64,000 bases of DNA from an uncultured Verrucomicrobiae bacterium (GTDB lineage: Bacteria; Verrucomicrobiota; Verrucomicrobiia; Opitutales; JABDGR01). Below the pieces are notes generated by a model. That model worked only from the letters and a program-made list of their open reading frames with translations, was not told where the DNA came from and made no database searches. Every line of letters starts with the position of its first letter. Position 1 is the first letter of the stretch. The stretch is from assembly GCA_963765205.1 (NCBI GenBank), contig CAVXVB010000009.1, positions 864,001 to 928,000 of the forward strand, read 5' to 3'. This document shows, piece after piece, positions 1 to 64,000 of the stretch. Both the position numbers and the translations under genes were made by a program.

Positions 1-2
1 TG

Positions 3-455
3 CCGGTCACCCATGCCGGCGGCGCCACCGACCTGCCCAGCGTTTCCGGCGGCTCCTTGAGCAACATTACCAGCGGAGACAGCCTCTTCGACTCCGGCTC
101 CATGCCCACCAGCCATCCCCGCAGCGGCGCCGCCGTCGCCCCGAACTTTATCACTACCGGCGGCACCATTCCTTATAATCCCACCCGCGGCACGTCACCA
201 TCCTCGTCGGTTCCACTCGGCGCCTCCAGCAACGGTGGCCCGGCCCCCAATGATTCGACCGACGGTTTCTCCGTCCCCTTGCAACATTCCGCATCCGCGC
301 AAAGCTCGAACAAACCCCAAAATATCATGCCGACGGGAGGCCTTATTCCCAGTGGCACCTATGAGCCAACCTCACCCAGCGGCAAAGAACTTCCCATCCA
401 GGTGGATCAAGGGGAAGTCATCGTGCGTGGCGCCACGCCAGCGCCGCAACAATAG
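3..455 (+). CDS. C-terminal part of a Pro/Ser/Thr/Gly-rich hypothetical protein (starts before the window)
   Basis: Frame is open from position 3 to TAG at 453-455; low-complexity P/S/T/G composition. Confidence 0.55.
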   Translation, partial: PVTHAGGATDLPSVSGGSLSNITSGDSLFDSGSMPTSHPRSGAAVAPNFITTGGTIPYNPTRGTSPSSSVPLGASSNGGPAPNDSTDGFSVPLQHSASAQSSNKPQNIMPTGGLIPSGTYEPTSPSGKELPIQVDQGEVIVRGATPAPQQ

Positions 456-712
456 GGAAGCCGGGGCCTTTCCATACATCAGTCTGGTGGGGAGGGAGAG
501 GAGTAAATGGCAAAATTATGGGTCCTCCGCCCTAAAAACAACAGTTGCCCCGAGGGGAAACATAATTAGACATAATGTTTATTGTGCGAAAATAGCCTTT
601 GGGGGCAACGGGAGTTGCGATGTTTTGCGTCGGCCCGTTGGGGGATCGAATTCCGAAACACGATTATCCTCATATAGGTCGGGTCTAGCGCCTTTCACGG
701 ACCCACACTCGG

Positions 713-2950
713 CTATCTTTCTTCGAGAATGCTTAATTCCGCGTTGGCGGTGCGCAATCGTTTCGAGATGGCAAAGGCCAGTTGTTCAAAAACCCGGTTG
801 CCCAGCACGGGGTTGGATTTCAGGAGTGCATCAAAGTGGGCGCGAGAGAGGACATAAAGGTCGGCCGCCGTCTCGGCCTCCAGATCGGCCGAACGCGGTT
901 CGCGGTCGAGAAAGGCCATTTCGCCAAAAAAGTCGCCCCGGCAAAAAGTTGCGATATGATGGCGCCGGCCGCCGGCGAGCGGCAGCAGGGCAAGAATGCG
1001 CCCGCGCCGGACAAAGAATATTTCGTCGCCCGGATCGCCGCGGGAACAGAGGCGGCCCGCCGCCGGCACGGAAACCTCATGGATGATCCCGGCCAGATTC
1101 TGCAGGGTCGCCGCATCGAATTTGGCAAAAATCTCGATTTCACCGAGACCTAGTGGAGCCGCCTCCTCCTGCGGTTGCCACCCGGCGTCGGCCAGGATTT
1201 TGTCCTCCATCCATTCGAGCGCGCTGTCGCGGGTGTCAAACACGCGGATGCCGTGGCCGCTGCGCACCAAGCCGAGCTGGGCCAGGTAAATCTCGGTGTC
1301 CCGGCGGCTGGGCAGGCCGGAAGGCATGCCGCTAAAGAGCAGTTCCCCGCCCCGCTCCTCGAGGCGCATCTTCATCTGTTCAAGCAGGTGCGCCGCCGTG
1401 TAATCCATGGAGTGGATTTTGCGCAAATCAATGAGCAGGAACCGCACGGTGGCCAAATCGTGATCGAGTTCGGAAAAGAGCTGATCGGTTGTGCCAAAGA
1501 ACAAATCGCCTTGGAGCTGCACCAGCTCCCCCTCTTGTCCGTGCTGGGCGAGAAGTTCGGCTTCGGCCCCAAGTCGGCGGCGTTTCGAATGCATGGCGCG
1601 CAAATCGAGCTTGCGGATAATCACCGAGCTGCGAATTTGTCCCCGAATGAAGAGCAGGATGGCGAAACAGATGCCGGCGGCGGACGCGGCAATCAAATCA
1701 TATTGCGCCACGAGGACGACGGTCAGTATCACCGCAAAATCCACCCGGGTCGAGGGTTGCCGGGCCAGGTGGAACACGCCGCGGTCAAACATTCGCCACG
1801 CCACGGCCAGCAGCACGCCGGCGAGTGCGGCGATGGGTACCCAGGCAATCAGCTTGCTAAACAGGAGAAAGGTGCCCACCAAGAGCAAACCTTCAGTCAC
1901 CCCCGACCACAAGGAACGGCCGCCACTGGTGAAATTGACGAGGGTCGGGCCCATCGTGCCCGAGCCTGGCATGCCGCCCATCAGAAAGGAGGTGGCGTTG
2001 GCCGCGCCCTGGGCGAGTAGTTCGCGGTTCGAATTGTGCCGGCGCCGGGTGAGGGCGTCGAGCACCACCCCGGTTTTGAGCGTATCAATGGAGAGCAGCA
2101 AGGACAGCGTTACCGCTGAAATGAAGATCAGGCTGAGATCCGCCGTCCCGACGTGAAACAGGGAAGTGGCCCGATCGTGAATCGCTCCGAAGAGCGAACC
2201 GGAGGCTTCGATCGGCCCGATCACCAGGGAGTTGCCCGTCACTTGCAGTAAATGGGGAATAAACAGCGCCAGGACAAAATAGACCGCAATCCCGGCGAAC
2301 AAGCCGAGAATCGCCGCCGGAATCCGTTTTGTGAACCGTGGGGCGGAGACCATGACGCTAATGGTCACGAGACCAACGATAATCCCCGGCCACTGCCACA
2401 ATTGCGGCGAGATTAGCCCGCGGCCCAGTGCAACGCCCTTCGGTAATCCGAGTAGTTTCGGCAATTGACCCAAGGCGATAATCACTGCCACACCGGAAAG
2501 ATAGCCGGTGACCACTTGATACGGGATATACTTGATGAGGCGGCCGGCACGCACCGCCCCATAAAGCAGTTGGAAAAGCGCCGCCAGCAAGGCCGTCAAT
2601 CCCAGCAAGGCGGTGACGCGTCCGGCATCCAAGTCGCCACTGGCGCTGAGCGTCGCCGCCAAGGCCGAGAGGACGGCGGCGGCTGGCGCGCACGGCGCGG
2701 AAATAAAACCGCCATTGCGGCCCACTAGCGGAGCCACAATGCCGAGCGCCGCTGCGCCGAAGATGCCCGCCCGTGCGCCTTCTGCGGCCAGACCCGGGTC
2801 AATCGATGTGTAGACCAGCACGCCAAACGCGATGGAGGAAGGCAGCGCGACCAGCATCGCCGCCAGCCCGCCCCAGAGGTCACCGGGGAAACTGCTGGCA
2901 CCCATCGGGGCCCGCCCGGTGGGTTTCTGATTGGTCGTTGGGTTGCTCAT
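713..2950 (-). CDS. SulP/SLC26-family anion transporter with STAS and C-terminal cyclic-nucleotide-binding domains
   Basis: GDLWGGLAAMLVALPSSIAFG start, NRELLAQGAAN motif, STAS (GDLFFGTTDQL, IDLRKIHSMDYTA), cNMP signature GDFFGEMAFLDREPRSA. Confidence 0.92.
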   Translation of the reverse strand: MSNPTTNQKPTGRAPMGASSFPGDLWGGLAAMLVALPSSIAFGVLVYTSIDPGLAAEGARAGIFGAAALGIVAPLVGRNGGFISAPCAPAAAVLSALAATLSASGDLDAGRVTALLGLTALLAALFQLLYGAVRAGRLIKYIPYQVVTGYLSGVAVIIALGQLPKLLGLPKGVALGRGLISPQLWQWPGIIVGLVTISVMVSAPRFTKRIPAAILGLFAGIAVYFVLALFIPHLLQVTGNSLVIGPIEASGSLFGAIHDRATSLFHVGTADLSLIFISAVTLSLLLSIDTLKTGVVLDALTRRRHNSNRELLAQGAANATSFLMGGMPGSGTMGPTLVNFTSGGRSLWSGVTEGLLLVGTFLLFSKLIAWVPIAALAGVLLAVAWRMFDRGVFHLARQPSTRVDFAVILTVVLVAQYDLIAASAAGICFAILLFIRGQIRSSVIIRKLDLRAMHSKRRRLGAEAELLAQHGQEGELVQLQGDLFFGTTDQLFSELDHDLATVRFLLIDLRKIHSMDYTAAHLLEQMKMRLEERGGELLFSGMPSGLPSRRDTEIYLAQLGLVRSGHGIRVFDTRDSALEWMEDKILADAGWQPQEEAAPLGLGEIEIFAKFDAATLQNLAGIIHEVSVPAAGRLCSRGDPGDEIFFVRRGRILALLPLAGGRRHHIATFCRGDFFGEMAFLDREPRSADLEAETAADLYVLSRAHFDALLKSNPVLGNRVFEQLAFAISKRLRTANAELSILEER

Positions 2951-3176
2951 GGAATTTTTACCTGGATGGGGTTGACCTTTTCTATCGGGGTCGTAATGAC
3001 GGTCTTAAGCGAGCTGTTCCAGCTGCGCCTAGGAACGAGACTGGCCCGGCCCTGGCCCGCTCGCAATCCATCAATGTCTAGGGAAAATCCTTAGCGAGAA
3101 TTAGCCGCAATAGCAGTAGCTCAAAGGCCGCTAAACGATTAATAGTAACCAGCGCGGCACGCTTCCGCAAATAGCC

Positions 3177-4577
3177 ATGAACTTCGCATTAATCGGCTCC
3201 TCCGGGTCAGGCAAGGGCACTCAGCTCGCGCGCCTGACGCAGCAATTTGGCTTGGCGCCGCTCAATGTCGGCGGCATCCTGCGCGAAAACCTGGCCACTA
3301 GGACTGCCTTGGGTATGCTGGCCCGGAAATACATGAACCAAGGCGAACTGGTGCCCGACGAAGTGGTGGACGCCATGGTCGAGGCTTGGCTCGCGGGGAT
3401 TGGCCCGCGGCAGGGAATAATTTTGGACGGGTTTCCGCGCACGGTCTATCAAGCCCGATTTCTTGACGAATTATTCGCCGGGATGAAGCGCACCCTCGAC
3501 GCCGTCATTTACCTCAAGATCCACCCGGATACGGCGCTCCGGCGGCTCACCGGAAGATATTTCTGCCTACGCTGCCATGCATCCTATCACATGGAATATC
3601 TTCCTCCCGCGCAAGCGGGGGTGTGCGACCGTTGTGGAGGCAAACTTGACCGCCGCCCCGATGACAATCCGGCCTTCGCTCAAATGCGCTTGCGGGCCTT
3701 TCAGCGCACCACCGGCCCGCTGCTCGATTATTATCATTCCTCGAATCGTCTGGCGGTGGTGGAGGCGGAGGCCGCCGCCGAGGTGGTTTTCGAGAACATA
3801 CGCCAAGCGATAGAGTCCCTCACACGGCGCGAACCGCTGGCAGTGGCCGTGGTTTCCACGGCCTTAATGCAATTGCCCAAATCGGCGCAGATAACGACCG
3901 CCCCACGTCCGATTCCCAAGGGCGGAGGATTCGTGCTCGTCGGCGGGCCGGGCAGCGGCAAAGGCACCCAAGCCGAGCAACTCTGCGACCAACTCCACCT
4001 CCCGCATATCGCCACCGGCGATCTTTTTCGCGACAACCTCAAACGCCAGACCGAGTTGGGCAACCTCGCCAAGACCTACATGGATCGCGGTGAATTGGTG
4101 CCCGACGAGGTCACGGACGCGATGGTGCAGGCCCGGTTGGGACAACCGGACACCGCGGCCGGCTTCGTCCTCGACGGCTTTCCTAGGACGATGCATCAAG
4201 CCGAGGCGCTCACGGACATGCTCGAACACCTCGGGCGTCATCTTGCCGGCGTCATTTATATCAATGTTTCCGACGACGAAATCGTAAAACGGCTCTCGGG
4301 GCGGCTGGTCTGCCGCAATTGCCAGACGCCCTACCACACACTCTTCAAACCGCCGGCGCAGCCCGGAATTTGCGACCATTGCGGCGGCCCGCTCTATCAG
4401 CGCGACGACGACAACCCCACAACCGTCCGCGCGCGGCTAAAAACTTTTCACGGCCAAACCGGCCCGCTCATCGAGTATTACCAAAAGGCCGGCGTGGTCG
4501 CCGAAATCGCCGGAGAAGGGCAGGTCGCCCAAGTCACCGCGCGCACGCTGGACGCCGCCAAAAAGCTCGCGGCTTAA
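3177..4577 (+). CDS. adk: Tandem (two-domain) adenylate kinase fusion, both domains with Zn-binding LID
   Basis: Two P-loops (GSSGSGKGTQ, GGPGSGKGTQ), two GELVPD and LDGFPRT motifs, two CxxC...CxxC LIDs. Confidence 0.92.
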   Translation: MNFALIGSSGSGKGTQLARLTQQFGLAPLNVGGILRENLATRTALGMLARKYMNQGELVPDEVVDAMVEAWLAGIGPRQGIILDGFPRTVYQARFLDELFAGMKRTLDAVIYLKIHPDTALRRLTGRYFCLRCHASYHMEYLPPAQAGVCDRCGGKLDRRPDDNPAFAQMRLRAFQRTTGPLLDYYHSSNRLAVVEAEAAAEVVFENIRQAIESLTRREPLAVAVVSTALMQLPKSAQITTAPRPIPKGGGFVLVGGPGSGKGTQAEQLCDQLHLPHIATGDLFRDNLKRQTELGNLAKTYMDRGELVPDEVTDAMVQARLGQPDTAAGFVLDGFPRTMHQAEALTDMLEHLGRHLAGVIYINVSDDEIVKRLSGRLVCRNCQTPYHTLFKPPAQPGICDHCGGPLYQRDDDNPTTVRARLKTFHGQTGPLIEYYQKAGVVAEIAGEGQVAQVTARTLDAAKKLAA

Positions 4578-4604
4578 CCGCGCCCACCCCAAAATCCATT
4601 TGCC

Positions 4605-6109
4605 ATGTTTGAATCCGCCAATCTCGACCACCGCGTGGACAAAGCGGTGTATAAGCGCGAAGTGCCGAAGCTGCGCGAGGCACTCCTCAATGCGCAATAC
4701 GACCTGAAGGAAAGTGGCCGCTTTCCCGTCTTGATCCTCATTGCCGGCGTGGAGGGCGCCGGCAAGGGCGAGACCGTCAATCTGCTCAATGAATGGATGG
4801 ACCCGCGCTACATCAGCACCCAGGCTTTTTTTGAGCCGTCGGATGAAGAGCGCGAGCGGCCCGCCCTCTGGCGCTTTTGGCGCGCGCTGCCGCCGAAGGG
4901 CAAACTCGGCGTCTTTTTCGGGGCTTGGCACACCATGCCCGTCATCCAGCGCGTGCAAGGCGATATCACCGAGGGCGAGTTTGCACAGCAAATTGGCGAA
5001 ATTGTGCGCCTGGAAAAAATGCTGTGCGACGAGGGCGTCCTGCTGCTCAAATACTGGTTTCACCTCTCGAAGCCGCAGCAAAAACGCCGCCTAAAACAAC
5101 TGGAAAAGGATTCCGCCACGCGCTGGCGCGTCACCGAGCGCGAATGGGAATATTTCAAGGCTTATAAAAAGTTCATCCGCGTGTGCGAACCGTTTTTGCG
5201 CAAGACCTCGACGGGCGAAGCGCCCTGGATCGTCGTCCCGGCTGCGGATCCGCGTTACCGCGCCCTGACCGTGGGCCGCCACCTGCTGACCGCCCTGCGC
5301 GAGCGTCTTAAAGACCAGCCGGCCAAAGTCCCAGCGGTCAGCACGCCGCCGCTGGCGCTGCCTGCGGACAACCTGAACGTGCTGCGCGCGCTGAAGCTCA
5401 ACCAGCCGCTGACCAAGGACGCATACAAGGCGGAACTGGAGAAATGGCAGGGCCGCCTCAATGCCGCAGCGCGCGATCCCCGTTTCCGATCCCTTTCCGT
5501 GGTCACGGTGTTTGAAGGCAATGACGCTGCCGGCAAGGGCGGCGCCATCCGTCGCGTGACCAGCGCGCTCGACGCGCGGTCCTACCACAATATTTCGGTC
5601 GCCGCGCCCACCGAGGAGGAGCGCGCGCAACCCTACCTCTGGCGTTTCTGGCGGCATCTGCCGCGGCGCGGTCGTTTTGCCTTTTTCGACCGCTCGTGGT
5701 ATGGTCGCGTGCTGGTGGAACGCGTCGAAGGGTTTTGTAGCGAGGCCGACTGGCACCGCGCCTACGTCGAAATCAACGACTTCGAACAGGCCATGGTGCG
5801 CCACAACATCATTGTGGTTAAATTTTGGCTCGCCATCAGCAAGGAGGAGCAGCTCAAGCGCTTCCAATTGCGCGAGAAAACCGCCTTCAAGCGCTTCAAA
5901 ATCACTGCGGAGGACTGGCGCAACCGCAAGCAATGGGGCGCCTATGAGCTTGCCGTCTGCGACATGGTGGACCGCACCTCAACGTCCATCGCGCCGTGGA
6001 CGCTGGTTGAGGCCAATAATAAATATCACGCCCGCATCAAGGTGTTGAAGACCCTCTGCCAGGCCGTGGAAGCGGCGCTCGAAAACGTCAAGCCGGCCAA
6101 AAAAAGTAG
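4605..6109 (+). CDS. pap: Polyphosphate:AMP phosphotransferase (class II, two-domain PPK2); true stop probably TAG 6107-6109 after a 1-nt slip in an A7 run
   Basis: Two PPK2 domains (GVEGAGKG; EGNDAAGKGG, DRSWYGRVLVERV). The ORF-track extension to 6467 is antisense to the MFS gene. Confidence 0.9.
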
Positions 6110-6175
6110 TACTGCGGAAAATCCGTGCGATTCCTCCGCGCCGGGATGCAAGTTCACGTCTTGGTTGAGCGCCGC

Positions 6176-7405
6176 TTATTCTTCGAGAAAATCCAGGGAG
6201 CGCCCGAAGGTTTCGCGGGACAGGGCGACGGCGACGATGGCGATGAGCACGCAGGCGCAGCCCACCACCGCCGCGCCGTCAATAATCCCGAGCCGGTCGC
6301 GCGCGAACGCAAAGGCCCACGAAATTGGGATCAGCGCCCCGCGCACCAAGTTCGGCACCGCCGTCGTCACCGTGGCGCGGAGGTTGGTGCCGAATTGCTC
6401 CGCGGCATTGGTCACCATCAGCGCCCAAAAACCGATGCCAATGCCGAGAAAGAGGCACCGCTCGTAATACCCGGTCAAATTCGCAGGCGTCCAATAGAGA
6501 TAAATGAGCGTGCTCATCAAACCGAGCAGATGAAAGATGATCAGGGCCGCGCGGCGGCGGCGAATGACCTGGCTCAAGCCGTTGCAGAGCAACCCGCCAA
6601 CCGTCAGCCCCGTGTAGGCGAGGGTTATGGCCGTGCCGGCCACCGGCACGGGATTCAGGTTCATCGCCTTCCCGAACTCCGGCGCGTAAGTGATAAGAAT
6701 GCCGATCACCAAATAAGCCGGCAGCCCGGCGAGGATGCACAACAGAAAGCGGTAAACGCGCGTCGGCGAACGAAACAGCAGCGGCAGGCTGCCGCGCACA
6801 ATGTTGGCCTGGCGCACGGAGTCGTAAAGGCCGGATTCATACAGGCCGACGCGCAGCAGGAGCAACAACAGCCCCATGCCCCCGCCAATCATATAGGCCG
6901 TGTGCCAATTGAACGCCTGGCCCACCCACGCCGCGAAAATTGCCCCCGGCACCCCCACCGTCGCGATCAGCATGGTGCCCAGCCCGCGCCGTTCGGCCGA
7001 CATGCATTCGCTGACCAACGTCACGCCCGCGCCCAATTCGCCGGCCAGGCCAAATCCAGCGACAAACCGCCACGCTTCATACGCTCCCACCGAATGGGCA
7101 AAACCGTTCGCCAGATTCGCCACGGAATATAAAATGATGGAGCCAAATAAAACGGAGAGCCGCCCGCGTTTGTCGCCCACCATGCCCCAAACAAACCCGC
7201 CCAGGAGGATTCCCGCCATCTGCCAGTTAAGCAGCCGCAACCCGACCGCCAAAGTGTCGGCATCCGCCACGCCCAAATCCAGCAGGCTCTGCTTTCGTAC
7301 GACGCTGAAGAGCAGCAAGTCAAACACGTCCACGAAATAGCCCAGCGCGGAGACGGTGATCAACAGCCCGAGGTGTTTTGACGATGGGGAGTTCTTGGCA
7401 ATCAC
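6176..7405 (-). CDS. MFS transporter
   Basis: Motif A (GMVGDKRGRL), RFVAGFGLAGE, ~12 hydrophobic segments. Confidence 0.9.
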   Translation of the reverse strand: MIAKNSPSSKHLGLLITVSALGYFVDVFDLLLFSVVRKQSLLDLGVADADTLAVGLRLLNWQMAGILLGGFVWGMVGDKRGRLSVLFGSIILYSVANLANGFAHSVGAYEAWRFVAGFGLAGELGAGVTLVSECMSAERRGLGTMLIATVGVPGAIFAAWVGQAFNWHTAYMIGGGMGLLLLLLRVGLYESGLYDSVRQANIVRGSLPLLFRSPTRVYRFLLCILAGLPAYLVIGILITYAPEFGKAMNLNPVPVAGTAITLAYTGLTVGGLLCNGLSQVIRRRRAALIIFHLLGLMSTLIYLYWTPANLTGYYERCLFLGIGIGFWALMVTNAAEQFGTNLRATVTTAVPNLVRGALIPISWAFAFARDRLGIIDGAAVVGCACVLIAIVAVALSRETFGRSLDFLEE

Positions 7406-7568
7406 AGCGGTTCAGACAGGCTGGAAATTTAAAAAAAAGCAAAACGTTATTTGCCCTTGGCCGGGGCGGGCAGAAAGACGGCGCAACCGGGGACGGGTGC
7501 GGCGACGGGCATGAGGTGGCCGGTTTGGGCGTTGACGCAAAAGGCCGAGCGGGCCTAAAACGGCCACG

Positions 7569-8054
7569 CTATTTCTTCTCGGCCTGCGCCCTGGCCCATT
7601 CGGCCTGCTGGTCGGCCCACCATTGGTTGAGCTTGACGGGGTCCACGCCCAAATTGGCAATATCCTTGCCGTAGAATTTGAGGGAGATTTCCTGAAGACA
7701 CTCGACCGCGTAATCGCGTTCCGGCGCGGAGTCGTGCGTGGCGGCGTTAATCAGGATGGGGACGGCGAAGGTGTTCCAACTGACGATTTGGTCCATCAGC
7801 GCGATTTGCTTATCTGAGGTCAGCGCGGGGTCGTCGAGCTGCGTGACGAGGGCGGAAAGTTCGCGGTCGGCCTTGGTCGGAAAGAGACCCCAATGGTAAT
7901 GCTGATCAAGGGCGAGGACATAGAGCATCGCCACATAAAGGAAAAAGGCCGCCAGCGCCGCCGGGGCCAGGTAGCGCCGCCAGGGCGGGGGCGTCGGCCC
8001 AGGCGTGGGGAGCGCAGGCGCGGGGGGGGCGGGAGGGGCGGCGATGGTTTCCAT
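7569..8054 (-). CDS. Hypothetical single-TM membrane protein with helical C-terminus
   Basis: Likely start METIAAPP; Pro-rich N-terminus, one TM helix, GC3-rich codon use. Confidence 0.6.
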   Translation of the reverse strand: METIAAPPAPPAPALPTPGPTPPPWRRYLAPAALAAFFLYVAMLYVLALDQHYHWGLFPTKADRELSALVTQLDDPALTSDKQIALMDQIVSWNTFAVPILINAATHDSAPERDYAVECLQEISLKFYGKDIANLGVDPVKLNQWWADQQAEWARAQAEKK

Positions 8055-8225
8055 TGTGAACAGCCTTTTAGATAAACCTATGCTTGGCCGTTTGTCAAAA
8101 GGAAGTGGAGGGAAAGTTGGCGAAAAACGCGCGCGCAAAGGCAACCATCCCGCACGGGGGCCAAAATTCTATAAACTCGGAACTGGCAACTTTGTTGCAC
8201 CCCTGCCACACTTTTCCCTTTTTCC

Positions 8226-9041
8226 ATGAACCCACATGATCATTTTTGGGAGCGCGTCCGCGCCGAGGCCGCGGCTGTGGCCCGGCGCGAGCCAGCCCTC
8301 GGGCCGTTGCTCGAGGAGGTCTTCGTGCGGCGCGGGTCGCTCGAGGAGGCGCTGAGCATCCGCCTGGCGCGCAAACTGGCCTACCACGCCACGCCGGAAA
8401 GCCAGCTCCTCGAAGTCTTCCATGAAATTTTCGCCGCGGGCCCGGACCTCAAGCTCCAGGTCCAGGCGGACATTCTGGCCATCAAGGAGCGCGACCCGGC
8501 CTGCCGCGATTTGCTCACGCCGATCTTGTATTTCAAGGGCTTTCACGCGCTGACGTGCCACCGCTTCGCCCACCATTTGTGGAACCACGGGCGCACCGAC
8601 CTCGCGCTGTATCTGCAAAGCCTCGTCTCCGAAGTCTTCGCCGTGGACATCCACCCGGCGGCGCGCATCGGCGGGGGCATTCTGCTCGACCACGCCACGG
8701 GCTTCGTCGCGGGCGAAACGTCCGCTATCGCCGACAACGTGTCCATCCTGCACGGGGTGACGCTCGGCGGCACGGGCAAGGAATGCGGCGACCGGCATCC
8801 GAAAATCCGCAGCGGCGTGCTGATCGGCGCGGGCGCGAAAATCCTGGGCAACATCGTGGTCGGCGAAGGCGCGAAAATCGGCGCCAACAGCGTCGTGCTG
8901 CACGACGTGCCCCCGCACGCGACCGTCGCCGGCGTCCCCGCGCGCATCGTCGGCCGCGCCGCCGAGGCCGAACCCGCCCGCGCCATGAAACACGACTTGG
9001 ACAATCTCGAGGAGTTCATCAACCACGGCGAGGGGATTTGA
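8226..9041 (+). CDS. cysE: Serine O-acetyltransferase
   Basis: ERDPAC, YFKGFHAL, DIHPAARIG, DHATG, VTLGGTGKE..DRHPKI and hexapeptide repeats. Confidence 0.96.
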   Translation: MNPHDHFWERVRAEAAAVARREPALGPLLEEVFVRRGSLEEALSIRLARKLAYHATPESQLLEVFHEIFAAGPDLKLQVQADILAIKERDPACRDLLTPILYFKGFHALTCHRFAHHLWNHGRTDLALYLQSLVSEVFAVDIHPAARIGGGILLDHATGFVAGETSAIADNVSILHGVTLGGTGKECGDRHPKIRSGVLIGAGAKILGNIVVGEGAKIGANSVVLHDVPPHATVAGVPARIVGRAAEAEPARAMKHDLDNLEEFINHGEGI

Positions 9042-9083
9042 AACCGCTATTATAGGTGTTGACGCATTTTGGGACATTGCTCG

Positions 9084-9118
9084 TTTCGTAGCGCTGAGCT
9101 TTAGCCAGCGCTACGAAA
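9084..9118. repeat. 13-bp perfect inverted repeat (TTTCGTAGCGCTG / CAGCGCTACGAAA)
   Basis: Arms at 9084-9096 and 9106-9118 read directly. Confidence 0.8.
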
Positions 9119-9317
9119 ATACCTCCGCAGCGCAAACGCGTATGTCATCCGGACTTCCGATGGCAAGGAACACCCCGTGCCCCATCCGGACTTTGCGCTG
9201 ATTGGAAACTACAACATCGTCGTGGAAGGCAAAAAGGGTGGCATCATCGTCATTGACCCTGATCATGTGGTGGCCATCCAATGGGTGAACAAGCGCCACC
9301 GCTCCAAAGCGGCGTGA
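9105..9317 (+). pseudogene. Start-less remnant of a small hypothetical protein (…LRKYLRSANAYVIRTSDGKEHPVPHPDFALI…)
   Basis: 71-codon frame between TAG 9102-9104 and TGA 9315-9317; DG...V.HPD motif resembles small conserved PVC hypothetical proteins (from memory). Confidence 0.45.
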
Positions 9318-9520
9318 GCACAGTGGGCTGCTCTTGCGACTCAGTGGCAACATGGAGCTTTTTGGATAAAGCACAAAATATGTCCAACGTAAAAAAAGTA
9401 CTGGAACTGTTTCGGGCAAAGGGAACTGTACAGCATGTCCTGACAGCAGCCGAGAAAGATTATCCGTGTTGGCAACGTGCCAATTATTCACGACGGTGAT
9501 ATATCAGCTGCTTTATAGCT

Positions 9521-9907
9521 TCATCTTGGGTTTTTTGACATAGACCTTTTGAGCACATCTCTTAGTATCTTTTGACTTTCCTCGTTATCATTAATTTCAC
9601 AACATACAGCAGCATGTCTAGCTGCTACTTCGGTTACTTTAAATTCTTTTTTCAATAGGCTTTCAACCACTCTCTTATGGCCAAAAAGACTGGCTACACA
9701 AAGTGCATCATTTAGTTCCTCTGGAGTGAAGGCAATTCCTAGCCCTAATAAACTCTTAACAATATCTAAATTTCCTTCTTCGCTCGCCCTGCGCATTGCA
9801 AATCGTACCTTTACCTTAAACCCGGGCTGTTCCTGATACTGGCCCATTAACTCATTTGCATAAATTCTTCCTATGATTTCAGTATATAGACCTTCGGGAG
9901 TTTGCAT
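9521..9907 (-). CDS. Ankyrin-repeat protein in an AT-rich patch
   Basis: Two ankyrin-like units (ASEEGNLDIVKSLL, ASLFGHKRVVESLL); visibly low GC. Confidence 0.7.
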   Translation of the reverse strand: MQTPEGLYTEIIGRIYANELMGQYQEQPGFKVKVRFAMRRASEEGNLDIVKSLLGLGIAFTPEELNDALCVASLFGHKRVVESLLKKEFKVTEVAARHAAVCCEINDNEESQKILRDVLKRSMSKNPR

Positions 9908-10014
9908 GGATGTATGGGGTTAAGGGCTGAGTGTTGAACGAGAAATGAAACGCAATTATTTAATCCCTGCACCTGAACTCCGGCAACTCCAAAAGAGCAA
10001 TTCCATTTATCAGT

Positions 10015-12351
10015 TTAGCTCAAATCCACCGGATCCACGTCAATCGTTTCCAAGACTTCCTTGTCCAGGGGAAACTCCTCGCGGAGTTGGCTGAGGAGCG
10101 GGGCGATGCGGGAAATGCGGTCGGTGAAATACCAGAGTTGGAAGCGGTAATAGCCTTTTAATTTGTCGAGGGGCGGCGGGGCGGGGCCGCGCAGTTCGAC
10201 CCCGGCGGGCAATACCGCTTCCGCGCGCCGAGCCCATTGCTCGGCGTAAAATTTCACCTTCTCGGCGTTGTGGCCGCGAAACAGATGGCGGACGAGCCGG
10301 CGCGACGGCGGGTAATGGTATTCCCGACGCAGCGCGAGTTCGGCGTCGAGAAAGCCGTCGAAGTCGGCGCGCTTGGCGAACTGGATGGGCGCGGCGTGCG
10401 GCGTGTAGGTTTGCACGAAGACTTCGCCCGCAGTGTCCCCGCGGCCCGCGCGACCGGAGACTTGCACGAGGAGCTGAAACGTGCGCTCGTTGGCGCGGAA
10501 ATCCGTCTGGTGCAGCGAGAGGTCGGCGTCCACCAGGCCGCAGAGGGTGACGTTGGGGAAGTCGAGGCCCTTGGCGATCATCTGCGTGCCGACGAGCACG
10601 TCAATTTTGCCGCGGCGGAAATCGGCGAGGATTTGCCGGAAGAGCGTGCGCTTTTGCATCGTGTCGGAGTCGAGGCGCACAATTTTGGCGCGCGGCAGCA
10701 CGCGCAGCGCCGCCTCCTCGACGCGTTGCGTGCCCGAGCCGCGCTGGCGGAGGGATTCCGTTTTGCATTGCGGGCAGCGGCGCGGCGCAGGTTCCGTATA
10801 GCCGCACCAGTGGCAGCGCAGGCGCTCGTCGGTGCGGTGATAAGTGAGCGCGACGCTGCAGTTATGGCAATGGGACACAAAACCGCATTCAAGGCATTGC
10901 AGCGACGAGGAATAGCCGCGGCGGTTGAGGAACAAAATGCTTTGCTCGCGCTTATCGAAGCGGTCGCGCAGGGCTTCGGCGAGTTCGCGCGAAATCACCA
11001 GCGGGCCGGCGCGGCGGTTCTGGTGGCGCAGATCCACCAGGCGCATCGGCGGCAGCGAACGGCCGTCCACGCGCTCGGGCAGGCGGTTCAATTTGTAGCG
11101 GCCCTCGCGCGCGTTGAACAGCGATTCGAGCGCAGGCGTGGCGGAGCCGAGCACGGCGACCGCCCCGGCGAGTTTCGCGCGGTAAACCGCGGCGTCGCGC
11201 CCGTGGTAGCGCGGCGCCTCCTCCTGCTTAAAGGCCGGCTCGTGCTCCTCGTCCACCACTATGAGGCGCAAATTCGCCACCGGTGCAAACACCGCCGAGC
11301 GCGCGCCGACGACCACGCGCGCCTCGCCCCGCGCCACCGCCATCCACGAATCGAAGCGTTCGCCGGCCGAGAGATGGCTGTGCCAGACGACGACCTGCGC
11401 GCCGGTGTCGGCCAGCGCCGAGCGCAGCCGGCCGACGGTCTGCGGAGTCAGCGCGACTTCGGGCACAAGGTAAATGACGCCGCCGCCCGCCGCGAGCACC
11501 GCGCGGATGGAGCGCAGATACACTTCCGTTTTGCCCGAGCCGGTGATGCCGTGCAGCAAATGGACTTGGAATTTTTTTGCGTCGAGGCTCGCCGTAATGT
11601 CGGAAATGGCGGCTTGCTGGTGTTCGTTCAGCTCGAATTTTCCGACGGCGGCGGCGGCTTCGGTTTCGGCGATTTCGTCCTCATAGGCGACGCGCGGGTT
11701 TTCCTGCTTCACTTCCTCGGCAAGGCCTTTTTCGACAAGGGTATCGAACGTGGCGGGGGAAAGTTTCAGCCGAGCAATGAGCAGGCCGCGCGCGAGGGGG
11801 ACGGTTTGCTGGGCGAGAAAGCGGTAGGCGGCGGCCTGTTTGGGCGCGCGGCGTTCGAGCGCGGCGAGTTCTTCGGCGGTGAGCGCGAGGCGGCCCGCGC
11901 GCAACCGCCGTTCCATGCGCAGCGCCATGCCCGCGCGCACGGGCGCGGGAATCATGGTTTCGAAGACCGTCTCGATGGGCGCGAGGTAATAGGCGGCGAT
12001 CCATTTCGCGAGCGCGAGCAAATCGGGCGTCAAAATCGGCTCGGGAAAAACGAGTTCGAGGACGTTTTTGATTTTTGCGGCGGGCACATCCTGGGCGGTG
12101 CCGAGGCGCTCGACGATGCCGAGCGTGGGCGTGTGGCGCAGCGGCACGCGCACCAGGCAGCCGGGCTGCACGCGGCCCGTGAGGTGCGGCGGCAGGCGGT
12201 AGGCCAGCGCGTGATCCACCCCGGCAAGGGGAATGACTTCGACCAACTCGCCCCCGCCGGCATCCGTGGCACGCACGACGGTGGCGCGTCGCGAGTGGGC
12301 AACCACCGGGGGGAAGTCCGGAAAAAGATCAAATTCGCTCGCGCGCGACAT
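10015..12351 (-). CDS. priA: Primosomal protein N' (replication-restart helicase)
   Basis: HGITGSGKTEVY, VVDEEHE, FLNRRGY, four CxxC pairs, GTQMIAKGLDFPNV, QVSGRAGR. Confidence 0.97.
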   Translation of the reverse strand: MSRASEFDLFPDFPPVVAHSRRATVVRATDAGGGELVEVIPLAGVDHALAYRLPPHLTGRVQPGCLVRVPLRHTPTLGIVERLGTAQDVPAAKIKNVLELVFPEPILTPDLLALAKWIAAYYLAPIETVFETMIPAPVRAGMALRMERRLRAGRLALTAEELAALERRAPKQAAAYRFLAQQTVPLARGLLIARLKLSPATFDTLVEKGLAEEVKQENPRVAYEDEIAETEAAAAVGKFELNEHQQAAISDITASLDAKKFQVHLLHGITGSGKTEVYLRSIRAVLAAGGGVIYLVPEVALTPQTVGRLRSALADTGAQVVVWHSHLSAGERFDSWMAVARGEARVVVGARSAVFAPVANLRLIVVDEEHEPAFKQEEAPRYHGRDAAVYRAKLAGAVAVLGSATPALESLFNAREGRYKLNRLPERVDGRSLPPMRLVDLRHQNRRAGPLVISRELAEALRDRFDKREQSILFLNRRGYSSSLQCLECGFVSHCHNCSVALTYHRTDERLRCHWCGYTEPAPRRCPQCKTESLRQRGSGTQRVEEAALRVLPRAKIVRLDSDTMQKRTLFRQILADFRRGKIDVLVGTQMIAKGLDFPNVTLCGLVDADLSLHQTDFRANERTFQLLVQVSGRAGRGDTAGEVFVQTYTPHAAPIQFAKRADFDGFLDAELALRREYHYPPSRRLVRHLFRGHNAEKVKFYAEQWARRAEAVLPAGVELRGPAPPPLDKLKGYYRFQLWYFTDRISRIAPLLSQLREEFPLDKEVLETIDVDPVDLS

Positions 12352-12496
12352 GGTGGATGTTGAAGGGTGGAAATCACGGGGGCAACCCCGACGGTGGCCC
12401 GACTAGGCTACCCCACCCTATTTCCTGACGTTGACCTTCCGGCGCTTTAGTGTCAATTTTGTCTCAATAACGGATTCCTCCCTTCCCTTCACCCGC

Positions 12497-13060
12497 ATGG
12501 CCGCCACTGTTTCCAGCGCCACCGGCACCTCCGGCCCGCCGCCCCGCGCGCCGTCAGCGGAGCCTTCGATGGCCATCGAGAACCCGCGCGACACGTTCAA
12601 GGAATTTCTCGCCAGCAAGGGCCTGCGCGTCACGAACCAGCGCCTGGCAATTTTTGACGCCGCCTTCAACCAGCACGACCACTTCACCGCCGAGGACTTG
12701 CTCGAACGCGCCCGCGCGCTGGACGACTCGGTGTCCCGCGCCACCGTTTACCGCAGCCTGCCGATTTTGACCGAGAGCGGCCTGGTGCGCGAGGTGGACG
12801 TGGGCCGCGACTATAAATACTACATGGCCAACGCGCGCGCCCGCACCTTCCAGGCCCAGCTCATCTGCCTGGATTGTGACAAGATCTTCGAGGTGGATGC
12901 GCCCTTCATGGAATGGTATGGAAAAACTGTTTGTGACAAGCGCGACATGGAGCCGGAATCGCAGCGCCTGCAGGTCACGGCCCGCTGCCGCGCCCGGCTG
13001 CGCGGCGCCCGCTGCCCGCACGCCGCGGCCGCGACCGTCTCCTCGACCCGCGCCAAATAG
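12497..13060 (+). CDS. Fur-family transcriptional regulator (atypical metal ligands)
   Basis: [40 protein letters not shown]; start could alternatively be 12569. Confidence 0.85.
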
Positions 13061-13067
13061 GCATTTT

Positions 13068-13463
13068 ATGGCCGATCCCGACCGCCAATTCCAAATCAAG
13101 TTCTTCGAGGGCGTCCTCAAGCACAATCCGGATTACCCGGAGGTGATTGCCTTGCTCGGCGGCCTTTACACGGAAGAGGGCCGCGTGGACGAGGGCTTGC
13201 GCATGGATCGCAAGCTGGTGCGCCTGACGCCGCAGAACCCCATCGCGCATTACAACCTCGCCTGCTCGCTCGCGCTCAAGCGCCGCAAGGCCGACGCCGT
13301 GCGCGCCCTGCGCCGCGCCGTCGAAACCGGCTACCGCGATCTGGACAAACTGCGCGAAGACCCCGACCTGGCCTCGCTGCGCGACTACGCGGCTTTTCTG
13401 GAAGTCGAAGCCGAGCTAATTCGCGCGCAAACGCAGGCCAATCCCGAGCTGGGGCGGTCGTGA
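13068..13463 (+). CDS. TPR-repeat protein
   Basis: PQNPIAHYNLACSLAL and DPDLASLR C-terminal TPR motif; starts 7 nt after the fur stop. Confidence 0.8.
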   Translation: MADPDRQFQIKFFEGVLKHNPDYPEVIALLGGLYTEEGRVDEGLRMDRKLVRLTPQNPIAHYNLACSLALKRRKADAVRALRRAVETGYRDLDKLREDPDLASLRDYAAFLEVEAELIRAQTQANPELGRS

Positions 13464-13559
13464 CCTAATCGCTTCTCATACGACTTAACGAATCGGAGAT
13501 TTTACGGAACTATGCACTTAACAAACCTTTGGGTCTCCTCGTTTCAAAAAATAAACGCT

Positions 13560-13943
13560 TCACTTGACGCTAACATAGCCACAAACAACCAGTTGCATCG
13601 TTCGCAACAAGTCAAAATGTTCTGGTATTGCACTAACACTAGCTGGGCCTCTGTCCCTTATAACATCTTTTATCATTTTAACGAATTCATCAATACTTTT
13701 TGCTTCACCTCCCGCAAAATTCTTGCGGGAATCTGGAACACTGGGGAATATCGCAACATGGTGAATCGGCGTTATATCACTTAATTCTTTGGGGGACGGT
13801 TCGAGATAAAGGTCAATGGCCTCCCGAATATTCTTCAACGCGGCCGCGCGCGTGCGGCCTTGGGACCAACAGCTTTTCAAAGAGGGGCAGTGGGCGGTGA
13901 AGTAACCGTCCTGACCGCGGGCAATGACAATTTTCAGCTCCAT
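13560..13943 (-). CDS. HicB-family antitoxin domain fused to an unrelated AT-rich tail; no HicA partner
   Basis: GYFTAHCPSLKSCWSQGRTRAAALKNIREAIDLYLE is HicB-like. Confidence 0.7.
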   Translation of the reverse strand: MELKIVIARGQDGYFTAHCPSLKSCWSQGRTRAAALKNIREAIDLYLEPSPKELSDITPIHHVAIFPSVPDSRKNFAGGEAKSIDEFVKMIKDVIRDRGPASVSAIPEHFDLLRTMQLVVCGYVSVK

Positions 13944-13999
13944 GGAAAACAAGTTTGCGGTCATGCCGGAAGAAGTCAATTTTATAGCTCGGACTGTCC

Positions 14000-14992
14000 A
14001 TGCCCGCCGCCCTTCCCGAATTGAACTACGAACCGCACGTCCTCGCGCCCGCGCGGGGCGGGCCGGCGCCGTTGTCGGCGTTGCAGCAGGAGGTGCTGCG
14101 CCTCAAGCGCGAGCGCCGGGCCGTCATCCTCGCGCATAATTACCAGGTCGAGGAAATCCAGCGCGTGGCGGATTTCGTGGGCGATTCGCTGGGCTTGTCC
14201 TACGAGGCGGCCAAGGCCGATGCGGAGGTCATCGCTTTTTGCGGCGTCCACTTCATGGCGGAGACGGCGAAAATCGTGAATCCCGGCAAAATTGTGCTGC
14301 TGCCGGACCTCGCCGCGGGATGCTCGCTATCGGACTCATGCCCGGCGGAAAAACTGGCCGCCTATAAAGCCGCGCACCCAGGCCTCTACGTGGTCGCCTA
14401 CATCAATTGCTCGGCGGCGGTGAAGGCGCTCAGCGACGTGATCGTGACGAGCAGCAACGCGGTGAAAATCGTACAACGCGTGCCGCCGGAGCGGGAGATT
14501 TTGTTCGTGCCCGACCAGAACCTGGGCCAGTGGGTCGCGCAACAGACGGGAAGGGCCATGCGCCTGTGGCCGGGGAGTTGCTACGCGCACGTCCTGTTCA
14601 CCGTGCGCGCCCTCGAAAAAATCAAATTGAAGTTTCCCGGCGCACCGGTCGTCGCCCACCCGGAATGCGTGCTGGCCGTGCGCGATCTGGCGGATGAGGT
14701 TTGCAGCACGGAAAAAATGGTGGCGTTCTGCCGCAACAATCCGGCGCCGGCCTTCATCGTGGCGACCGAGTCGGGCATGATGCACCGGCTGCACCGCGAA
14801 ATCCCGGACAAAACCTTCATCGCCGCGCCGACGGACAAATGCGCGTGCAACGACTGCCGCTTCATGAAACTCAACACGCTGGAAAAGCTGCACGCCTGCC
14901 TGCGGGACTTGCAACCCCGCATCGAGTTGCCGCCGGACATCCTCGAGCAGGCGCGGGCGCCGATCCAGCGGATGCTCGACTGGAGCCGGTGA
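14000..14992 (+). CDS. nadA: Quinolinate synthase
   Basis: ILAHNYQ, GDSL, FCGVHFMAETAKI, AGCSL, AYINCSA, PDQNLG, AHPEC, C-x-x-M-K motif. Confidence 0.97.
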   Translation: MPAALPELNYEPHVLAPARGGPAPLSALQQEVLRLKRERRAVILAHNYQVEEIQRVADFVGDSLGLSYEAAKADAEVIAFCGVHFMAETAKIVNPGKIVLLPDLAAGCSLSDSCPAEKLAAYKAAHPGLYVVAYINCSAAVKALSDVIVTSSNAVKIVQRVPPEREILFVPDQNLGQWVAQQTGRAMRLWPGSCYAHVLFTVRALEKIKLKFPGAPVVAHPECVLAVRDLADEVCSTEKMVAFCRNNPAPAFIVATESGMMHRLHREIPDKTFIAAPTDKCACNDCRFMKLNTLEKLHACLRDLQPRIELPPDILEQARAPIQRMLDWSR

Positions 14993-15005
14993 ACCTTTGC
15001 CAGCC

Positions 15006-15260
15006 ATGCCTCCGCCGTATCAGGTCAGTTTCAAACCACGCGCCCTGAATGACCTTGCCGCGCTGCCTCAGGCTGGCGCGGCCCGAGTCATGGAGCGCTT
15101 GGGCCATCTCGCCCAAGGTCTGCCCGCCGACGTAAAGAAATTATCCCAGCAGGAACCCGGCTACCGCCTGCGCTCCGGTGAATGGCGCGCCTTGTTTGAT
15201 CTCGACAGCCAGCAAATCACCGTTTACCGTGTCTTGCATCGCCGCGAGGCTTACCGATGA
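15006..15260 (+). CDS. RelE/ParE-family type II toxin
   Basis: YQVSFKPRALNDL, VKKL, GYRLRSGEWRALF, VLHRREAY. Confidence 0.85.
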   Translation: MPPPYQVSFKPRALNDLAALPQAGAARVMERLGHLAQGLPADVKKLSQQEPGYRLRSGEWRALFDLDSQQITVYRVLHRREAYR

Positions 15261-15460
15261 GCGCCCCATCCCTCCATCCCCGCTACATTGAAGAGGACGG
15301 CAAAAAAACCTTTGTGGTTCTGCCGTATGATGAGTTTGTGGGCCTGCAGGAGCACTTGGAAGATGCCGAAGATTTGCGCATTATCCGTCGCGAGCGGGAA
15401 ATTTCCCGTTCGGAACCGACGCTTTCACTGGATGAAGTCAGGCGGCGTTTGGGTCTGTAA
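15257..15460 (+). CDS. Cognate small acidic antitoxin (Phd/YefM-like C-terminus)
   Basis: ATGA overlap with toxin; FVVLPYDEF...LEDAED...SLDEV pattern. Confidence 0.75.
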   Translation: MSAPSLHPRYIEEDGKKTFVVLPYDEFVGLQEHLEDAEDLRIIRREREISRSEPTLSLDEVRRRLGL

Positions 15461-15553
15461 ATTGTCGCCCATGCTCGACTGGAGCCGCTAACGCAAAAGG
15501 ACCATTTTATCATGGCGCGGGCCGGGGGTTGTGTTCATTATCCCGCTTCAAGC

Positions 15554-16030
15554 ATGAAATCAAACCCCTCAACTTGGACGACTGCCGCAGCGCGGTCGCT
15601 AGCCGGCCTGTTGGCGGCCGGGGCGCTGCTTTTCGCCGGTGCTTGCAGCGACGGGCCGAACAGCGACGTGGAGGAGACGGTGCAAATCATTTCCGCGCCG
15701 GCCAACGCCAAAGTGACGATTGATGGCGTGGACTCCGGCACCACGCCCATCCCGGCCGTGCTGGGCAAAGACCGCGAGACGCACGTCGTCATCAGCAAGC
15801 CGGGGTTTGCGCCCGCGGACATTTACGTCCATGTGCAGGACGGGCACCTGACACCAAACCCGGTGGACGTGAAACTGCGCTGCGAATTGCTGCCCGACAA
15901 ACCCGGCCCGAATCGCGCGGCCGAGCTGGCCACCTGCCTGGAAAATTTGAAGAAATACGTCGCCATCGGCAACATCGTGCCGGAGGACGAGGCCTATGCG
16001 GAGGCGCAAATCCGGGAGTTTTATAAGTGA
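15554..16030 (+). CDS. PEGA-domain lipoprotein
   Basis: Lipobox FAGAC; ISAPANAKVTIDG..GTTP...ISKPGF. Confidence 0.75.
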   Translation: MKSNPSTWTTAAARSLAGLLAAGALLFAGACSDGPNSDVEETVQIISAPANAKVTIDGVDSGTTPIPAVLGKDRETHVVISKPGFAPADIYVHVQDGHLTPNPVDVKLRCELLPDKPGPNRAAELATCLENLKKYVAIGNIVPEDEAYAEAQIREFYK

Positions 16031-16056
16031 AGTGCCTCAGTGCCTTCTTCAAAAAA

Positions 16057-16132
16057 TGGAGCCGGCAGTCGGACTCGAACCGACGACCTACGGTTTACAA
16101 AACCGTAGCTCTACCAACTGAGCTATGCCGGC
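16057..16132 (-). tRNA. tRNA-Thr(UGU)
   Basis: Cloverleaf: GCCGGCA acceptor, D arm GCTCAGTTGGTAGAGC, ACGGT-TTTGTAA-ACCGT, GTCGG-TTCGAGT-CCGAC, encoded CCA. Confidence 0.97.
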
Positions 16133-16187
16133 AAATTGCTTATAAGCAACGAGTTATAAAATAGATTTTTGACCCTAAAATAGTAGT

Positions 16188-16208
16188 TGTCACCCGTTCG
16201 TGTAACTC
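16188..16208 (+). promoter_or_regulatory. Tandem putative integrase arm-type sites TGTCACCC-N5-TGTAACTC overlapping the int promoter region
   Basis: 13-bp periodicity; same motif at 31733-31753 and 49196-49216. Confidence 0.65.
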
Positions 16209-16222
16209 GGTAGTATTCGGGC

Positions 16223-17303
16223 ATGAAATCCCCACAAAAAAAACCCCGCCCGCCAGGATGGGCGAACGTATTCCAAGGTAGCTGAGTGCCTGTATCGAAG
16301 TGACGCATCAGGCATATATTATGCACTGCTCAAAAAGAGCGGCAAGCAAATCCGCCGGTCCCTCAAGACCGATGATCGCAAGTTGGCGGAACGTCGCTTG
16401 GCTGAATTCCGCGAAAAGGTTGACCGGCTCGACCTCGGCGAAGGCAAGACCCGCCTGACCTTTGACGAAGTGGCGGCGCGGTGGCTGGATTCCCTGCGGT
16501 CGCATCTCAAGCCATCCTCGGCGCTGCGCCGGGAAACCAGCCTCAAGCAACTGCGCCCCACCTTCGGAGCCGTCCCAGTGCGCAGCATTATCCGCCTGCA
16601 ATGCGAAGAGTGGGCCAAGCATCGTAGCCCGCAGATCGCGGCCTCCACCTTCAACAATGAGCGGGAAACCATGCTCTCGGTGCTGGAATACGCGCAGCGG
16701 GAAGGGTTGATCATGGACAATCCGGCCAAGGTCATCGGTCGCCGCAAGCTTGGCAAGACAACCGTGCTCATTCCCAGCCGGGAGCAATTCGAAAAGCTGG
16801 TTGCCACCCTGCGCGGTCTCGACATCCGCTACCAGGACGCCGCCGATTTTATCGAACTCCTAGCATACTCCGGGATGCGTAAGGCAGAAGCCAACGCCTT
16901 CGGCCTGGCTGACGTGGATTTTGAGCGCGGGAGCTTCAACGTTACTGGCGGCGAGCTCGGCACCAAAAACCACGAAATGCGTGTGGTCCCGCTCTTTCCC
17001 GTCTTCCGCGCGTTCGTTCAACGCCTCCAAACACAAAGCCCGCGTCCGGCAGATAAACCGCTGGTGCCGATCCTCGACGGCAAGAACGCTTTGGACACCG
17101 CTTGCAAGCTCAACGGTTACCCGCACTTTACGAATCATTGCATGAGACACTTTTTTGTCAGTAATGCGCTTGAAAAGGGCGTTGAATTCAAGACCATAGC
17201 TGCTTGGGTCGGCCACAAGGACGGCGGCTTGCTCGTCGCCAAAACCTACGGCCACCTCCGCGATACCCACTCTTTCGAAATGGCCAAAAGAATTACTTTA
17301 TGA
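16223..17303 (+). CDS. Tyrosine recombinase/integrase (natural ATG 16223 is 1 nt out of frame; slip likely in A8 run 16236-16243)
   Basis: Catalytic R (SGMR), K (GTKN), HxxR (HCMRH), GH, Y (TYGH). Upstream frame VAECLYRSDASGIYYALLKKSGKQIRRSL matches the N-terminus of the paralog at 48110-49180. Confidence 0.92.
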
Positions 17304-17412
17304 ATGCAGAAGCAGAAGCCCAGAAAAATCGGCACCTCCGAGAGTTTTTGGAGACCAAAGCTGCAAGTGCCGTTTCTGGAGCTTCGCGAGATCGCGTAGA
17401 TGGCTCGGAGGC

Positions 17413-17467
17413 CCCGCCAACAAAAGCCCCCCGGCCCTTACGGGCGGGGGGGGCTTTTGTTGGCGGG
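17413..17467. terminator. Long GC-rich hairpin downstream of integrase (20-bp perfect outer stem plus inner 4-bp stem)
   Basis: CCCGCCAACAAAAGCCCCCC (17413-17432) / GGGGGGCTTTTGTTGGCGGG (17448-17467); the terminator role is inferred. Confidence 0.5.
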
Positions 17468-17800
17468 CCTGAGCTTGTTAGAATTCTCAATAAGTCCCAA
17501 ATGCAAGTCGCTTTCGCTGCCAGAAGCCAGCAACCTTGAACTTGACGGCCAAAAGGAAGAGGCCAAAACTATGTTTTGACATAGCTTGAGCGGTCGCATC
17601 TCGACCGATTTCAACCGGACCATGGCAGATGAAAGAGGCCGTCGGGTATGCGGGTGATTCACCGGGGCAAGTCCCGCCGCAGCGGGATTGGGGTGTTTAG
17701 TCGAACGTAGGCGAGGTTCGCTCTAGAAAAAAGAACGGGTTAGTAGCCGAGAAGGTGCTCAGTGACGCTTTAAAATGGCCCAAAGTGCATGTTGGCATGG

Positions 17801-17816
17801 TGGCACTTCCCAGGCT
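17801..17816 (+). promoter_or_regulatory. Possible sigma-54 promoter for the urease operon
   Basis: TGGCAC-TTCCC-AGGCT: GG and GC at -24/-12 spacing, but weak -12 box. Confidence 0.35.
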
Positions 17817-17963
17817 ATGGTTGGCGCGTGGGCTCATTTGCGGCGGTGACTTTTGCCTTGATGCGGCGAACGTTTTTGTTTAGTGAATCGTGGTGTTATG
17901 GTTGTTCCATGGCATAGCGTTCCGTTAAATGATGAAGAGGATTCACCATTTAACCGTGTGAAC

Positions 17964-18779
17964 ATGGCGAAAACCACCGCGCGCCTCGAAGTTAACGTAG
18001 TCGCCGGACGCAGCGCAGCCACCACGGTTTGTTCCTCGAATCCGCTGAAGCTCCTGGTTCCGCGCCCGCGCGGGGAAAGCATCTGGGCCTACCTGGGCAG
18101 TTTCGGGGGCGGGTTCGTGGCGGGGGATGAGACCAGCATGGCCATTCGTCTGGGAGCCGACGCCCGCTGTTTTCTATCCACGCAGGCTTCCACCAAAATC
18201 TACCGCAATCCTCGCGAGCTACCCTGCGGCCAATCGCTCCGGGCCGAGCTCGCAGCCGGTTCGCTGCTCGTCTTCGCGCCCGACCCCATCCAGTCCTTTG
18301 CCGGCTCGGCCTATGCCCAGCGCCAGGAATTTCATCTGCAAGCGGGCGCCAGTCTAGTGCTGGTCGATTGGTTTTGCTCCGGTCGCACAGCGCGCAACGA
18401 ACGCTGGATTTTCACGCGTTTGCAAAGCCGGAACGAAATTTTTGTCGGCGGAGAAAGATTGCTGGTGGATTCCCTGCTGCTGGATCAGGCCGATGGCCCG
18501 CTCGAAGGGACCCATCGCATGGGCCGCTTTAATTGCGTCGCCGTCATTGTCGTCATGGGAGCCTCCGTGGCCGAGGCCGCGGCGAACTGGCTCGCGGAAG
18601 TGGCCAGCCGTCCGGTGGCGCGGCGCGCCAGCCTCATCGTCACCGCCAGCCCCCTGCGGGAAGGCGTCATCGTGCGCGTGGCCGGCGAAAGTAGCGAGGA
18701 AGTCGCCCGCGAAATTCATCGCGGACTCGCCTTTGTGCCCAAATTGCTGGGTGACGACCCGTGGTCTAGAAAGTGGTAA
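17964..18779 (+). CDS. ureD: Urease accessory protein UreD
   Basis: [43 protein letters not shown]; start may be up to 17883. Confidence 0.92.
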
Positions 18780-18786
18780 AACTATT

Positions 18787-19545
18787 ATGCACCTGAACCC
18801 TCGAGAACTGGACAAGTTAATCCTGCACCAAGCCGGTGTCCTGGCGCAAAAACGGCTGGCGCGCGGCTTGCGCCTCAATCATCCCGAGGCCGTCGCGCTG
18901 ATCGCTACGCAGTTGCTCGAATTCGTTCGCGACAGCAAAAGCGTTTCCGAATTGATGGACCTCGGCCGCCAGTTGCTCGGCCGCAACCAGGTGATGGAGG
19001 GCGTGCCTTCCATGATTACAGAAGTGCAGGTTGAGGGAACTTTTCCCGACGGCACCAAATTGATCACCGTGCACCATCCCATCGCCGCCGCCGAGGGCAA
19101 CCTCGTCCTGGCGTTGCAGGGAAGTTTTTTGCCCGTGCCGGACGCCGCCTTGTTCAAGCCGGAGGTCGCAGATATTGAGCCGGGTGAATGTCTCGCGTCG
19201 GAGGGAGTCGTGGAACTCAACGCAGGCCGCAACAGCATCAAGCTCCCGGTCACCAATCTGGGCGACCGCCCCGTCCAGGTGGGCAGCCACTACCATTTCA
19301 TCGAGACCAACGCCTCGCTCGAATTTGACCGGCTCGCGGCCTACGGCAAACGCCTGGACATTCCCGCCGGGACGGCCGTGCGGTTCGAGCCGGGCGAAAC
19401 CAAAACCGTGCAGCTCGTCGACATCGCCGGCCGGCGTGTTATCCACGGCGGCAATAATCTGGCCAGTGGCCCGGTTTCCGACGCCGGCAGGGCGGCGGCG
19501 GCCACCCGCATCGCGCAACAAGGTTTTTCCCACAAATCATCCTGA
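18787..19545 (+). CDS. ureAB: Fused urease gamma/beta subunit
   Basis: [11 protein letters not shown]...[21 protein letters not shown] followed by [13 protein letters not shown]...[15 protein letters not shown]. Confidence 0.95.
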
Positions 19546-19551
19546 CCCACC

Positions 19552-21267
19552 ATGTCGCACCTCATGAAACGCCAGCATTACGCCGAGATGTTCGGCCCGA
19601 CCACGGGCGATCGCGTCCGGCTCGGCGACACTTCTCTCCTCCTGCAAGTCGAGCGCGACCACACGGTCTACGGCGACGAGTGCAAATTTGGCGGCGGCAA
19701 GCCCATTCGCGAAGGCCAGGGCCAGGCCGCCGGCGTGGGACAGGAGGATTGCCTGGATTGTGTCATTACCAACGCCCTCGTCGTGGACTACACGGGCATT
19801 TACAAAGCCGACGTGGGCATCAAGAACGGCCTGATTGCCGGGATCGGCAAGGCGGGCAATCCCGATGTCATGGCCGGAGTCTCCCAAAACATGATCGTCG
19901 GGGTGACCACAGAAGTGATCGCCGGCGAGGGGCTGATCCTTACCGCCGGCGGGATCGACTCGCACATTCATTTCATCTGCCCGCAACAGGCTCATGAGGC
20001 CATCGCTGCCGGACTGACCACCATGGTGGGCGGCGGCACCGGCCCGGCCACCGGGACTTGCGCCACCACCTGCACGCCGAGCGCGTTTTATCTCGAACGG
20101 ATGCTGCAGTCGACCGATGCCCTGCCGCTGAATTTTGGCTTCACCGGCAAAGGCAACACCGCCCTGCCGCAAGGATTGCAGGAACAGATTCTCGGCGGCG
20201 CCATCGGCCTGAAGCTCCATGAGGACTGGGGCACCACGCCCGCCGCCATTGATTGCTGCCTGCGCGTCGCCGATGACCACGACGTGGCGGTGACCATCCA
20301 TACCGACACCTTGAACGAATCGGGCTTTGTCGAAGCGACCATCGCCGCGATCAAAGGCCGCACCATCCATACTTACCACTCCGAAGGCGCCGGTGGCGGC
20401 CACGCGCCGGACATCATTCGCATCTGTGGTGAGGCGCACGTGCTGCCCAGTTCCACCAATCCGACGCGCCCCTATACCGTCAACACGATCGACGAGCATC
20501 TCGACATGGTGATGTTCTGCCACCACCTCGACCGCAAACTGCCGGAGGACGTCGCCTTCGCCGAGAGCCGCATTCGCGGCGAGACCATCGCCGCCGAGGA
20601 TATCCTGCACGACCTCGGTGCCATCAGCATGATGAGTTCCGATTCGCAGGCCATGGGCCGCATCGGCGAAGTCATCACCCGCTCGTGGCAAACGGCGGAC
20701 AAGATGAAGCAACAACGCGGGTCGCTGCCGGGCGAAGCCGCGGGCAACGACAATCTGCGGATCAAACGCTACATTTCCAAATACACCATCAACCCCGCGA
20801 TTGCCCACGGCATGGCGCATGCCATCGGCTCTGTGGAGGTCGGCAAGCTGGCCGACTTGGTTCTCTGGCGGCCCGCCTTTTTTGGGGCCAAGCCCGAAAT
20901 GGTGCTCAAGGGCGGCTTCATCGCCTGGTCGCAGATGGGCGACCCCAACGCCTCCTTGCCCACGCCGCAACCCGTTTTCATGCGCCCGATGTTTGGCGCC
21001 TTTGGCTCGGGCCCGGGCTCGTCGTGCATCGCCTTTGTCAGCCGGCGTTGCCGGGACCAAGGCGTCGCCGCCGGCTACGGGCTGCGCAAACGCATTGACG
21101 CCGTGCAAGCCTGCCGCAAACTCGGCAAGAAGGACATGAAATGGAACGATGCCACCCCGCGGATCACGGTCGATCCGGAAACTTACGCCGTCACGGCCGA
21201 TGGCGTGCCGTTGGTGTGCCAACCGGTCCGCGTGCTCCCGCTGGCCCAACGCTATTCCCTGTTTTGA
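19552..21267 (+). CDS. ureC: Urease alpha subunit
   Basis: [46 protein letters not shown] flap, SSDSQAMGR. Confidence 0.98.
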
Positions 21268-21911
21268 AAACGCCGGACCAGGATTGGCTGTTGTGGCAAC
21301 TCGCGGATTCCGCCTTTCCGACCGGAGGCTTTGCGCACAGCGTGGGATTGGAAGCCGCCTGGCAACATGGCGAGATTCGCAACCCCGCCGAGTTAACGTC
21401 TTTTCTCGAAGCCAGCCTGCGGCAATTGGCTCACTCGGCGTTGCCGTTCGCCGCCGCCGCGCATGACGCGCCGGAACAGGGAGCGGAACTGGACCGCTTG
21501 TCCGACGCCTTTCTCACTAATCATGTGGCCAACCGCGCCAGCCGCGCACAGGGCCGCTCTTTCCTGATGGTGGTGGAAAAAACTTTCGGTTTGGCACACC
21601 ACTCGCTGCCCTTCGGGCATTTCGCGCCGGTATTTGGCGGCACTGCCCGCCGGCTCGGCCTGCCGCGGATGAATACGACCCACCTTTTCTTTTTCCAGCA
21701 TTTGCGCGCGTTGGTTGCCGCCGCCATCCGGCTGGGCATCGTTGGCCCCATGGAGGCGCAGGCCCTCCAGCACCGCTTGGCGCCCCATGCGCGGGAGATA
21801 CTTTCCCGCGGCGGGCATTGGCCCGTTTCCGCCATGGCCCAAACGGCGCCGTTGCTGGAATTATGGCAGGGAACCCAAGACCGCCTCTACTCCCGCTTGT
21901 TTCAAAGCTGA
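21264..21911 (+). CDS. ureF: Urease accessory protein UreF
   Basis: TTG start overlapping ureC stop; [18 protein letters not shown] and C-terminal LYSRLFQS. Confidence 0.93.
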
Positions 21912-21913
21912 CC

Positions 21914-22690
21914 ATGAAAACCCATACGCATCACGACCACGACCATGGCCACGAAGATACCCATGCTCACGGCCATGGCCACACGCACGAACATCTCGAC
22001 CACCCCGGCCATTTCCACGAACGCGACCAACCGCTGCACCGCGATTTCCACCAGCGTGCGTTCACGGTCGGCGTGGGCGGGCCGGTGGGCAGCGGCAAGA
22101 CGGCGTTGATGCTCGCGCTGTGCCGGCAATTGCGCCGGCAAATGAACATCGCTGCCGTCACCAATGACATTTTCACCCGGGAAGACGGCGAATTCCTCAT
22201 CCGCAACCAGGCGCTGGAAGCCGAGCGCATCCGGGCCGTGGAAACCGGCGGCTGTCCGCACGCGGCTATCCGCGAAGACATTTCCGCCAACCTGCTGGCG
22301 CTGGAGGAACTCCATCAGCAATTTCACCCCGACCTGATGCTGCTGGAATCCGGCGGCGACAACCTGGCCGCCCACTTCAGCCGCGAGCTGGCCGATTACA
22401 CCATCTACGTTATTGACGTGGCCGGGGGTGACAAAATCCCGCGCAAAGGCGGCCCGGGCATCACGCAGTCCGACCTTCTGGTCATCAACAAAACGGATCT
22501 GGCCGCCGCCATCGGCGCGGATTTGGGCGTGATGGAGCGCGACGCGCGGCTCATGCGCGGCCACGGCCCGTTCGTGTTCGCGCAAGTCAAGCACGGTCTC
22601 GGGGTTGATGAAATCATGAACCACGTTATCCATCACTGGCAGCATGCCGCGGGCATCGCCCATCGTCATTCCGCCGCTGGAGAAAAATGA
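21914..22690 (+). CDS. ureG: Urease accessory GTPase UreG with His-rich N-terminus
   Basis: [35 protein letters not shown]-terminal [10 protein letters not shown] tract. Confidence 0.96.
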
Positions 22691-22778
22691 GCAGGCGTAA
22701 CCCAATGAAATCATTAAGACGCGAACCGGTGTAAACGATTATGCCTGCGGCCATGGAATCCTCCAACCTCGTTAAAAA

Positions 22779-23837
22779 ATGATCGCACATCTCTTGCCGC
22801 TGCCGAAAAACCTCAAGGGAAATGTTTTGGGCATCTATGGACTGCTGATCGGGGCAAACCTGGCGGTGTGGATTTGGGCGGTGATCTCCTTCCATGCTTA
22901 TCCGTTGCTGCTGGGCACCTCGCTGTTGGCCTATACGTTTGGCCTGCGCCATGCGGTGGACGCCGATCATATTGCCGCCATCGACAATGTCACGCGCAAG
23001 CTGATGCAGCAGGGAAAAAGACCGTTGGCCGTTGGCCTTTTCTTCTCCTTGGGCCACTCCACGGTCGTGTTTGGCCTGTCCCTCGTCATAGCTGTGACTT
23101 CCGCCGCGATCAAGGACCGCATGGAACCCGTTCATGTCATCGGCAGCATGGTGGGCACCTCCGTATCCGCCTTTTTTCTTCTGGCGATAGCGGCGGCCAA
23201 TATGATCGTCCTGGTTTCGGTCTACCGGATGTTCCGGGTCGTCAAGGCGGGGGGCGGCTATGTCGAGGAGGATTTGGAACTGATTCTTGCCCAGTGCGGC
23301 TTTTTGGGGCGGATTTTCCGCCGGGTATTTCGCCTCATCGAAAAAAGCTGGCACATGTATCCGCTCGGTTTTCTCTTTGGCCTGGGCTTCGACACGGCGA
23401 CGGAAATCGGCCTGCTGGGCATCTCCGCCACCCAGGCGTCCAACGGGCTGCCCGTCTGGTCTATTCTGGTCTTTCCGGCGCTTTTCACCACCGGCATGGC
23501 GTTGGTGGACACCACCGACAGCATTTTGATGCTGAGCGTGTACGGCTGGGCGTTCGTGAAGCCGATCCGAAAACTCTATTACAACCTGACCATCACGTTT
23601 GTCTCGGTGGCCGTGGCGTTGGTGGTTGGCGGCATTGAGGCGCTGGGCTTGGCGGTCGACCACTTTGAGTTGCATGGGGCCGTCTGGAATTCGGTTCGTG
23701 GGCTCAACGATAACTTGGGCGCGTTGGGCTTCATCATTATCGGCATCTTTGTCGCCAGTTGGGTGGTTTCGATTACGGTCTACCGGCTCAAACGGTACGA
23801 CGAAATAAAACCCGGCCTGCTGTCAGTTAAAAATTAA
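22779..23837 (+). CDS. HoxN/HupN/NixA-family (NiCoT) nickel/cobalt permease
   Basis: Signature GLRHAVDADHIAAID, FFSLGHST, LFGLGFDTATE. Confidence 0.95.
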   Translation: MIAHLLPLPKNLKGNVLGIYGLLIGANLAVWIWAVISFHAYPLLLGTSLLAYTFGLRHAVDADHIAAIDNVTRKLMQQGKRPLAVGLFFSLGHSTVVFGLSLVIAVTSAAIKDRMEPVHVIGSMVGTSVSAFFLLAIAAANMIVLVSVYRMFRVVKAGGGYVEEDLELILAQCGFLGRIFRRVFRLIEKSWHMYPLGFLFGLGFDTATEIGLLGISATQASNGLPVWSILVFPALFTTGMALVDTTDSILMLSVYGWAFVKPIRKLYYNLTITFVSVAVALVVGGIEALGLAVDHFELHGAVWNSVRGLNDNLGALGFIIIGIFVASWVVSITVYRLKRYDEIKPGLLSVKN

Positions 23838-23918
23838 GCGGTCTGAGCAAAAACGCGCACGAAACTTGGCAAACACGGCCTTGATGGCGCGAATTCGCGA
23901 GGACTTGGAAAAGCGGCT

Positions 23919-23954
23919 GTCGCAATTCCGTTTGTTTTCGTCGCAATTCCGTTT
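23919..23954 (+). repeat. 15-bp direct repeat GTCGCAATTCCGTTT x2 with 21-bp period (candidate activator site)
   Basis: Copies at 23919-23933 and 23940-23954 in the intergenic region upstream of the porin-urt operon. Confidence 0.7.
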
Positions 23955-24226
23955 AATTTTTGTTGTGAGCGGCCCTCCCGCATGACAAAAACTCGGGCCG
24001 GCAGGCGGGAGGTTAACCGGTCGGAAAATGGCGTATTTCCGAGGTGAATTTGCTCAGCCGTGCAATATTTTTCGCGGATGATTCGGCGTGATTCCAGCGT
24101 CCGCACCAGTTAATTCCAATTTCATATTGCATATAAATAAGGCCAGTCGTGATAACGCTGCGATATATAGGCAAAATAAAATTCCGATCGGTTCTTGGCC
24201 GATCGCTTAACGCAAACGTCACATTT

Positions 24227-24242
24227 TGGCATCGTTTATGCT
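24227..24242 (+). promoter_or_regulatory. Sigma-54 (-24/-12) promoter of the porin-urtABCDE operon
   Basis: TGGCATCGTTTATGCT fits TGGCAC-N5-TTGC spacing, ~100 nt before the ATG. Confidence 0.65.
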
Positions 24243-24340
24243 CACTCGTTTTTTCACTGCAAAAGCCGGCTGAATGCTCACTTCAGCATGTCATCTTCCA
24301 ACCACAGCAGGCGCGAATTGCAGCGGAGAAATACGTCGCT

Positions 24341-25612
24341 ATGAATAATCCATCTGCGCTCAAACTGATCCACCGGTGCTTGTTAACCGGGGGTGTTTTG
24401 CTCGGCAGTGCCGCTGTCGCACTGGCCCAAGACACCGCCCCCACCTTGTCCAGCTTGGAACAAGAAAATCAAGCCTTGACCAGTCGCCTCAATGCGCTTG
24501 AGGCCATGGTGCAAAAACAGGGCTTGGCACCCAGTGCCATGCCGATGCCCAGCCCCGTGTCGTCCCTCGATAAAATCACGATCAGCGGCTTTGTTCAGAC
24601 CTCTTATTTCAGCAATCTTGAAAATGAAACTGCCCAGCGCATACCCAGCTATTTGTGGGACAACAAGAACAACAACTTCTCGATCAACAAGGTCAAGTTG
24701 ACTTTTGCCAGCACGCCGGCCGTGCGCAGTGACACGGATTGGAGTGCGGCTTTCCGTGTGTCGTTGATGGCGGGCGAGGACTCCTCGGTTTTGAATTCCG
24801 GCAGCACCGGCCCAATATCGGGTTTCCAATACCTGCGTGAGGCCTACGTGGAAACGAACGTACCCGTCGGAAATGGCTTGATTATCAAGGCGGGCGAATT
24901 GATCTCGCTGCTGAATTGGGAATCCGGCGACGGCGGCGCGGCCAACCCGAATTTTTCCCAAGGTTATCAATGGTATTACACCGGCAATGGCCCGTCCGGC
25001 GGCGTGCAGGCTGATTATGCTTTCACGGATTGGCTGGATGTGACCGCGCGTGTGGACAACGGCCTGTATGCCGGCCCCGTTGGCAACGCGAACAAGAAGG
25101 AAGCGATGGGTTCAATCAACCTCAAACCCACCAAGGATTTCTGGATGAATTTAATCGGCTTTGGCGGCTTGGGTGCCGACGGCTTGGATGCGAACGGCGG
25201 GTCGGTCATCGGCGGATATCAGATCACTCCCGAGCTGGGCACCGGGTTTGAGGGCGACTACTTTAGTTTTCACAATCAGGGCAACCCCTCGGGCGATTTA
25301 GAGTCGATTGGCGGCTGGATCTGGTATGACTTCACGCCCCAATACGGCATTGCTTTCCGGGCTGAATATCTGGATGACCCGGAAGGGGTTGGACTGAACG
25401 GCGGTCCGAACCCGTTTGGCCCCGGCTCCGGAATTTTGTCGCCATCCCCGAACGGAAATTTGGAAAGCTTCACGGTTACGTTCAACTGGCGTCCCGTCTC
25501 CTACTTGAAAATCCAACCTGAATTTCGGGTGAACCACACCTCGTATACGGGTGGCTTTGCCGGCAAACAAAACGAATACATTGTCGGGCTCGGCGCGACT
25601 TATTCGTTCTAA
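24341..25612 (+). CDS. Outer-membrane beta-barrel porin
   Basis: Signal peptide (…AVALA-Q), short coiled coil, amphipathic strands, C-terminal YSF. Confidence 0.8.
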   Translation: MNNPSALKLIHRCLLTGGVLLGSAAVALAQDTAPTLSSLEQENQALTSRLNALEAMVQKQGLAPSAMPMPSPVSSLDKITISGFVQTSYFSNLENETAQRIPSYLWDNKNNNFSINKVKLTFASTPAVRSDTDWSAAFRVSLMAGEDSSVLNSGSTGPISGFQYLREAYVETNVPVGNGLIIKAGELISLLNWESGDGGAANPNFSQGYQWYYTGNGPSGGVQADYAFTDWLDVTARVDNGLYAGPVGNANKKEAMGSINLKPTKDFWMNLIGFGGLGADGLDANGGSVIGGYQITPELGTGFEGDYFSFHNQGNPSGDLESIGGWIWYDFTPQYGIAFRAEYLDDPEGVGLNGGPNPFGPGSGILSPSPNGNLESFTVTFNWRPVSYLKIQPEFRVNHTSYTGGFAGKQNEYIVGLGATYSF

Positions 25613-25675
25613 GCCGCATTTTTTTGACCAGTCAGCTTCAACCTATTAAAAACCAACTCTCTAAAACTCAAAATC

Positions 25676-26998
25676 ATGAAAAGTTACCTGCTACCAATTG
25701 TGGCCCTGGCGGCCACGCTGAATCTCGTATCTCCCGCCGCAGCGGCCGACGCCGCCCCGCCGCCTGACACCGTCAAGGTGGGCGTGCTCCACTCCCTGAG
25801 TGGCACCATGGCCATCAGCGAAACTTCCCTGCGCGATGTGCTGCTTTTTGCCTTCGACCAAATTAACGCTGCTGGCGGTGTTAAAGTCGGCGGTAAATCA
25901 TACATGATTGATCCCGTGGTGGTGGACGGCGCTTCCAACTGGCCCTTGTTTGCCGAGAAGGCCAAGCAACTGCTGGAGGAGGACAAAGTGGCCGTCACGT
26001 TCGGCTGCTGGACCTCGGTGAGCCGCAAGTCCGTGCTGCCGGTGTTCGAGAAGGATAATGGCATGCTGTTCTATCCCGTGCAATACGAGGGGGAGGAGCT
26101 TTCCAAGAACATCTTCTATACCGCCGAAGCGGTGGGACAGCAGGCCACCCCGGCGGTGGATTACCTGCTCGCCCAGGGCAAAAAGAAGTTCTACCTCATC
26201 GGCACCGACTATGTTTACCCGCAAACCACCAACCTGATTCTTTACAAATACCTGCTGCTGCATGGTGTTCCCGTGGAGAATATTGGCGGTGGCTTGCGCA
26301 AAGACGCGGATGGCAAGGTTATTTCCGCCGGCCAATATGTGCCCTTTGGCCATACCGACTTTCAGCAGATTGTGGCGGACATCAAGCAGTTTGCCTCCAG
26401 CGGTGACGCCTGCGTGATCAACACCATCAATGGCGACTCCAACGTGCCCTTCTTCAAGGAAATTGTCGCCGCGGGATTGACCCCGTCCGACTGCCCGGTG
26501 GTCTCCTTCAGTTTGGCTGAAGACGAACTGCGCAGCATGCCGACCAAGGACATGGTGGGTGAACTCGGCTGCTGGACTTATTTCATGTCGCTGGACACCC
26601 CTGAAAACACGGCCTTCCTCAAAAGCTGGAATGACTGGCTGGCGACCGAAGACCACCCCGGGGTAATCAAGGAAAAGCGCGCGATGGATAGTCCTATGGT
26701 CTTGTCCTATGACGGCGTTTATTTGTGGAAACAGGCCGTGGAGAAAGCGGACTCCTTTGATGTGGACAAGGTGCGCGCGGTGCTGGAATCCGGTGACGAC
26801 AGCTTCGCCGGACCGGGTGGCAAAATCACCATGCAGGCGAATCACCACGCCACGAAGAACGTTTACATCGGTGAAACCAAAGCCAACGGCCAGTTCAAGA
26901 TTTTGCAGACTTTTGACCAAGTATATGGTGAGCCGTTCCTACTGAAGGGCTTGGACGACAAGTTGGCCGCGGCCGCGCCGCCCGCCACCACCAAGTGA
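25676..26998 (+). CDS. urtA: Urea ABC transporter substrate-binding protein
   Basis: [49 protein letters not shown]. Confidence 0.95.
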
Positions 26999-27035
26999 AG
27001 AATCGTTCACGGTCAATTCACATGATCTCCAATTC

Positions 27036-27068
27036 AAGGGGGCGGAGCACCAGCTCCGCCCCTTTTTA
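27036..27068 (+). terminator. Intrinsic terminator / stabilising hairpin after urtA
   Basis: AAGGGGGCGGAGC-ACCA-GCTCCGCCCCCTT followed by a T run. Confidence 0.7.
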
Positions 27069-27074
27069 CATTAA

Positions 27075-28831
27075 ATGAAGAAACTATTGAAATGTATTGC
27101 TGCATTGGGTTTGCTGTTGCTGCTGCCGTGCCTCAAGGCGGTGGGAGCCGATTCTCCTGTACCTGACGATGCCGCAGTCCGCCAGCTTCTCGTTCAAGTA
27201 ATCACGAGCAAGGGAGCCGCGCAGCAAAAACTGCTTGGCGACATTGGGGAGACCGGTTCCAAAATTGCGGGAGACGTATTGACGGCCTGGACGCGAGACG
27301 AGGTTTACCTGTATCCCGCGCCCGATGGCACCAAGGTGCCCGTGTTGCTGGAAGACGCGCAGGATGCAAGCGGCAAAGCCCGTGCCCTGCGTATCATTGA
27401 TGGGCAGGTGGTCAAGGACGCCAGCGGCAAGGATTTGCGTTTTGGCGACAGTGAATTGGACACCGCGGATACGGACATGAGTTTGCGCACCACTATCAGC
27501 CGAACGATTGACACCCTGTCCCTCTCCAGCCCCGATGTTGACAGCCGCTGGTCGGCGGTGAACAAATTGGGCAATTCACAAAAACCCATCTATATTCCCA
27601 TTCTTCAGGCCAGGCTGGCCAAAGAGACGGATGCCACCGTGAAACGAGCAATTATGGAAGGCATCGCCACTTTGCAACTCAACGACCCCGAACCGGCCGT
27701 GCAAATTGCGGCGGTCAAGCAATTACAGGCCTTAAATTCGATCGGTAATCTTGACAACCTGCAGCGGCTCGCCGCCGACCCCAAAACCGGCCGCGATGTC
27801 GTGCAAGCCGCCAATCTGGCTCTTGGTTCCATTCAAAGGCACGTTTGGTTTGTGAATTTCTATGGCACGATTTTTCACGGCCTGAGTCTTGGTCCATTCT
27901 CCTGGTGGTCGCACTCGGCCTGGCCATCACCTTTGGCCTGATGGGGGTCATCAACATGGCGCATGGCGAAATGATCGCCATTGGAGCCTACACCAGCTAT
28001 GTCGTGCAAAACCTGTTCGGCACTGGCTTTTCCTTTGCTGTTACCTTGCCTTTTAGCGTTATGGGCAAACCACTCGGTTTTGGCCTGAGTCTGCCGGGAT
28101 TGAACGCCACGGGCTGGTTTTATCAAAGTTATTTTTTGTTCGCGATTCCACTCAGTTTTCTGACTGCCGCGCTGGCGGGGCTCGTGCTGGAACGCACCGT
28201 CATTCAATACCTTTACCGCCGTCCGCTCGAGTCGCTCTTAGCCACCTGGGGCGTGTCCCTCGTCATGCAGCAGCTCTTCCGGATGATTTTTGGGGCGAAC
28301 AACGTCCAAGTCAACTCGCCCTCCTGGCTGCTGGGCCACTTCGATGTGAATGACGTTTCATTTGGCTATAATCGCGTATTCGTCATCGCCTTTGCCTTTT
28401 TAATTGTGTTGGGCACCTGGCTGTTGCTCACCAAAACGCCCCTGGGTCTGCTCATTCGCGCCGTGATGCAAAACCGTTCTATGGCTTCTTGCATGGGCGT
28501 GCGCACCAGCCGCGTGAACATGATGACTTTTGCCTTTGGGTCCGGGCTGGCTGGCTTGGCCGGGGCCTTTCTTTCGCAAATTGGCAATGTGGGGCCGAGT
28601 TTGGGCCAAAGTTACATTGTGGACAGTTTTATGACGGTGGTGGTGGGCGGGGTCGGCAGCATCATTGGCACGGTTTATGCAGCGTTAGGCATCGGCACGG
28701 CGGACCAGGTTTTGCAGCAATTGTTCGGATCGCCAGTAATGGGCAAAATCATCGTCCTCGTCTGCATCATTTTATTCCTGCAATGGAAGCCAGGCGGACT
28801 GTTTTCCATTCGTGGCCGAAATCTGGATTGA
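27075..28831 (+). CDS. urtB: Urea ABC transporter permease UrtB (1-nt frameshift near 27892)
   Basis: N-terminal HEAT-like domain, then GLSLG|SILLVVALGLAITFGLMGVINMAHGE across the frame change. Confidence 0.9.
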
Positions 28832-28835
28832 CACC

Positions 28836-30019
28836 ATGCGGGCCAAGACGACCAATTTCGAGCTGTGGTTTGTGGCGGCGGCGGCCGTGGTGCTGCTGGT
28901 AATCATGCCGGGGTTAAATGCGCTCACCGCGCCGGGCAGCCCGCTGCACGTCAGTGACTTCACCATCAATCTTTACGGCAAGTATCTCTGCTATGGCATT
29001 GTGGCGATCAGCGTGGATTTGTTGTGGGGCTACACCGGCTTGCTTAGTCTCGGCCAATGTCTGTTTTTCGCCTTGGGTGGATATATGATGGGCATGTATC
29101 TCATGCGGGAGATTGGCGACCTGGGCCAATACCACATGCCCATTCCCGATTTTCTCGTGTTTTTGGGGTGGAGCAAACTGCCCGGCTTTTGGAAACCGTT
29201 CTCCAGTTTCCCGTTTGCCTTGATGATGGTCATACTGCTCCCAGCGGTCCTGTCCATCGTGTTTGGCTACATGGCCTTTCGCGCCCGCATTCGCGGGGTC
29301 TATTTTTCCATCCTGACCCAGGCGCTCACCTACGCCGCCTGTTTGCTGTTTTTTCGCAATAGCATGCTCATGGGGGGAACAACGGATTCACGGATTTCAA
29401 GTTTCTGGCCGGTTACGACCTGCGTACCCCCGCCACCCAGCGCGGGCTTTATATTTGCAGTGTGCTGTTGCTGCTGGGAACTTACTTCCTTTGCAAATGG
29501 CTGACGGGGACCAAATTTGGCAAGGTTCAGCGTGCCATTCGCGACAGCGAAAATCGCGTGCTTTTCTCGGGTTATGCCACCGCGCACTTCAAGCTGTTCG
29601 TGTTTGTCCTGGCCGCCATCATCGCAGGGCTGGCCGGCGCCCTCTATGTGCCGCAGGTGGGGATTATTAATCCGAGTGAAATGGCCACGGATAAGTCATT
29701 GGAGGCCGTGGTTTGGGTCTCGGTGGGCGGACGGGGCACCCTGATTGGCCCCGTGATTGGCGCGGTCATCATCAACGCCCTAAAAAGCTGGGCCACGCGC
29801 GCTTATCCCGACCTCTGGCTGTTGTTTCTCGGGATGACTTTTATCTTGGTGACCCTGTTCATGCCCAAGGGCATTGTCGGACTGCCCGCGCAATTGCGCG
29901 GGTTGAAACGGCGTTATCTGGCCGTCAAACCTGCTGAAACCAAAGCCGTCCCGGTCCCGTCGGACCCGCTCCCAGCCTCAGCTCCAGGCGAAATTTTGGC
30001 GAAATCGAACGACAAATGA
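28836..30019 (+). CDS. urtC: Urea ABC transporter permease UrtC (1-nt frameshift near 29378)
   Basis: [39 protein letters not shown] restored by adding one A. Confidence 0.9.
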
Positions 30020-30783
30020 TCATGTCCGAACCCAAACCATTTATCCTCGCCCTGCAAGAGGTGAACAAGTCCTTTGAAGGCTTCAAAGCGATTTCCGATC
30101 TCACCTTTTATATGGACGACGGGGAATTGCGGGTCATCATCGGTCCCAACGGTGCTGGCAAGAGCAGCATGTTGGATTTGATCACCGGCCGCACCAAACC
30201 GGACAGCGGAAAAATTGAATTTGCGCCTAATACGGACCTGACCAAACTGAATGAGGCCGAAATCACCCGCCTTGGCATCGGGCGAAAATTTCAAACCCCG
30301 TCGGTTTACATTGATCACACGGTCTTTGAAAATATCTGGCTCTCGCTGGAAGGCAGCCGCAGCGTGTGGAACACGCTGTTCTCCCGGATCACCTCGGAAC
30401 GCCGGGACCGGATTTTTGAAGTGCTCAAGACTGTCGCGCTGGATGGCAAGGCTGATTGGAAGGCGGGCGCGCTTAGCCATGGGCAAAAACAATGGCTGGA
30501 AATTGGCATGTTGCTCGCGCTCAATCCGAAGCTCTTGCTGGTGGATGAACCCGCCGCCGGCATGACCGACGAGGAAACCTACAAGACCGGCGAACTGCTG
30601 CTCAGCCTGGAAGGCAAACACAGTATCGTGGTCATTGAACACGATATGACCTTTGTCCGGCAAATCGCCCGCAAAGTCACCGTGCTGCATCGTGGCACGG
30701 TGTTGTGCGAAGGCACGGTGGATGAAGTGCAAAACAGCGAACAAGTCATGGAAATCTATCTTGGACGCAAAAAGAAAAACTGA
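30016..30783 (+). CDS. urtD: Urea ABC transporter ATP-binding protein UrtD
   Basis: [34 protein letters not shown]. Confidence 0.93.
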
Positions 30784-30785
30784 CG

Positions 30786-31481
30786 ATGCTGCAACTTTCC
30801 AACATCACCGCCTCCCTCCAAGGTTCGCGCATTTTGCGCGGCGTAAACCTCACCGTGCCTGAACGCAGTCTGGTGTGCCTCATGGGGCGCAATGGCGTGG
30901 GCAAAACCACCACCCTTAAATCCATTGTCGGACTCGTGAAGCCGGACACCGGCACGGTGAAACTGGACGGCAAAGACTTGATGGGCCTCACGCCCAACGT
31001 CCGTGCCCGGCAGGGGATTGGCTATGTGCCACAGGGGCGCGATATTTTTCCGCATCTCACCGTCTGGGAGAATTTAAAGGTCAGCCTCGTGGTCCACAAG
31101 GTCAAAAGCACCGCCCCGGTGGACCGGGTGCTGGAACTCTTTCCCATTCTCAAGGAATTTCTCCAGCGCAAAGGAGGGGTGCTGAGCGGCGGCCAACAGC
31201 AGCAACTGGCCATTGCGCGGGCCTTGCTCACGGAACCTAAAATTTTGATTCTGGACGAGCCGACCGAGGGTATTCAGCCCAACATCATTGACCTCATCGG
31301 CGAAACCCTCTTGAAAATTAAAAAAGAAGGAAAACTAAGCATCCTTCTCGTGGAACAATATCTCGATTTTTGTTTGAGCGTAGGCGACAGTTTTTACATC
31401 ATGGATCGTGGCACGATTGTGGCCGAAGGTTTGATTGCGCACCTGACTGATGAAGTTGTAAGGAAGCACCTTACCGTTTAA
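30786..31481 (+). CDS. urtE: Urea ABC transporter ATP-binding protein UrtE
   Basis: GRNGVGKTT, YVPQGRDIF, LSGGQQQQLAI, DEPTEGIQP. Confidence 0.94.
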   Translation: MLQLSNITASLQGSRILRGVNLTVPERSLVCLMGRNGVGKTTTLKSIVGLVKPDTGTVKLDGKDLMGLTPNVRARQGIGYVPQGRDIFPHLTVWENLKVSLVVHKVKSTAPVDRVLELFPILKEFLQRKGGVLSGGQQQQLAIARALLTEPKILILDEPTEGIQPNIIDLIGETLLKIKKEGKLSILLVEQYLDFCLSVGDSFYIMDRGTIVAEGLIAHLTDEVVRKHLTV

Positions 31482-31732
31482 TCCGTGGTTGCGCTAATAC
31501 CGGAGAAATCCATTACGGCTAGAAACGCTGGCGGTGTTGGCTGCGGCATTGCGGGCCTTAAAGCAGTCCCCGGACAAGCATATGCCGGGGGAGCTTGCGC
31601 CGGGGTCTACGACCGCTCGCCATTCAGGAATCCGCAAGTCCGGGAGGTGTAGCGCATGCGGAACGCACGCCCGGTAGTCTCCACGGTCTGCGGGTTGATT
31701 GGCAAATAGCCAAGATGTAGCCTTCCAAAATG

Positions 31733-31753
31733 TGTAACCCGTTTGTGTAACCC
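31733..31753 (+). promoter_or_regulatory. Tandem putative arm-type sites TGTAACCC-N5-TGTAACCC at the distal island end
   Basis: Exact copies at 31733-31740 and 31746-31753, ~130 nt inside the att repeat. Confidence 0.65.
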
Positions 31754-31881
31754 GGCGGTCGAAAATAAAATGCTTTTGGAGCTTTCAGGACAAGGGCACG
31801 ATTCCCGCTAGCATCTGCCTGGCATGGACTTGATCACTCAAGAGCATAAGAGACGACTATAGTAAATTGTAACATTTAAAA

Positions 31882-31919
31882 TTACAAAACCTTAGCTCTA
31901 CCAACTGAGCTATGCCGGC
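31882..31919 (-). repeat. Displaced 5' half of tRNA-Thr (positions 1-38); distal att site
   Basis: 37/38 match to 16095-16132; identity ends exactly after the anticodon loop. Confidence 0.92.
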
Positions 31920-31944
31920 GCTAAACTTTTTCGATCAATGGCGG

Positions 31945-31974
31945 ACTCTATCGCGATGGAAGCCATGGGGGCAA
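31945..31974 (-). promoter_or_regulatory. Sigma-70-type promoter, probably the original tRNA-Thr promoter
   Basis: Minus strand TTGCCC-N18-TAGAGT followed by GC-rich discriminator CCGCC, 25 nt before the tRNA fragment. Confidence 0.55.
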
Positions 31975-32136
31975 GCCTATCGTGGCGGGCGCAACAATCG
32001 CTGGAAACCATGGCAGGGAAGGAAAGGATTGAACCATTCGCCCGCCGCGGCTGCAGCCATGTTTACATTGGCTATAATTCTCAATTTACGGCGTTTTTAC
32101 GGAGCCAAATCCACCATTTAGGGTTATAATATTAAA

Positions 32137-32835
32137 ATGATCATCAAACCCCTACCCTGTCTGGTTGCTGTAATGTTCGGTCTTGCCATGGTGGGCGCAC
32201 AGACTACCTCGCCGTTCGGCACCCCGCCGCCACATGCCCCCAGCGTCCCCTTGCCGGCCACCCCTGCCCCGGCGCTCGGGCCTGCGCCCCTCATCACCTT
32301 GGCGGCCGAACAGAAAACCGGCACCTTTTCGCCGGAGAATTCCCTCATGACCGGCCCCAACCGGGTCACCATCAGCACCACCTCGAGCGATGGCACCACC
32401 ACCTCGATCAGCAGCCGCCAGCTCGGCAGCGTCACGGCGGGCGCCACCGCGACGACTTGGGTCGAAATCACCGTGCATAATGTCAACAGCACCCCCTTGT
32501 CGCAATTGACGATCCATTACACCCTTTACGTCAAATCCACCCTCGAAGGCACCGGCGCGAGTTCAGTTACCTGGAGTACGCCGCAAGGCGCGGAATCCAT
32601 TGATATTCCCGCCGGCGGCAACACCGTGGTCAAGACCACTCCCGTGCAAAAAGTCATTTCCAACACCGCCACCACCACCATCAAATATCCCGGTATTGAA
32701 ACCTCGTCCGCCAGCACCATGGTGTCCGACATCGCGGGCTGGGTCATCGAGGCCACCTACCAAGGCCGGCCGGTCAAAAAGCTGGCGCACCCCGACGACA
32801 TTCAGGACCAATATAAAGCGGCGACCGGGCGGTGA
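32137..32835 (+). CDS. Secreted hypothetical protein (Thr/Ser-rich, beta-rich)
   Basis: Signal peptide, Pro-rich linker; TATAAT 6 nt before the ATG (possible leaderless start). Confidence 0.65.
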   Translation: MIIKPLPCLVAVMFGLAMVGAQTTSPFGTPPPHAPSVPLPATPAPALGPAPLITLAAEQKTGTFSPENSLMTGPNRVTISTTSSDGTTTSISSRQLGSVTAGATATTWVEITVHNVNSTPLSQLTIHYTLYVKSTLEGTGASSVTWSTPQGAESIDIPAGGNTVVKTTPVQKVISNTATTTIKYPGIETSSASTMVSDIAGWVIEATYQGRPVKKLAHPDDIQDQYKAATGR

Positions 32836-32976
32836 GCGGATATAATTTCGAATATTGGTTGGGAAACGGCTTGATTAAGCCCCAAGTGAAAGGTGGGGTG
32901 CCTAAGAGTTTTCCTTAGCGATTTCGAGTGGCCGCACCCATTTACGTTTTAGCGGTTCCGCGGTATATTCTATTAC

Positions 32977-33540
32977 ATGAACACTTCAAAAATAGGCTTG
33001 GCGAAACAAAACCTTCGGCTGACCGGGCTGCGGGTAGGAGTCCTGATGGTGGTCGTGGCAATGGCCGGAGGGGTGGCGACGCCGCTCAACGCAGCCGCAG
33101 GCGGGCGGGGTGGCGGTGGTGGGGGTCGCGGCGGCGCGTCCCGAGGCGGAGCCGCCCGCGACGGATTCCGCGGCGGATACGGGCCGGGGCTGCGGGTGGG
33201 GGGAAATTGGGGCTGGGGACCCGGTTGGGGCTGGGGGCTGGGTTTGGGGTTTGCCGGCGGGTTGATCTATTCCTACCTGTATCCCCCGTATTGGTATGAT
33301 TATTCCATCTGGCCGCCCTATGAATATAGTTACGTGCCGGATGTCAGTACGCAGTATGTGGTGGTTCCACCCGCCGTGCCCCTGCCTTCGACGCCCGCGC
33401 CCGCCGTGTCCGCGCCGACGACCACCGTGACCACCGGCACCACGGGCCGGTTGCTCTATGATGCACAGGGCAATCCAATCGGCGTGCTCCTGGTGCATCC
33501 CGACGGCACGCAGGAGTTTGTGCCGGTCAGCAGAAATTAG
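32977..33540 (+). CDS. Gly-rich / Tyr-Pro-rich hypothetical envelope protein
   Basis: Signal-like segment, RGG tract, GWG repeats, YPPY segment. Confidence 0.6.
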   Translation: MNTSKIGLAKQNLRLTGLRVGVLMVVVAMAGGVATPLNAAAGGRGGGGGGRGGASRGGAARDGFRGGYGPGLRVGGNWGWGPGWGWGLGLGFAGGLIYSYLYPPYWYDYSIWPPYEYSYVPDVSTQYVVVPPAVPLPSTPAPAVSAPTTTVTTGTTGRLLYDAQGNPIGVLLVHPDGTQEFVPVSRN

Positions 33541-34092
33541 TTTTGGGATTCGAGTTTCAATTTCGAGTTGGGAAAAAGCGGCAGTCGTGGTTAGGCTTTT
33601 GCCGCTATGAAATCCCTGCCTTGTCTCGTTGCCTTTGCGGCTTTTCTCGCCATCGTGAGTGCGCAAACCACCGCACCCACCACCATGCCCACGCCCTCCC
33701 CCACCCCGACCCCCGCGCCCAACCCCGCCGTCGGCAGCACTCCCGCCGCCACCCCCATCCTCGCCACGGCGGGCAAAATGAACTCGCAGGTCATCCTGTG
33801 GGAATCGCTCAAGGCCATCGCGACGGCCACCGGCCAGCGGCGCGATGTGTTTGATTTGCCGACGCCGACACTCGACAAATTCCACTGCCATATCTCGACG
33901 CTCAATCCGGGCGAGAACACGGGCGCGCTGCACCGGCATCCGCAGGAGGAGTTGGTGATCCTCAAGGAGGGCACGCTCGAAATCAACATTGACGGGAAGA
34001 AGCAGACGGCGACGCCAGGTTCGTTGATTTTCTACGCGGCCAACGAAAACGAAAACATGACGAACATCGGGAAGACCCCGGCGACGTATTAT

Positions 34093-35305
34093 GGGCGCCT
34101 CTATTAACCCCCAAGCCGCTTGACATTGATAAGACAAGGTGACAGAACGTGACATGCACTACCGAAAATCCGAGTCGCAAGGAGGTTTGTTCGATTATCA
34201 CCAGCATTGCGCCGGGTTGGCGGCGCGGGGCACGAGTCTGGACCGGCTGAAGGCGGCGGTGGACTGGGAAGCCTTCCGCGCCCCACTCGAGCGCCACCTG
34301 GCCTATGAGGACGGGGCCAAAGGCGGGCGTCCGGCGTGGGATCCGGTGCTGATGTTCCAGGTGCTGGTGCTGCAAAAGTTCCACGGGCTGAGCGACGCGC
34401 AGACCGAGTTTCAAATCCTCGATCGGTTCAGCTTCCAGCGGTTCATGGGCCTGCGGGCGGGCGACGCCGCGCCGGACGAGAAGACGATCTGGGTGTTCAA
34501 GGAGCGCCTCGGCCCGGACGGGGTGCGGGCGTTGTTCGAGTTGTTCAACGCGCAACTGGCCGCGCGGGGGCTGATCGGCCAGCAGGGCAAGATCGTGGAC
34601 GCCACGTTTGTCGAGGCCCCGCGCCCGCGCGCCGCGCGCCAGCCGGAGCATCCCCCCGCCGCGCGGCAGCAGGACGCCGACGCCCGCTGGACCGAGCAAG
34701 GCGGCCAGGCGCACTACGGTTACAAAAACCACGCCAAGGCCGACGCGCGCAGCAAGCTCGTGGCGGACTACACGGTGACCCCCGCCAACACCCACGACAG
34801 CCAAAAACTCGACGAGCTGGCCGCGCCCGGCGACCGCGTCATTTACGCCGACAGCGCCTACAGCGGCGGGCCCATCGCGAAACAACTCGCGACCAAAAAG
34901 CTCGCCGGGCGCATCCTGGAAAAAGCGCGGCGCGGCCATCCGCTGACCCGCGCGCAGGAAAAACGCAACCGCCGCCAAAGCGCCGTCCGCAGCCGGGTCG
35001 AGCACGTCTTCGCCCGGCTGGCCCACTGGCGGGCAGACTGGTTCCGCCGCAAAGGTTTGGCCCGCGCCCGTTTTGAAATCGGCCTGGCCAACCTGGTTTA
35101 CAACCTTGACCGCTACGCCTGGCTGCAAAGTGCCGGTTAGAGCCGGACGAATCGCGCCCCGCTGCCGGTTCAGAGCAAGAAACCCACTCATCATCCCGCC
35201 AAACCACCGCGGGCAACTCATGCCGGGCGCTTCCCTCCCGGATGCCGCTAGAAAATCACGCAAAATTACCCTTGTGTGGCCCAAGCCAAGTTGTTAGAAG
35301 TGCCC
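34093..35305 (+). mobile_element. Complete IS5-family element (1213 bp) with TTAT target-site duplication
   Basis: TIRs GGGCGCCTCTATTAAC vs GGGCACTTCTAACAAC (12/16); TTAT at 34089-34092 and 35306-35309. Confidence 0.92.
34154..35140 (+). CDS. IS5-family DDE transposase
   Basis: GGRP, LSD...DRFSFQRF, IVDAT, YGYKNH, YADSAY, RSRVEHVF. Confidence 0.95.
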   Translation: MHYRKSESQGGLFDYHQHCAGLAARGTSLDRLKAAVDWEAFRAPLERHLAYEDGAKGGRPAWDPVLMFQVLVLQKFHGLSDAQTEFQILDRFSFQRFMGLRAGDAAPDEKTIWVFKERLGPDGVRALFELFNAQLAARGLIGQQGKIVDATFVEAPRPRAARQPEHPPAARQQDADARWTEQGGQAHYGYKNHAKADARSKLVADYTVTPANTHDSQKLDELAAPGDRVIYADSAYSGGPIAKQLATKKLAGRILEKARRGHPLTRAQEKRNRRQSAVRSRVEHVFARLAHWRADWFRRKGLARARFEIGLANLVYNLDRYAWLQSAG

Positions 35306-35761
35306 TTATGTGATTCAGTTCTACACGGCGCTGACGCCGAAGGCGTGAAGGCGACGGAGGGAACCGGAAACCACGGATGGCACGGATCCCGCCGGGGCGG
35401 GACGGATGGAAGAAAATCATCGCGCAGAGCAGCGGAGACGCAGAGAGGAAAGCGGGCATGACCGATCCCGTTTGGGGGCCGGAAGAAGTGATTGCACTCC
35501 CAGACCAAAAGGATGTAGAAAAGGCGGCATGGAAACAAATTCACCCCCATCATGGCAAACGCAGGCCTTGATTTTCCTGGTCGTCGTCATCGGGTGTGTC
35601 TTCGCCTGGGTGTTTCTGGGATTCTAGGATTCCCGGGCTGACCGGGCCGATGGCAAAATGCGTGACTTGAGCGGAATAATCAAAACTGTAGCCGAAAAAA
35701 ATTCTGCAACTCATTATACTGTAATGCGATGTAGTTTCTATTTTGGCTATGACTCGAATGA

Positions 35762-36272
35762 ACGTGCTCTAAAAGTCGGAGCGGGGCTTTTGTGCGAGTG
35801 TGTTTTCAGGGTAATTAAGTGGAGCCTGACCCGCTCCGGCCCCGGCACTAGACTAGGTTGTCTGCTTGGGGATGGCCCCCCCCTCTCCCCCTATATGCAC
35901 TAGACAACTCTGTCTAGCGGCGCGGGAATCGGTGGATGGGTATTATTTTAATCATTGCCGGACAATAGGATATAAGATATTTTTGCAGAGGTTAGTGGGT
36001 TGCGTTGGATGAATTGGATGGGGAACTGGAACTGAGAGAAAATCGCTTTTGGGGGGTTGCTTGGGTTTCCCGATTTCACGACCGGGTCTCTTGCGCGGTT
36101 GCATATTCTTCGATAATGCGCAAAGGAGTGCTTGGGCCCTCCTCCTGCAAAACTTAAAACCTGACCGCTTCCGCCTGGGCTGAGCGGGCCAATGGCAAAA
36201 GACGTGACTAAAAGTCGGCGTGGGGCCACTCGTGCGAGTGCTTTTTCAAGGTAATAAGGTGCAGCCTGACCC
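35762..36272 (+). repeat. Two ~70-bp imperfect direct repeats (35762-35832, 36202-36272) ending in GGTAAT(A/T)ARGTG(C/G)AGCCTGACCC
   Basis: Shared blocks CTAAAAGTCGG, GTGCGAGTG, TTTTCA.GGTAAT, AGCCTGACCC. Confidence 0.8.
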
Positions 36273-36541
36273 CTGCTATGAGCCTGGCTGCCGTGGGCGC
36301 GGCAGCAAAGGAGCTGAGGCGCTAAGTATGGTTTGTAAGAACGCTCAACGTTTAACATTTAACGTTCAACGCTTAAGTGCCAAAAACCGGAATGGCGGTT
36401 GCATGCGCCGGCTCAGGCGCAATCATTGCCACTTTGCGTTATACTTGAAGGATGCGACCGGAGCCTCGCATCCCCGGCTGGCCGGCCATTTCGGCTCGCG
36501 TAGTCCCACCTGCCTGAGCAAACTCATCTCCTCCCTCCGCC

Positions 36542-37453
36542 ATGACCCATCCTTCCAAAACTCAGGTAATAAGAAGGTGCAGCCTCAGCCTGACCCTCTT
36601 GACCCTAGCGGCTAAATTGGCCGCCGCCGGAGTGAGCAAAGACGACATCATCCAAGGCGTTCAGCAGGCCGCTAATGCCCAGCCGATTAGCGCCTATGGG
36701 AAGGTGGTGGATCAAAACGGAAATCCCGTTTCCGGTGTGAGAGTTGAGGGCAACACGTTGCTGAGCGCGGGGGGCGATCGAAGCAGAAATGAAATATATG
36801 AAACGACGACGGATGGCCAGGGCTTGTTCAAGTTTGAAAACCTGCATGGCCTCAGCTTCGGCTTTGGCCTGGAAAAGGCCGGTTATGAATTCAACCCAAA
36901 ATTATATCTCGACTGGTGGGGCAACTATAAAGCCGATCCAGCGCATCCAGCTGTTTTCGTTATGTATAAGCTTCAGGGTGCCGAGCCGATGGTGCACACG
37001 CCATTCGGCCGCACCATTCCGTGCGATGGCACGGCGGTTCGATATAATTTGCTCACCGGAAAGGAAGTGGCCAGCGGTGGTGATCTGAACGTCCAATTTA
37101 TCCGCAATCCGGTGCAGATTCAACGTGGCAAGCCCTTTGAATGGACTCTAACCTTGACAGTACCCGGCGGGGGTTTGCTTGAAATTCACGATCCATATCC
37201 CTATGAAGCCCCCGCTGACGGTTACCAGGAAACTGTAACCATTGGCACTGGCCTTGACCTTAAGAATTATGTCGATTCCGTCACTAAAAACTACTACTAC
37301 AAATCCGCCGATGGGAAATTTGGTAGGTTATTTGTGAGATTGCAGGCCGATTTCCAGCCCCCGCCGACAAGCTTTGGCGGCAGCATCTACCTCAATCCCT
37401 CTGGTTCTCGTAATCTCGAATTCGATTCAACCAAGCAAGTGAAGTCGAAGTGA
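36542..37453 (+). CDS. Secreted protein with carboxypeptidase-regulatory-like (Ig-fold) domain
   Basis: Signal peptide; PISAYGKVVDQNGNPVSG, TTDGQGLF, C-terminal YLNPSGSRNLE. Confidence 0.75.
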   Translation: MTHPSKTQVIRRCSLSLTLLTLAAKLAAAGVSKDDIIQGVQQAANAQPISAYGKVVDQNGNPVSGVRVEGNTLLSAGGDRSRNEIYETTTDGQGLFKFENLHGLSFGFGLEKAGYEFNPKLYLDWWGNYKADPAHPAVFVMYKLQGAEPMVHTPFGRTIPCDGTAVRYNLLTGKEVASGGDLNVQFIRNPVQIQRGKPFEWTLTLTVPGGGLLEIHDPYPYEAPADGYQETVTIGTGLDLKNYVDSVTKNYYYKSADGKFGRLFVRLQADFQPPPTSFGGSIYLNPSGSRNLEFDSTKQVKSK

Positions 37454-37486
37454 AAAATCGCGGGCATCTGCTCCGATGAAGGCCCA

Positions 37487-37509
37487 GGGTCAGGCTGCAT
37501 CTTATTACC
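37487..37509 (-). repeat. Inverted copy of the 23-bp motif (GGTAATAAGATGCAGCCTGACCC)
   Basis: 22/23 identical to 36250-36272, opposite orientation. Confidence 0.85.
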
Positions 37510-37828
37510 TGGCCGGGCGGGATTTTGCCCAAGGGCGGCCAGGACGATAATTTCTTTCTGGGTTCTGGGTTCTTGGTGCGCGGGTTGGTGGCGGGTGGGG
37601 CGCGTAAATGATTTGCCCCGCTGGCCGCCGCGCTGTTGGATATCCTGACTGGCCATGATTAAAGCATTAAATCCCCCGCCCGAGGCGCCCGTTCGCAAAA
37701 CCGCGATGGCTAAATCGCTGGAGCGCACGTTCCGACGGATTGATAGAAGCTTGCGCGCCGAACCCAAGCGCCTCGGATTCCTTGCGCAGAGCCGCAGAGA
37801 AAGAGTTTTTCTGACAGAATTAAAAAAA

Positions 37829-38581
37829 TTAATACGTGGCGCGGCCGCCGGTGATGTCGAAGGTGGCGGCGGTGGTGAAGGAACACTCTTCCGAGCACAG
37901 CCAGGCCACGAGGGCCGCGACTTCCTCGACCCGGCCGAGGCGGCCTAGCGGAATTTTGGCCAGCATATAGGCGAGGTGCTCCTTGGAAATTTGCGAGAGG
38001 ATTTCGGTTTCGATGACCGCGGGGGTCACGCAGTTGACGCGGAGGCCGGTGGCGGCCAGTTCCTTGCCGAGCGATTTGGTCAGGCCGATGACGCCGGCCT
38101 TGGCCGCGCTGTAATGGGAGGCGTTGGGGTTGCCTTCCTTGCCAGCGACGGAGGAAATGTTGACGATGCGCCCGTAATTTTTTCCGAGCATGAGCGGCAC
38201 GACGGCGTGGCAACAGTAGAAAACGCCGAGGAGGTTAAGCTCGACGACGGTGCGCCATTCATCAAGCGAACATTCCCAAAGTTTTTTCGACACGCCGGCG
38301 ATGCCCGCGTTGTTGACCAGAATGTCCACGGAGCCAAATTTGCGTTGCGCTGAATTGGCGGCTTTTTTGACGGCGGCGGCGTCCGTCACATCCACGACGA
38401 TCGTTTGCACGCGGCCGGGCGCGGCGAGTTTTTGGGCGGCGGCTTTGAGGCGCGCGGCATCGCGGTCCCACACGCTGCACCGCGCGCCGGACGCGAGGAG
38501 GCGTTCAACAATGGCGTAGCCGATGCCCCGCGCGCCGCCGGTGACAATCGCATTCCGCCCCTGGAGGTCAATTCGGTTCAC
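37829..38581 (-). CDS. SDR-family NAD(P)-dependent oxidoreductase
   Basis: TGGARGIG, NNAGI, YSAAK, VNCVTPAVIET; GTG start. Confidence 0.93.
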   Translation of the reverse strand: MNRIDLQGRNAIVTGGARGIGYAIVERLLASGARCSVWDRDAARLKAAAQKLAAPGRVQTIVVDVTDAAAVKKAANSAQRKFGSVDILVNNAGIAGVSKKLWECSLDEWRTVVELNLLGVFYCCHAVVPLMLGKNYGRIVNISSVAGKEGNPNASHYSAAKAGVIGLTKSLGKELAATGLRVNCVTPAVIETEILSQISKEHLAYMLAKIPLGRLGRVEEVAALVAWLCSEECSFTTAATFDITGGRATY

Positions 38582-38766
38582 GGTCGTGTATTGCGGGAAT
38601 TTTGGGTTTCGCGCAAACCAACAAATCTGTAGGCGTTTCAATCAGCCTCCGGCAATGGGGAGGATGAAAAACCTGCTCCGTGCTTCCCATTGAGTCTTAA
38701 TGCTTCTGAGCGATCGTAGTTTCGTAAGTCCGCAGCACGGGTTGTATTTCCAGCTCTTCACAAAAA

Positions 38767-38807
38767 ACGGTCGGCGAGACGCCGACCGTGGCGACCGGGA
38801 CGGTCGC
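38767..38807. repeat. Twin-hairpin REP-like palindrome
   Basis: ACGGTCGGCG-AGA-CGCCGACCGT followed by GCGACCG-GGA-CGGTCGC. Confidence 0.7.
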
Positions 38808-38849
38808 GCTCCCCGGGACAAAGAGGCACACCAACTCCGATCATGCGCT

Positions 38850-40199
38850 CTACGCCACGCGTTCGACGACGAGGATGGGGGGCGTGGGGCGCTTGGGGGC
38901 GAGGCGGTAGGCGGAGCGGAGGTATTCGAGCGAGGCCTCGAGCTTGGATTCGTCGTTGTAATGGATCATCATCAGGGGCTCGCCTTGCTTGACCTGGGTG
39001 CCGACTTTCTTGATTTCGGAGACGCCGACGGCGGGGTCGGGCTTGCCTTTTTTGTTGGCGGCGAGGATTTGCACGCCGTGGGCGATCATGCCGGCGTTGA
39101 TGGTGTGGACGTAGCCACGCTTGGGGGCGGGGAGCTTGCGGATGTATTTGGCGGGCGTGAATTTCGAGGGGTCGTCAATGAAGGCGGTGTTGCCGCCCTG
39201 GGCCGCGACCATTTCCTTGAACTTGGCGAGCGCGGAGCCGTCGGCGAGGTGGGTCTCGACGGTTTGCTTGGCGGAGAGGGTCGAGCCGGCGACGCCGGCG
39301 AGGCGAACGATTTCCATGCCCATCTTGAGGACGAGGTCCTTCAAGTCCTCGGGGCCTTCGCCTTTGAGGAGCTTGATGGCTTCGGCGACTTCGAGGGCGG
39401 TGCCGACGGTGTCGCCAAGGGGCTGGTTCATGTCGGTGACGAGGGCGACGCAGCGGCGCTTCATGCCGCGGGCGACGCGGGTGATGGAGCGGGCGAGTTG
39501 CTTGGCCTGTTCGAGGTCCTTGATGAAGGAGCCGTTACCCCACTTGACGTCCACAGCGAGGCCTTCGGCGCCTTCGGCGAGTTTCTTGGCGAGGACACTG
39601 CCGGTGATGAGCTGGAGGCTGGGGACGGTGCCGGTCTGGGCGCGCAATTTGTAAAGGATGCTGTCCACCGGCGCGATGTCGGCGTTGGGGGCGTAGATGG
39701 CGCAGCCGACTTTGAGGAGCTGCTCGACAAATTGCTTGAGCGGGAGGTCGGCGCGGAAGCCGGGAATGGCTTCCAGTTTTTCGACAGCGGTGATGAGATA
39801 GTCCTCGTCCACGCCGTTGACGCAGGGCATGACGACGCCGCAGGCGGCGGCGAGGGGGGGCAGGACGAGGGAGGTTTTATCGCCAACGCCGCCGGTGGAG
39901 TATTTGGCGATTTTGGGGCGGGAGATGCGGCCGAGGTCCACGACTTCGCCGGAGAGCATCATTTCCTCGGCGAGGGTGGCAGTTTCCTGGGCGGAGAGGC
40001 CCTTGAAATAAATAGCCATCGCCAGGGCGGAAAGCTGGAAATCAGGCAGTTCCTCGTCGTGAATCGAGTCCACGATGAAACGGATTTCGTCCTCGGAGAA
40101 TTCACCGCCGTCGCGCTTCTTCTCGATGAGGTAGGAGAAGGACGGTTTGATGAATTTGCGGGTGCCGGACCCCGAAGTGGAGGTGAAGTCGGAGGACAT
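38850..40199 (-). CDS. Thymidine/pyrimidine-nucleoside phosphorylase homolog with degenerate phosphate-binding loop
   Basis: IEKKRDG, STGGVGDK, LEAIPG, DVK.G.G.F, TDMNQPLG; lacks KH and SGRGLGHTGGT. Confidence 0.88.
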   Translation of the reverse strand: MSSDFTSTSGSGTRKFIKPSFSYLIEKKRDGGEFSEDEIRFIVDSIHDEELPDFQLSALAMAIYFKGLSAQETATLAEEMMLSGEVVDLGRISRPKIAKYSTGGVGDKTSLVLPPLAAACGVVMPCVNGVDEDYLITAVEKLEAIPGFRADLPLKQFVEQLLKVGCAIYAPNADIAPVDSILYKLRAQTGTVPSLQLITGSVLAKKLAEGAEGLAVDVKWGNGSFIKDLEQAKQLARSITRVARGMKRRCVALVTDMNQPLGDTVGTALEVAEAIKLLKGEGPEDLKDLVLKMGMEIVRLAGVAGSTLSAKQTVETHLADGSALAKFKEMVAAQGGNTAFIDDPSKFTPAKYIRKLPAPKRGYVHTINAGMIAHGVQILAANKKGKPDPAVGVSEIKKVGTQVKQGEPLMMIHYNDESKLEASLEYLRSAYRLAPKRPTPPILVVERVA

Positions 40200-40384
40200 A
40201 GGGAAAGCAGAAGGACGGGCGGGAACCCAGGAGAGGCCGGGAACTTTGCCCGTAAACCTTTACGGGTTAGCGCATTAGGCACGCGGTTGTCAAACCTATA
40301 ATTTGAGTGGGGTCGGCCAGGCCGGAATGGGTCTCAAAAATTGCGCGGATTCAACAGGTGGAGATTGACCGCCTCAAATTCATT

Positions 40385-40473
40385 TTCACCGCGAAGGCGC
40401 GAAGAGCGCAAAGGGTCAATTCTGCTAATTCCGTCAAAAATCCCCTTTGCGTGCTCTGCGCCTTGGCGGTGAA
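40385..40473. repeat. REP/MITE-like imperfect inverted repeat
   Basis: TTCACCGCGAAGGCGCGAAGAGCGCAAAGGG / CCCTTTGCGTGCTCTGCGCCTTGGCGGTGAA. Confidence 0.7.
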
Positions 40474-40486
40474 TTGTCTTGGGGCT

Positions 40487-41324
40487 TTACCGCCGCCAAC
40501 TGAACTGGGTGGGGCCGGTGAGATCCAGTTCCTCGCCGCGCATGAAGACGCGCATGGCGGAGAAGGTGAGCAAAGTAATGAAGACCACGAGCACGGTGAC
40601 GCTGAGCCAGGGGCTGGCGAAAAACATATGTTCGCGTCCGAGGAGCGCACCGCGCACCAAATCCACCGCGTAGGCCACGGGGTCGAGATGCGCGAGCGTT
40701 TTCATCCAGGACGGCGCGGGTTGCAACGGATACATTGCGCCGGACAGAAAGAACATCGGCAGGATGATCGCGTTGGTCATGATCGGGAAGACCGTGGTGG
40801 AGGTGAAGCGCGAAGCCATAGCCACACCCATGGCCGAGAAGGTGAGCGCGGCCAGAATCATCGCGGGAATGGCGAGCAGGACGCCGTCCCAGCCGGGATG
40901 AATTTTCAAAAACGGCAGGAAGCACATGAGCAAACAGCCCTGCGCGAGCGCTTGCAGCGCGCCGGACACAACCTTGCCCACCGCAATGGCGGGCCGTGCC
41001 ACTGGCGACACGAGCACGGCCTTGAAAAACCCGATTTGGCGGTCGAAGACAATCGTGATGGACGCAAACGTCGCAGCAAACAGGAGCGCGAGCGAAATGA
41101 CGCCGGGAAAAATGAAACTGCGGTAATCGCCGGCATTGGGCGCGGCGGCCCGCCGCGTTCGCGGCCATGGCCGCACCCATAGGCCGCATGGTCATGCTCG
41201 AACCGAGGCCGGACCCGAGCACAAAAAGATAGAGCAACGGCTGGATCAGGCCCGTGATGAGCCGCACGCGGTCCTGCGTGAACCGCTTCATGTCGAGCGC
41301 GATGATGGCCCAGATACCTCTCAT
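40487..41324 (-). CDS. ABC-2 type exporter permease (frameshift near 41150)
   Basis: MRGIWAII...GLIQPLLYLFVLG in one frame; DYRSFIFPG...DRQIGFFKAVLVSP...FFLSGAMYP in another. Confidence 0.85.
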
Positions 41325-42301
41325 GGCCGGCCTCCCCACCCGCCACGGCCCGCGGGGGCTTTCGGCGTTTCGTCGGCCAATCCGCGGCCGGTGATTTTGA
41401 GAAAGACATCCTCCAGGCTGGGCGCGTGGATTTCGACGCGCTCGACTGCGACGGGCAAGTCGCGCAGCAGCACCGGGACGATGGCGGCGGGGTCTTTGTG
41501 TTCGAGCATGATGGGCTGCACGCCGGGCGCGGGTTGGTAGCCGCGCTGCACGAGCCAGTCGCGCGCCTGCGCGTCGTCGGCGGTGTGCAGGCGGATGATG
41601 CCGCCGCCGAGGCGCGACTTGAGGTTGCGCGGGGTGTCGAGGGCGACGATTTTGCCCTCGGACATGAGCGCGATGCGGTCGGCGACTTCGGCCTCTTCCA
41701 TGTAGTGCGTGGCAAAAACGATGGTGCGGCCGGATTGGGTGAGGCCGCGCACTTGCTTCCAAAAGCCGCGGCGCGCCTCGACGTTGAGACCGAGGGTGGC
41801 TTCATCGAGAAACAAAACGCGCGGATCCGTGACCAAGGCGCGGGCCAGCTCGACGCGGCGGCGCTGGCCGCCAGAAAGATTTTGGGCGGGGCGTTCAGCG
41901 GCTTCGGTCAGTTGCAATTGGGCGAGCAATTCGGTCGTGCGCTGGCGCACGCCCGCCGCATCGAGGCCGTAGAGCTGGCCCATGAGACGAAGGTTGTCGC
42001 GCACAGTCAGGCTGCGCTCGATGGCTGGCTCCTGGAAAACGATGCCGATGTCGCGGCGGGTGGCGTCGCGCTCGGCGACGACATCGCGGCCGAGGACGCG
42101 GGCGGTGCCGGCGGTCGGCGTGCGCAGGGTGCAGAGGATGGAGAAAAGCGTGGTCTTGCCCGCCCCGTTGGGGCCGAGCAGCGCGAACATCTCGCCGGTG
42201 CCGACGGTCAGGTCAATCCCACGCAAGGCCTCGACCTTGCCGTAGTTTTTCACCAAGCCGGCGACCTCGACGGCGGGGGAGTTGGCGGGAGCAGGGTTCA
42301 T
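41321..42301 (-). CDS. ABC exporter ATP-binding protein (DrrA/NodI-like)
   Basis: GPNGAGKTT, LSGGQRRR, FLDE, THYMEEAE, SLEDVFL. Confidence 0.92.
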   Translation of the reverse strand: MNPAPANSPAVEVAGLVKNYGKVEALRGIDLTVGTGEMFALLGPNGAGKTTLFSILCTLRTPTAGTARVLGRDVVAERDATRRDIGIVFQEPAIERSLTVRDNLRLMGQLYGLDAAGVRQRTTELLAQLQLTEAAERPAQNLSGGQRRRVELARALVTDPRVLFLDEATLGLNVEARRGFWKQVRGLTQSGRTIVFATHYMEEAEVADRIALMSEGKIVALDTPRNLKSRLGGGIIRLHTADDAQARDWLVQRGYQPAPGVQPIMLEHKDPAAIVPVLLRDLPVAVERVEIHAPSLEDVFLKITGRGLADETPKAPAGRGGWGGRP

Positions 42302-42307
42302 TTTCTT

Positions 42308-42466
42308 AACCACGGAGAACGGATGCAGGAATGGAAAATGGAAGATGGAAAATGGAAGAACAAGACAATTCAAGCTGGTCCGCGGAAAATGCGGGAAAGA
42401 ATAAACAAAGAAAATAATACCCGTGGATCTACATGTTATGTTTTTCCATCTTTCATTTTCCATTCT
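42308..42466. repeat. Heptamer tandem repeats (ATGGAAR x4) with inverted partner and AACCACGG/CCGTGG arms
   Basis: 42331-42358 forward, 42443-42463 reverse complement. Confidence 0.7.
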
Positions 42467-43711
42467 TCACTCCGGCAAAGGCTGGCCGCGGGTTTCCGGC
42501 GCGAACCAGACGATGACCATTCCGATGAGATAGATCAGCGAGAGCACTTCGCCGGCGCGGGCGTAGCTGTTGTCGAAGTAGGACATGAGCGCGCTCATTT
42601 GCAACACACCCAGGGCGGCGAGCACGCGCCCGGCGTTGTAGGCCAGCCCTTGGGCGGTGGCTCGCACGCGGGTCGGGAAAAGTTCCGGCAGGTAGAGCGG
42701 GAGCAGGCCGTAAAACGCCGCCGTGACGCCGCCGGCCAGAAAAGTCAGCGCGAGGAAAACGGCGCCGTAACTTGTAGTTCCCCCAAACAAGGTGAAGCAC
42801 GCGGCGAGGGAACCGATGCACAGAATAAAATAGCCCCAGCGGCGACCGCATTTATTCGCCAGCCATGCGCCAAGGAAGCAGCCCGCCATTGCGCCCAGCG
42901 CCGAGCAGGCTTGCGTCCACGCCTTCGCTTTGGGCAAAGCATCGCCGGCCAGCTTTCCGGCCCACAGCGGCAGCCACTGCACGAGGCCCCAGGTGCCGAT
43001 CAGCGTTACGCCGCAGAGGAGCGTCGCCAATATTGTGTGGCGTCGAAGGCGCGGTGAAAATATTTCCCGCAAAGGCCGGGACGGCGCGGCCACGGTGGCC
43101 GCCTGCCAGCGGTGCGATTCGGGCGCGTAGCGGCGGATGAAAAACGTCAGCAGCGCAGGGGCCGCGCCAATCAGCGTGACAAAGCGCCAGGAGTCCTGCG
43201 TGATGGCGTAGGACAAGCCCACCACGGCACTGAGCAAAAAACCCGCGTTGCCGACCGCGCCAATTGTGCCCGCGAGCCAGACGCGATCGGCGTCGGGCCA
43301 GACTTCCATGACCAGCGCGACACCGAGCGCCCATTCGCCGCCCATGCCCAGCGCCGCCACGAAACGCAGCGCGCCGAGTTGGGCGGGCGTGCGCGCGAAA
43401 CAAACCAGCCCGGTAAAAAGCGAGTAAGTAAGAATGCTCGCACTCAGCGCACGCACGCGCCCGATGCGGTCACCCAGCCAGCCAAAGACGAGGCCACCCG
43501 CCGCCGCGCCGAGCAGAAAGAGCGCGGTGATAATTCCCATCCAATGCACGATAAAAGTTTCATCCAACGCGTCCGCGCCATGCATCTGCTGCAACGCCGG
43601 CCTCACGATGAGCGGAAAGAGGCCCATTTCGAGGCCGTCGAACAGCCAGCCCAACAGTGCGGCGAGCAAGACGAGCCGCCGCTGCGCGGGGGTAATCACC
43701 GGGGCAGGCAT
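42467..43711 (-). CDS. MFS transporter (SHS-like)
   Basis: GWLFDGLE, GWLGDRIGR, GMGGEW, YLPELFPTRVRATA. Confidence 0.92.
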   Translation of the reverse strand: MPAPVITPAQRRLVLLAALLGWLFDGLEMGLFPLIVRPALQQMHGADALDETFIVHWMGIITALFLLGAAAGGLVFGWLGDRIGRVRALSASILTYSLFTGLVCFARTPAQLGALRFVAALGMGGEWALGVALVMEVWPDADRVWLAGTIGAVGNAGFLLSAVVGLSYAITQDSWRFVTLIGAAPALLTFFIRRYAPESHRWQAATVAAPSRPLREIFSPRLRRHTILATLLCGVTLIGTWGLVQWLPLWAGKLAGDALPKAKAWTQACSALGAMAGCFLGAWLANKCGRRWGYFILCIGSLAACFTLFGGTTSYGAVFLALTFLAGGVTAAFYGLLPLYLPELFPTRVRATAQGLAYNAGRVLAALGVLQMSALMSYFDNSYARAGEVLSLIYLIGMVIVWFAPETRGQPLPE

Positions 43712-43730
43712 AGCGTGATCCGCGCAAGGG

Positions 43731-44336
43731 TTACTTCAGCGAGGCCGGTGTATGCTTCTTTTTATAACGCAGGACCCGGGCCGGGGGGAGGTTCCAAAAA
43801 ACGACTTGGGTGGAATGAAAATCGTAGGGGTGCGAGCCGTTGATCCAGCGTTTGTGGATGCCGTAGGTGAATTGAACCCAGCAGCCGCCGGGCTTCAGAA
43901 TCTCATGAATTTTACAAGTCACGCGCTCTTCCAAGTCTTTCGGGAAGGAGCGCAGGGGCAGGCTGGAAATGACCGCACCCGCGTGGCGGCGGCCAGCGTG
44001 CTGGAGGAGCAGGGCGTCCAGCTCGCAGGCGTCGCCCGCGAGGACGCGGATATGCGGGAAGCGTTTTTGGAGGGCCGCAGCCAGCTCGGGCGATTTTTCG
44101 ATGGCCAGCAAGCGGCCGGGGGCCAAACCGCGCGCGAGCAGCGCCGCCGTCACCACGCCGGTGCCGGGACCGAGTTCGATGACGAATTCGTCAGGATCGT
44201 CGGGGAGCCAGTGCGCCATGGCCTTGGCCAGGCGGGGGGAACTGGGGGCCATGGCGCCCATTTGCCGGGGATTGCGCAGACACTCCTGCAAAAAGAGCGC
44301 GTTGGCGTCCGTGTTTTCGGGGGATGGTCGAGGCAC
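43731..44336 (-). CDS. PmtA-like phospholipid N-methyltransferase (class I SAM)
   Basis: GAMAPSS..LA..M, VIELGPGTG, GDA, ISSLP, VQFTY, NLPPA. Confidence 0.85.
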   Translation of the reverse strand: MPRPSPENTDANALFLQECLRNPRQMGAMAPSSPRLAKAMAHWLPDDPDEFVIELGPGTGVVTAALLARGLAPGRLLAIEKSPELAAALQKRFPHIRVLAGDACELDALLLQHAGRRHAGAVISSLPLRSFPKDLEERVTCKIHEILKPGGCWVQFTYGIHKRWINGSHPYDFHSTQVVFWNLPPARVLRYKKKHTPASLK

Positions 44337-44544
44337 AGGTGTGAGTGAGGGCGGGTTGGGGAAATTGGGGTGCGGACATAAGAACGCGTCACCGCCCGCA
44401 ACGCAAGCTTTTGCCCGGCCGATGGTTGACGAATCTTTCGCGCCTACCCCGGTTAAAAAAGGTTCGCCAAACGGCCCAAAAACTGCGTAACTTCCAGCCC
44501 TTTGCCACCCGACGGCCCCGACGTTCTTTATTCCTCATCCTCCC

Positions 44545-46128
44545 ATGCCTTATCTCCTTTTACGCTTTCCCCATGCGCGGTTTCTCCTTCGAGCCTTATT
44601 TTTCACGGTGGTGTTTGCGCTACCACTGCGAAATTTTGCCGCCGACCAGCCCGCCGCCGCGGCGCCGACGGCGACGCCCGCCGCCAGCCCCGGCGGGGAT
44701 GGCGTGGAAATGAGCGTCGTGAAAATTTTTGCGACCACGCGCTATCCCGACGTTTTCAAACCCTGGAGCAAGCAAGCCCCGCGTGACATCAGCGGCACCG
44801 GCGTGATCATTAACGGGCACCGCATCCTGACCAACGCGCACATGGTGCTCTACGCGAGCCAGATTCAGGTGCAGGCCAACGGCTCCGGCGAGAAGGTGAC
44901 TGCGACGGTGCTTTCGGTTGCGCCGGGGATTGACCTCGCTTTGCTGAAGGTGGACGACCCGACGTTTTTTGACAACCGCCCGGCGCTGCCGCGCGCGTCG
45001 AAGCTGCCGGACAACAAGGACCCCGTCCTCGTTTACGGCTACCCGACGGGCGGCGACAATCTTTCCATCACGAAGGGGATAGTCTCGCGCATCGAGTTTA
45101 CCTCTTACAACGGGTTCACGGCGGGCCTGCGCATTCAGGTGGACGCGCCCATCAACCCCGGCAACAGCGGCGGCCCGGCGGTCGTCAACAACCAGATGAT
45201 TGGGTTGGCGTTCAGCCATCTCGGCGGGGCGGAAAACATCGGCTACATCATCCCGAACGAGGAAATCGAGCTGTTTCTCCATAGCCTCGTCAACGACCAA
45301 TACCAGGGCAAACCGGGGATGTATGACGATTTGCAGACGCTGGAAAATCCAGCCCTGCGGCCTTTCCTGAAAATAGGCAAGGACGTGCATGGCATCATTG
45401 TCAACGAGCCGTTCGACAGCGACCCGGCGTATCCGCTCAAGAAATGGGACATCATCACACAGATCGGCGACACGCCGGTGGACGATCAGGGCATGGTGAA
45501 CCTCGGCGATGACCTGCGCGTGGCGTTCCAGTATCTGGTGCAGAAAGACGCCAAAGACGGCAAGGTGCCGCTGACGATCGTGCGCGACAGCAAGGAGATG
45601 AAGGTCGAGCTGCCGGTCTCGCCGGTGCGCCCGGCGCTGCTCTCGTCCCTCGAAGGCAAGTATCCGTCGTATTATATTTTTGGGCCGATGGTGTTCTCCG
45701 CAGCCACGGATGACTTTGAGGACAACCTGAACAGCTCGAATGCCATGTCATTCCTGAGTTTCATCGGCAGCCCGCTGGTGACCCGCCGCGGGGACAAGCC
45801 GGCCTTTCCGGGCGAGCAACTGGTGGTCATTGCGTCGCCGTTCTTTTCCCATGATCTGGACCTGGGCTACGAGAAGGAACCGGTCGCCTGGGTGGTCAAG
45901 AGTGTCAACGGCATCCCGATCAAAAACCTGCAACACCTGGCGCAGGTGCTCAATGATTCCAAAGACGAATTCCTCAAGTTCGAATTTGCCGGCACGGGGC
46001 TGGAGACTTTTGTTTTTCCCCGCCAGGCGATGAAGGACTCGACCGAGGGCATTTTGAGCGACAATGATATTCGCAGCCAAGGTTCGCCGGACATCCTCGC
46101 CGCCCTTAAAGGACCAGCCGCGAATTAA
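44545..46128 (+). CDS. Trypsin-like serine protease with PDZ domains (DegP/HtrA, Deg2-like)
   Basis: LTNAH, DLALL, DAPINPGNSGGP triad; signal peptide. Confidence 0.92.
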   Translation: MPYLLLRFPHARFLLRALFFTVVFALPLRNFAADQPAAAAPTATPAASPGGDGVEMSVVKIFATTRYPDVFKPWSKQAPRDISGTGVIINGHRILTNAHMVLYASQIQVQANGSGEKVTATVLSVAPGIDLALLKVDDPTFFDNRPALPRASKLPDNKDPVLVYGYPTGGDNLSITKGIVSRIEFTSYNGFTAGLRIQVDAPINPGNSGGPAVVNNQMIGLAFSHLGGAENIGYIIPNEEIELFLHSLVNDQYQGKPGMYDDLQTLENPALRPFLKIGKDVHGIIVNEPFDSDPAYPLKKWDIITQIGDTPVDDQGMVNLGDDLRVAFQYLVQKDAKDGKVPLTIVRDSKEMKVELPVSPVRPALLSSLEGKYPSYYIFGPMVFSAATDDFEDNLNSSNAMSFLSFIGSPLVTRRGDKPAFPGEQLVVIASPFFSHDLDLGYEKEPVAWVVKSVNGIPIKNLQHLAQVLNDSKDEFLKFEFAGTGLETFVFPRQAMKDSTEGILSDNDIRSQGSPDILAALKGPAAN

Positions 46129-46149
46129 ATTTTTCCAGATGGATCGCGC

Positions 46150-46931
46150 ATGAGCACCGACCCGACGCTGCGCTTTTCGAACCGGGTGGCCGATTATGTG
46201 CGGTATCGCCCGCGCTATCCGGCGGCGGTGCTGGAAGTGCTGCGCGCGGAAATAGGTTTGCGGCCGGAACACACCGTCGTGGATGTTGGCTCGGGCACCG
46301 GGTTTTTGACAGAATTGTTCCTGGCCGAGGGCCACCGCGTTTACGGGGTTGAGCCGGAATGCCGAGATGCGTGCCGCCGGGGAGCATACCTCGCTCAGTG
46401 GAGCAATTTCACCAGCGTGAACGGGGCACGGCTGAGGCGACGACGCTCGGGGCGCAGATGGCGGATTTCGTGGTCGCAGCGCAGGCCTTTCACTGGTTTC
46501 GCCGCGCGGAAACGCGCCGGGAATTTGAGCGCATCCTGCGGCCGGGAGGCTGAGTGGTGTTGATCTGGAATGACCGCCAGGCGGACGCAGCGGGGGTTTT
46601 CTCCGCCTATGAAAAATTGATCAATGAGTTCCGCACCGACAATTTGGCCGAGACGCACCGGGTGGTGTTGCGCGCGGAGGCCGGGGAGCTGGCCGCGTTT
46701 TTCGCGCCGCAACCGATGCAGCGACGCATGGTGCCGGGCGTGGCCCAAGATTTCGATTTTGAGGGACTCAAGGGCCGGCTGCTTTCGTCCTCCTACGCGC
46801 CGCCGCCCGGCCATTCGTGGCACGCGGCGATGATTGCGGAGTTGCAGCGCGTCTTTGATGAACATCAACGCGGCGGCCGCGTGCGTTTCGAACACTGCAC
46901 GGAGATTTGCTTTGGGCGGCTTGGAGAGTGA
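46150..46931 (+). pseudogene. Class I SAM-dependent methyltransferase with several frameshifts and an internal TGA (pseudogene or read errors)
   Basis: RFS..VADY..YRP.YP, DVGSGTG, AQAFHWF, RILRPGG, LSSSY split over three frames; TGA at 46551-46553. Confidence 0.75.
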
Positions 46932-46970
46932 GGATTTTTTGCCTCGTTTCATTGCTTGGGTAATTAAGAA

Positions 46971-47717
46971 GATAACGTCCGGAAAGTTTCGCACATTTGG
47001 GGCCGGGGTATAGAGTGGCTTCAAACCCATGAGTCAGACGACTGACCCGACTTCTTCTCGGGAAGGTGCGGCTTCGCTGCCGCCGCCCTCCCTGCCGGAC
47101 AATGTAATCTCGATTGACCGTGCCACGCTCAAGAGCCATCTGGATCAGGTGGTGCGCGGGACGGACGAGGAGACCTTGAACGCGTTGCTGGATGCCGAGG
47201 CCGACCAACTGTGCGGGGCGAAGCGCTACGCGCATTCGCCCGACCGCGTGGACACGCGTGCCGGCCATTACGAGCGTCAACTGCACACGAAGGCGGGCGA
47301 AGTGACACTGAAGGTGCCCAAACTGCGCTCGCTGCCGTTCGAGACGGCCATTATCGAACGGTATAAGCGCCGCGAGATCAGCGTGGAAGAAGCGCTGGTG
47401 GAGCTGTATCTGGCGGGCGTGTCCGTGGGCCGGGTCGAAGACATCACGGAAGCGCTGTGGGGGACGCGGGTGAGTTCCAGCACGGTGAGCGAGTTGAACC
47501 AGAAGATCGCCGGCACCATCGAGCAATGGCGGAACCGGCCGCTGGAGGGGACGCATCCGTATGTTTACCTGGACGGCATCTGGCTGAAGCGCAGTTGGGG
47601 CGGCGAGGTGAAGAACGTGAGCATCCTGGTGGCCATCGGGGTGAACGCGGACGGCTACCGCGAGATTCTCGGGGTGAGCGAAGGGTCGAAGGCGGACAAG
47701 GCGAGCTGGCTGGGGTT
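46971..47717 (+). mobile_element. 3'-truncated IS256-family element
   Basis: Left-end-like GATAACGTCCGGAAAGTTTCGCACATT; transposase from 47029 (RAGHYER, LYLAGVS, YVYLDG, AIGVNADGYREILG) breaks after KASWLG into AT-rich DNA. Confidence 0.85.
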
Positions 47718-48083
47718 AGTGAGTGGAAGAAACTGTTTTGCCACAGCTTGTAATGTAGGTGCTCCTGGGGCAGATTTCCTTCGCTTCTCAAGTCCATACA
47801 AAAGGTTTACCCACAGCGCGGTAACTACGCCAAATTTATGAAATTTATTGTCATCGGGTTTTGAATGGGCATACTTTAAAATTGTATTCTCAAAATTGAG
47901 CCATATCTCCTTTCTCCATCCTTCTAATGGAGGAGTGCGTTCGAGTGCTTCGCGCAGTTTCCCACTTATACAATTTGGTTTTACGTTTTTAAGTTGGTGA
48001 TATTCGCCAGTCATGCGAATAATTATTTGAATGAATCTTTTGCGCTTGAAAACAGCTTTCACCTTTCGGCGATAGGATTTCAA
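47718..48083 (-). pseudogene. AT-rich hypothetical ORF downstream of integrase 2, cut at the IS256 junction
   Basis: Low-GC open frame starting 27 nt after the integrase stop and running into IS sequence. Confidence 0.4.
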
Positions 48084-48109
48084 TTCATCCTTTGTTGGTT
48101 AATCTGGTT

Positions 48110-49180
48110 TCATGTCGTAATCCGTTTTGCCATTTCGAATGAATGAGTGTCCCGCAAATGTCCGTAGGTTTTGGCGACGAGGAGGCCGCCATCTTTATGG
48201 CCGATCCAGGCGGCGAGTGTTTTGAAGTCCACGCCTTTTTCAATGACATTGCTTACGAAGTAGTGGCGCAGAGAGTGGTGGGTAAAATGCTGAAATCCGT
48301 TGAGCTTGCAAGCCGTATGCAACGCCTTCTTGGCGTCCACAATCGGCACCAGGGGCTTGTCTGCCGGGCGAGGTTGCTCTCGTTGCAGGCGTTCTAAGAA
48401 CGCGCCCAAGACGGGAAACAGCGGCACCACGCGGGCTTCGTGGTTCTTGGTTCCTACCTCGCCACCCGTCACTTTGAACGTGCCCCGGTCGAAATCCACG
48501 TCCTCCATGCGGAAGGCGTTGGCTTCCCCCTTGCGCATCCCGGAATACGCCAGCAGTTCCACCAGGTCCGCCGCCGCCTGGTAGCGGATATCCAACCCGC
48601 GCAGAGTAGCCACCACCTTTTCGAATTGCTCGCGGGTAGGCACCAGAATGGCGTGTTTATCAGGCCGCCGACGGACGAGGCTATCGGCGGGGTTGTCCAA
48701 AATCAGGCCTTCCCGCTTGGCGTGGTCGAGAATGAGCTTCAAAGTCCCCCGATCATGGTTGAAGGACGCCGCCGCCACTTGCGGGCTGCGCACCTGGGCC
48801 CAATTTTCACAGACCGTGCGAGTAATGCTGCGCACTGGCATGGGGCCGAAGATGTCGGACAGTTGCTTGATCTTGTGCTTGAGGCTCAGGATGGAGGCCG
48901 GTTTCAAGTGTGCGCTCCACACGTTCAGCCAGAGCTCGGCTACCTGGTTGAAGGTAAGCCGGGAGGCGTCACCGTTGGCGCTCATATGCCCCACCCTTTC
49001 GCGGAGTTCCGCCAGGCGGCGGTCAGCCAGTTTCCGGTCATTTGTGCGCAGGGAACGACGGATTTGCTTGCCGCCGCGTTTAAGAAGTCCATAGTAGACC
49101 TTTGATGCGCTATTCCGATACAGGCATTCAGCTACTAACACATACTCTGGCGACGCCGGGGATGAGGGGGGAGTTTTCAT
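48110..49180 (-). CDS. Tyrosine recombinase/integrase, intact paralog of 16223-17303
   Basis: SGMR, GTKN, HSLRH, GHKDGG, TYGH; long shared blocks with integrase 1. Confidence 0.95.
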   Translation of the reverse strand: MKTPPSSPASPEYVLVAECLYRNSASKVYYGLLKRGGKQIRRSLRTNDRKLADRRLAELRERVGHMSANGDASRLTFNQVAELWLNVWSAHLKPASILSLKHKIKQLSDIFGPMPVRSITRTVCENWAQVRSPQVAAASFNHDRGTLKLILDHAKREGLILDNPADSLVRRRPDKHAILVPTREQFEKVVATLRGLDIRYQAAADLVELLAYSGMRKGEANAFRMEDVDFDRGTFKVTGGEVGTKNHEARVVPLFPVLGAFLERLQREQPRPADKPLVPIVDAKKALHTACKLNGFQHFTHHSLRHYFVSNVIEKGVDFKTLAAWIGHKDGGLLVAKTYGHLRDTHSFEMAKRITT

Positions 49181-49195
49181 GCCCCGAATCCTATA

Positions 49196-49216
49196 GGGTT
49201 ACAGGAATGGGTTACA
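49196..49216 (-). promoter_or_regulatory. Tandem putative arm-type sites TGTAACCC-N5-TGTAACCC upstream of integrase 2
   Basis: GGGTTACA at 49196-49203 and 49209-49216. Confidence 0.65.
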
Positions 49217-49270
49217 AGTTTAAAGTGATGTATTTTTTATCGCGTCTAATTCTTTGTTAGTCAAGTGTTT

Positions 49271-50172
<902 letters not shown>

Positions 50173-50176
<4 letters not shown>

Positions 50177-51183
50177 GGTCGCGGTTCGGTGGGCGGGGAC
50201 CGGGTGCCGGATTTGGCCAGGAAAAGGGTCAGCAGGCACAATTCCACCAACCCGAAGCCTATTTTCACCACATACGGGATGATTGGCTCGTGATACTGGG
50301 AAAGAAAGGCCTCCACGAATCCCGCCCAGACGAGCAGCAGCGACACGCCCCCGATGAGCGTGAGGATTTCGTGCGAAATTTCGCGCAGGCGGGCGCTGAG
50401 CGGAACGCGCCGCCCCCAGCCGATCAAAGCACCCGCGAGCAACAGCCCCGCCTGCCCGGCGATGATGATCGAAGGGATTTCGACCGCCCCGTGCGGCAGC
50501 AGCCAGCCGAGCAGAAATTTTGTTTGCCCCGCGCGCGCATAATCCATGGCCACCGCGCCGAGCAGCACGCCGTTGTAAAACAGCAGAATGATGGTCCCCA
50601 CCCCGAATGTCATGCCGAGAGCCAGCGTCAAAATGGACACCTGAATGTTATGCGTCATCAACTCGGCGGAAAAGGTGGCCTTGACCCCGTTATATTTGTC
50701 AGTCGTGGCATTCTCCTCTTTGGCCACACGCTTGGCTGGGTCCTGCATCAGGCCGGCAAAGGGCATGAGCATCGGCTTGGAATCGGGGTCCAACCCGATG
50801 GCCAACGCGCCAAAGAGGCAGCCCACGAGGGTAATGGCGAGGGACAGCCAGAAGGCGCGCACATGGCGGCGGAACGTCTGCGGTAATTCGCGCGCAAACC
50901 ACTCGCCCAGCCTGAACCGGCGCGCAGGCTGCCGCGTCTCGTGAATTTCGCTGTAGGCTCGCGCCACGAGGTTCTCCAGGTAGTGGCGCGTTTGCGGCTC
51001 GGCGGAAAAAGTGGAGATTTTCGCCAGCGCGGCCGAGGCGCGTTCATACAACTCGTGAAAGTGCCGAACTTGTTGCAGCGACATGGTTGCGCCCGGGTCG
51101 CTCTCGAGACGGTCGAGCAGCGCCTCGAGTTCGGCCCAGCCGGAGCGCTCCTGGGCGAGAAAGCGCTGGAGGTCAATGATCAC
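50173..51183 (-). CDS. Stage II sporulation M-like (SpoIIM/DUF95) membrane protein
   Basis: W.ELE.LL, Y....LA, HNIQVS, NG.LLG, LPHGAVE, AGFVEAF; GTG start overlapping previous stop. Confidence 0.88.
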
Positions 51184-52520
51184 AGCAGTTGCCTTTGTTT
51201 GACGCGCAGGTATTGCGACACCAGTTCCGCGCTGAATTTCTCGTTTTTGAGCAGCGAGAAATGCACGCCGCGCCGTTGGAGCACTTTTTCCAGTTCGCGC
51301 AAATTCTGCCACGCCAGGTGCCCGCCGAGGCGCTGATACAAATCGCCCATTGTGTTTACGTCCAGCGCGGTGAACAGCGGGCCGACGCCCGGAGGCTGGA
51401 GCATATTCACCAGCACCAGGTGTTGCCGGCGGACCAATTCCACGTTCTTCACGAAACTTGACGCCAGTTCGGGATTGTCCAGCGCGGTGAGAAACACCAG
51501 CAGCGTGCGCCGGCGCATCCGCAGGCGGATGAACGTGCAAATTTCGTCAAAATCCGGGGAGACGATTTTGGGCTGGAGGGTATACAGTTTGTCCCGGCAG
51601 GCGCCATAATGGGCCGCGCCGTTGCCCGCGCGCACGAAGGAGCCGACTTTGTCGTCAAACACCAGCACGCCGAACAAGTCGCCCTGCTGCTCGGCCGCCA
51701 GACCCAGCGACAACGCGGCGGTCAGGTAAAGTTCGAGGACGGGCGCGGGTGTGGCGCCCGGCGCACGCACCACCGGCCGCGTGGAGAGCCGCGAGACATC
51801 GAGTACAACATAGACCTCCTGCGTGCGTTCAATTTGAAAAACTTTGGTAATCGGCCGACCACGCTTGGCCGTGGTTTTCCAGTGGATGTCCTCGTAGCCG
51901 TCACCGGCCACATATTCGCGGAGTTTCTCGAATTCGTGGCCCTTGCCAACTTGTCGCTGCGAGTGGGTCCCATACGTGCCGCGGTTTAAAAAAAGCGCGG
52001 CCAGGCTGCGGCGGTCTTCCCGCAAATTCGGATACACGCGGATTTCCGCGCGGACGGGCGCGGTTTGGCGCAGGCTCCACAGGCCCAGCGGCGAACTCGC
52101 TTCGAGGTAAACGGCGTCGAGGTGGTAGCAGCCGCGCTGGCGGGGGCAACACGGCCACGCAAAATGCGACGCCACGACTGCGCCCGGCAGCGCGACTTCA
52201 ATATCCTCGCGCTCGGATTCAATTTCGCGCGGCAGCGCAAGGCCAACGCGCAAGCGCAGGGGTTGCTGGTGCTCGTTGCGCACCTGCAAGTCCAATTTCG
52301 AGTCGCGATCCTTAGACATACGCGCCACCGCGGGTAACACGACGCTCAGTCCTCCAAAACTCCCGCGCGCACCCAGCGCATCCACCCCTGCGACGAGGAC
52401 GAGCGCGCCGACCGCCGCCACCGCTGCCAACGTCCCGGCCGGGCCGGTGGCGGCCAACAGCGCGAAGGGTGGCGCGATCAGCGCCACCCACAAAAGCAAT
52501 TTAGTGCGCGGCACGATCAT
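51180..52520 (-). CDS. DUF58 (vWA-like) protein
   Basis: VYPN, EFEKLREY..GD...IHWKTTAK, FQIER.Q...LDVSR. Confidence 0.9.
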   Translation of the reverse strand: MIVPRTKLLLWVALIAPPFALLAATGPAGTLAAVAAVGALVLVAGVDALGARGSFGGLSVVLPAVARMSKDRDSKLDLQVRNEHQQPLRLRVGLALPREIESEREDIEVALPGAVVASHFAWPCCPRQRGCYHLDAVYLEASSPLGLWSLRQTAPVRAEIRVYPNLREDRRSLAALFLNRGTYGTHSQRQVGKGHEFEKLREYVAGDGYEDIHWKTTAKRGRPITKVFQIERTQEVYVVLDVSRLSTRPVVRAPGATPAPVLELYLTAALSLGLAAEQQGDLFGVLVFDDKVGSFVRAGNGAAHYGACRDKLYTLQPKIVSPDFDEICTFIRLRMRRRTLLVFLTALDNPELASSFVKNVELVRRQHLVLVNMLQPPGVGPLFTALDVNTMGDLYQRLGGHLAWQNLRELEKVLQRRGVHFSLLKNEKFSAELVSQYLRVKQRQLL

Positions 52521-53476
52521 CGCGGGACGGCGACCAGTTGGAGGATTTGTTGGATGACTTCGTTCATGCCCAGGCCCTCGATTTCAAATTCCGGGCGCAA
52601 GATGAGGCGGTGTTCGAGCACGGGGGGGGCCATCACCTTGATGTCGTCCGGCGTCACGAAGTCGCGCCCGGACATCGTGGCGTAGGCGCGCGCCGCCATG
52701 ATGAGCGACTGCGTCGCGCGCGGACCCGCGCCGACCAGGACGCTCTCGTGCTGGCGCGTGGCGCGCACCACATCCACCAAATAGGCGAGCAATTCATCGC
52801 GCAGGGTGACGGCGCCCAATTGCTCGCGCAGCGCCACCAAATCCTCCGCCTGGATGACGGGCTGCACCGCGCCTTGAGCCAGCAACGTCTCGGGCGCGTC
52901 CTTGGTCATCGTGCGCTGGGCAAGCAGCAGTTCATCGGCGCGTTCCGGGGCGGCCATGGTGATTTTGAGCATAAAGCGGTCTTTTTGCGCTTCGGGCAGT
53001 GGGTAGGTGCCTTCGTATTCGATGGGGTTTTGCGTGGCAAAAACCGTAAAGTTTGACGGCAGGGTGTAGGTTTCCCGGTCAATGGTAACGGTGCGCTCCT
53101 GCATCGCCTGCAATAAAGCGGACTGAGTTTTCGCCGGAGCGCGGTTGATTTCGTCGGCCAGCAGAAACGAGGTGAAGATGGGCCCTTTGGCGACGGAAAA
53201 TTCGTTGCGCTGGAGGTTGTAGATGCCCGTACCGGTGATGTCGGCGGGCATCAGGTCGGGCGTGAACTGGATGCGCGAAAAGTCGCAGCCCAGCACCTGG
53301 GCGAGTGTGCGCACCAGCAAGGTTTTGGCCACGCCGGGCACGCCCTCGATGAGGGCGTGGTTGCCGGTGAAGATGACGATAAGCGCCTTCTCAATAACGT
53401 CATGCTGGCCGATGATGACCTTGGCGGCTTCTTGCCGGGCGCAGGCAAGGATTTCCTTGAGTTTTTCGTTATTCAT
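52517..53476 (-). CDS. MoxR-family AAA+ ATPase
   Basis: EGVPGVAKT, RIQFTPDLMPADITG, ADEINRAPAKTQSALL, ATQNPIE.EGTYPLPEAQ.DRF. Confidence 0.96.
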   Translation of the reverse strand: MNNEKLKEILACARQEAAKVIIGQHDVIEKALIVIFTGNHALIEGVPGVAKTLLVRTLAQVLGCDFSRIQFTPDLMPADITGTGIYNLQRNEFSVAKGPIFTSFLLADEINRAPAKTQSALLQAMQERTVTIDRETYTLPSNFTVFATQNPIEYEGTYPLPEAQKDRFMLKITMAAPERADELLLAQRTMTKDAPETLLAQGAVQPVIQAEDLVALREQLGAVTLRDELLAYLVDVVRATRQHESVLVGAGPRATQSLIMAARAYATMSGRDFVTPDDIKVMAPPVLEHRLILRPEFEIEGLGMNEVIQQILQLVAVPR

Positions 53477-54728
53477 GGTGATGAAGAAGGCTTGGCGAGG
53501 ACGGGAGGAGGGGGGGGAAAGCGGGGCGCTTGAGCAGCGCCACCACGCGCGCATAGGCCTGGACGGGGTCGCGCGCGCGGGGCGGCAGGGCCTTTTCCGC
53601 GTTGATGACCGCCTCGACTTCAGCCACTTTGACGCCGGGACGCGCGGCGGCGGAAGATTTTTTCCATTCGGCAAAGCATTTTTCGAGCAAATCCCCGGCG
53701 GGGATGTTGCGGCGCAACAAATTCACAAATCCTGTGGCTGCATCCCGGCCCAGCACATCACTAGCGCCTTTTTCGGCCTCGATCGGCGGCACGAGGCTGG
53801 TGCTGTTTTTCCAAATGAACAACAAAGCCAAGAGCGCAAAGGCGCCGACCAGTCCCGCCAAATGATAGCGGCGGATAAGGGCGGCGACGCCGGGCGCCTC
53901 CATGATGCCAAAGTGGGCTTCGTCGAACACGATATTGTGGCCCGGGCCAATTAGCCAACTGAGCCAGTTGGCGTGGCGGTCGAGGCGCAACGCTTCATTG
54001 CTCAAAAAATAGCCGTCGGTGGCCATCACGACGGTGCCCGGCCCGAAGTGGCGCTCGATCACAACGGCATTGTGGTCCTGGGCGTAAATTTTCTGCCAGG
54101 CCGGATCGAGATTCGCGAAATAAAGACCGCTATGCCATTCGAGCTTGGCCGGCAGCGCCAGTCCTGAAACGTTGTTCACCGTGACCGACGGGTTGGAATC
54201 CTCGCTCAGCACATCGGCGAATTTGAATTCCAGCCCCCACTTGTCCTTCAGCACCACGGTGGTATCTTCATCGTCGTCGTTGGCGGATTTTTTGGCGATG
54301 GGCTTGGCGGGTTTGCTGGAGTTGTCCGTGGTCGCCGCAACGGGTTCGTCTTCGGGTAAAACATCCCCCAGCATCGGTTTGAAAACAACCACCAGCCGGC
54401 CGCCGCACGCGAGGAATTTTTCGATTTCGCCGAACAAATCGCCGGGAACTTCCGCCCACTCGTCCGTGCTCGCGCCCAAATGCAAATAGACCGTATTGGG
54501 CGTCTCGGACAGGTTATTGGTGGCGCTGAAGTCGCGCGCCACCGTCAGGCCCGGGATGCCGGCCAGGCTTTCATAAAAGGCCATGGTGCCCAGCGGGTCG
54601 CTGCGCAGCGAGGAATAGGGCGGGTAAACGTCGCCCCGGTCGAGGCGCATTTGCAGCAGCCACGTCAAACCCAGGGCAAACGTGAGCGCGCCCAGGGCCA
54701 GCAGGGCGATGGCGGCGGATTTTCTCAT
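53469..54728 (-). CDS. DUF4350-like membrane-anchored protein
   Basis: N-terminal TM, YSS...P.GT.A, GG.LVV, FDEAH, C-terminal TM; operon position. Confidence 0.75.
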   Translation of the reverse strand: MRKSAAIALLALGALTFALGLTWLLQMRLDRGDVYPPYSSLRSDPLGTMAFYESLAGIPGLTVARDFSATNNLSETPNTVYLHLGASTDEWAEVPGDLFGEIEKFLACGGRLVVVFKPMLGDVLPEDEPVAATTDNSSKPAKPIAKKSANDDDEDTTVVLKDKWGLEFKFADVLSEDSNPSVTVNNVSGLALPAKLEWHSGLYFANLDPAWQKIYAQDHNAVVIERHFGPGTVVMATDGYFLSNEALRLDRHANWLSWLIGPGHNIVFDEAHFGIMEAPGVAALIRRYHLAGLVGAFALLALLFIWKNSTSLVPPIEAEKGASDVLGRDAATGFVNLLRRNIPAGDLLEKCFAEWKKSSAAARPGVKVAEVEAVINAEKALPPRARDPVQAYARVVALLKRPAFPPLLPSSPSLLHHHE

Positions 54729-56512
54729 TCGACGCTCCTCAATTTGTCGGTCTGTGCGGAAAACCCGGCCACCAGCTCCGTATTGGCTTCGTACAGGCCA
54801 TACCACACGCGCTCGAAGGTGCCGACCATCTCGGCAAACGCCGGCGGCAGTTGCGGCAGTGCGTGGCTGCGGCGGCGCAACTCGCGTTCGTAGTCGCGGT
54901 TCGATTTAAATTTGGCCAGGCTGATGAGGTTGCGCGCGGCCAGATTCGCCAGCGCGGAAAGGTAAAACGCGCGCAAGGCCAAGCGGTATTCGCCGCGCTC
55001 CAGCAGCTCGCGCGCCAGCTTGATCCAGCCATCTTCCGGCAATTGCTCGGCGCCAAAATTTTCATCCGCCAGGTCGGGCGCGCTGGGGAGCGCAAGGGTG
55101 GTGATGAGCGCGGCATTCTTCCGGTGGTCACTCCAAAACCGATAGAGAAAGAGGGCCAGCGCGCACACGACCACAGCAATCAAGAGGAACAACAAAGCTT
55201 GCGAAAAAGTCATGCCACTCAGGAGCGATGATACTGCCACGCCGGCGCTGCGCGGGGAAAAAATCTTGTCCCACCAGCGGCGCAGCAGCGCCTGCACCTT
55301 CACCAGCCAGTCATGCAATATTTCGCGGACCCGGGTGATGAACCGGCCAATCACGCCCTGATCCTGCCCGTCGTCCGCGTTTGCATCCTGCGGCATCCGC
55401 CAGGCGTATTTGTCCTGGCGGATGACGTTGGCGATGGAATGTTCCAGATCCGCCGGCGGGATGCCGCCCGGGCTGACCGACGTCGGCGGGGACGATGGCG
55501 CTGCGGTGGAGGCGGCTGAGAGGGGCGGCGCAGATGGCGCATCGGCGGCCCGCAGCCCGCCGACTCCAACCACCATCAACAGCAGGGCCACGGCCGCGAC
55601 GGTGGAGCGGGCCTCAATTAGCGCGCGTTGGAGGCGGACTTTTAGATCCTGGCCCGAATGCCGGGCTTCGCCATAAAAACACCGCAGCGCCGCCATGGTC
55701 TTGAGCAAAGGGTCCAGGCACAGATACGTCAACCCGGCGATGGCCGCCAAGAACGTGGAATTCCACAATAGCGCCGAACCGGCGCGCGAAAAGGACGACT
55801 CGATGCCCAAAAGGTGTTCAGCCAGTTGGGGCAGGATGTAACAGAAGGACATCCAGTTCAAAAACACAAAGAAGGCAAACAAGGCCAGCAACACCTGCGC
55901 GGTGGCGTTCTGCCGCAGGGACCATCCCGCAAACTGGCCGGCCTTTTTCAATAGGGTGCCGAGCGGCTGCGCCTCACCCTCGTCCAGCACCGTCAGGTGT
56001 TGAAAGAATGCCATCGGCACGGAAAAGATCAGCGTGCAAATCTCCAGTCCAACCATGAGCAGCAACATGGCCAGTGGCGGGGCGGCGGAAAAAATTTGCC
56101 GCAGATGGTCTTTTTCAATCCAGACCAGCAGCAGCGGTGGCGCGGCCAGCAGCAGGCCGAACGGTTGTACCGCCATTTGCGTCATCCAAACGCGCTGGGC
56201 ACGCCGGAAACTCCAGGGCGCGGGCGGCACACCGGCGATTTTTGCGCAGATTTGCCGCGCAAATACATTTTGCCAGAATTTCATCCACCCATACAACAAC
56301 GCCAGGCCGAGCGCCGCCTCCGCATCGTGGTTCCGTGCCAAGGGATTGAGGCTCATATCCGCCCAAAAATACACCAGACCAAGGACGAACGGCAGCGCGC
56401 CCAGGTAGTAGCAGACCAACGCCGCCGGCGGCGCCGAGCGCAGGACGTGCGTCGCCTCCTCGATCAAGTCGGTCGCGGCCCGGCCCGGCTTCTGGCGGAT
56501 GATGCGCTTCAT
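54725..56512 (-). CDS. Multi-TM protein with C-terminal DUF4129-like domain
   Basis: GEYRLALRAFYL, KSNRDY, FERVWYG; G.DL motif after the TM region. Confidence 0.8.
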   Translation of the reverse strand: MKRIIRQKPGRAATDLIEEATHVLRSAPPAALVCYYLGALPFVLGLVYFWADMSLNPLARNHDAEAALGLALLYGWMKFWQNVFARQICAKIAGVPPAPWSFRRAQRVWMTQMAVQPFGLLLAAPPLLLVWIEKDHLRQIFSAAPPLAMLLLMVGLEICTLIFSVPMAFFQHLTVLDEGEAQPLGTLLKKAGQFAGWSLRQNATAQVLLALFAFFVFLNWMSFCYILPQLAEHLLGIESSFSRAGSALLWNSTFLAAIAGLTYLCLDPLLKTMAALRCFYGEARHSGQDLKVRLQRALIEARSTVAAVALLLMVVGVGGLRAADAPSAPPLSAASTAAPSSPPTSVSPGGIPPADLEHSIANVIRQDKYAWRMPQDANADDGQDQGVIGRFITRVREILHDWLVKVQALLRRWWDKIFSPRSAGVAVSSLLSGMTFSQALLFLLIAVVVCALALFLYRFWSDHRKNAALITTLALPSAPDLADENFGAEQLPEDGWIKLARELLERGEYRLALRAFYLSALANLAARNLISLAKFKSNRDYERELRRRSHALPQLPPAFAEMVGTFERVWYGLYEANTELVAGFSAQTDKLRSVE

Positions 56513-56526
56513 GGTGGGCGGAGGCG

Positions 56527-56838
56527 TCAATGGGCTTGCCACACGGAATTTTCGTGCGACGATGTTGGAATTTGCAGCAAACCCTCGGCAAGAACGTAGA
56601 AAAAGAACCAGGCCAGGATGAAGCCCGTCAAGCCCACCGCAGCGCAGCGCACCCACGCTAGACTACGCCGGGAGACCGGCGCGGCCCGCGCCAGTTGAGC
56701 CAGACAGGCGGCGCAAATGACCTTGTCATCGTGCTCCGTGATGCATTCGCGGCAAAAAAAATTTCCGCACGCCGGGCAGCGCGCCACCGCTTCGCGTCCG
56801 GCGTGGTTGTAGCAGCGTTGATGGATCAGGCTGGGCAT
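56527..56838 (-). CDS. B-box zinc-finger membrane protein
   Basis: C..H..REAVARC..C...FC.EC........IC..C plus one TM. Confidence 0.8.
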   Translation of the reverse strand: MPSLIHQRCYNHAGREAVARCPACGNFFCRECITEHDDKVICAACLAQLARAAPVSRRSLAWVRCAAVGLTGFILAWFFFYVLAEGLLQIPTSSHENSVWQAH

Positions 56839-56859
56839 GGGAGTGGCGGGCTGTTTGAT

Positions 56860-57456
56860 TTAAGATTCAATGACCGGCGGAGCTTCGTGGTAGGGGGGAG
56901 GTGCGGCCGCCGCTTCCGCCGCCTGCGCGGCGCGCATCCGCTCCGGGATTTCCGCCGGCGTCAACTGGCCCTGCGCCGCCACCACCAGCGGCCGGAGCCG
57001 ATTCAGAGCCCTATACGCGTGCCCCAACCGGCTGAGCGGCGGCAATTCCTCGATCTGCACCGCCGTTTGCAAATAAGTCTGGACGGTCGGCCCCGCCGCC
57101 TGGTTGATCAGCAAGAGCACGGCCAGCACCGACGCAAGCAGGCCAAAAAAGATGTCGCCACCGTTGAAGAATCCGACCCCCGACTCATGCCACAAAAGCG
57201 CAGTAATGACAAACATCGCCAGGGGCAGGCCCAGCAAGACGCTGGTCATCAGCCGGCGGTCGGTGCGGCGGATGATAAAGGCCTGGATGTCGCTGAAATA
57301 AAATCGTTTGTATTCCTCGGAGCCGATCTTTTTGTCAATGATCAGCAAATGATCCGGCCCGAGCCACAGGCTGGCGCGACCAGCGGAGACGCTGATAAAG
57401 CCGCCGATCGTGCGCCGGCGAGAGCGGGTCAGACGGGTGTAGGCTGGCTCGGGCAT
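56860..57456 (-). CDS. Hypothetical two-TM membrane protein
   Basis: LWLGPDHLL, E.YKRFYF.DIQ, two TMs; operon position. Confidence 0.75.
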   Translation of the reverse strand: MPEPAYTRLTRSRRRTIGGFISVSAGRASLWLGPDHLLIIDKKIGSEEYKRFYFSDIQAFIIRRTDRRLMTSVLLGLPLAMFVITALLWHESGVGFFNGGDIFFGLLASVLAVLLLINQAAGPTVQTYLQTAVQIEELPPLSRLGHAYRALNRLRPLVVAAQGQLTPAEIPERMRAAQAAEAAAAPPPYHEAPPVIES

Positions 57457-57483
57457 GGTGAAAATGGATGTGCGTATGCAGGG

Positions 57484-58152
57484 CTAAAAAGTTCCCGGCA
57501 CGGGCAATGTAATACTGCCATGGAAGTTAATCAAATGGTGGCTGCCGGCATAGATAATGCCGATGATGGCAACGACCCATCCAATCAACTCCAATACCCC
57601 GATAATGATGGCAATTACCAAGCGGGCCTTGGTACGGTGGACGAAGCTGCGCGGGGAATTCCAGTGGCGGATGGCGATGAAAATGGCCGCGGGCGCGGTA
57701 AAAATGGTGGCCAGAAACGAAAAGTAAAGAACCACCGTCAGGGAGAGCAGGAGCGGCCAGAGGACGAGGGCCAGCGCCAGGCTGTCGTAGTTGACCCGGC
57801 GGTTTTCCAAGCTTTTGATTTTGCCTTTTTTGCGACCCGCCTCCAGGCAAGACGGGCAGTAATGCTGGCCGTTCAATTCGCAATCGCACAGCGCGCAAAG
57901 AAACCGCCCGCAGCCATCGCAGGGACGCACGGCCTTCTTTTGCGGGTGGTAGAAACAACTCGCTTCGTCCTCGAGTAAAATCCGCTCGCCATCCACCCCA
58001 TGCGCCGCGCTACGGAACAAAGCCGGAAAAACCTCCGCCTGGACCGGTGAGCCGCAGAGGGCGCAGGGCGTCAGTCTCCCCGAGTTGAGAATGCCACTGT
58101 CCAGCGGCGCCTGGCACTGGCGCTTCGGGCATTTCACAACAAAGGCGGCCAT
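57484..58152 (-). CDS. Zn-ribbon + B-box zinc-finger membrane protein
   Basis: CPKRQC, CALC, CFYHP.K.A...C..CGRFLC..C.......YCPSC, C-terminal TMs. Confidence 0.8.
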   Translation of the reverse strand: MAAFVVKCPKRQCQAPLDSGILNSGRLTPCALCGSPVQAEVFPALFRSAAHGVDGERILLEDEASCFYHPQKKAVRPCDGCGRFLCALCDCELNGQHYCPSCLEAGRKKGKIKSLENRRVNYDSLALALVLWPLLLSLTVVLYFSFLATIFTAPAAIFIAIRHWNSPRSFVHRTKARLVIAIIIGVLELIGWVVAIIGIIYAGSHHLINFHGSITLPVPGTF

Positions 58153-58159
58153 GGGGAAG

Positions 58160-58816
58160 CTAAGTGGAGATCACGCGGGTGTGGCAGATGCGGTCATGCA
58201 GGGCCTGTTTCTCGGGATCAAACGCCACCATGATATATCCGATATACAGGGTGAAGTCGCTGAGCATCTTGCCAAAAAAGCGGCCAAACGCGCGGGCGTA
58301 GGTGACTTTTTCGCCCTCGGGCGTGACGACCTTGAGTTTGCAGGCCATCTTGCCCAGCGTTGCACCCCACTTGCCAACGCAGACGGTTTCATAGACCATC
58401 CGCAACACGAAGGTGAACAGGAAGTTGAGGAGCATCAGGCCGATGTCAATTTTCGTCGGCGAGGGCGCGCCCATGGCGGCAAACATCCCCAAGCCAAAAA
58501 AGAGCCCCACGATCCCGGCCACAAAGCTCAGGATGATGATGTCAATAAACTGGGCGGCGAAGCGGATCCAAAACCCGGCGTAGCGCAGCCCGGGGGCTTC
58601 GACCCGCGCGCCTTCCGCCAGTTTCTGCATGAAGATGGGTTTGCAATTGGCGCACACATAGGTGTCGCCGTGGCGGATCATGTCCTGCGTGGAAAAGATC
58701 TTACCACATTCAAAGCACGGCCTGGTCTCGCCGCCGCCTACCGTGCCCAAGAGCGGCGGAGTGGCGGGCGCGGCACCCGGGGTATTGGGGCCAACTTGCG
58801 GGTTCCAGTCACTCAT
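58160..58816 (-). CDS. RDD-family protein with N-terminal Zn ribbon
   Basis: CFEC...CANCK; YAGFWIRFAA..ID, GATLGK, QALHD. Confidence 0.88.
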   Translation of the reverse strand: MSDWNPQVGPNTPGAAPATPPLLGTVGGGETRPCFECGKIFSTQDMIRHGDTYVCANCKPIFMQKLAEGARVEAPGLRYAGFWIRFAAQFIDIIILSFVAGIVGLFFGLGMFAAMGAPSPTKIDIGLMLLNFLFTFVLRMVYETVCVGKWGATLGKMACKLKVVTPEGEKVTYARAFGRFFGKMLSDFTLYIGYIMVAFDPEKQALHDRICHTRVIST

Positions 58817-59179
58817 GATTAGGAGGGGTTATGGGTTACAGTCTGTTAGCTTAAAATTCACCCGCGATGGCAAGACTAATCAGAACCACGGATTGATGCG
58901 ATGAGCGGCATCAATGGGTCTGCCTATGTCCTCTCGCAGATACATAAAGAGACTCCGCTGAACCCCAAAAGCGAACAAGAAAACATCATTGGGCGGGAAA
59001 AGTTTATAATGGGCCGACTTGCACCCACTCCCGGTTGTTTTTTCTTCCCCTTGGTGGGCCACTGACGAATACGCATTGGGCTGGTTTCCGCCGATGAGAT
59101 TTCGCATCCCAAGCCCAACTTGAGGGATGGATTTGCGTTGAACAATCCGCCGGCTTCATGTCTAAATACCCATCTCCCC

Positions 59180-60190
59180 ATGAAACCCCTCCCCTACCTC
59201 ATCTCCCGCTGCGCCCTCGGTGTCGCTGCCGCCGGTCTGCTCCTGGCCGGCTGCTCTAAATCCGACAACTCGGCCGGCACGGCAACGCCCGCGTCTGGTT
59301 CCGCGCCGGCGGGGAAGACCATCACAGTGGGTTTTGCCCAAACCGGAGATGAAAGCGGCTGGCGCACCGCCAACACCGAATCACTCAAGTCCGAAGCCGC
59401 CAAACGCGGCATCAACTTAAAAGTTACTTTTGCCGACAACGTGCTCGACAAGGAAATCGCGTCTGTGCGTAATTTCATCACGCAAAAGGTGGACGCCATT
59501 ATCATCGCTCCGACGGTCAAGGATGGCTGGGATCAGGTGCTTAAGGAAGCGAAAGACGCCCACATCCCCGTCGTTATTGAAGATCGCTCCTTGAGCGCCG
59601 ACCCCTCCCTGTATGCCGGCTTCATCGGCTCTGATTTTATGAAGGAAGGGCACCTGGCGGCGGAATGGCTCATCAAAACCACGGGGGGCAAGGGGCGGAT
59701 TGTGGAGCTTTCAGGCCATCTGGGTTCCGATGCCGCGGATGACCGCCAGAAGGCGTTTGCCGAGGGGATTGCGAATACGCCCGGCCTGACCATCATTGAT
59801 TCGCAAACCGGCGACTTTCAACGCGATCAGGGCAAACAAGTCATGGAAGCCCTCCTCAAGAAACACCCCGCTGGATCGTTCGATATCCTTTACGCCCACA
59901 ACGACGACATGGCGTTGGGCGCGATGCAAGCCATTCAGGAAGCCGGCCTCAAACCGGGCCAGGATATCATGATCATTTCCCTCGATGGTGAAAAAGAGGC
60001 CCTCCAAGCCATCGTAGACGGTAAAATCAATTGCGTGGTCGAGTGCAACCCCATGGACGGCCCCCTCGTCTTCGATGCGGTTGAGCAAGTCCTCAAGGGC
60101 GGGCAGATTCCGCCCATCACTTATAATTCGGATCACGTTTTCGACAAAACCAACGCCGCGGAGGTGCTCAAGGCCCCGCGCGCTTATTAA
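59180..60190 (+). CDS. ytfQ: Sugar ABC transporter substrate-binding lipoprotein (YtfQ-like)
   Basis: Lipobox LAGC; VGFAQ.G.ESGWRTANT, AHNDDMALGA, VECNP. Confidence 0.85.
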   Translation: MKPLPYLISRCALGVAAAGLLLAGCSKSDNSAGTATPASGSAPAGKTITVGFAQTGDESGWRTANTESLKSEAAKRGINLKVTFADNVLDKEIASVRNFITQKVDAIIIAPTVKDGWDQVLKEAKDAHIPVVIEDRSLSADPSLYAGFIGSDFMKEGHLAAEWLIKTTGGKGRIVELSGHLGSDAADDRQKAFAEGIANTPGLTIIDSQTGDFQRDQGKQVMEALLKKHPAGSFDILYAHNDDMALGAMQAIQEAGLKPGQDIMIISLDGEKEALQAIVDGKINCVVECNPMDGPLVFDAVEQVLKGGQIPPITYNSDHVFDKTNAAEVLKAPRAY

Positions 60191-60202
60191 GCCTTACTGC
60201 TC

Positions 60203-61771
60203 ATGGCCGCCGTGGAGTCCTCAGCGCCGCTGTTGCTCGCCATGCGCGGCATTGGGAAAAAGTTTCCCGGGGTGGTGGCTTTGTCCAACGTGGACTTTTC
60301 CGTGCGCGCGGGCGAAATCCATGCCCTGCTCGGCGAAAACGGCGCCGGCAAGTCCACGCTTATTAAAGTGCTCACCGGTGTTTACGCGCCGGACGCCGGC
60401 GAGGTGCGTCTAGCCGGCACGCCCATCCACCCCGCTTCGCCGCGTGACGCCGAGCGTCTGGGTCTCAGCACCGTTTACCAGGAAGTGAATTTGATCCCCT
60501 CTTTGTCGGTCGCGGAAAACATCGGCTTGGGCCGCCAGCCGGGAAAATTAGGCTTCTTAAATTGGCCCGCGCTGCGCCGCCGCGCCCGGGCCGCGCTCGC
60601 ACGGCTCGAACTCGCTCTCGACGTGGACGCCGAGTTGGGCACGCTGCCGTTGGCCCTCCAACAAATGGTCGCCATCGCTCGCGCGCTTGACTTGCAGGCC
60701 AAGCTCCTTGTGCTTGACGAGCCGACCGCCAGCCTCGACGAAAAGGAAGTGGACGAGCTTTTCAAAATCATGCGGCAACTGCGTGCGGCGGGTCTCGGCA
60801 TCGTCTTCGTCACGCATTTTCTCGATCAGGTTTACGAAATTACCGACCGCCTCACCGTCCTGCGCAACGGCGAATTGGTTGGCGAATACTTGACGGCAAA
60901 ATTGGGCCGCCTCGAACTCGTGGGCAAAATGCTCGGCCGCGAAGTGCGCGATGAAGAGGGCCACAACGCGGACGGTAGAGATCCCGCTACGGCGGGAAGC
61001 CGTCCGTCTCTGGACCATCCACTCGCCAAATCCTCCGCACCCGTGCTCGATGCCCGCCAAATGGGCCGCCGCGGCGCAGTGCATCCGCTCGATTTGACTT
61101 TACGCGGCGGCGAGGTGACCGGCCTCGCCGGTCTGCTCGGCTCCGGCCGCACCGAAACCGCGCGTCTGCTCTTCGGCATTGACCGCCCGGACTCCGGCGA
61201 AATCAAAATCCGCGGCCAAACCGTGAAACTATCCTCGCCGCGCGCAGCGGTGGCGCTCGGGCTCGCATTTTGCTCCGAAGACCGCAAGACCGAAGGCATC
61301 CTCCCAAACCTGTCCGTGCGCGAGAACATCATCTTCGCGCTCCAGGCCAAGCGCGGCACCTGGCGTAAGCTCGCGCGCGCCGAGCAGGACCAACTTTGCG
61401 CCCACTACATCCAGGCCTTGCGCATCAAGACCAGCAGTCCCGAGACGCCGGTCAAAAACCTCTCCGGCGGCAACCAGCAAAAGGCCCTCCTTGCACGCTG
61501 GCTCGCCACCCGACCGGAACTCATCATCCTCGACGAGCCCACCCGCGGCATTGACATCGGCGCAAAAGCCGAAATCGAGCAGCTCATTACCCAGTTGCGC
61601 GCGGATGGCGTCGCGGTGCTTTTTATTTCCTCTGAAATCGAGGAAGTCGTTCGTAACAGCTCGCGCATTGCCGTCCTGCGCGAGCGCCGCAAAGTAGCTG
61701 AACTCACCGGCGGCGAAATTGAACTGCACCGTCTGCTGCATGAAATGGCCGGCGCGCCACCCTCTCCATGA
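60203..61771 (+). CDS. ytfR: Sugar ABC transporter ATP-binding protein (YtfR-like)
   Basis: GENGAGKST, YQEVNL, DEPTASLD, LSGGNQQK, DEPTRGIDIGA. Confidence 0.9.
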   Translation: MAAVESSAPLLLAMRGIGKKFPGVVALSNVDFSVRAGEIHALLGENGAGKSTLIKVLTGVYAPDAGEVRLAGTPIHPASPRDAERLGLSTVYQEVNLIPSLSVAENIGLGRQPGKLGFLNWPALRRRARAALARLELALDVDAELGTLPLALQQMVAIARALDLQAKLLVLDEPTASLDEKEVDELFKIMRQLRAAGLGIVFVTHFLDQVYEITDRLTVLRNGELVGEYLTAKLGRLELVGKMLGREVRDEEGHNADGRDPATAGSRPSLDHPLAKSSAPVLDARQMGRRGAVHPLDLTLRGGEVTGLAGLLGSGRTETARLLFGIDRPDSGEIKIRGQTVKLSSPRAAVALGLAFCSEDRKTEGILPNLSVRENIIFALQAKRGTWRKLARAEQDQLCAHYIQALRIKTSSPETPVKNLSGGNQQKALLARWLATRPELIILDEPTRGIDIGAKAEIEQLITQLRADGVAVLFISSEIEEVVRNSSRIAVLRERRKVAELTGGEIELHRLLHEMAGAPPSP

Positions 61772-62775
61772 GTGAAGCCCGCCACCGTTCCTGGCTGAAA
61801 TCGCCCGCGGTCTGGCCGCTGGCGGGCCTGTTGCTGCTCGGCTTGATCAATCTGATTTTCAGCCGAAATTTCTTCACCATCACCCAGCGTGACGGGCATT
61901 ATGTCGGTACGCTCATTGATATTCTCAAGAACGGCTCGCCTGGTCTGATTTTGTCGCTGGGGATGACACTGGTGATCGCGACTGGCGGCATTGATTTGTC
62001 CGTCGGCGCGGTCCTGGCGGTCACCGGCGCTACGGCGGCGACCATGATGGCGCAGGGCCCGGTTTCGCTGCCGCTGGTGCTGGCCGTCTGCCTTGGAGTG
62101 GGCGGGTTATGCGGCCTGGTCAACGGGGTTCTGGTGGCGTGGGGGCGCATCCAGCCGATTGTGGCCACGCTCATCCTGATGGTCGCGGGCCGCGGCATCG
62201 CGACGCTTATCACGGGGGGCAATCAAGTGCTCATCCATCAGGAATCCTATAATTATCTCGGCACCGGATTCATCCTCGGATTGCCGGTGGCCCCGTTGGT
62301 GGTCACCGCGCTGTATCTCGTGGCGTGGCTGGGGCTGCGGCGCAGCGCCGCGAGTTTATTCATCGAAGCGGCCGGCGATAACGAAATCGCCAGCCGCTTT
62401 GCCGGGCTGGCCACCGCACGCGTCAAATGCCTCGTTTACGTCGTCAGCGGCCTCTGCGCCGCTGTGGCAGGGGTGCTGGCGACCTCGAGCATTGGCAATT
62501 CCGACCCCATGAGCGACGGCCAATACCTAGAGCTGGACGCGATCTTTGCGGTGGTAGTCGGCGGCACCGCCCTCCGCGGCAGCCGGTACAACTTCCTCGG
62601 TTCCTATCTGGCCGCCATCATGTTGAAAACCCTGACCATCACGATGTATTTTGTGGGCGTGCGCCCGGAGGTTGCGCCACTGCCCAAGGCCGTCCTCATC
62701 ATCGTGGTGTGCCTGCTGCAATCGGAAACCACCCGCCGCTGGCTTGGCGGACTGCGCCGGAGGAGGGCGATATGA
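61768..62775 (+). CDS. ytfT: Sugar ABC transporter permease (YtfT-like)
   Basis: GMTLVIATGGIDLSVG, IQPIVATLILMVAGRG, ELDAI. Confidence 0.85.
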   Translation: MSEARHRSWLKSPAVWPLAGLLLLGLINLIFSRNFFTITQRDGHYVGTLIDILKNGSPGLILSLGMTLVIATGGIDLSVGAVLAVTGATAATMMAQGPVSLPLVLAVCLGVGGLCGLVNGVLVAWGRIQPIVATLILMVAGRGIATLITGGNQVLIHQESYNYLGTGFILGLPVAPLVVTALYLVAWLGLRRSAASLFIEAAGDNEIASRFAGLATARVKCLVYVVSGLCAAVAGVLATSSIGNSDPMSDGQYLELDAIFAVVVGGTALRGSRYNFLGSYLAAIMLKTLTITMYFVGVRPEVAPLPKAVLIIVVCLLQSETTRRWLGGLRRRRAI

Positions 62776-63743
62776 ATACCTTGCTGCGCAACCGGCTGCC
62801 GCAACTGACGACGGCGGTGATTTTCGTTCTGTTGTTCACCGCCGCCAGCCTGCGGTATGATTATTTTTTCTCCGCGCGCAACGTGGCCGATCTTTTCATC
62901 GGCAACGCCAGCCTGGGAGTGATCGCGGTGGGGATGACGCTGGTGATTTTTTTGGGCGGCATTGATTTATCCGTCGGCGCAGTGGCCGGCTTTGCCAATA
63001 TTTTTTTCGCCGCCTTGGTGGCCAGACACGGCTGGCACCCGCTGCCGGCCTTGCTGGCAGGCTTGGCCCTCGGCGCGGCGTTTGGCGCGTTCATGGGCGC
63101 GTTGATCCATTTTTTCAAGCAGCCCGCGTTTTTGGTGACCCTGGCGGGCATGTTTTTCGCGCGCGGCTGCGCCTATTGGATCAGCGAATCCAGTATCACA
63201 GTGAAACAGCCGTTTTTTGTCCGTCTGACGGATTTTAAGGCTCCGCTGGGGGACGCCATGGTGCATCCGCTGCCGGCCTTCATTTTCTTGGTGGTGCTGG
63301 CGGCGGGCTACCTTGTGGCGCAATTCACCCGTTTCGGCCGTAACCTGCTCGCCATCGGCGGCAACGAGCAATCAGCCCTGCTCATGGGCCTGCCCGTGGG
63401 CGCGACGACGATTGCCGCCTATGCAACCTGCGGGGCGACCGCGGCGTTGGGCGGGCTGGTCAACACACTCATCACCGGTTCGGGCAATTGCACTTATGGC
63501 ATTGGCCTAGAACTCGACGCGATAGCGGTCGTGGTCATCGGCGGCACCCTCCTCACCGGCGGTCGCGGCCATCTGTTTGGCACGCTCTGTGGGGTGTTGA
63601 TCATCGGCACCATCCAGTCCGCCATCGCCTTTGACGGCACCCTTAGTTCCTCCTGGACGCGTATCATCACTGGCGCGCTGTTGCTGGCGTTTATCCTCTT
63701 CCAGCGCCTCCTCCTGCGCGCCACGCAAAAACGCTTTGCGTGA
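62772..63743 (+). CDS. yjfF: Sugar ABC transporter permease (YjfF-like)
   Basis: GGIDLSVG, FLVTLAGMFFARG, ELDAIAVVVIGGTLLTGG, LSSSWTRI. Confidence 0.85.
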   Translation: MNTLLRNRLPQLTTAVIFVLLFTAASLRYDYFFSARNVADLFIGNASLGVIAVGMTLVIFLGGIDLSVGAVAGFANIFFAALVARHGWHPLPALLAGLALGAAFGAFMGALIHFFKQPAFLVTLAGMFFARGCAYWISESSITVKQPFFVRLTDFKAPLGDAMVHPLPAFIFLVVLAAGYLVAQFTRFGRNLLAIGGNEQSALLMGLPVGATTIAAYATCGATAALGGLVNTLITGSGNCTYGIGLELDAIAVVVIGGTLLTGGRGHLFGTLCGVLIIGTIQSAIAFDGTLSSSWTRIITGALLLAFILFQRLLLRATQKRFA

Positions 63744-63765
63744 AAACAACGGCGCGCCGCCCAAG

Positions 63766-64000
63766 TCACACATCGCGCGCACAGCGAAAGCCGGTGTTGC
63801 CGGTCGAGCTGTCGGGCGTATTCGAGGTGCGCGCGCCGACGCGGTAGCGATTGCAATAAGAATGATGGCAGAGGTAGCTGCCGCCACGAATCACCTTGCG
63901 GTCGCCCGCTGGCGGACCGGTGGGGTCTGTGCGCAGACCGGTGACATGAAAGCTCGCGCTGAACCAGTCGTGGCACCATTCCCAAATGTTGCCTGCCACG
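63766..64000 (-). CDS. Formylglycine-generating enzyme (SUMF1/FGE), C-terminal part
   Basis: GNIWEWC.DW, RGGSYLCH.SYCNRYR..AR, GFRC. Confidence 0.88.
   Translation of the reverse strand, partial: VAGNIWEWCHDWFSASFHVTGLRTDPTGPPAGDRKVIRGGSYLCHHSYCNRYRVGARTSNTPDSSTGNTGFRCARDV

Follow-up and report, generated by a model that had tools for sequence, protein, structure and literature searches.

We conclude that the window, by which we mean the whole 64,000-nucleotide stretch of DNA that was analysed, very probably carries a 15.7-kb remnant of a mobile element integrated through the 5′ half of a tRNA-Thr(UGU) gene. The preliminary description had noted an intact minus-strand tRNA-Thr with an integrase on its 5′ side, and ARAGORN finds that gene together with a divergent tyrosine-recombinase ORF at 16383-17303 (+). 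A repeat search and an alignment likewise agree with its statement that 31882-31919 repeats tRNA positions 1-38 (37/38) and ends where the anticodon loop ends. The features on either side of the element are:

16057..16132, minus strand: intact tRNA-Thr(UGU) (ARAGORN, anticodon tgt)
16057-16094, minus strand: tRNA-Thr positions 39-76, the chromosomal part
16095-16132, minus strand: tRNA-Thr positions 1-38, the repeat copy, presumably element-supplied (direct repeat)
31882..31919, minus strand: displaced 5′ fragment, original tRNA-Thr positions 1-38 (direct repeat, tRNA-sense alignment)
31920..32835, plus strand: native flank, made up of the former tRNA upstream region 31920-32136 and the gene 32137-32835 (orthologue adjoins intact tRNA in G002)

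The displaced 5′ half and the empty site

The repeat search returned one 38-nt direct repeat, 16095-16132 against 31882-31919, at 97% identity, and the DNA flanking the two copies is unrelated on either side. With the anticodon at position 34 the loop comprises positions 32-38, so identity stops at the final loop base. The single mismatch falls at position 28, which is C in the tRNA-Thr gene and A in the displaced fragment, unlike all intact tRNA-Thr genes compared, which carry C. Whole-genome blastn found no further copy of the tRNA-Thr 5′ half, and the tRNA-Thr(TGT) at 16057-16132 is the sole copy among the 55 tRNAs found (12 contigs, genome 92% complete). In its base-composition profile the island does not stand out from the DNA on either side. 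The repeat pattern is far beyond chance, and it recurs at other tRNA genes of this genome and in relatives.

An uninterrupted tRNA-Thr beside the region from 31920 onward had been proposed as a check in relatives, and the gene order of a same-genus genome, G002, bears it out. There, nadA, a PEGA gene and a tRNA-Thr(TGT) to which the window gene is 99% identical are followed, 145 bp beyond the tRNA 5′ end, by the orthologue (reciprocal best) of the gene at 32137-32835; the locus contains neither integrase nor urease. Right-side synteny at this empty site consists of one gene only, which comes from a multi-copy family. Divergence is too great for the native upstream region (31920-32136) to be aligned with its counterparts in G002, G003 or G004; the alignable part is confined to the beginning of the neighbouring gene, in G002. 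Neither integrase nor the 32137 gene lies beside tRNA-Thr in G003 and G004, also of this genus, within the DNA examined.

Given the empty site in G002 and the 5′ fragments at homologous loci described below, the best reading is the one originally proposed, in which attP supplies the 5′ half and the upstream region and the island lies upstream. We suggest that the chromosomal tRNA-Thr(UGU) gene was the target of an element of this tyrosine-integrase clade and that strand exchange took place in the 7-nt anticodon loop, with cleavage probably at the loop borders. Its attP would have read, in order, integrase gene, arm sites, an AT-rich promoter-like region, tRNA positions 1-38 and a second arm. 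With the upstream region and positions 1-38 so placed, integration would have displaced both the original 5′ half and the native upstream region by 15.8 kb, leaving the chromosomal 3′ half fused to the 5′ half and upstream region of the element, and the rebuilt tRNA-Thr would be transcribed from a promoter in element DNA.

The integrase, its arms and its clade

The integrase gene and the putative attachment-site arms comprise the following features:

16223..17303, plus strand: tyrosine integrase gene (Pfam Phage_integrase and SAM_3; frame comparison with five relatives)
16133..16222, minus strand: putative B arm, beside the rebuilt tRNA, AT-rich before tRNA +1 (layout conserved in relatives)
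16193-16165, minus strand: promoter-like site toward the tRNA, GTGACA, 17 nt, AAAAAT (consensus match)
16187-16216, plus strand: divergent promoter-like site toward the integrase (consensus match)
16188..16207, minus strand: B-arm tandem repeat AGTTACA-N6-GGTGACA, 62 and 75 nt upstream of tRNA +1
31482..31881, minus strand: A arm, beside the displaced fragment (alignments anchored at the crossover)
31733..31752, minus strand: A-arm tandem repeat GGTTACA-N6-GGTTACA, 130 and 143 nt from the crossover boundary

The integrase has a conserved ATG at 16223, and its conserved N-terminal domain, from 16227, is read in frame +1 with respect to this codon, the distance from the ATG to the conserved block being 46 nt where 45 is expected. 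The five relatives compared are all in frame at the start, unlike the window copy, and the shift is most simply attributed to the A8 run at 16236-16243. The first ATG, GTG or TTG in the integrase frame is a TTG at 16383, which gives an ORF of 306 aa. A Logan contig of run X1 spanning 15616-16845, built by an independent assembler, matches the window with 0 gaps. The protein matches Pfam PF00589 (Phage_integrase) at E 7e-12, and R219, K248, H305, R308, H331 and Y342 are invariant across seven clade members and align to XerA 4a8e; we take these R, K, H-x-x-R, H/W and Y residues to be catalytic by the tyrosine recombinase family signature. Assignment as a XerC/XerD/XerA chromosome-dimer resolvase was rejected (41-44 bits against NCBIfam equivalog cut-offs of 220-335), as was assignment as an integron integrase (TIGR02249, 34.6 bits for the window protein and 48.7 for a paralogue against a cut-off of 265).

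The pattern GGTKACA-N6-GGTKACA has three matches in the window against 0.07 expected. A consensus scan gave five promoter-like sites in 15950-17950, where 0.8 were expected, and no sigma-70-like consensus match on the native upstream side (scan of 31450-32200). The repeats may be binding sites for the integrase N-terminal domain; their overlap with -35-like hexamers also allows a role as promoter elements instead of integrase sites. About 155 nt of the A arm are kept in ungapped register across relatives. Among 14 islands the B-arm repeat pair stands at about -63/-76 in most, and 12 have their first GGTKACA of the A arm at 129-131 nt from the boundary, ten of these with a second copy 11-14 nt on. 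In G007, where the 5′ fragment is on a separate contig, the A-arm pair is also at 130/143.

Four paralogous integrases in the source genome, 61-73% identical to that of the window, each diverge from a tRNA 5′ end. Three other tRNA genes that have a paralogous integrase show the pattern again, and fragments are present at two of the three, at tRNA-Arg(TCT) (39/39, 3.9 kb away) and tRNA-Thr(CGT) (37/38, 3.2 kb away). The window also holds a tRNA-Asn element with an integrase and B-arm repeats; a fragment for it was sought throughout the genome and an A-arm repeat throughout the window, and neither was found.

In a phylum sample, 27 of 401 genomes had an integrase match at E ≤ 1e-20. The tRNA 5′ end faces the integrase at all 13 loci of more than 40% identity from other genomes, and the preliminary expectation that homologues would be flanked by 5′ and not 3′ fragments held at 14 of 15 evaluable close loci, where the fragment comprises tRNA positions 1 to 38-41 (ending 0-3 nt past the loop) and the islands span 3.2-15.7 kb. 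Eighty metagenome loci were collected, and leaving out 18 that lacked upstream DNA gave 62 evaluable ones; in 55 of them the 5′ end of a full tRNA faces the integrase, and two more have a T-arm on that strand. A 17-row clade in the tree is wholly of the 5′ type (support 100/99), and its sister is a group of four rows of classical orientation. Distant homologues (27-38% identity) are of mixed orientation, the classical-orientation relatives being 27-32% identical to the window integrase, and 11 distant homologues (27-35% identity) had no tRNA fragment in either orientation within 20 kb. Two viral contigs, L094 and L095, have an attP-like half-tRNA site, tRNA-Arg positions 1-39 without the 3′ half, beside a 32-33% identical integrase, flanked by repeats of their own; six related viral contigs carry 3′ halves. 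Judged from these sequences, the reversed, 5′-fragment layout is the rule in the clade of the window integrase, with a fixed attP plan.

These comparisons also bear on whether the 38-nt copy is simply a decayed tRNA pseudogene or a local duplication with an integrase nearby by coincidence. The copies differ by one mismatch only and excision is unseen in the contig data, as such an origin would allow. However, the same boundary is found at 14 loci with related integrases and different tRNAs, the arm repeats keep fixed distances from it, and G002 has an empty site, so that we regard a coincidence of this kind as extremely improbable and retain integration through the tRNA 5′ half.

The urea-utilisation cargo and the mobility of the element

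Between the integrase and the A arm lie a gene remnant and a large metabolic block:

17204..17539, plus strand: backbone-gene remnant (BLASTP E 4e-10; clustering of island ORFs)
17413-17467: perfect 20-bp inverted repeat inside the backbone remnant
17840..31480, plus strand: cargo block of 13.6 kb with urease, nickel, porin and urea ABC transporter genes (Pfam and NCBIfam)
17883-18779, plus strand: ureD
within ORF 18442-19545, plus strand: fused ureA/B
19552-21267, plus strand: ureC
within 21141-21911, plus strand: ureF
within 21818-22690, plus strand: ureG
22779-23837, plus strand: nickel transporter
24149-25612, plus strand: beta-barrel porin
25676-26998, plus strand: urtA
27075-28831, plus strand: urtB
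28812-30019, plus strand: urtC
30016-30783, plus strand: urtD
30786-31481, plus strand: urtE

NCBIfam equivalog scores and cut-offs were 955.6/680 for UreC, 280.5/204.2 for UreG and 330.1/243 for UreA/B, and among the transport proteins 381.3/250.3 for UrtB, 360.2/304.1 for UrtD, 309.9/285.8 for UrtE and 415.8/333 for the nickel transporter; UrtA, at 471.6, is slightly below its cut-off of 492.75. The apparent splits of urtB and urtC coincide with single G insertions in Logan contigs after 27890 and 29371, and an assembly indel leaves UrtC split in two. Over its first 36 residues the backbone remnant shows 50% identity to the beginning of the 285-aa protein found after the integrase in typical relatives. 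Domain search and ORF clustering found neither the excisionase-like (HTH_17) nor the rolling-circle Rep genes of the typical 5-8 kb relatives. The element is a stripped derivative that kept both arms and the integrase, the 13.6-kb block having been carried in or captured later.

It is quite possible, if somewhat short of probable, that a small integrase element came first and that the urease-urea block was inserted later in situ, replacing the Rep/excisionase backbone and never travelling with the integrase. The same cargo block is present in another species, G003, at a non-tRNA locus without the element arms, and homology with G003 begins and stops exactly at the cargo (17840-31480), both element ends being unmatched. 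In addition, the truncated backbone gene adjoins the cargo, G006 has a 90%-identical integrase at the same tRNA with no ureD within the following 1.9 kb, and a matching UreC (E ≤ 1e-50) was found in only one of nine other family genomes searched. Against late insertion, capture before integration would give an identical final structure, and the cargo borders showed no transposase or repeat in the analyses made.

An element that still excises and reinserts, using a full-length integrase produced by slippage on the A8 run or one of three intact paralogues, seems to us unlikely. Both arms and the core copies are nearly intact (37/38), the catalytic domain of the integrase is intact, and there are in-frame paralogues bearing the same GGTKACA repeats. 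Between the two species the ure half of the cargo matches at 94-96% identity, against 80-84% for the flanking DNA, which shows recent exchange of ure DNA. However, in G003 the exchanged cargo occupies a non-tRNA locus that lacks arms and hence moved by another route, the integrase start codon and the N-terminal domain are in different frames in both assemblies, the excisionase-like and Rep genes are absent, and the paralogous integrases target other tRNAs. Logan contigs of runs X1-X4 contained no joint of 16094 to 31920 or of 31881 to 16133; these are assembled contigs from which rare variants are dropped, so the absence of a joint weighs little and says nothing against excision. A low-depth X4 record joining 31912 to 16070 through 22 other letters was taken to be a different tRNA gene of another organism. 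The window copy looks degenerate, and we lean slightly towards a stripped element that is fixed or rarely mobile over one that is autonomously mobile.

Relation to known islands and biological meaning

Reversed target gene orientation, the prototype of 5′-fragment islands, was reportedly described by Zhao and Williams in 2002 (J Bacteriol 184:859). There is no new mechanism here, the 5′-fragment class having been catalogued since 2002-2015. Table 1 of Islander gives a 5′ tDNA fragment for 159 of 3919 islands, Islander places 2083 of 3919 in the anticodon-loop class (site A), its configuration filter keeps 5′ fragments located upstream of the tDNA, and earlier cases of this geometry are cited in reviews; in literature on promoters of '5′ tDNA fragment' islands, Islander was the one match. 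The reversed geometry is therefore rare, as the preliminary description had said, but its implied novelty and the claim that pipelines would be blind to 5′ fragments were overstated, since Islander and the reviews already record such islands.

Set against the Islander definitions, a full tDNA is accompanied here by a same-orientation fragment that reaches one tDNA end (positions 1-38), and this 5′ fragment lies upstream of the minus-strand gene. A Phage_integrase ORF (start frameshifted) lies inside the 15,749-bp interval (range 2-200 kb), and the fragment is outside conserved protein domains, between urtE (ending at 31481) and gene 32137. Like the window island, Islander 5′-fragment islands have a tyrosine integrase between the intact tRNA and the fragment, an anticodon-centred site, and replacement of the 5′ part and upstream region. 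New here relative to that class are the clade-wide layout, the fixed arm-repeat architecture and the urea-utilisation cargo.

The anticodon stem-loop has been described as mimicking a core site with a 7-bp overlap. Classical anticodon-loop islands and prophages share with the window element a tyrosine integrase, an anticodon-loop crossover and arm-type repeats in attP, but they differ in carrying the 3′ part, in their downstream position and in keeping the gene under its native promoter. For pTN3-like integrases of Thermococcales, the 5′ half of a tRNA gene serves as attB and the integrase promoter is reported to drive the rebuilt tRNA, with similar cases described there as seldom met in bacteria (PMC8371274). 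They resemble the window element, by description, in this 5′-half attB; they belong to archaeal plasmids or viruses, whereas the window clade is bacterial, from Verrucomicrobiota genomes and 80 metagenome contigs.

The element is a clean, well-bounded example of the minority 5′-fragment class of tRNA islands, and the fixed attP plan of its clade could help to find such elements without a tRNA fragment. It holds a complete urea-utilisation set of urease, nickel uptake, porin and Urt transporter within a mobile-element frame, in a soil Opitutales genome to which near-identical DNA is present in soil metagenome runs. As a tentative proposal that we consider rather doubtful as a whole, the integrase may belong to small integrative replicons (5-8 kb) of Verrucomicrobiota and environmental metagenomes that make up a large and apparently undescribed lineage, with an integrase, an excisionase-like HTH protein, a filamentous-phage-type rolling-circle Rep and a rigid attP made of a promoter and half a tRNA gene. 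Because the arm repeats overlap the -35-like boxes of the tRNA and integrase promoters, the expression of a single-copy tRNA could be adjusted by the state of the element. Derivatives stripped in the manner of the window element may serve as landing pads and, if this is true, may fix metabolic operons next to tRNA genes.

The tRNA-Thr gene, its half copy and the empty site

The preliminary description stated that positions 1-38 of tRNA-Thr are repeated at 37 of 38 bases, ending at the last base of the anticodon loop. ARAGORN and a repeat search of the window recovered the same arrangement:

16057-16132, minus strand: tRNA-Thr(tgt), called by ARAGORN
16095-16132 and 31882-31919: one 38-nt direct repeat, identity 37/38

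In the sense of the tRNA the repeat covers positions 1-38, and the sole mismatch is at position 28, which is C in the gene and A in the copy. Because the anticodon lies at position 34 (loop 32-38), identity stops at the final loop base, and alignment of both flanks of the two copies found no match on either side. No other tRNA-Thr(TGT) occurs among the 55 tRNAs found in the source genome, G000 (4.02 Mb in 12 contigs, 92% complete), of which the window is C9:864001-928000. A cluster of seven tRNA genes (Glu, Gly, Lys, Cys, Trp, Pro, Asn) was also seen within 1 kb at G000:C9:1287772-1288740, with anticodons that duplicate ones elsewhere in the genome.

It had also been expected that relatives would carry tRNA-Thr next to the region that starts at 31920. 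We found this in G002, a genome of the same genus, where a single contig carries nadA, a PEGA-domain gene, an uninterrupted tRNA-Thr(TGT) (99% identical) and then the orthologue of window 32137-32835, 145 bp from the tRNA 5' end, with synteny on this far side only one gene deep. That gene and 32137-32835 are each other's only match (E<=1e-5, G000 vs G002, both ways), neither integrase nor urease is present at the G002 site, and the intergenic DNA there is too diverged from the window for alignment. G003 and G004 have nadA, PEGA and tRNA-Thr followed by different DNA. In G006 this place is occupied by an integrase of 90% identity, on a contig that ends 1.9 kb further on with no ureD up to that point. 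G007, which belongs to a different genus of the family, carries an integrase of 72% identity there and, on a separate contig, a 39/39 copy of positions 1-39 of its own tRNA.

Orientation and tRNA fragments across the integrase family

Within G000 there are four paralogues, 61-73% identical to the window integrase and each divergent from a tRNA 5' end; the four integrase sites are Thr(TGT), Arg(TCT), Asn(GTT) and Thr(CGT). A 39/39 fragment lies 3.9 kb upstream of tRNA-Arg(TCT) and a 37/38 fragment 3.2 kb upstream of tRNA-Thr(CGT). For the tRNA-Asn element, a 5' fragment sought across the whole genome and a distal arm sought in the window were both absent. This second element of the same kind lies at window 47029-49345, with arm repeats at 49197-49216, and includes:

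47029-47841: truncated Mutator-family transposase, adjoining the integrase
48110-49180, minus strand: intact integrase of 356 aa, 66% identical to the window integrase
49271-49345: tRNA-Asn(GTT), divergent from that integrase

The 3.2-kb island at tRNA-Thr(CGT) (2496-5781 of G000:C8:95000-103000) carries as its only cargo a 357-aa Mrr_cat restriction-endonuclease-like protein with a topoisomerase-type zinc ribbon, and a repeat of about 45 nt has one copy outside and one inside the island (around 2335-2385 and 2835-2885). The 3.9-kb island at tRNA-Arg(TCT) (1137-5173 of G000:C9:227001-235000) carries an IS91-type Y2 transposase and a UPF0175/DUF3368 pair resembling a toxin-antitoxin module.

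A survey covered 401 genomes sampled evenly over the phylum, of which 27 had an integrase match at E<=1e-20. At every one of the 13 loci above 40% identity that come from other genomes, the tRNA 5' end faces the integrase start. For fragment searches, 20 kb was fetched per locus where contigs were long enough. The preliminary description had called for integrase homologues to be scored for 5' against 3' fragments, and a 5' fragment (positions 1 to 38-41) was present at 14 of the 15 evaluable close loci, three further close loci falling outside this count at contig ends. These 14 fragments end 0 nt (nine loci), 1 nt (three), 2 nt (one) or 3 nt (one) past the loop. The close-locus islands measure 3.2-15.7 kb, one being a tandem pair, and target tRNA Met, Arg(TCT, CCT), Thr(TGT, CGT) and Lys. 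A tandem array at 6272-15611 of locus L068 (G237:C57) holds two tRNA-Met 5' fragments (positions 1-40, 39/40 each) with a partial second integrase match between them. The 11 distant matches fetched (27-35% identity) comprised seven classical co-directional and four divergent loci, and a fragment sought within 20 kb was found at none of the 11. In a maximum-likelihood tree of 34 integrases, from which the pseudogene fragment L063 was excluded, 17 rows, all of the 5' type, form one clade (support 100/99), and its sister is a four-row group with classical orientation.

Metagenome contigs were represented by the best 80 of at least 584 matching relatives, 18 of them without upstream DNA. Of the 62 that have it, 55 carry a tRNA call whose 5' end faces the integrase, two have a T-arm on that same strand, one has a half tRNA and three have nothing. 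The remaining contig, L120, was classed as classical from a co-directional tRNA 364 nt upstream; on inspection, a half tRNA-Arg(CCT) (positions 1-39) adjoins the integrase, about 300 nt upstream, and the full tRNA-Arg(CCT) at 364 nt has the opposite orientation to this half, a layout that may reflect an inversion between att sites. In two viral contigs from IMG/VR (L094, L095), positions 1-39 of tRNA-Arg, lacking the 3' half, stand next to an integrase 32-33% identical to the clade and are flanked by repeated motifs of their own (GGGCATAGGCAA; GGAGGTAGGCAAAAG). They are direct examples of an unintegrated, attP-like site among more distant relatives. Six further viral contigs follow the classical pattern, with 3' halves.

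Table 1 of the Islander paper counts 159 islands that have a 5' tDNA fragment against 3760 that have a 3' one, and the configuration filter described there discards only downstream 5' fragments or upstream 3' fragments (PMC4383910). According to an account of pTN3-like integrases, these use the 5' half and the integrase promoter drives expression, a situation seldom met in bacteria (PMC8371274). We conclude that the window finding is real and that the mechanism first proposed, in which the element supplies the tRNA 5' half, is the best reading; the layout itself cannot be claimed as new, since 159 islands with 5' fragments are already listed in that table.

The arms and promoter-like sites

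When all islands were oriented by their tRNA, the clade islands were seen to share a tandem GGTKACA pair at about -63 and -76 nt relative to tRNA +1, with a further copy or pair in the other arm. There the first motif lies 129-131 nt past the crossover boundary in 12 of 14 islands, 10 of which have a further GGTKACA 11-14 nt on, and all copies share one orientation. About 155 nt beside the displaced fragment is kept in ungapped register across the clade. A scan for GGTKACA-N6-GGTKACA with one mismatch allowed gave three matches in the window against 0.07 expected:

16188-16207: tandem GGTKACA match
31733-31752: tandem GGTKACA match
49197-49216: tandem GGTKACA match, part of the tRNA-Asn element

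Orphan tandem pairs at G000:C8:397126, C9:351913 and C5:175954, away from all four integrases, may have been left behind by other elements.

In most clade members the distance from tRNA +1 to the integrase ATG is about 90 nt, and the N-terminus has the consensus VAECLYR..SG.YYAL.K..GKQIRRSLKT.D..LAERRL, with a weak match to DUF6538 (E 5e-4) that is below the cut-off. Phage integrases have arm-binding domains, and by analogy we suggest that this N-terminal domain is a putative binder of the GGTKACA repeats. Consensus scans, which are pattern matches only, gave two promoter-like sites: one on the minus strand (GTGACA, 17 nt, AAAAAT), whose end lies 33 nt before tRNA +1, and a divergent one on the plus strand ahead of the integrase ATG. 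The -35-like boxes of both overlap the arm repeat. The same type of scan found no site in the native upstream region of the tRNA.

Backbone and cargo of the window copy

Typical relatives are 5-8 kb and have four common genes, namely the integrase and the following:

250-285-aa protein of unknown family: a cluster of eight islands
70-aa HTH_17 protein: 10 islands, matching the PHROG 'excisionase and transcriptional regulator'
REP_ORF2-G2P rolling-circle replication protein: six islands

A 285-aa protein at locus L010 resembles the first cluster and did not join it at E<=1e-6. All three genes are absent from the three G000 islands with mapped ends, and of the 285-aa gene the window keeps no more than the first 36 residues, at 17204. 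The interval encodes:

16383-17303, plus strand: tyrosine recombinase (Pfam, NCBIfam)
within the island interval (Pfam, NCBIfam): ureD, fused ureA/B, ureC, ureF and ureG; a HoxN/NixA-type nickel transporter; an OmpL-like porin; urtA, urtB, urtC, urtD and urtE

The integrase start is in frame in five relatives. In the window the conserved ATG, at 16223, is followed by the conserved block after 46 nt instead of 45, which puts the N-terminal domain in the +1 frame; the extra base is most simply placed in the A8 run at 16236-16243. Over 15616-16845 a Logan contig from sequencing run X1 matches the window with no gaps, whereas the same run corrects two other indels, and the frameshift is therefore probably real in the X1 population. 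Speculatively, slippage during transcription of the A run could bring a minority of transcripts back into frame.

The corrected indels lie in the cargo, where X1 Logan contigs carry one extra G after 27890 and after 29371 at full depth (also X3 at 27890). These positions match the apparent splits of urtB and urtC, and the extra bases join a HEAT-repeat ORF to urtB and two urtC pieces into one. The splits are therefore assembly indels, single-base deletions in the window, and the urea-use cargo looks intact. At E<=1e-50, UreC occurs in one of the nine family genomes searched besides G000, namely G003 (99% identical), a different species, and among 21 other genomes of the order it occurs in 4. 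G003 holds the complete block 17840-31480 in the same gene order at a different locus, whose flanks match G000 contig C2 at 80-84% and which lacks both integrase and element arms. The cargo therefore forms a unit of its own, one that can be separated from the element ends and has moved or been exchanged without them. Compared with the window, the G003 block (within G003:C6:14000-53999) is a mosaic, 94-96% identical from ureD to the nickel transporter and 80.5% from porin to urtE, with its breakpoint between window 23837 and 24207.

What goes beyond a catalogue entry is the 5' layout as a clade-wide rule, together with an arm plan that is fixed, the Rep/excisionase backbone that typical elements carry, and a window copy that is degenerate and laden with cargo.
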